The notes: generated by a model from the sequence alone, not told the origin. A stretch of DNA of 34,361 bases from Reclinomonas americana ATCC 50394 (GCA_048213135.1 PS015204.1:1-34361); one strand, 5' to 3'. Shown: positions 1 through 34,361, numbered from the stretch's first letter. A program made the numbers and translations.

Positions 1-206
1 AAGGGGAAGGGGAAGGGGAAGGGAGGGCAAGGGGAAGGGAGGGGAAGGGGAAGGGAGAGCGCACAGCAAGAGAGATACAAGAGAGCAGGTTTGCAAAAAG
101 CGTAAACCAACAGAAACGAGAGAGAATGTGCTGGTGGAGGTAGTGAGGCGAGATGAGGGCGGAGTAAGAGAAGGCAGGAAGAATCGGGAGGCAGAGGGGA
201 AAGGCG

Positions 207-265
<59 letters not shown>

Positions 266-400
266 GAGAGAGAGGAGAGAGGAGAGAGGAGAGAGAGAAG
301 AAGAGAGACAGACAGACAGGCAGACAGACAGACATTCAGACAGAGAGAGAGAGAGTGAGACAGAGAGAAAGCAAGAAAGAAAGAAAGAAAGAAAAAGAAA

Positions 401-431
<31 letters not shown>

Positions 432-461
432 AAGATAGAAAGACAGAAAGACAGACACACA

Positions 462-497
<36 letters not shown>
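207..497. repeat. Compound microsatellites (AGAC)n, (AG)n, (AAAG)n, (AC)n, probably intronic
   Basis: Directly visible. Similar (AG/CT)n and (GGA)n tracts occur at 977-1263, 2390-2653, 26888-26932 and 34255-34356. Confidence 0.95.
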
Positions 498-1173
498 AAG
501 CACGGCAGGAATGTTGAGAAGGAGTTAACGAGATAGAGCACACAGCAAAGCGAGAAGAATTCGGTGCGCAGATGTGATTCGAGAGAGAGAGAACAAGTGG
601 AGAGAACACGGCCAGCGAGAGATGTCTGAGTGGAGCTTGAAGACAGAGGAGAGCAGAGAGAAGCCAGAGCGCACAATAAGAGAGGGAGACCTTGGCGGGG
701 AGTTGATAAGAGAGCGCACCGCCAAAGAGATGCAAGCGAGCAGGGTTGCAGGAGGGCTATGTGGAGAGCAGACAAAACGAGAGACGAGGGAGGGAAGCGG
801 CTTCTCGTATCTCCCTCCACCAAATCTACTCTCACGTCTAACCTGTTGTGCACTCTCCTCCCTCTTCTTTTCCTTCCTGCTCTCTACTCGCTTGCATCAA
901 TGCATGTGTCCCTTCTCCATCCGGTCCTCTCTCCTTCGCAAAAAAACCGAAGTCTGCTTATTTCTTTGGCTGCTTTCTCTCTCTCTCTCTCTCTCTCTNN
1001 NNNNNNNNNNNNNNNNNNNNNNNNNNNNNNNNNNNNNNNNNNNNNNNNNNNNNNNNNNNNNNNNNNNNNNNNNNNNNNNNNNNNNNNNNNNNNNNNNNNN
1101 NNNNNNNNNNNNNNNNNNNNNNNNNNNNNNNNNNNNNNNNNNNNNNNNNNNNNNNNNNNNNACTCTACTACTA

Positions 1174-1265
<92 letters not shown>

Positions 1266-1300
1266 CTTTTCCTCCCTTTCCCATCCCACCCCCCACTCAC

Positions 1301-3195
1301 ATCTATGCATCCTCGTCTCGGCGGCCACCACGCTAATGGCTTGCGGCACGTTGCGACGCTTCGGCTGCGTGGGCGCGCCACCGTGGCCAGCAGCAGGTCT
1401 GGAAAAGTCCAAGTTCTCCATAATCTGCGCCGTCGTTGGCATCGGGAACGCCTGCAGCACCGCCATGGCTCCGTTGCAGTCCAAGTCAACTGGGGTGTCT
1501 TTCTGCTCCGAGCGCATGAGAATGATATTGAGAGAGAAAGCGGTGGAAAGGTATCAAAACGCAACTCTTGTCGGCGGGGATGTGGACCACTCCTGCAGGG
1601 GATCGAGTGAGATGACATGGAGGAGAGCGGGAATATAAGGAAGGGACGCAACGACGAGATCATACAACAATATCAAAAATCGATGCTTGGCATCGGCTGG
1701 ATCCACCGACTCGGAAATGCCTTCGTAGGCCTGGTGGAGGAAGGGATGGTGGTGAGAAATAGAAGGAAGGGAAGGAGAGGGGAAAGGAGAGGAAAGAGGA
1801 AGAGAAGCGCGAGACAAATGAGCACGGTTTGAGGATTACTCACTCAAGATGATCATCACGATGCGGAGAGTGACACACATCGAGCTCTTCGCGGACAGGC
1901 AATGCTTCTCTCACCTTCAACAACCTCTTCTCCCACACGGCAATCAACGCGTCAGACACATACTCCCTCGAATCCACAATAATCCGTATCCTATTGCGTG
2001 GAATGAAATCGGCGATTCGTGTTCTGCAGCAGAGGAGATGTTGAGTGCACGACCCTTCCCTTGCCCCAGCAAGCAGGTGCTGTCGAACCTTACAAAACCC
2101 TCCTTGTGGGTGGCCGGTACGTGCCGCCCAAACGAGGCCAACAGGTGCATCGCCGACAAGCTCAACACCTCCGCATCGGTGAGATTGTATCGATCCGACA
2201 GCAAGTCATCGACGCCCTGTTTGTACACCAAGTCCACCAGCGCCTGGTCCGTTTGGTACAGCGGGTAGGTGCCCATCAGAGGTTCTCGTCTGAGTTCCAC
2301 GCGGAAGTTTTGGTCGAAGACTTCGCGGAGGGCTGACCAGTCGTCTGGATGGGGAAAGGGAAAGGGAAAGGGTGAGTGAGGGGGACAGAGGGGGGGGGGG
2401 GGGGGAGGAGGGGAGGAAAGGAGGGAGAGGGAGGAGGGAGGAGGGAGGAGGGAGGAGGGGAGGAGGGGAGGAGGGGAGGAGGGAGGAGGAGGAGGAGGAG
2501 GAGGAGGAGGAGGAGGAGGAGGAGGAGGAGGAGGAGGAGGAGGAGGAGGAGAGGAGGAGGAGGAGGAGGAGGAGGAGGAGGAGGAGGAGGAGGAGGAGGA
2601 GGAGGAGGAGGAGGAGGAGGAGGAGAGGAGGAGGAGGAGGAGGAGGAGGGAGGNNNNNNNNNNNNNNNNNNNNNNNNNNNNNNNNNNNNNNNNNNNNNNN
2701 NNNNNNNNNNNNNNNNNNNNNNNNNNNNNNNNNNNNNNNNNNNNNNNNNNNNNNNNNNNNNNNNNNNNNNNNNNNNNNNNNNNNNNNNNNNNNNNNNNNN
2801 NNNNNNNNNNNNNNNNNNNNNNNNNNNNNNNNNNNNNNNNNNNGGGAGAGAGAGGGAGAGGGAGAGAGAAAGAGAGAGGGAAGAGGGGAGATGGAAGAGG
2901 GGAAGAGGGGAAGAGGGGAGAGGGGAGAGGGGAGAGGAGAGAGGGGAGAGGGGATGGAGATGGCGCGTGTGAGGGTGAGAGCGAGGAAGGGTTGAGAGGC
3001 ACACACGAGAGATGGGAAAGGGAAAGAGTGAATATGAGAAGGTGCGTGCGTATGCAATGAATCAACGAGAGAAGAGGCAGAGTAGAGTGATATACTGGAG
3101 AATGAACATGAGGGATCGATGGCAGCGAGGACGAATGAAGGTAATCAGCGAGGCAGGGGAATGAGAGAGCCACCACTAAGCAGCCACGGACAGAC

Positions 3196-3233
<38 letters not shown>

Positions 3234-4122
3234 GGAGATGCACAGGCACGCACACAGGCACAGAGAGCAAGAGGGAGGGAGACTCACCAAACGATGAAAT
3301 GCGCAAATTCGTGTTCCTGCTCATCAGCGATCGCACGGTGGTGTCCACAAGATCCATGATGGGTTGGGTGGGGGAGAGCTGTCGTGGTGGTAACGAGCCT
3401 GCGGGGTGCATGGTGAGGCGGGGAGGGCGAAGGAAGAGAGGGAGAGGCAGAGAGGACAAGGAAATGAAGAGAGAAGAAGGGGAAAGGAAGAGAAGAGAGT
3501 CTTTCGGATGTCATGACGCATATATGCAGCTCATCATGACAGTGTACGAAGTGCGCGTGTGTGCGACAGAGAGAGAGAGAGAGAGAGAGAGCGCGAACAC
3601 AGAGAGGGACGAGAAAGAAGGATAAGCAAGAGCGATGTATCGAGTGAATCAGCGTGCCACGGCTCTTGTGCTCCCTGGACGATGCATGTGTGTGTGTGNN
3701 NNNNNNNNNNNNNNNNNNNNNNNNNNNNNNNNNNNNNNNNNNNNNNNNNNNNNNNNNNNNNNNNNNNNNNNNNNNNNNNNNNNNNNNNNNNNNTCACACA
3801 CACACCTTCACACACGAAAGTGCATCTCCAGTCAAAAAACAATACATCTTCCCTCACTCACTCTCATTCCCCTCTCACTCTCCCTTCCCTTCTTGAACAC
3901 ACACTCACCATCCTTACTGAACAACACAAACGCAAATCCCTCAGTGTGTCTCAGCTCCAGTTTCGCCGCGATATCCTCCAGCACATTCGCTGCAGTCGTC
4001 GTCGTCGAGGAAGAAGAAGAGGAAGCACCGCTGCTTCCGAGTTTCACTGTGCGATAAGAGCCGTCGCAGAAGAAGACGCGGAAGCTCAACACGGGCGAGG
4101 ATCCGGCGGCTGCGGACGACAT
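1301..4122 (-). CDS. FERM (band 4.1) domain protein, multi-exon; 3' part continues toward or beyond the window start
   Basis: ATG at 4122. Frame-consistent exons 3909-4122, 3288-3398, 2089-2344, 1915-2023 and ~1653-1730, with less certain exons down to 1301. The splice product reads VLSFRVFFCDGSYRTVKL...TAANVLEDIAAKLEL..GFAFVLFSKDG/SLPPRQLSPTQPIMDL (F1 ubiquitin-like lobe), then LVDLVYKQGVDDLLSDRYNLTDAEVLSLSAMHLLASFG...IADFIP...WEKRLLKAY...DAKHRFL (F2 acyl-CoA-binding-like lobe). Confidence 0.85.
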
Positions 4123-4160
4123 CTCGCACACTTTTTTCTTCTTGTGTGTGCGCGTGGCCT

Positions 4161-4937
4161 TCCTTTCTCTGCTGCTTATCTCGTCACTGACACAAGAACA
4201 AGAGAGACAGGATATGTCTGCTGCCTGGAGAGACCGAGAATGAATGTGGTCGGGACATTCTTGCGACGTTCATCGATGCTTTGACCGGGCCCAAATGAAA
4301 CTACCAGTGCCTTACGGAATGCAGATAGATGACTTGCAGGATGTCCCGCACGATAAATCATTGAGGAGATTTGCAGCGAGGAACACAGACCTCTGGTTTC
4401 GACGTCGTTCCGATCCGATATTGCAATTGTTTCTCTCACATTTTTTCTTCTCTGTCTTGTCTTCCTTCTCTGCTGCTTATCTCGTCACTGACACAAGAAC
4501 AACGAGGGAGACAGGGTGCGTCTGCTGCCTGGAGAGACCGAGAATGAATGTGGTCGGGACATTCTTGCGACGTTCATCGATGCATTGACCGGGCCCAAGT
4601 GAAACCACCAGTGCCTTGTGGAATGCACAGAGCTGACTTGCAGCATGTTCCGCACGATAAATCATTGAGGAGATTATGCAGCGAGGAACGCAGGCTATTC
4701 GCGATCGATTCGACGTCGTTCCGATCCAATTTTCCTGCGTCTGTCTTGCCTTTCTTCTCTTATGACTTACTTCTTCACTGACACACACACAAGAGAGACA
4801 GGATGCGTCTGCTGGCTGTCGGAGAGAAGGAGGAGAGTTGTAATGGTCGGGACATTTCTGCGACGTTCTTCGATGCATTGAGCGGGCCCAAGTGCAACAA
4901 CAAGCTCATAGAATACAGATAGATGACTTGCAGCATG
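4161..4937. repeat. Tandem array of ~300-bp units (2 full copies plus a truncated, more diverged third copy)
   Basis: TTCTCTGCTGCTTATCTCGTCACTGACAC at 4165 and 4466. GGTCGGGACATT at 4248, 4552 and 4845. GACTTGCAG(G/C)ATG occurs in all three copies, and homology stops at 4937. Confidence 0.95.
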
Positions 4938-7900
4938 GTTGTTCTGCCGAATTGTGGAGGCGAATTGCGTTGAGAACGACACTCTGTGGTCTCCGCACCC
5001 GACGGTGTCCTGCGAGCGCGACGTCGCCGCCGGCGAGCTCGTGTACTTGTTTGATCGTTTGTTTGAGCGAGTGCTGCTGCGGAGTCGGCTGCCTGTTGGC
5101 GGCTCTCGTCCTCGTCACATCCGCGAAGAGTGCACCACCCAGCAACACCTGGTCATCGTTCGCTCCCTCCTCCGCTTGTTCCACAAGCGCCACCACGAGT
5201 CGCCTGCGGCCAAGCCGGCTGACAAGGTGGCGCCTCTTGCCGTCGCCTCTGACCTCCGCTCCGGCTCTCTGCATGCTTCCGTGTCGAAAGACTGGCAACC
5301 TGCTGTCGACCGCCTCTCTGCTGCCATCAAGGCGTTCGTTTGGCGTGGTAGCTACAGTGACATTCGTAGTCGTCTGCTTGCTGCGCTCAACAAGGCCTTG
5401 TGTCTTCACAGTGCGGCAAAGAAGAAGGCTGATGCAACTCGCGCTGCCCTCAACTCCAGCCGCCTGCAGCACCTTCACCGTGTCAATGCCAACAAGGCTT
5501 TCCAGCGTGTCAACAACGAGTTCGAGGTCGAGCGTGGCAAGTGCGCCAACATCCGCTACTCTGGCTCGGTCGACGACACTGTGTCTTTCTACCATCAACT
5601 TACGGCCGCTGTCGACAACCCACCGACTTACTGGCCCGACCTTGAAGATCTCGGCATCGACAGCGAGACCGACTTCCGCATGCCTGACGTTCAACACACC
5701 TTGGCCGCCCAAGAGTCTCCACTCTGCAACACCCCCATGGTCACTGTGTCGAATGTTCAGAAACTGCTGAAGTCGCTCCACAAGGCGGTGGCGACTGGCT
5801 TGGATGGCGTGCCGTACGAGGTCTTCCAGTACTTTGCCGACCGCAAGGGCGACACTGAGGTAATGGGCTGGGTTGACATGGTAGCTGACATCATCCAGAT
5901 TGCTCTGTGGTCCTGCCGTTCGCCGCACGCGATCCGCATGCGCCGCATGCGCATCCACATCTGGAAGGGCAAGGGCGACATCGTCAACGACACCGACAAC
6001 CTCGACCAGTTCCGCCCCNNNNNNNNNNNNNNNNNNNNCAGGTGACACCGGTCACGTTGTCTTCTCGGGGTGTTCCGCAGGGTGATGTCCTCAGTCCTTT
6101 TGTCTACAATGTCATGGCATCTGTGTTCATTCGTGGCGTTCGCGCCCTTCGTGTTGGTTACTCTTTCTGTGATGCCGACATTCGTGTGTGTGTTTCTGCC
6201 TTTGCCGATGATCGTCACGTGGTGGTGTCTTCCGTTCGTGTGAGGCGCAGCTGATCCTGAACACGGCACGACTCGCCACGAGTATGTTGCCCGTGAAGCC
6301 ACCTCCAACGCGGAGACCACCAGCATTCGGCGCTGTACTAAGCGCCTCGAGTACCGCGCTCGAGGCCAGAGATACAGTGGTCTCAGAGATGGCGAGATTG
6401 CCCGTCATGCTAATGGTTGAGGGTGATCTGTCCAAGCGTTCGGCCGAGTGGTCTGGCATTGCCGACAACCCGCAGAAGTCATTGGTGTTGGCTCTGGTCA
6501 GATGCAGGCGCAGAACTCTGTGGCGGAGGAGTTCGATCCCGAGCTGCTGATGGCTGGCACTGCGTTGCGATCCATGTCATCTGTCACTGAGTGCGATCGT
6601 TGGCTTGGCTACCCGTTCTACTCACCGACTCGTACAAGTGAGGCGTTGAAGCAAGTGGCGGAGATGCTGGAGAAGCAGCTCTTCACTCCGATCGAGGCCG
6701 TCAAGCAGTCGTCGTTGTTGCCGCTCCAAGAAGGTGGATGCCGTTCGCCGCTTCGTCCTCCCCAAGGCCACCTTTGTCTTGTCGGCCGTGGAGCTTCAGC
6801 CGGACGTGCTCGCCACAATCGACAGCAAGATCCGCGACAGCATCCGTCTCTGCCTCGGCCTCGACAACGACTCCGGCACTCCCTTCCTCTACACTCCGCT
6901 GTCGAAAGGTGGTCTCGGCCTGTACTCTGTGGTGGAGCGAGCGGCCTCTCTGTTGATCAACTCGGCGGTGAAGCTGTTGACACACCGCCGACTGCTGACT
7001 CGCCGTGTGGCGGAGCACATGCTCCACTGCTCGGTGAAGGCGGCCGGTGGTCGCGTTGACGACTTCTCGCCGTTGCCGACTGCTGGTTTGGTGGCCAAGT
7101 ACCGGCAGACGAACGAGGTCACAGACGTCAATCACCAGCAGCTGCCAGTTGCCACTCCTCAGCGGTATTTCTCTGTGTTGTTGTCTCCTGTTGCTCCTCC
7201 GGCTGGTGCTGCTGCGGTTGCTCCTGGTGCAGGTACTCGGTTCCAAGTGGCCACTGATCCGAATGCTCCTCGCCGCGCTGTTCGCTCCAATCTGATGGGT
7301 GTTGCTCTCGGGCACGCTCTGAAGTTGGGTGTCAGTGAGGAGGTACCGCACTCGCACTGTCAAGTCGCTGCTGCCACTCACGACGTGCTCACCGTTGTGG
7401 GTCAGGGCGATGTCACCTTTTCCGCGTGCCCCACCAACCGCCGCACTTCCTTGCCACTCACGAGTCCCCACACGCGCACAGTGTTGTCATGGCTGCCGCT
7501 CACAATGTGCTCACCATGCTGCTGCNNNNNNNNNNNNNNNNNNNNGTGTGGTGCCTTTGTCGACTCTCTGCAGAAGGCTGCTGCTGGAACCCATGACGTG
7601 GTGGCTCACCGAGAAGGAGCAGCGCTTCCTGTGCAGGATGCTGACCAACTCCATCATGCTCAACAACAAGGCGGCGGTCTTCAGCGGCAACCCTGGTGGC
7701 CCTGTGCCCACTCTGCGGCAAGGAGTCGGAGTCGCTTGGCCACTTGCTCAACGGCTGTGAAAAGCTGAAGGGCTTGTGGACGTCGACGACGTGTCACGAC
7801 AACGTGCTTGACGTCCTTCAAGCGGCTCTGGTGCGGCGCCCCAAGGTGGACGGTGTGTGGAGTGCCAGCTGGTGCGCGAGTGTGTCGACGTTGACTTGCT

Positions 7901-8673
7901 GCCTGCGGCGGTGGACTTTGCCAACCACGCCAACTTGGCCAGGCTCAAGCCGGACCTCACCCTGGTTCATACCAGAGAGGGGACTGGTGAGATCTGCTCG
8001 GTCCAGGTGGTGGAGCTGACGTGCCTCTTCGCCAACAAAGACTCGGTCAAGTCTGCTGTCAACGGCAAGAAGGCCAAGTACGACTCGTTGGTCAAGGCAA
8101 TCAAGCAGAAGGTCAGCGATCGGGCCAAGGTCGAGCTGGTGGTGCTCCCTGTGACCTCGATTGGCACGGCATCGGCCTTGGTGTCGACTGGCCTCCGTCG
8201 TCTCGGCGTGCGCAACGTCCGACAGTGCATCTCTCGCCTTTGCACGACAAGCTTACGTACAAGTTACTCGATGTTTGTTCAACGATGCAAGGGAGTGGGT
8301 GGTGCACAGGTTCAGGCCGGAGTGCAAGCTGTACCCGTGGGTGTGGTGTAAGGGAAGTAACAGTTCCCCAATGCTTGCCCCACTGTTCTTCTTGATATGA
8401 TCAATGTTTCTTTGTCTTCTTCGTAGTTACCGCGATGGACGTCTTCTGGTGGTCACTGCTGACGAAGTCTTCTTCCTGGCCTGGAGGCCGTGTGTTCTGA
8501 ATAGGGCTTTATTCTCAACATCGACAACACTTAAAACAGTTTTAGTTGTAGAAGGAAAGCACACGAGACTTGTTGGCGATCACTGGTAGATGCTTATTGT
8601 TGTATTTGTCAGGGAAGTTTCTATTATTGAAGCACTGATGCGACAACAATGACAACAACAACAACAACAACAA
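4938..8673 (+). mobile_element. Non-LTR retrotransposon with C-terminal restriction-like endonuclease (R2 group; HERO/NeSL-like), 5'-truncated, ending in an (ACA)n tail
   Basis: Intronless RT-zinc knuckle-RLE coding region, a ~290-bp 3' UTR, then (ACA)n at ~8643-8673. Confidence 0.9.
4939..8351 (+). pseudogene. Frameshifted RT-CCHC-RLE polyprotein of the non-LTR element
   Basis: Motifs in order across frames: ATGLDGVPYE (RT0), IWKGKGD..DQFRP (RT1-2), GVPQGDVLSPFVYN (RT4), SAFADD (RT5), GIADNPQKS (RT6), RWLGY (RT7), LYTPLSKGGLGL (thumb), CPLCGKESESLGHLLNGC (CX2CX8HX4C), CHDNVL, KPDLTLV...VVELTC...KKAKY (RLE). Several frameshifts and no in-frame ATG at the 5' end. Confidence 0.9.
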
Positions 8674-9862
8674 CTGCGCACACCACCAGCCACCACCGAT
8701 ATGAGCCTCACCAACAACATAACAAGCTCTCTTCTGTTTCAACCACGTCACACCTCCACTGCTTTTGCTTTGCCTGCTTCGAATTCACGGATCCGGACCC
8801 GGCTTTNNNNNNNNNNNNNNNNNNNNNNNNNNNNNNNNNNNNNNNNNNNNNNNNNNNNNNNNNNNNNNNNNNNNNNNNNNNNNNNNNNNNNNNNNNNNNN
8901 NNNNNNNNNNNNNNNNNNNNNNNNNNNNNNNNNNNNNNNNNNNNNNNNNNNNNNNNNNNNNNNNNNNNNNNNNNNNNNNNNNNNNNNNNNNNNNNNNNNN
9001 NNNNNNNNNNNNNNNNNNNNNNNNNNNNNNNNNNNNNNNNNNNNNNNNNNNNNNNNNNNNNNNNNNNNNNNNNNNNNNNNNNNNNNNNNNNNNNNNNNNN
9101 NNNNNNNNNNNNNNNNNNNNNNNNNNNNNNNNNNNNNNNNNNNNNNNNNNNNNNNNNNNNNNNNNNNNNNNNNNNNNNNNNNNNNNNNNNNNNNNNNNNN
9201 NNNNNNNNNNNNNNNNNNNNNNNNNNNNNNNNNNNNNNNNNNNNNNNNNNNNNNNNNNNNNNNNNNNNNNNNNNNNNNNNNNNNNNNNNNNNNNNNNNNN
9301 NNNNNNNNNNNNNNNNNNNNNNNNNNNNNNNNNNNNNNNNNNNNNNNNNNNNAATGTGGTGAATGAAGTGTTTTTCCTCGCGATCGGTCATCATCCATGG
9401 CATGGCCAACAAGCACATCGGTCATGCAGCAAGGCAATCAGCAGCAGGTGGTGTCCCACAGACCTGAAGGCGGAGAAGAGCGAGGGCGATAATGTGCTCA
9501 CACACAGGATGGCGGAGATCGAGAGCCATGTCGACGTCCGACACTCTGAGGGAAGATGTCTGTTGGAGAAGATTTATCTATGTGCTGATTATTGTTGGTG
9601 TGCCAATGGTCATCGTCGGCAAGGGATTTGTGGACATTTGTCGCATTATTGGAATGTGGTGAATGAAGTGTTTTTCTTTCTGATCATCTGCATGTACGTA
9701 AGGGATGCGGACATGTGCATATGGTTCTTCCGCTTCTTTGTCAATGAAGTGCACGTGAGTGAAGTATATTGCTAATATGTGCCGGCGGTGAAAGAGCGTT
9801 CATAACTGCAAGCTCAAGGCCGCAGCGCGGCCACCACGTCGCGATCGCGCAGAAAATAGAAT

Positions 9863-10554
9863 TCAACTGTTCGATCTGCTGTCCATCATTTGCAAAGCAC
9901 CAAGTCTAGCACCGACGGCATCGATGCCGCCATCGCCGCCAGCAGGAGCGCCGCCGTCACCGCCAGCAGGAGCGCCGCCGTCACCGCCAGCAGGAGCGCC
10001 GCCATCGCCTCCAGCAGGAGCGCCGCCATCACCGCCAGCAGGAGCGCCGCCATCGCCGCCAGCAGGAGCGCCGCCATCGCCGCCAGCAGGAGCGCCGCCG
10101 TCACCGCCAGCAGGAGCGCCGCCGTCGCCGTCACCATGTATACCACCGTACGCAATCAACTTAGTCAGCAGAGCGTGAATGACAGGCCGCTGAGCAGGGT
10201 TGCCGGCCGCGACTGCGGCGTTGGTGGCGGCCGCGACGTAATTGTCGTTCAGAACAAATTGTTGGATTGCAGCTCTGTCGGCGACGGCTTGCACTTGGGT
10301 TTTGGGCTGAATACTGATTGCGGTTGTGTCGTGGTCTTCCAACGCAGCATAAAAAAGAATTGGGAGTCCCAGCCGCGCCCACATGCGACGTCGGACAGTG
10401 CCAGCTTGTATTTCGGTCATGTATGCTCCTCGCTCGATGGTGAGATTGAGACAGTACATGTCCGCGTTGGGATTGGCAGTCATGTACAGAGCGACAGCGC
10501 CGCGAGCCACCGAACGCTTTCCGTGATCATCAACAGCTGTCTGCATGATGTCGC
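9863..10554 (-). CDS. Accessory ORF or last exon of unknown function, with a (GGAPAGGD)8 C-terminal tail
   Basis: 227-aa ORF preceded by a CAG acceptor at 10555-10557. The repeat-unit variants are all synonymous in this frame. Confidence 0.6.
9926..10126. repeat. 24-bp coding minisatellite, 8 copies
   Basis: Unit GCCGCC(A/G)TC(A/G)CC(G/T)CCAGCAGGAGC. Confidence 0.95.
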
Positions 10555-10913
10555 TGAGGGGGAAAACAAAGCGGAAAAAACACCGTGAGCATGCACTGTC
10601 TGATCATATGAATACGTACAGTTTTAGCTCACTTTCGCATCAACGTCACATGTACGTATACGCATCGTTGTGCAACCAGAACAGATAACGAAGTGATGTC
10701 ACACGAGAGCGGAAGCGGGAAGTGCAAGAGTGCAAAGGAAGACGAGAAAAGGCCCTGGCACGGCACGCACACACATCCACGCACGACTGCATAAGCGCCA
10801 TGGCCGTTCACGTCGGAAAGGACAGATACAACAGCTCACCGCCTGCTCACCTTTATATTTTCTCAACGACTGAACAGATCAACAACGGAAATGCAACAAG
10901 AATTGTATTGGGG

Positions 10914-11000
10914 GACATTGTGGGGGACGCAATACACCATTGACCACATTGTGGGGGACGCAATACACCATTGACGCAATACACCATGGCCATTGACCAC
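10914..11000. repeat. Short tandem duplication (31-bp unit x2 plus partial copies)
   Basis: ACATTGTGGGGGACGCAATACACCATTGAC occurs twice, followed by GCAATACACCATGGCCATTGACCAC. Confidence 0.9.
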
Positions 11001-11231
11001 AAGTACACCCCCAAATGCGTCCAGGTATGCACGACGTCTGTGAAACTCGGAGGAGTTGGTAAACGTTTCACAACAATTCTCGCTGTCGTGAAATTGTTGG
11101 CCGCAGTCGGCTCGGAACGCGGTCGCACAACGTCGCACTGCAAACCCGCAACGACGTTCAGCCAACTGTCAGTATCGCGAAATCGTCGACCGATGTGCCT
11201 TCTGTATGCTCAAACATTGTACGTAAATCGT

Positions 11232-14200
11232 TCACTTTTTGCCCCTCGCTGACTCACGTGGTGCAGCGGCTATCGCGGCCGGCTTGCGCCGAGCGGCAAC
11301 AGCAGCACGTCGAGCACTGGAACGTGCACGGGCGTCCATCGTCGTATCCACAGGAACCTGGCCCCACGCACCACCGCCGGCATGCCACGCATACAGTTCG
11401 AATTCGTTGTCTTTGCGTGATTCCACCCATGTGCCGCCTTGCGGAGCTCTTGAATCGCCTTTCGGCGCCACCGCGCCGCAGCCTCTTCTACGTCAACGTC
11501 GTCGTCATCCTCCTCCTCCTCCTCCTCCACCTCATCCACATTCCTCGCTCCATTCTCCTCGTGATCTTCGCTCTCCTTCTCCTCTTCGTCCTCTGCGCAC
11601 GCAGCCACCTCGTCACCGCCGCAAGCAGAGGCTGTGAAGCTGTCACTCGCGCTCGACCGAGTCGCGAGTAGGTGGGTGAGCGAATGAGGAGCCGCCGCAC
11701 TTGCACTCGCCATTGATTCGTGGCTGTGGCGACTAGGACGTGGTTGCTGTCGCCGCGGTCGCAGACGAGCGAGGATCAACGCCTCATCACCAGCAATAGT
11801 TGAATTCCCGCAGTCGTCGTCGTCGGCGTCGGGATGCTCGACGCCCCACGGCAGTGGGCCCCAGTCTTTCACCAGTGCATCGAACTGAAAACGCCTACCA
11901 TCCAGTCGATTGTAGCGGTCGTGGAGGAAACAATTACCATCTTCTCCGGCCGCGGTGTAGCGGTGCTGTGCACACATTTCACGCGCACGAATGCAGTAAG
12001 CAAGCAGAATCACACATGTATACGGCGACAAGGGAATTACCTTGATGGCGAAGCACCGATTACTGCCATTGCGCTTGCCAGCCTCACGATGCACCGAACA
12101 TTCTCGACACATGTGCCAGAGCTGCGCAAAGCTGGACAGCACTTTCACGTCGTCGATGATCACAGCATTCGCCAGTCGGTACCTGTGTCGCACGCGCAGA
12201 AGTACGTGAGACGACATGCGAAACAATCATCCTCGGTGGCCTCGCACACACCTCTGTGGCGATGTCGGGGTGAGCCGAGGCGTTGTACAACGCAAAGCAC
12301 AGAGCCGCCGAAGTGGTATCCTGTCCGGCATCGACAGCAGCACGACGCACACAAAGCAGCGTGTCAGTGGATCAAAGCGCGCCTCGCCTGCTTCGTCGTA
12401 CACTGGAATGTACGGACGGTACGCCACCATGTACCGCTCGCGCTCGAGTGGCTCGGAGGCCCGCACGTGACGCCGTCGGCCAGTGTAAACCCCTCGATCC
12501 GGCAGTGCAACACCGGGAGACTCGCGAAGCCCACTGTCTCCTGCAGAGCTGACGGCGCGTCCTTGCGCAACAGGCCGACCGACGCACCAGCGTTGATAAG
12601 ACTGTGCTTGCCGAACTGGATGCGACTGAACCGGGCCATCTGCAGTTTGCTGTGAAAACATTACAACGTAAGCACATGGCGAGTCATCATGCACGACGAG
12701 CACAGCCACGCACCGGCCGTCACCAAAAAAGCATTTTCGGTCTGCCGCAACCGAAAACTTGATGTTCTCTTCTGGCACACCAGACGTTCTGCTCAGTTGC
12801 CGCAGTTGGTAGTCGGCCAGACGCAACACCTTGTTTCGGTTCTGCCACACAAACTTCGTCGTCGGCGGCGGTCAGCGTTGCGAATAACGGCATCGTGCAC
12901 TCGCGTCGTTTGAGCCAGCAGGCAAACGCTGGGTTGTGTCGGATAGCCGCAAATTGAGCCCCGACAGTCACGCCATCAACACAGACGCCTCGAGCAAACA
13001 AGTCCACAAGACCGCTCGTTACGCGGCGCTCCAGCACGGCAACATATTCGTTCTGGTGATTGCTCTGCTTCAAGTCGCGACGCTCCTCACTGCGCACACC
13101 GCCGACACGCTTGTTATTATGCGCACCGCAACAGCACAGCATCTAACGAGCCCCCATGCGCAACTGGTGTAGCTTCTCGCCAACTGCCTCGGACACGTAG
13201 CAGCACATGCCAGCCTGCTCCTCCTGCTGGAGAGAGTGAGCCAGTGCGTGGGTCTTGTAGGATTCGACGGATACACCATCGCCACACGCTCTGCGCATAC
13301 GTGGTCGTGCCGTGAGTGAGGAGCGTGATCACAATTGCGCGGCATTCGACGACTCAACTCACCACCAATGACGGCTCGCAGATACCAAATGGTTCGCGCG
13401 TACGCTGCATCGTCACTGCTATCCCGATGAGTGGCCATCGTGTGCGAATAGTAATCCGCCAGCGCCGGAAAGAGCAGCAAAGCTGGCTCATCCTCCATCA
13501 ACGTGAACAGCTCGGCCTCCGAATACGACGGACAGTACTTGACGAGCACCGCTGCGTGAAGCGACCATTCTCAGTGTGAGTGCTCACGCTCAACTCCGAA
13601 TGCATGCGTGTGTGTATGTGTGGCTTGCAGCTGGCTGGAAACAGCCTCACCTCGCAGTGCAAACATGATGACATGCGTTACGGCGATCCAGTCTCGTCCA
13701 AGGAAGGAACCACAGTTGTTGGCGAATGAGTAAATGACGCGAGCCAGTGTCGGATCGTCGCTAGACATGGCACTTATGAAATCGGCCAGGTCCGACATCA
13801 TCTGGCCGACGATGCTCTTCTCGTCGACGAGACGCAGAAAGTAGGTCTCGAGTGCGGCGCGGAAACGGACAGCAATGCCCTCAGCAACCATGTGAAGGTC
13901 GATGGGCAGCAAGATGTCTCGATGAACCTGCATGTGTCGGTTGTGAGTTTTTGAGGGCGAGGGAAGATCTCAAACACATACACAGGCACGCACGTTAAAG
14001 TCCGGCAAGTCGGTGACGAGTGCCGATGCAGGGTTCCTGTCACCTGCCACACCCAGTATAACCGACATCTTCCTCTTCGCAACCACTTCACGTGTGTGGT
14101 CTAGATTGCGCCAAACCACCTTCGGTCGCACACCGACAAATTGGTCGCGGACAACGACAGGGTGCGGCAGTCTGCGGGCAGTGCATAACATTCGATCCAG

Positions 14201-16309
14201 TCCTGCAGCCAGCATGCACCATTGTGCAAGTGAGGATTACGCAGCACAATGGGAGTGCTCCAATACACACACTCACCATGGCACCACCAGCAGTGTAGCT
14301 GGCGAATAACCGCAGCAGCCTCCTGCGCCTCAGGGCCGTCGGCTGAGTGGAACAGCAGGTCGGCTACCACCCACAACTTCCGGCCATTGATTTCCGCCAC
14401 AAAGCCATTTCGAAGCCGGTTCATCAAATTGGTGAGCTGTTTGTATGCTGACATGTTGCTCGTCTCTGCAAGACCATTCTCGAGCGTAAGCACCTCGAGC
14501 GTAAACACGGCGCATCACTGCCCGCGTATGCGCACCTGGTGGCGTGAGACCAACGCACGGGAAGTAGCGGGATTTTCCAGAGCGCAGCTCATCGGCCGGC
14601 CGATTGACAATCGCCAGGTGCAATGCACCTGTTGGTCGCTGCGCGCGTGTGCTCAGTGACTCTGCAGCAGCGTGACAACGAAAACAGTCAGTGCACGCAT
14701 GCTGCTGGCAACAAACAAGTCCACATCGCTCACCCATGAGATCATCATAGTCTGTCTTTACAAACAATACCACCACTTCGTCCGCGCCGGCCTCTGTTGC
14801 CCGGACCTCCATTGTGTTGTCATACTGCAACCAAGAGAATCACTCTCTCTTGGTCAAACAAACTGCGAAATAAGCAGCCGAGAACAACAGCAGCCTACCG
14901 TTAGCGCGACACCACTCTCAGTGCCGCGAATCTGATCGTCCGTGCATTGCACAAAGGCCATCTTGCCGCCGGCAACAACATTTGTCGGAATGACGCACAG
15001 CAATGGGACGCTGCGTGGACGATCGGCGGAAAGTATGTCCACTGGAAACTCGTCCGAGCACCGTCCCGGGATTGAGTGTGACTTCCACAACAGCCGTCGT
15101 TGACGGATGTCTCGGCCACACCAAGAGGCAAGCAAAGCGCTGAGCCACATCTGCTGCTGGTTCACCCCAAACACGGACAGTATTCTGCCGTGCAAAGCAA
15201 TGCTTGTCAGCGCTACTGCAGGAGACAACAATCAAACATGAATTGGCGCAACTGAGGGATACGGATGGCTGTCAAACAACCACAATTGCACCACGGTTCT
15301 GTTGACTCCGTTGGGCCCCACCTGCCACATGCGCAAGAGTACACGTTGGCAACGCGAGATGCATGCCAGCACAAACGACAGTGGATGATGATCAACAACT
15401 CAACGACATCCCACGAATTCAGCACCTTGGCAATCACGTCCGCGCCGTTAACAGCAGCGCACACAAAAGAGTTCTTCCAGAGAGCGACGCGCTTGCCGTT
15501 CCCGAGGGTCGCATACGTGACAAGAGCATGCAGCTCCTTCGTCTTCACTCGCGCCCCTGTCATGGGCCCGTGACGAATAACGCTGCCGGGTGTCTGCGGA
15601 GGTGCCGTCACGGGGAGCGGGCGACACACACACTGGCGCGCGTTGAAACACACAATACCTTGCCAGCAACATGCAAGTGACGAGGTGTGAGGCTATCCAG
15701 TGTACCAGGCAGTGCCAGCTGACGAGTAATGGCCTTCTCCAGCCGCATGTAGTGGCCTGGTTGCTCGTTGAAATGCTTGACGCTCTCCACATACTCCGAC
15801 GCCGCGAGCCCACAAATGTGCTCAACTTGCACCGCCAGTCGGATATCTTCGGGGTGGTGTCCTTGTTGAAGTTGGCTCGGGGATCCGTGAGAAGCGCATA
15901 AAGCAGCTCTTGTTGGCTGTGACTGAGTTTCACCAGCTCGATGAATTGCATGAGAAGGGCGCGTTCGAGTGATTTGGCAGGCGCGAACGGGTTGTCGGGC
16001 GGAATGAGTTTCTGTGCGCACAGGCATACTCGTGATCAGACAGACGCATCACCAGTAGAAACAGGATGACGCTCACATGCGCACGTACCATCTGCTTGGC
16101 AGTGAATTCCTCAATCATGTTTACAACGCGCTGATGCTCCTCGTCGGTGAACGCCTCCAGCTCGGCAGCAGCCCGCTTGAGGTCGCGCTGAAGCTCTCGC
16201 TCGCTCTCAGCAGCGGCGTACGCCTCATAATCATAGTTCTCGTCCTCGTCCTCGTCCGAGCTCGGCTCAGCCTCTTCCTCGACGCACACATAGTCTGCAT
16301 CACCCACAA
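11232..16309 (-). pseudogene. Degenerate spliced DDE transposase (CMC/Plavaka-like)
   Basis: Acidic N-terminus. Intron 16012-16088 leads into KLIPPDNPFAPAKSLERALLMQF. Then LFVKTDYDD (candidate first D), LFHSADGPEAQEAAAVIRQLHCWWC (second D plus CxxC), HRDILLPIDLHMVAEGIA (D..H motif), KQSNHQN, and a C-terminal LWHMCREC. Frameshifts are present, e.g. near 15808. Confidence 0.65.
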
Positions 16310-17249
16310 NNNNNNNNNNNNNNNNNNNNNNNNNNNNNNNNNNNNNNNNNNNNNNNNNNNNNNNNNNNNNNNNNNNNNNNNNNNNNNNNNNNNNNNNNNN
16401 NNNNNNNNNNNNNNNNNNNNNNNNNNNNNNNNNNNNNNNNNNNNNNNNNNNNNNNNNNNNNNNNNNNNNNNNNNNNNNNNNNNNNNNNNNNNNNNNNNNN
16501 NNNNNNNNNNNNNNNNNNNNNNNNNNNNNNNNNNNNNNNNNNNNNNNNNNNNNNNNNNNNNNNNNNNNNNNNNNNNNNNNNNNNNNNNNNNNNNNNNNNN
16601 NNNNNNNNNNNNNNNNNNNNNNNNNNNNNNNNNNNNNNNNNNNNNNNNNNNNNNNNNNNNNNNNNNNNNNNNNNNNNNNNNNNNNNNNNNNNNNNNNNNN
16701 NNNNNNNNNNNNNNNNNNNNNNNNNNNNNNNNNNNNNNNNNNNNNNNNNNNNNNNNNNNNNNNNNNNNNNNNNNNNNNNNNNNNNNNNNNNNNNNNNNNN
16801 NNNNNNNNNNNNNNNNNNNNNNNNNNNNNNNNNNNNNNNNNNNNNNNNNNNNNNNNNNNNNNNNNNNNNNNNNNNNNNNNNNNNNNNNNNNNNNNNNNNN
16901 NNNNNNNNNNNNNNNNNNNNNNNNNNNNNNNNNNNNNNNNNNNNNNNNNNNNNNNNNNNNNNNNNNNNNNNNNNNNNNNNNNNNNNNNNNNNNNNNNNNN
17001 NNNNNNNNNNNNNNNNNNNNNNNNNNNNNNNNNNNNNNNNNNNNNNNNNNNNNNNNNNNNNNNNNNNNNCGTCGAGACAGAAAAACCGTGAAGTCCCGCA
17101 GCGACGTCGGAAGGCGGGTTTGGCCGTGTACGTCGCACACGACCGCCAACTCCCCACCCGCACCACCACCTACCCCCATACCCACTTCACCACTTCACCG
17201 CACCCACCACAGGACCGCTGAATCTTCTCACACACATTCTTCTCACACA

Positions 17250-18123
17250 ATGGACGAGAAACGCGAATTCGCCGTGGGCGCCGCCGACAGCCTCCCTCAA
17301 GCCGGCGGCGACACCGACGGAGCTGCAAGCAGCAGTGCCGCACCAGCAATCACCCACGATCCAGAGCTCATCAAGCGACTAAAGGTCTCTCATTATGTGC
17401 GCACTCTCATAGTGTACTCGTTGATTGCTGCTCATATATCGCGTGCACAGCTGGAGGACGCCATCTCAATCAAGATATGGGGTCTGCTCGAGGACTACAG
17501 CGATGAGGGCCTTGATGAGCGACGCCGCAAGTACGCATTCTCTTTGCCTAGTGTCGCCCATGCAGTCGCGATCTCTAAAAAAAATTCGTGCGCGCGCGCA
17601 GATTCGCGCAGCTGGCCGTGCAGCAAGGCTTCCTGTGGCACGAGCAGCAGCACTCAACGTGCCTCGTGGCCAGTGGCTCGCGGCAGGCGTTGTACACGGG
17701 CGAGGACGATGAAACGATGGCGACAATTCTCCGAGTGTTGGAGGCTGGGGCGGAGCAGGCGCGTGCGGAGCTCGATGCGTACTTGGTGCAGACGGAGGCG
17801 ACGTTGGTGGTGCGCGAGGAGGCGATGTCGGGGGAGGCGGAGCGGGTGCTGCGGGCGAGCTTTGAGCAGCAGCCGGCCAAGGGCGCGAGTGGGCGGTGGG
17901 CGAGCTTGCCGCTGATGTTGCAGGGGAATACGGTGTGTGTGGAGTGTTACGCCTCTCTCTCTTTCCTCCCCTCTCCCTTGCTCTTACTTGGTTGTTCTCG
18001 CTGTTCTGTCATTTCGTTGCTCGTTCTCCCTTCTCTGCCCTTTTGTCGGCCACGTTTTTCTCGCGCTTGCTCTCCTCCTTGCNNNNNNNNNNNNNNNNNN
18101 NNGTTCGTCGTCTCGTCTCTCCT

Positions 18124-18173
<50 letters not shown>

Positions 18174-19518
18174 CCTCGTGTCCCCTTGCACTCCCGTCTT
18201 ACACTCTCCCGTGGCTCGAGCCGTTGCTCTTCCTCTGTTGCTCTCCTCCGTTGCTCTTCCCCCTTGTTCTCCGCCCTTGGTCCCTCCGCCCTTGCTATCC
18301 CCTCTTGTATCTCTCCTTGCGCGCGCTCTCTCTCTCTCGTTTGCCTTGCACTCCGCCCTTTTCAGTTGCTCTCCTCTGTTGCTCTTCCCCCTTGCTCTCC
18401 CCCTTGCTCTCCCCTTGCTCTTCCCCGTTGCTCTCCCTTGCAATTCCCCCTTCTCTCCGCCGTTGCTCGCTCCGTTGCTCTCCTCCGTTGCTCTCTCCTC
18501 CCTTCTCTCCTCCCTTCGCTCTCCCCCCTTGTACCCTCCTTGCGCGCTCTCTCTCGTTCCCCCTTGCTCTCCCCTCTTGCTTTCCCTTGCTCTTCCCCCT
18601 CTCTTCCCCTCTCTTCCCCCTTGCTCTCCACCGTTGCTCTCCCCCTTGCTCTCTCCCTCTCTTCCCCCTTCTCTTCCCCTTCCCTCCTCCCCCTTTGCCC
18701 TTCCCCCTTTGCTCTCCCTCCCTCACCCCCTTTTCCCTCCCTCCCTCGCCCCAGGACCCCCTCGCCGCCACATTCTTCCCCCACACCTCGGCTCTCATCG
18801 CCGAGGTGCATCGCGTGGCACACGCGCGTTTCGCCGACCGCGATCCGCCGATCAAGCTGCCGGTGTTTGGCGGCTTCCAGCTCATGTACGCGCCCACCCG
18901 CATCCGCCCCTACTGCAGCATCAGCAACGGTCTCGTTCGCTGCGTGGTCAATCTCTCCGACAACTCGGCCTTCCAGCACGTGGTCGCCGGCGTGCCGGTG
19001 ACGCGCATGCAACGCGGGCAGGCGTTTGCGTACGATCCCTCGTTTGAGACGTCGTTCGAGGTCAACGGGCCCACGTCGGCCACGTGCCGCATGGTGCTGA
19101 TGGTGGATGTGGCGGCGCCGTCGTTGAACGACGAGGACGCGTCGGTGCTGCTCGACCGCTACAAGTGGCTCGGCATGAGTTGCGTGGCCGCACCTATACA
19201 TTCTCTCCTCCTCCTCCTCCTCCCACTCACTTGTGACGGATAGGCACGCTGCTCGGCGCCACGGCTCCGTTCCTGCGACACCAGCGTCTGCGCGCTCTGG
19301 TGCGGCACCCCGACGATGCCAGTCAGGTGGTGCTGCGGCCGGAAAAGGACATTGCCGACGCCCTCGCCACGCACATGCCCGGCCTCCGCGGTTTCATTCC
19401 GCAAGGGCCCGATCAGCCGCCCGCCGTTGGCGCCACCTCGATTGAGATCAATGGGCAGTTGCTCATTTTGCGCGATGCCACTGGTGCGCCGATGGCCATG
19501 GCGCCGCTTCCGCAGTGA
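17250..19518 (+). CDS. Aspartyl/asparaginyl beta-hydroxylase (AspH/LpxO-type 2OG-oxygenase fold) family protein lacking the Fe-binding His residues
   Basis: Exons 17250-17384, 17451-17530, 17602-17932, 18755-19178 and 19244-19518 join in frame. Motifs: GRWASLPLMLQG, FPHTSALI, FQLMYAPTRIRPYCSISNGLVRCVVNL, GQAFAYDPSFET, RMVLMVDVAAPSL. Confidence 0.8.
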
Positions 19519-19855
19519 GACGTAAAGGGGAAGCGAGGTGTGAAGAAGGGGATGTTAGGGGAAGGGGGGAAAGAGGGGAAGGGAGGTGTGGGGGGAAGGG
19601 AGGTTGGAGGAGAAGGAGAGAGAGAGAGAGGGCGAAGAGAGGGAGGGAGGGAGGCGGGCGCGTTTAGAAGTAGGTGTGAGACATTGCAGAGTTGCTCTCG
19701 ATTGCCTCCCCTCCTGCTGTGGCAAGCAGCTTCGGGTTGTGGTGATTGGGTGGGAACTATTGGCCGTACACGCCAGGGTGAAGAGAGAGAGAGAGAGAGT
19801 GAGTGTGAGAGAGAGAACGAAGTCACATTATTTCCTGATTAAGTGTTCGAAGTAT

Positions 19856-20480
19856 CTCCGCTGACCAGAGAGAGAAAGAGAGATAGAAGTGTGGGATTTC
19901 CACGCTCTCGAACTCGAATTCTGATCCGGAGCTGCATCGCACTTGATAGCCTCCTGCTGCGGCAAGGGGTTTGAGCGGTGTGGTGGATGCAGCACGTGTT
20001 TCTTTCAAAGGCCTTCTGCAGTTGGTCGAAGAGAGAGAGAGAGAGAGAAACCAGATCATGTCCCGATATCATCTCGGCGCTTGCTTCGGCCGGAGAGTTG
20101 ATCGGTCCCACAGTGTGGCGCAGAAGTCCTTTCCAGATGGCTGCTGGCAACGACTGTCTCCACATGCTCCAAAGACAAGAGAGAGAGAAAGCGAGAGCCA
20201 GAGAGAAACGATGGTATCCGAATGTTAATCTCCGTCGACTTCTGCTGCTGCAGTGCGTTGACCGATTCTGTTGTGTGGAGAGGACGCTTTATCTAGAGGG
20301 CTGCTGGCAGCAGTTGACTACTCGCGCTCCGCTGACAAGAGAGAAAGACAAAGAAAAGACATCGATCATGTCCCGATATCGATTGCTTCTTGCTTCCTGC
20401 TTCCTGCTGCGCGTTGGTCGGTTCTGTTGCGTGCAGAGTACAGTACTACTAGAGGGCAGCTGACAGCAGTTGACCACGCG
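19856..20480. repeat. Diverged tandem array of ~155-bp units (about 4 copies)
   Basis: GATCATGTCCCGATATC at 20054 and 20364. GAGGGC(T/A)GCTG(G/A)CAGCAGTTGAC at 20296 and 20452. CTCCGCTGAC(C/A)AGAGAGA at 19856 and 20327. Confidence 0.8.
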
Positions 20481-20858
20481 ACGTCGCGCCCCGCCGACTG
20501 CAGAAGCGTTGCCGATCGCGACCGCTTGATTTCGATATCAGTTACCGCGTCCTGCGTTTTTCTCACGTCTCGATCGCATTCCGCTGGCTGCCTTGAAGTA
20601 GTGGACTTCCGAACGACGAGGCCTCCTGCTATGCCGCCTTCGCCATCACTTGAGGGAAAACGTCGCGCGTGTCTGTGTCCCGGAAAAAAGTTCTCGCGCT
20701 CGTGATCTAATCCGCATTTCGTCAACTCTTGCACTGCTGAGAGAACAGACAGGTACGCACACATACTCACACACAACAGCAAAACACACACTCACATTCG
20801 CCCTGCGCGTGTTCGCTTTTTCACAAAATTTCTGGACACACATATTGCCTTCTCAGAA

Positions 20859-21415
20859 ATGCGCGCGATCCTCTCACTGCTCCTTGCCACGGCCCTGCTC
20901 ATTGCGTGCTCCGGCCACGTGGCACACGCCGGCACGGTGGTTCCCCCGGAAATTTTGCTGCGCGAGGTGCAAGCCGCCACCATGGGAGTAACCCTTGAGG
21001 GGCAGTCGACGGAGGAGATGTTGAACATGGAGGCGGCAGTGGCGGTGGAGATGCTCTCGGCCCGGGCCATGCCGGAGATTGAGGATGGAGTGACGCCGGT
21101 GCGCTCGCGCGAGGCGGTGTTGTCCAAGGCGGCGCTGGGCGCGATGCAGAATTATGGGTGGTCGTATTATGGGCAGGTGGGTGGCATGGGGGTGAAGGAG
21201 GGGGAGAAGGTGGAGGGAAATATGAGTGATTTTGTGCATCTTTCTCCCTCTTCTCTTCCTTTGCCTTGTTCTCGTTCTTGTTCTTCAACTCCCTCCATTC
21301 TCTCTCTCCACCTCCTTCTGCTGTTTGGTTTTCTGCTTGTTCCCTCCATTCTGTTCTTGTTCTTATTCTCGTTCTCCTCGTTCTCGTCCTCGTTCTTGTT
21401 CATCTTGATCCGCTC

Positions 21416-21451
<36 letters not shown>

Positions 21452-23371
21452 CCTCTCTCTCGTCTCGAATCCTTCGTCTCTCTCTCTCTCTTTCTCTCTC
21501 TCTCTTTCTTTCTCTCTTTCTCTCTCTTGCTTTCTCTTGGGGTTTGCTCGTTCTTGTTCTTCTTTCTCCTCCTCCTTCTGTTTACTTTCCGTGGCAATCT
21601 TGTTCCTTCTCGTTCTCCTTGTCATTCTCCTTGTTCATTTGTGCCGCCCTCTTTCTCCCCCCTCATTCTCACTTTCTTGCGTTGTCCGTCTTCTCCTCCT
21701 CTTCCTCCGTCTCCGCCTCTCCCTGTCGTTCTCCTCCTCCTTCTGCCGTTTGGTTTTCTGCTTGTTCTCTCCATCCCGTTCTTGTTCTTGTTCTCGTTTT
21801 CCTCGTTCTCATTCTCCTTCTTGGTCATCTTGTTCCGCTCTCTCTCCTTGCGTTTTTGCTTGTTCTTCATCGCGTTCTTGTTTTTGTTCTCGTTCTCCTT
21901 CATGTCATTCTCCGTGTTCATGGTTTTCTCTCTCCCCTCCCTTGCGTTGTTCTTCTTCTCCTCCTCTTCCTCCATCTCCTCCCTCTCCCTGTCCGTCTCC
22001 TCCTCCTTCTGCCGTTTGGTGCTCTTCCTTCTGGTGACTATTGTGGCTGACTTTGCGTCATTGTTCCGTCTTGCAGTGCGATCCTCGCTGGGCCGAGCAC
22101 CAGCTCGGTTTGTGCACGTGCGCTTGTCTGCGTGTGATTTCTCTGCTAACCTTCTCCATCAAGGAACGTGCAACCTCACCATCTGCCAGGCCGGCTGTGC
22201 CATGAGGTTTGCGCGCCGTGTTATCGTGTCTCTCGCCACATGCGCTCATGGTGCTGTTTCTCTGCCATGACCAGCTCGACTGCCATGATGGTGCGTGGGT
22301 CTTGTAGTTTTGATGTCGCACGTACACACGCGGCGTAACTTTGGCTTCTCGTGACATCCTTGCTCTCTCTCTCTCTCCCTCTCTCCTTCTCTTCCCTCTC
22401 TTCCTCCCTCCCTCTCTTCCTTCTCCCTCTCTTCCCTCTTTTCCCTTTCTCTCTTCCTTATCTTCCTCTCTTCTCTCTCTGTCCTCCCTCTCTCTTTCCC
22501 TCTCTTCCCTCTCTCCCTGCCATGGCCACTCACCCACCCTTCTCTGACCACGCTCAGCTGAACACCAAGGGCGTGAACGTCAACCCCGACTCGCTCAACA
22601 GCTGGCTGAAGTCCAACGGCGGGTGCGTTTTTGGCACTCCTGGCTGTGAGAGAATCCTCTCCTTTCTTCCTCAACCAACTCTCGCGTCGCTCTGTGTACA
22701 GCTACGCTGACGGCTGCGACATTTACTGGTGAGAGATCGTCTCTATTTGCCTATCATTGCTGTCTCAGAGTTGTCTCACTGGCATTTTTTCGTTACAGGG
22801 GCAAGGTCTCCCCTCCTCACGCCTCACTTCCAGTCGGTGTTGTCGATGCTCACTGTGTGCTTGCGTGACAGGTCGACGCCTTTGGCAAGACTTCGTTCCA
22901 GGGCATTGAGAAGGCCGCATTCGAGGAGATTTGGTGCGTGTCCTGCTCTTCTGTGCTCTCGCCTGCCTGTCCCTGACTCACTTGCCGCTCTGATCAGCAA
23001 TGGCGTCAGCAATGGCCACGGCGTTGCGTTCGATTACCGCTGCCCCTCTCATTCGTTTAATCTAGAACAACTCACACCGCACGTTTGTTTCCGAGCAGAT
23101 CATCCTGAACGTGCGCGGCGGTTCGTTATCCTGGTCGCCAAATCGCCTGCGTCATGTCACACTCATTCTCTGTGTGCAGGAAGCCACTGGGTGCTCGCCA
23201 CCGGCTGCAGCAATGGCGCCATCGATGTGCACGGTTGCGTGACTGTGGCTTCTCTGATGCACTGTGAAAATGCGCACTCATGCATGCTTGATGCACCACC
23301 ACGCAGACCCGTACTTCAACGTCAGCTCATACACGATTGGCGAGGTCGTGCAGGAGGCTGTCTACCACTAA
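20859..23371 (+). CDS. Secreted C39-like (papain-fold) cysteine peptidase, paralog A, 12 exons
   Basis: Exons 20859-21176, 22077-22107, 22164-22206, 22275-22290, 22558-22622, 22702-22728, 22799-22805, 22872-22933, 22998-23022, 23099-23120, 23180-23233 and 23307-23371 join in frame. The product has a signal peptide, YYGQCDPRW, TICQAGCAMSSTAM (Cys), NPDSLNSWLKSNGGY, GSHWVL (His) and VHDP (Asp). Confidence 0.9.
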
Positions 23372-24058
23372 ACATCAGCAGCACCTGCTGCTCACTCTGT
23401 CGTGGGATGTCTATTTTTCCTTCCCCTTCCCTCCACGCTCTCATCTCAATCCAATGAACAGCATGGGAGCGTGTTGGTTTATGTGGCTTGTCGGAGGTCT
23501 TGACTCTTTTCTTGCGCTGTCTCTCTGTCTCTTTGCTATCCTCGATTGTGACGGTTTTTGCTGCTGCTGTGGTCTTCATTGTTCTCGTCTTCTCGTCTCT
23601 CTCTCGTAGCGTTCTCATTGTCGCAAGTCACCCATTTCGCAGAATACTAGTCAGGCATTGCGGACCTCCTCTGCATCTTCTCTTCTCTCCCTGCACTCTG
23701 TCGTCCCTTGTGTTTGAAAATAGCTGTGGTCTTCCTCGTTTTCTTCTTCTCGTCTCTCTCTCGCCAGGCTTTCGTCGTATGAGTTACTCAGAATACATGT
23801 GCTGCTGCTGAGTTCTCCGTCGCTCTTTATCTCTCTCTCTCTCTCTGTCTCTCTCTCTCTTTCACTCACTCGGGCAATTGTTCCAGATCCAATCAGAATA
23901 TCGTCTCTTTCTCTGCCTCTCATGTCGAGGTTAGTTGCTGCTGCTGCAGCCGTGCAGACTGCTTCTCTCTCTGCCTTGAGTATCTCTTCCTCATCCCATA
24001 TCACTCCCTCGGGAGAGTCGTGCTTGCTTTCGTTGTGACCGCGGACTTGAAGACACCT

Positions 24059-24190
24059 TCGTTCACTCCAATCCTCCTCCCAAGTCTCACTCACAGTCTT
24101 CTACCGCCCCTTGACTCCTCCTTTCCTGCCACTGTCTCTCAACTCTGCTCCCCTGCTTTACGTGTGTGCGTTGTGGAGCAGAGGAAACAT
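24059..24190 (+). repeat. ~130-bp element, inverted copy of ~26598-26716
   Basis: CTTGACTCCTCCTTTCCTGCCACTGTCTCTCAACTCT is the exact reverse complement of ~26635-26671, and the flanks also align. Confidence 0.9.
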
Positions 24191-24348
24191 AGTCTTTGTT
24201 TTCCCTCGTAGTTATCGTCTCTCCCTCTCTCGGGTCGCTCCCTCTCAGTATATCGCTGTTAGCCCCTCCCTTCGAAGCGATTGTTGTTGCTGTTGCCGCA
24301 CTGTGCCTCCCTCTTTAGGTCTCCCTCTTGCCGTCGACCTTCACTCTC

Positions 24349-24510
24349 TCTCCTTTTAGATCTCTCGTCTCAATCATCTTCTTTCTCCCTTTTCTCTCGC
24401 ACTGTAGTGTCCATCTACCCCCTTCTCTTTCTCCTTTTAGATCTCTCGTCTCAGTCATCTCCCTTCTCCCTTTTCTCTCGCACTGTAGTGTCCATCTTCG
24501 CCCTTCTCCC
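24349..24510. repeat. 81-bp tandem duplication
   Basis: TCTCCTTTTAGATCTCTCGTCTCA...CTCGCACTGTAGTGTCCATCT occurs twice. Confidence 0.9.
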
Positions 24511-24690
24511 TCATCCAAGTAACAAGGTATAGTTCGTCTTTTCATTGATCGATAACATTGTCGATCTCTTTTCTTCTTTTCTCTACAACAATAGTGACAA
24601 CAGGGGAGGGGGCGCAGAATGAGAGGGAGCAAGTGCTGCCTGCTGCCTCCGCATCTGCCTCCTCATTTTTTCCGTCATTTTGTACAGGAT

Positions 24691-25329
24691 TTAGGCCTCG
24701 ATGGCGTGGTAGAACTCGTGAATGTGGGCGTCGAACTCGTCCTTCTGCACCTTGCCATCGTGGTTCCTAGTAGGGAAAGGGCGGTGAGTTGCACACCTCA
24801 AGGAGGATGAGGAGGCGGAGGCAGACAAGACTCACGTGTCGAGCAGGTCGAACTCGGCCTGCAGCGTCTGCTGGTCAGCCTTCATGACCTTGGCCTTCTC
24901 CTCGTCCGAGGCGAGCTCCAGGCTGCGGCGCACCAGCGACGTCAACAGCGCACTGAGAAGACGGAAGAGGAGGAAGTCAGTGACGGACGGTGGTGTGCAG
25001 AGAGAGGAGCAGTACACGCTGGTCGCAACTTGCACTCCTCGCGGTCAATGTAGCCATTGCCGTCAGCATCGAAGGTCTGGAGTGCGAGTGAGCAAGAGTG
25101 AGAGGTGGAGAGATGAAGAAAAGGTCACGGAAAATACGCAACTCGCCACAGCTCGTCGACCTCCACCTGGGTGAGCTTGCGAGCGCCCGGGCGGTGCAGC
25201 ACGTGCCTGTGGGGAGAGAGAGAGAGAGGAGACGAGGGGGTGGTGAGCCAGTTGTCCTTCTTCCACGCACAACGACAACACACGAAACTTGGCCATGTTG
25301 GTGATAATCTCGGCGAGGGAGGCAGCCAT
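24691..25329 (-). CDS. Small calcium-binding protein with two EF-hands (~114 aa), 5 exons
   Basis: Exons 25289-25329, 25143-25206, 25030-25076, 24836-24952 and 24691-24766 join in frame. The loops are DADGNGYIDREE and DTNHDGKVQKDE. Confidence 0.9.
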
Positions 25330-25652
25330 GATGATAGATGTGTTTGAAAGTAGTGAGGGAGGGAGGTGGTCTTTGCGTTCAGAAGGCGAGAAAGATTGAG
25401 TGTCAAGCTGGCCGGCAGTCGCCTTTTATGCGCCCGGCCGCATGCCAATGTGACTTGGCCTCCTCATGAATCGATTTGTCGTTTTTGCGCACAGTCTCAG
25501 TGGCGACCACTGGAGGCACTGGTGCAGCTCCCATTGGCTGCTCGGTTCCACTGCGTGGTGCATTTTGCCAGCGAGAGTGTGTGTGTGGGAAGGGGTGTAT
25601 TATACCGCGATCTTGTACAAATTGGTTGCTGCGAACGGCAGTTTTTCATTTT

Positions 25653-26216
25653 TCAGTTTATTCCCCCATGATTGCGTTGCAATTGCGTGGCCGCCAGGAC
25701 TGATGTGCGCGGGTGGGTATGCATGCCGGTGTGAATGTGCGCAACCGCCCTTGCATCACTCCCTCACTGTTGCAAGGGGCGCGTGCCGGCCACCACGTCG
25801 GTGGATGCTGGATTTGGAGGAAATTGTCGACAATATTTTCGAACTCAACCGAGTGCTCCGTCGGCATGCGAAGCCTGGTTCGTTTCTGGCATGAAGGGAT
25901 CGGACCAGGAGAAGATGGTCCCACGGACCTGGAGACGAGTCGAAGTTCCAGAGGGAACGCACACCCTCGTGATGACGTTTTGGACTTGGTCTTGAAGACA
26001 GCTGTTGCTTGTTTGTTGGTGAATGAATTGTTGTTGTGGAACAAGAGAGTGCAGACACAACACGTGACAAGCATCGGATTGCGTTCACTTCAAGAGTGAT
26101 TACTCATCGTCGCCGCCTCCCATGTCTGGCATGCCGGAGAACGACAGGTTGAAGCCGGGCGAGTTGGTTGCCGTGGAGTGTTGGTCAACGCCACCGCTGT
26201 AGCTGGTGCTCTTGAC
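25653..26216 (-). CDS. 3' exons of an unknown spliced gene
   Basis: Exons 26104-26216, 25965-26001, 25906-25928, 25768-25874 and probably 25653-25699 give VKSTSYSGGVDQHSTATNSPGFNLSFSGMPDMGGGDDDCLQDQVQNVITRVRGTIFSWLRMPTEHSVEFENIVDNFLQIQHPPTWWPARAPCN. A possible upstream exon lies near 28765-28832. Confidence 0.55.
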
Positions 26217-26324
26217 CTGGGAGAGGGAAGGGAGGTAAGAAACGGGAGCATAGAGCGGGTCGTGAACGAGTTGTGTCTCCTCTTTGTTTCCACCAACAAG
26301 CAAGTGAAGGAGAGCAGGATGGAG

Positions 26325-26357
<33 letters not shown>

Positions 26358-26474
26358 AGAGAGAGACAGGGAGAGAAGTATAGAAGGACAATGACTGGAG
26401 TGAACGAATGCAGTGGTTTCGAGATCTAGAGCGACATGTCATTCCTTTGCTTCCACCAACACGCAAGTGAGGAA

Positions 26475-26881
26475 GACGTGAGCAGAGCAGAGAGTGAGAG
26501 GAAGGGGCAGGAAAGGAGATGAGAGAAGACTGTGGGCGAGAGACTTGGAGTTCAGAGTGAAACAAGACGGCAGCGGTTTTGTGAAGAGCTTGTCTTGTCT
26601 TTCCTCAGCTCCACCACACGTATAGGAGGGGAGTAGAGTTGAGAGACAGTGGCAGGAAAGGAGGAGTCAAGCGGTGATAGAAGACTGTGAATAAGACTTG
26701 GAGGATGAGTGAACGACGGCAGTAGTTTCGTGAACGGCATGTCTTTCCAGTGCAATGTCGAGCAGCGCAGGGCACAGAGAGAGAGAGGGACAGGAAAGGA
26801 GATGAGGGTTGAGAGTGAAAACGAGAAGGGGAATGACTTGCCTTTCCAATGTAATGGGGAGCAGAGCGGAGTAGAGTAGAG

Positions 26882-26934
<53 letters not shown>

Positions 26935-27220
26935 GACGACGACGAAGAAGAGAGAGAGACGACGGTACGGTACGGTAGGTAGGTAACGGTAAAACCGGTA
27001 AAAACTAAAACGTAAACGTACGTACCTTTACCCCTTTTTACCCCCTTTTCCCCNNNNNNNNNNNNNNNNNNNNNNNNNNNNNNNNNNNNNNNNNNNNNNN
27101 NNNNNNNNNNNNNNNNNNNNNNNNNNNNNNNNNNNNNNNNNNNNNNNNNNNNNNNNNNNNNNNNNNNNNNNNNNNNNNNNNNNNNNNNGTAGGAGGACGA
27201 GAGAGGAGGTAGAAGTAGAG

Positions 27221-27276
<56 letters not shown>

Positions 27277-27853
27277 AACCGTGCCAGTAAACGAGATGAG
27301 AGACTCGGAGGGTTCAGAGTGAAACAAGAAGGTGAACGACTTGCGTTTCCTGTGCTGTCACCGGCATAGAGCAGAGAGCAGCGTAGGATACAGAAAGAGA
27401 GAGAAGAGAGAGCGGGACAGGAAAGGAGTCAAGAGATGACTTGGAGGAGAGTGAAACGAGAGGGCACTGGTTTCGGGATATGACTTGACTTTCGTTCGCT
27501 TAAGCTTCACGAACAGCGAGCAGAGCAGTGCAGGGCACAGAGAAAGAGCGAGAGTGAGAGAGTGAGAGTGTGAGAGAAGAGAAGAGAGAGAGAGGAACAG
27601 ACGACACTGGCAAAGACATGGAGGGTTGAGAGTGATACAAGAAGGTGAACGACTTGTGCTTCCTTTGCTTTCACCTTCACAGAGCACAGCAGTGCAGGGT
27701 ACAGAGAGAGAGAGGAGGGCGGGACAGGAAAGGAGTCAAGTGATGATTCGGAGGGATACGAGAGGGCGCTGGTTTCGGGATGTGACTTGACTTTCGTTCG
27801 CTTCACCAGCAGTGGGCAGAGCAGTGCAGGGCACAGAGTGAGAGTGAAAGTGA

Positions 27854-27893
<40 letters not shown>

Positions 27894-28559
27894 AAGAGAG
27901 AGAAGACGAGAGACGAACGAACGACGGAGGTAGGTAGAGTAGTAACGAAGTAGTACGTACGACGTAACGTTCGTTTCGTTTCGTCGTCGTCGACCGACGA
28001 CGANNNNNNNNNNNNNNNNNNNNNNNNNNNNNNNNNNNNNNNNNNNNNNNNNNNNNNNNNNNNNNNNNNNNNNNNNNNNNNNNNNNNNNNNNNNNNNNNN
28101 NNNNNNNNNNNNNNNNNNNNNNNNNNNNNNNNNNNNNNNNNNNNNNNNNNNNNNNNNNNNNNNNNNNNNNNNNNNNNNNNNNNNNNNNNNNNNNNNNNNN
28201 NNNNNNNNNNNNNNNNNNNNNNNNNNNNNNNNNNNNNNNNNNNNNNNNNNNNNNNNNNNNNNNNNNNNNNNNNNNNNNNNNNNNNNNNNNNNNNNNNNNN
28301 NNNNNNNNNNNNNNNNNNNNNNNNNNNNNNNNNNNNNNNNNNNNNNNNNNNNNNNNNNNNNNNNNNNNNNNNNNNNNNNNNNNNNNNNNNNNNNNNNNNN
28401 NNNNNNNNNNNNNNNNNNNNNNNNNNNNNNNNNNNNNNNNNNNNNNNNNNNNNNNNNNNNNNNTTAGTTGTTTGTTGGTTCGTTGTTTGTTTGTTTGTTT
28501 GTTGTTGTCGTGTGGTCGGTCGTCGTCGTCGACGTACGGTACGACGAGAGAGAGAGACG

Positions 28560-28590
<31 letters not shown>

Positions 28591-28690
28591 GAGGGACAGG
28601 GGGGCATGAAAGGAGATGAGAAAAGACTGAGAGTGAAACGAGAAGGCGCTGGTTTCGGGTTATGACAACACAGAGCGCGCAGGGTGCAGC
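26475..28690. repeat. Degenerate purine-rich satellite of ~100-150-bp units, interrupted by gaps
   Basis: Recurrent blocks GCAGTGCAGGGCACAGAG, GGGACAGGAAAGGAG, GAGAGTGAAAC(G/A)AGA and CTGGTTTCGGGA(T/TG)TGACTTGACTTTCGTTCGCTT. Confidence 0.8.
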
Positions 28691-29032
28691 GAGAGAGAGA
28701 GAGAGAAGAAAAAAACAAAGAGTGGGCCACCACGCACACACACCTGATCATTAGTGCCCAACACAGTGGTGTCTGTGGACGCGTGCGACGATCCCTTCTC
28801 AATGCTTGTGGTGGTGCCCATGATGTCGAGTCCTTGTTCTCTCTCTCACACAACGACAACAAAGAAACAAATGAGGAGCACTGCGAGAAGAAAAGTGAGT
28901 GTTCAGAAATGTGAACATGCAGTCAAAATGCGAGAAGTTGCACGCGAGCCCGTTGCATACTGCGAGACATTCTCTCGCTCCGCTGCTTACAAACAGTAAC
29001 TGCATGCACGACGAACAACCACCACCAGTTGC

Positions 29033-29902
29033 ATGCATATGCCTGATATCGATATTGCAATTGATCATGAAAATCGAGAATGCATTCAACCCTTTTTGAT
29101 GGCGCACACACTGTAAAACCAATTCATCCACCACATCTACGCGCTCAACAGTTGCGTGGATGATCAAGAGATCACGTTTCGACGATATTGTGAAGTCGAC
29201 GTCGACGTCGTTCGTACTGTAGATCTCGGAGCTCGAGCCTCTCTGATTTTTCGATTCATGTTGGAGATGTGCGACTCGGGCGATCGCGCGGTCGAGGAGT
29301 GGGCAACGTTTCTTGGGCTGGATCTTGACGTCGGCCTCATTCCTCGGCTGTCGGCGTCGTCCATGGGCAGCGACATCGATGGACTCGCGGTCGCCTTTGC
29401 GAGAGTCGGGTCCGTCGCCGATGTCAAGGAGATGCCCATCCACGATGCCAGAGCAGCGCTTCTATCCCTGGGACTCAACGAGGGTGCGTCGGTGTCATTC
29501 TCTTCTTGCGATGCAGTAGTTGTTGATGTGCGTGCATTGCTGGCAGAGGAGATTTCGACTGTACAACAGGAACTGCAGCGCGTTTTCGTGAGACACATTC
29601 TCTCTCCGCTGAGGGGAACCATTGTTGATCGCATCTGCATCTTCTCGCCGACATCAGCTGTCGCGCGACAACGCCGTACACAAGAAATTGAGAAGCTCCG
29701 AGTGGACTCTGCAACCCCTCCTGCAGTCCTCGCGTCGCTCGAGCGGCGGCATGCCATGGTGCGTGTGTCTCCGTTTCTCACGGGCCCCGGAATTATTACA
29801 TTCGACAACATATCGATCTCACTCCGGTTTTTACGCATGCAGCTTTCTGAGTTGTCGTTTGAGGCCTGGCTCAGCCTCGCAAGTGGCGCAGACGAGAAGT
29901 GA
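29033..29902 (+). pseudogene. Intronless ORF of unknown function with one in-frame TAA
   Basis: The 248-aa ORF extends upstream in frame through TAA 29114-29116 to ATGs at 29033 and 29039 (MHMPDIDIAIDHENRECIQPFLMAHTL*NQFIHHIYALNSCVDDQ...). Confidence 0.4.
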
Positions 29903-30169
29903 GGGAACCAGCCCCACCAGCAGCAAGGACACGCGCCGACAGCTGTGCTAATCCAAACAGGAATGCACTTTGTGGATCCGAACATGTACATTTGTCGCGT
30001 TTTCATTGCACATGAGGCGTTTTGTGTGTTTCGGAGCTCGAGCGCGCTGCGGCCGAACGCACCAAACCAGTGATTGCCTCCACAACCCACAACAGAACCA
30101 CGAACACGACGCAGCTATGTGATCCGACTCAGCCAATCAATCAACCAACCATACATTGTATCGTCCACC

Positions 30170-32686
30170 ATGCGCGCACCTCTCCTGCTGATTGCCACTC
30201 TCCTCGCCGTCCTCGTCGTCGCGGTGCACGCGCAGTCGCTCACCGAGGCACTGGACATGCACGAGCAGGAGGCACCAGTGGCACCAGTGCCAGCGCCAGC
30301 AGAACAGAAGGAGGAGACGAGTGGCGAGGTGGTCACTGTCAAGTACAACGACAACGTGAACCCGCGCACGGGCGAGTGGTCGACGGAGGTGCCGTTGTTG
30401 GGATGGACGTCGTTCAAGCAAGTTGCGGAGAGGAGGAGAGGGAGGGAAGAGGGAGAGGAGGGAGGAGGAAAAGGGGAAGAGAAGGGGAAGAGAAGGGGAA
30501 GAGAAGGGGAAGAGAAGGGGAAGAGAAGGGGAAGAAGAAAGGGAAGACTGTGAGTGAGTGAGTGACTGGCGAGAGAGAGAGAGAGAGAGCGTACGTATGT
30601 GTGTGTGTGTGTGTGTTAGTGTGAGACAAGAGTTGTGCATCCACAAGTGCTGAGAGACAGTGTGTATGCTTGTGTTGCACCTCTTTTTGTTGCTCTTCTT
30701 CTCCTCCTCCTCCTTCTCTCTGTGCACACGCGCAAGATGCTGTGTGAGTGTGCGAGAAGTATTTGTTTTGTTGTCTGACTTTTTTTGTGTGTTTTTTTGC
30801 AGTGTGGTGGCTCTTGGGGCAGCAACACGCTTGGTGGCAGTGCGTGTGGAAGCACGATTTGTGCCAAGGGATGTGCCATGACGTTGCGTGCATGAGAGAG
30901 AGAGAGAGTGTGGTGTGATGGATTTCTTCTCGCACTCAGTTCCCACACTTTGCATTCACGGCACTCTCATGTGCTGTCTCTCGCAGTCTCTCAGACAGTC
31001 TCTCTCACACACTCTCTCACTCTTTCTCACCCACTCTCTCTCACTTTCCCTCCCATGTTTCCGGGTCTCTATGTCCCACCTTTTTTTCCTCCCTCTCTCT
31101 CTCTTTGTCAATTCTCTCATGTAGTTCTGTTGCCAGTGTCTGTTGCATGTCCCTCCTGCTTCTCCTTTGCACCTCTGTCCCCTGTGCCATCTGTCTTTGT
31201 TCTTCTTTCTTGTTCCTTCTGCCTTTCTCTGTTCCCGTCTTGCTACCATCCCTCGTGCTGTCCCCCCTCGCTCACACCCTTGCATTTCTCCTTCCCTTGT
31301 CGCAGCTCGGTGGCCATGATTGTTGCGTTTTCCGTCCCCGGCTCCTCCTCTTTTCATATCGCGCTCACCGTATCCGCACGCAGGTGGCCAGCCGCGGTGG
31401 CAACTACAACCCGGGCACGCTCAACGACTATCTGACCAAGAACGGCGGGTGAGTGCACACGGTCCTCGCTGCTGTCGTGTTTGTCGTGATTCTCATGCGA
31501 TGATGAACACAGCTACTCGGGCTGCGCGATTGTCTGGTAAGTCTCTCGCTCTCCTGCGTGTCCTTCTATCGCTCTCCTGCGTGTCGCACTGTCGCTCTCC
31601 TTGCGTGTCGCTCTGTCGCTCTCCTTGCGTGTCGCTCTGTCGCTCTCCTGCGTGTCGCTGTCGCTCTATCGCTCTCCTGCGTGTCGCTGTCGCTCTGTCG
31701 CTCTCCTGCGTGTCGCTGCCGCTCTCCTGCGTGTCGCTGCCGCTCTCCCGCGTGTCGCTGCCGCTCTCCTGCGTGTCGCTGCCGCTCTCCTGCGTGTCGC
31801 TGCCGCTCTCCTGCGTGTCGCTGCCAATCTCCTGCGTGTCGCTGTCGCTCCCTTGCGTGTCGCTGTCGCTCCCTTGCGTGTCGCTGTCGCTCCCTTGCGT
31901 GTCGCGCTGTCGCTCTCCGTGCGTGTCGCTCTGGCGCTCTCCTGCGTGTCACTGCCGCTCTCCGGCCTCTGACTCTCCTGCGTGTCGCTCTCCCGCTCCA
32001 TTCCCCGTCACTCGCCTCACCCGCTTCTCACCGTTCGTCTTATTCTCGCAGGAGCAAGGCACGTGCTCGCAACCGACGGCAAGCCATCCCACTCCTCTGC
32101 TGATCTCGTGCATTGCATTCGCAGGTTGACGCCCTCGGCAAGACCCACTACCAGGGCCAGAAGATGCTGAGCAACTCGGATCTGTGGTGCGTGTGTGCTG
32201 AGCGAAGTCGTGCTGCTGTTGTTTCCTTGCGACTTATCTTTGCCTGCAGCTCATACGTGGCCTCGGGCAAGGGAGTGCGTTCTATTGTTGTTTCTCTCGC
32301 ACTGCCTCTGCATTGACTCACATTCGCCCTGCACAACCCAGGTGATTCTGAATGTCCGCAATGGTACGCCCCCTCACTCTCTCCCTCCGCTCGTTGATAC
32401 TCATTTTGTTCTCACCCTTTGTCATTCTGCATGCAGGCGGCCACTGGGTTCGTCACCCTCTTTTCCCACGCTCTGCCTCCTCCAACCGCTCATCCAACTT
32501 TCATTCACAGGTGCTGGCCACTGGATGCCCGAGCAGCGGCGTCATTGCCGTCAACGGTGCGTTCCTCTGATCGCCATCCGAACATGCTTCCCTCACCTCA
32601 CCTCACCCTTCCCCGCCACAGATCCCGGCTTCTCGCAGTCGACGTACAAGTACTCGGAGGTCAGCCGCATGGCCATCTACTCTTGA
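30170..32686 (+). CDS. Secreted C39-like cysteine peptidase, paralog B, 12 exons
   Basis: Exons 30170-30421, 30803-30882, 31306-31321, 31384-31448, 31513-31536, 32052-32058, 32125-32186, 32250-32274, 32342-32363, 32437-32447, 32511-32556 and 32622-32686 join in frame. The product has a signal peptide, SFKQCGGSW, TICAKGCAMTSVAM, NPGTLNDYLTKNGGY, GGHWVL and VNDP. Confidence 0.9.
31545..31995. repeat. ~21-bp intronic minisatellite
   Basis: Unit CTCTCCTGCGTGTCGCTG(C/T)CG repeated within intron 5 of peptidase B. Confidence 0.9.
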
Positions 32687-32865
32687 AAGGCCACGCACGC
32701 TGGCATTGTTTGTATTCTTTCTTTTCAGTTCTCTCCTGTGGCGACAAAATGCACAGTGAAAACGCCCTGTTGTGAAGCATACACGTTCTTGCATTGGCCG
32801 TCTCATGCGACGCCGATATATGGCGCAAAAAACAAAAAAATCTAAGCGACCCGCCATGCTGTCAT

Positions 32866-33796
32866 TTACAGCTTCAAGTCGATCAGATCCTTCTTGGTGA
32901 CGACACCGACCAGGCGCGCGTGCTTGGCGGTGATGAACACGCGGTTCACGTTCAGCATGGAGAACACAAAGTAGACCTGCGTTGATGTGAAGGGAGAGAC
33001 AGGGAAGGGATTAAGAGGCAAGGGGTGAGCGACAGCGCGAGATGGGCAAGGGGTGAGCGGTAAAGGGAGAAGGGTGGCAGAGGCCAGGGGCGACGCCGCG
33101 AGAGAAGGGTGACAAAGGAAGGATTGAGCGACGCCGCGAGAGAGGGAGAGAGAGGCAAGGATTGAGGAATGCAGAAGGAGAGGCAAGGATGACCAAGGGA
33201 GTGAGAGGCAAGGGGTGTGCGACCGCCGCGAGGGAGGCATGGATTGAGCAACACAGCGAGAAAAGGAATTGACAGACAAGGGAGAGTGACACCGCGAGAG
33301 AGAAGGGAATGAGAGGCATGGATTGGGTGACACCCTCAATCGAAGAGTGACCGAAGCAAGGAGTGGGCGACAATGCGAGAGAAGAGATTGCGAGTCAAGG
33401 ATTGAGTGACGGGAGAGAGGAGCATGACCGCTCACCTGCGAAATCGGTGCCAGCTCATTCATCAAGAAGGGCGAGGGCGTCAGCGGAACGCGCAGCACTC
33501 TGCGCAGCGCTTAATGTCAGAATCAATAGGGAGAAAAGGATCGTCTCCTTTTGTGCGCACCCTTCGCCAGCCTGTCTCTCCAGGTTCGATGCGTCCGAGT
33601 AAATCGACGCGGCAATCTCCACGTTCTCGGCTCCTTCCGGCGGCGGTGCGCCAACAATAGCGAGAGAATCCATCCTGTGCGTTGTGTATTCGTGAGTTGA
33701 AGTCAGCTTGGTTGACTACCACTGTCCATCGGCACGCAACGAAGTCCCGTGCGAGAGCGACGTTGGCAATATCGGCTCACCGGTGCGCTCGTCGGT
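32866..33796 (-). CDS. 3' end of a CBS-domain protein, most likely a CLC chloride channel/antiporter
   Basis: Exons ~33720-33796, 33561-33675, 33436-33499 and 32866-32976 give VPLTPSPFLMNELAPISQ/VYFVFSMLNVNRVFITAKHARLVGVVTKKDLIDLKL*, typical of the second CBS domain of CLC proteins. The gene continues upstream. Confidence 0.75.
33005..33425. repeat. Degenerate intronic minisatellite
   Basis: Recurrent GCGAC(G/C)CCGCGAGAGA and AGGCA(A/T)GGATTG motifs. Confidence 0.7.
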
Positions 33797-34248
33797 CTGC
33801 ATCGAAATGAGGTCGTCAGTGTCGATTCAGTCACTCAGCAACATGTGCCTTTGTCTCACAGTCGCTCTCTCCGTCAATTCGCAGAGCTCACTCGCAAACC
33901 GCAAACATTGCGAACACTCAAGCTTTCTCTCACTCTCTCAAGCATTGCACATCGCTGCTTCAGCATGCTAATCGCTTGCACGTCAACCGATGCACATACT
34001 CACAAGTCAACACACAGACCTGCTGTTGCTCTTCTCTCTCCCCTAACTTTCTCTTCACATGTCTTGTTTCTTTCTTGTTGCTTCTCCCCCATTTCTCTTG
34101 CACACCCCATGCGCTGACACACGTCCCCCCATCGCTTTAGCACATACACGACGAAACCCTCAGATCCCTCCACTCTGCTTTGTTTAAGCAACTACCTCCC
34201 GCACACGTGCCTCACTTCCTCAACATCCACCATCATTAAGCACATGGT

Positions 34249-34361
<113 letters not shown>

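Follow-up and report, generated by a model that had tools for sequence, protein, structure and literature searches.

Introns in a 34,361-nucleotide stretch of the Reclinomonas americana ATCC 50394 genome (GCA_048213135.1 PS015204.1:1-34361; the window) appear to begin with two kinds of donor, and the second of these, GTTGCG(T), the local consensus with one T added, is judged from the DNA sequence to be a real and abundant class in the window. Introns starting with GTTGCG appear to make up roughly three in ten, which would be strikingly frequent for a site type that is rare in humans. We hold with roughly even confidence that /GUUGCGU (rarely /GUUUCGU) would be a genuine second 5' splice-site class, most likely read by U1 shifted by one base.

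The intron set comprised 41 hand-built introns from seven cellular genes, with every junction predicted from the reading frame, from paralogy and from codon statistics. GT...AG pairs were picked by frame, with a possible bias in the set. A codon-usage dynamic-programming gene finder missed many exons of 7 to 65 nt and was set aside. The counts leave aside a putative gene at 29259-29900 (G9), in which one frame is open through all intron-like segments, as well as G3, the 5' part of G11 and most of the transposon-like gene (G4). The gene models used in the argument are as follows.

1300 to 4122, minus strand: RA_2 + FERM_M gene (G1, RA/FERM), interrupted by assembly gaps; model without the 3' end
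17250 to 19518, plus strand: Asp/Arg-hydroxylase-like gene (G5), 5 exons; exon 4 matches Pfam Asp_Arg_Hydrox (E = 5e-6)
20859 to 23371, plus strand: pepA, secreted Cys/His-motif protein, 12 exons, 244 aa
24691 to 25329, minus strand: EF-hand gene, 5 exons, 114 aa
30170 to 32686, plus strand: pepB, pepA paralog, 12 exons, 224 aa; exon 4 from 31384
32869 to 33796, minus strand: 3' part of a CBS-domain gene (G11), hand-built model

The "peptidase" label of pepA and pepB is an assumption of ours, based on a Q..C / H / DP motif that we take to resemble that of C39-like peptidases.

Counts over the predicted junctions show both that the second class exists and that it is over-represented. G is present at +5 in 27 of the 41 donors (the standard class), 12 have T at +3 with G at +6 and never G at +5 (the shifted class; 11 GTTGCG and 1 GTTTCG), and the remaining two are AAG/GTCTC; no donor has G at both +5 and +6 (27/0/12/2; Fisher p = 1e-8). 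Every shifted donor (12/12) reads as the local consensus moved by one base past the cleaved GU: T at +7 (10/12) mirrors T at +6 in the standard class (19/27), and G at +8 (5/12) has its counterpart in G at +7 (15/27). By the preliminary description's own criterion, GTTGCG should be more frequent than a model of independent positions predicts, and this is the case, with 11 observed against 0.5 expected (binomial p = 1.9e-12; 41 introns, one window). GTTGCG is the commonest donor hexamer (13, versus 6 for GTGCGT and 5 for GTGAGT). Both strands of the window together hold 27 copies of GTTGCG, 13 of them inferred donors, and the heptamer GTTGCGT is used as an inferred donor at 9 of its 12 copies versus 6 of 36 for GTGCGT. 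A loose GT...CTNAY...AG scan, which discriminates weakly, found a match at 9/27 GTTGCG versus 12.6% of all GT. The shifted class makes up about 30% of the introns in the window and occurs in six of the seven cellular genes, plus twice in the transposon-like gene. In calling it common in the genome, the preliminary description goes further than one 34-kb window supports. Shifted and standard introns have the same median length (69.5 nt), and their branch-like CTCAY motifs match.

All nine sites listed in the preliminary description were borne out: GTTGCG directly follows an exon end at 19179, 23023, 23234, 30422, 30883 and 31322 (plus strand) and at 25142 and 25029 (minus strand), and the donor at minus-strand 25288 starts GTTTCGT. 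Its count of 30 introns in four genes (11 + 11 + 4 + 4), nine of them shifted, likewise stands. Three further GTTGCGT donors were found beyond these nine, at minus-strand 1652 and 1565 (RA/FERM gene) and 33740 (CBS-domain gene), and two probable ones lie in the transposon-like gene. The predicted shifted donors, with the exon end in lower case, are as follows.

1559 to 1565, minus strand: aga/GTTGCGT, RA/FERM gene, 63-nt intron with an in-frame stop inside
1646 to 1652, minus strand: gtc/GTTGCGT, RA/FERM gene, 60-nt intron
13158 to 13164, minus strand: cca/GTTGCGC, probable donor in transposase-like G4
15246 to 15252, minus strand: tca/GTTGCGC, probable donor in transposase-like G4; frame-compatible, CTGAC motif ~20 nt before the acceptor
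19179 to 19185, plus strand: tga/GTTGCGT, hydroxylase-like gene intron 4, 65 nt
23023 to 23029, plus strand: ggc/GTTGCGT, pepA intron 9, 76 nt; position and phase of pepB intron 8 (GTGCGT)
23234 to 23240, plus strand: acg/GTTGCGT, pepA intron 11, 73 nt; placed by paralog alignment
25023 to 25029, minus strand: caa/GTTGCGA, EF-hand gene intron 3, 77 nt
25136 to 25142, minus strand: cga/GTTGCGT, EF-hand gene intron 2, 66 nt
25282 to 25288, minus strand: caa/GTTTCGT, EF-hand gene intron 1, 82 nt; least certain of the set
30422 to 30428, plus strand: caa/GTTGCGG, pepB intron 1, 381 nt; position of pepA intron 1 (cag/GTGGGT)
30883 to 30889, plus strand: gac/GTTGCGT, pepB intron 2, 423 nt; position of pepA intron 3
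31322 to 31328, plus strand: att/GTTGCGT, pepB intron 3, 62 nt; position of pepA intron 4 (atg/GTGCGT)
33734 to 33740, minus strand: ttc/GTTGCGT, CBS-domain gene, 66-nt intron; upstream GTGAGC donor out of frame

Several lines of evidence, namely, paralog alignment, rare-codon use and conserved residues, favor cleavage before GT over the alternatives at these predicted sites. The pepA and pepB proteins align with 99 identities in 253 columns, and 10 intron positions are common to the two genes with identical phase. The five GTTGCG donors of the pair all fall at shared positions, as previously claimed, and the other copy has a G+5 donor in each case (GTGGGT, GTTTGC, GTGCGT, GTGCGT and GTGCGT). 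Any other in-frame donor/acceptor pair at these sites costs 10 to 32 BLOSUM points in the paralog alignment. A junction of the form G/TT...AGN/, with cleavage at the U1-centric position, was rejected because two conserved residues would change: the Asp in the DP motif at pepA intron 11 and, at pepB intron 1, the Cys that follows Gln.

Outside the paralog pair, the exon frame downstream of the 19179 donor has a codon log-odds of +24.7, versus −9.9 for the other open frame. A homologous-protein search found none for exon 4 of this gene and none for the FERM exon; a search of representative proteins with exon 4 gave three weak matches (best E = 7.8e-8, query residues 73-118), which were of no help on the 19179 junction. 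In the EF-hand gene, the intron 2 junction preserves what we presume to be the hydrophobic spacing ahead of the EF loop, and the frame of intron 1 rests solely on a short, 14-codon first exon supplying the ATG. The RA/FERM intron at 1652 to 1593 is open in frame, and read-through is possible. Seven GTTGCG copies were inspected in the transposon-like gene, of which two are donor-like, four exonic and one intron-internal. This gene also has a frameshift near 15850.

The predicted shifted donors also show their own preference at exon position −1. G was said to be missing there in eight of the nine originally noted sites, and the bases are indeed A, C, G, A, C, T, A, A and A. Across the set, G is found at −1 in 1/12 shifted versus 25/29 other donors (p = 4.6e-6) and A in 6/12 versus 2/29 (p = 0.004), statistics that draw on 12 to 14 sites at several of which A is codon-forced. 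The sole shifted donor with G is that of pepA intron 11, where this G is the first base of the conserved Asp codon. Choice among synonymous codons points the same way: the phase-0 junction codons of shifted donors are GGC, CAA, ATT, CGA, GTC and AGA, and 3/6 end in A, whereas over all codons A makes up 5.6% of third positions (p = 0.003). At intron 1 of the paralogs, the same Gln is encoded by CAA in pepB (shifted) and CAG in pepA (standard).

From these features we infer the register of U1 and any role of U1 or U6. The cut would be made immediately before GU, and the conserved block usually found at +2 to +7 (UGCGUG) would lie one nucleotide further into the intron, so that the invariant G would be found at +6 instead of +5. 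U1 would most likely pair through its 5' end with the displaced block in a register off by one, placing +1G opposite C9 rather than C8 and −1 opposite U10, with +2U unpaired opposite C8. The cleavage site may then be set by the GU itself once U6 and U5 take over. As U6 usually pairs with +5G/+6U, it would also need to accept one extra, looped-out U.

Shifted and +2/+3-bulge registers have been established experimentally in human cells, according to PMC4856993 and PMC11162779, and noncanonical registers together are there estimated at 1.5% (PMC11162779) to 5.1% (PMC4856993) of human sites. The sites described here resemble human shifted-register 5' splice sites (Roca and Krainer 2009, as described in PMC4856993 and PMC11162779) in having GU, an extra U and a consensus displaced by one base. 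In those human sites, as far as these sources describe them, cleavage stays at GU and U1 pairs one base downstream; here, cleavage and register are predicted from the sequence. The loss of the −1 G requirement expected of such sites is also seen here. Unlike in the rare human class, a single heptamer accounts for about 29% of donors in this window, and its core is UGCGU rather than UAAGU, which introduces a second mismatch to canonical U1.

A different reading, possible but improbable, is that U1 and then U6 bind in the ordinary register (+1G/C8 and +2U/A7), with the extra U at +3 (or +2) bulging out of the duplex. This arrangement would retain all base pairs of a standard GUGCGU donor with no +2 mismatch, and a "bulge +3 (or +2)" register has been validated in human cells, as reported in PMC4856993. 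Bulge +2/+3 sites (Roca et al. 2012; Tan et al. 2016, PMC4856993) carry the consensus plus one nucleotide between +2 and +5, described in PMC11162779 as resembling a one-nucleotide insertion, and the sequences here have that insertion-like form. In the bulged register, however, G at −1 would pair with C9 and be as useful as in standard donors, whereas the position is G-depleted (1/12) and A-enriched, including at synonymous sites. An A-rich, G-poor −1 is better explained by a one-base shift of U1, which would put −1 opposite U10; the bulged register predicts no such preference. Nearest-neighbor duplex folding (RNAduplex) of 14 shifted donors with a general canonical U1 5' end, rather than one from this organism, returned a bulged minimum-energy duplex for 0/14.

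The same calculation, still with the general canonical U1, gave weak duplexes for the shifted donors throughout: the predicted mean was −1.3 kcal/mol (range, −2.8 to +0.5) for shifted donors versus −7.1 kcal/mol for standard donors. Of the 14 best duplexes, 5 lay in the shifted register and 1 in the canonical one; the other 8 fell in spurious registers. The local habit of C at +4 leaves two mismatches to canonical U1 in the shifted register. A plain shift on canonical U1 is therefore not thermodynamically convincing alone, on nearest-neighbor energies that leave the U1 snRNP proteins out. Recognition might instead be noncanonical, by a variant or second U1 (or U6) matching GUUGCGU or through mainly protein- or U6-driven selection, which we regard as unlikely. 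Consistent with this, the commonest donor hexamer, GTTGCG, is predicted to bind canonical U1 ~6 kcal/mol worse than standard donors do, and the dominant +4C of the standard class mismatches canonical U1 as well. Against it, an Rfam search of the window gave 0 matches, and thus no U1, U6 or other snRNA gene, and the 5' end of U1 is, so far as is known, almost invariant across eukaryotes. In a stronger and distinctly doubtful form, the two classes could be co-equal donor "dialects" with distinct RNA partners, e.g., a second U1 (perhaps with a matching U6 change) complementary to GUUGCGU. If true, this would be a third form of spliceosomal intron recognition besides the U2 and U12 types rather than sloppy pairing by one U1.

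Lineage-specific atypical donor consensuses are known, for example GTGCGTG in Ostreococcus lucimarinus (Irimia and Roy 2008, PMC2483917). The standard class here is similarly GC-rich, GTGCGT(G) with C at +4, but the single strong, ordinary-register consensus described there for O. lucimarinus contrasts with two mutually exclusive registers within the same genes here. A literature search found no report of an abundant GUUGCG or shifted donor class. On the basis of one window, the predicted class adds a new form to the shifted and bulged 5' splice sites already known. To our knowledge, shifted and bulged U1 registers are known solely as rare mammalian exceptions, studied with minigenes. A genome with a shifted site as its commonest donor would offer a natural, high-throughput setting in which to examine how the cleavage position uncouples from U1 pairing and would bear on the slack tolerated by the U6 ACAGAGA/5' splice-site helix in the active site. 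In such a genome, gene finders with position-independent donor models would miscall about a third of introns.

It is very improbable that these are GC-AG introns starting three bases later (GTT/GCGT...), each adding one valine, or tandem alternative sites. The GC-AG reading is always in frame and is the second-best alternative at all five pepA/pepB sites, and pepB does contain one true GC-AG intron (aag/GCACGT). However, in 5/5 cases it inserts a residue that the paralog lacks, and each time the alignment loses 10 to 18 points; Val is seldom encoded by GTT here (4/70 Val codons, a count that includes a misframed EF-hand model); and GCGTNN is unlike both the local consensus and the one true GC donor. 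In the EF-hand gene it would also break the presumed hydrophobic spacing of both helices.

We likewise give very little credence to an artifact, whether from wrong gene models or from an assembly error doubling the T of GTGCGT. The draft scaffold contains gaps (10 N runs), the frameshift near 15850 interrupts the transposon-like gene, and the gene models are hand-made. Nevertheless, random misplacement cannot yield 11 identical hexamers, sequencing error would not alter the exon −1 base or synonymous codon choice by class, and the flanking exons are unbroken and can be aligned with the paralog.

U12-type introns, with RTATCCTT as the donor consensus and TCCTTAAC as that of the branch site, also form a second discrete donor class beside a major one, but this identity was rejected because the donor and 3' sequences of the shifted introns show neither RTATCCTT nor TCCTTAAC and instead combine GTTGCG donors with ordinary CTCAY...CAG ends. 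Introner-like copies were rejected as well: when 10 of the 12 shifted introns were aligned (the two long pepB introns being excluded), only columns 1 to 7 were conserved, with a mean column identity of 41%, and five shifted introns occupy old, paralog-shared positions.

Four genes in the window were rebuilt in full and together hold 30 introns, with splice junctions placed by frame, paralogy, and codon statistics.

20859-23371, plus strand: pepA, peptidase-like gene with a Cys/His motif, 12 exons
30170-32686, plus strand: pepB, its paralog, 12 exons
17250-19518, plus strand: G5, Asp/Arg-hydroxylase-like gene, 5 exons, Pfam Asp_Arg_Hydrox match in exon 4 (E = 5e-6)
25329-24691, minus strand: two-loop EF-hand gene, 5 exons

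A preliminary description had assigned nine of these introns to donors that equal the local consensus plus an extra T, with G at +6 rather than +5 (hereafter, shifted donors). After rebuilding, all nine positions proved exact, eight reading GTTGCG and one GTTTCGT. The −1 bases are A, C, G, A, C, and T at 19179, 23023, 23234, 30422, 30883, and 31322 (plus strand) and A at 25142, 25029, and 25288 (minus strand; the last is GTTTCGT). The shortage of G at −1, also remarked on earlier, was borne out at these sites (1/9) and in an enlarged set (1/12).

The set was enlarged by reading the remaining genes in three frames, excluding G3 and the 5′ portion of the CBS-domain gene G11. Three GTTGCGT donors were added, each with an intron of 60 to 66 nt carrying CTCAY and CAG.

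1652, minus strand: G1 (RA/FERM gene), intron open in frame, read-through possible
1565, minus strand: G1, in-frame stop within the intron
33740, minus strand: G11, neighboring GTGAGC donor out of frame

Seven GTTGCG copies were inspected in the transposase-like gene G4; four are exonic, one is intron internal, and two are frame-compatible candidate donors (GTTGCGC, A at −1).

15252, minus strand: candidate donor, G4
13164, minus strand: candidate donor, G4

Statistics were based on 41 introns of seven cellular genes; a further gene, G9, was excluded from the counts because a single frame is open across its intron-like segments. G at +5 is found in 27/41 donors (chiefly GTGCGT, GTGAGT, GTACGC, and GTTCGT), while 12/41 combine T at +3 with G at +6, none of these 12 having G at +5; G at +5 and G at +6 are mutually exclusive (p = 1e-8). 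The other two donors, AAG/GTCTC(C/T)C at 22806 and 17385 (both plus strand; the slash before GT marks the exon end), have G at neither position and may be a third, exon-anchored type. Among the 41 introns, GTTGCG exceeds the expectation of an independent-position model (11 donors observed, 0.5 expected, p = 1.9e-12). With the two G4 sites counted, it is the commonest donor hexamer (13, versus 6 for GTGCGT and 5 for GTGAGT), and inferred donors account for 13/27 GTTGCG and 9/12 GTTGCGT copies on both strands. Shifted donors occur in six of the seven genes, and their introns have the same median length as standard ones (69.5 nt). The shifted introns aligned (10/12) have nothing in common past +7, indicating that they did not arise by copying of a mobile intron. 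Within this window alone, a second donor class is well supported as a pattern of sequence.

When the two classes are aligned on their conserved block, the sole difference is the base before UGCGU, (A)G/GUGCGU versus A/GUUGCGU. The nearest known systems are human 5′ splice sites with shifted and +2/+3-bulge registers. In the human shifted register, as described in passages of PMC4856993 and PMC11162779, C9 of U1 pairs with +1G and U10 faces −1, the same pattern as in the two donor classes here. Shifted donors would probably pair with U1 in this register, with +1G to C9 and −1 opposite U10. An ordinary register with a bulged U would also accommodate the extra T but fits less well than the shift, as the exon end itself differs between the classes: −1 G is nearly gone from the shifted class (1/12 versus 25/29, p = 4.6e-6) and −1 A is enriched (6/12 versus 2/29, p = 0.004). 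The lone −1 G is forced, since a conserved Asp codon starts with it. Where the −1 base is synonymous, A-ending codons (CAA, CGA, and AGA) are used at 3/6 positions, against a frequency of 5.6% for A at third positions overall (p = 0.003). At one intron position common to the paralogs, Gln is written CAG/GTGGGT in pepA and CAA/GTTGCG in pepB. All noncanonical registers together are estimated at 1.5% (PMC11162779) to 5.1% (PMC4856993) of human sites, and the listings and passages of a full-text literature search describe no genome with an abundant site of the shifted type.

Every donor was also folded against the canonical U1 5′ end (not that of R. americana). With this U1, mean duplex energy is −1.3 kcal/mol for shifted and −7.1 kcal/mol for standard donors, and the best duplex lies in the shifted register for 5/14 shifted donors; the local C at +4 (+5 in shifted donors) is a second mismatch. 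Given such weak pairing, these donors may depend on snRNP proteins, on a divergent U1 or U6, or on selection driven by U6. The normal partner of U6 at the donor is +5G/+6U, and U6 would therefore have to accept one extra nucleotide.

Several lines of evidence favor the modeled junctions. First, the alignment of pepA with pepB spans 253 columns with 99 identities, and the two have 10 intron positions in common, each in the same phase. As proposed in the preliminary description, each of the five GTTGCG donors in this pair falls at one of the shared positions; the donor of the other copy there has G at +5. When all frame-keeping GT/GC donors and AG acceptors ≤18 nt away were scored on the paralog alignment, the modeled junction ranked top in 5/5 cases, with alternatives 10 to 32 alignment points lower. 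The recurrent runner-up was a GC-AG intron beginning three bases later (GTT/GCG), but it adds a valine missing from the paralog in 5/5 cases and ends the exon in GTT, a rare codon (4/70 Val codons, a count including a misframed EF-hand model). Keeping the G in the exon with the acceptor one base downstream was rejected on the sequences, since it would replace two conserved residues, the DP-motif Asp and the Cys following Gln. Second, of two open frames in the last exon of G5, the modeled one, which requires the 19179 donor, has a codon log-odds of +24.7 versus −9.9 for its rival (trained on other exons). Third, the modeled EF-hand junctions would preserve the spacing of hydrophobic residues typical of EF-hands to either side of loop 1. 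The GTTTCGT donor of the first intron is the least secure.

The window is a gappy eukaryotic nuclear scaffold (∼55% GC, 10 runs of N) with numerous (GA)n/(CT)n tracts. Its introns are short (about 60 to 80 nt) and end in CAG, with CTCAY 15 to 30 nt before. No RNA genes were found in it by Rfam, and two word-based searches and one exhaustive HMMER search returned no close protein relatives; a language model placed G1 (RA_2/FERM_M) nearest metazoan clusters, at best a faint sign of affinity. Five stop-to-stop pieces of G4 had no Pfam match; it has a Cys cluster and motifs resembling those of CACTA/KDZ-type transposases. The following were also observed.

4140-4980, plus strand: a unit of roughly 300 nt repeated in tandem about three times (by eye) upstream of G1, unreported by Tandem Repeats Finder at score 150
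4980-8350, plus strand: degenerate non-LTR retrotransposon with long reverse-transcriptase-like open reading frames, frameshifts, and a pair of 20-N gaps; Cys/His and KPD...E motifs at the C terminus suggest a possible restriction-like endonuclease element
9926-10130, minus strand: 24-nt coding repeat (8.5 copies) that gives a small gene its low-complexity tail of the GGDGGAPA type
11270-16310, minus strand: G4, large and multiexon, with an apparent 1-nt frameshift near 15850
18366-18723: 12/23-nt repeat filling intron 3 of G5
20426 and 29151, plus strand: two of the three GTTGCGT copies outside gene models, unused, on the sense strand just upstream of pepA and G9, with CAG or TAG ∼70 to 80 nt downstream; from sequence, they may be shifted-class 5′-UTR introns
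29259-29900, plus strand: G9, one frame open through three segments resembling ordinary GTGCGT/GTGAGA introns, which are either in-frame or retained introns
31546-31963, plus strand: 21-nt tandem repeat (∼19 copies), most of pepB intron 5
22799-22805 (pepA, GGGCAAG) and 32052-32058 (pepB, GAGCAAG), plus strand: 7-nt microexon common to both paralogs, coding part of W-G/S-K
32059, plus strand: aag/GCACGT, the sole GC-AG intron seen, directly after the pepB microexon
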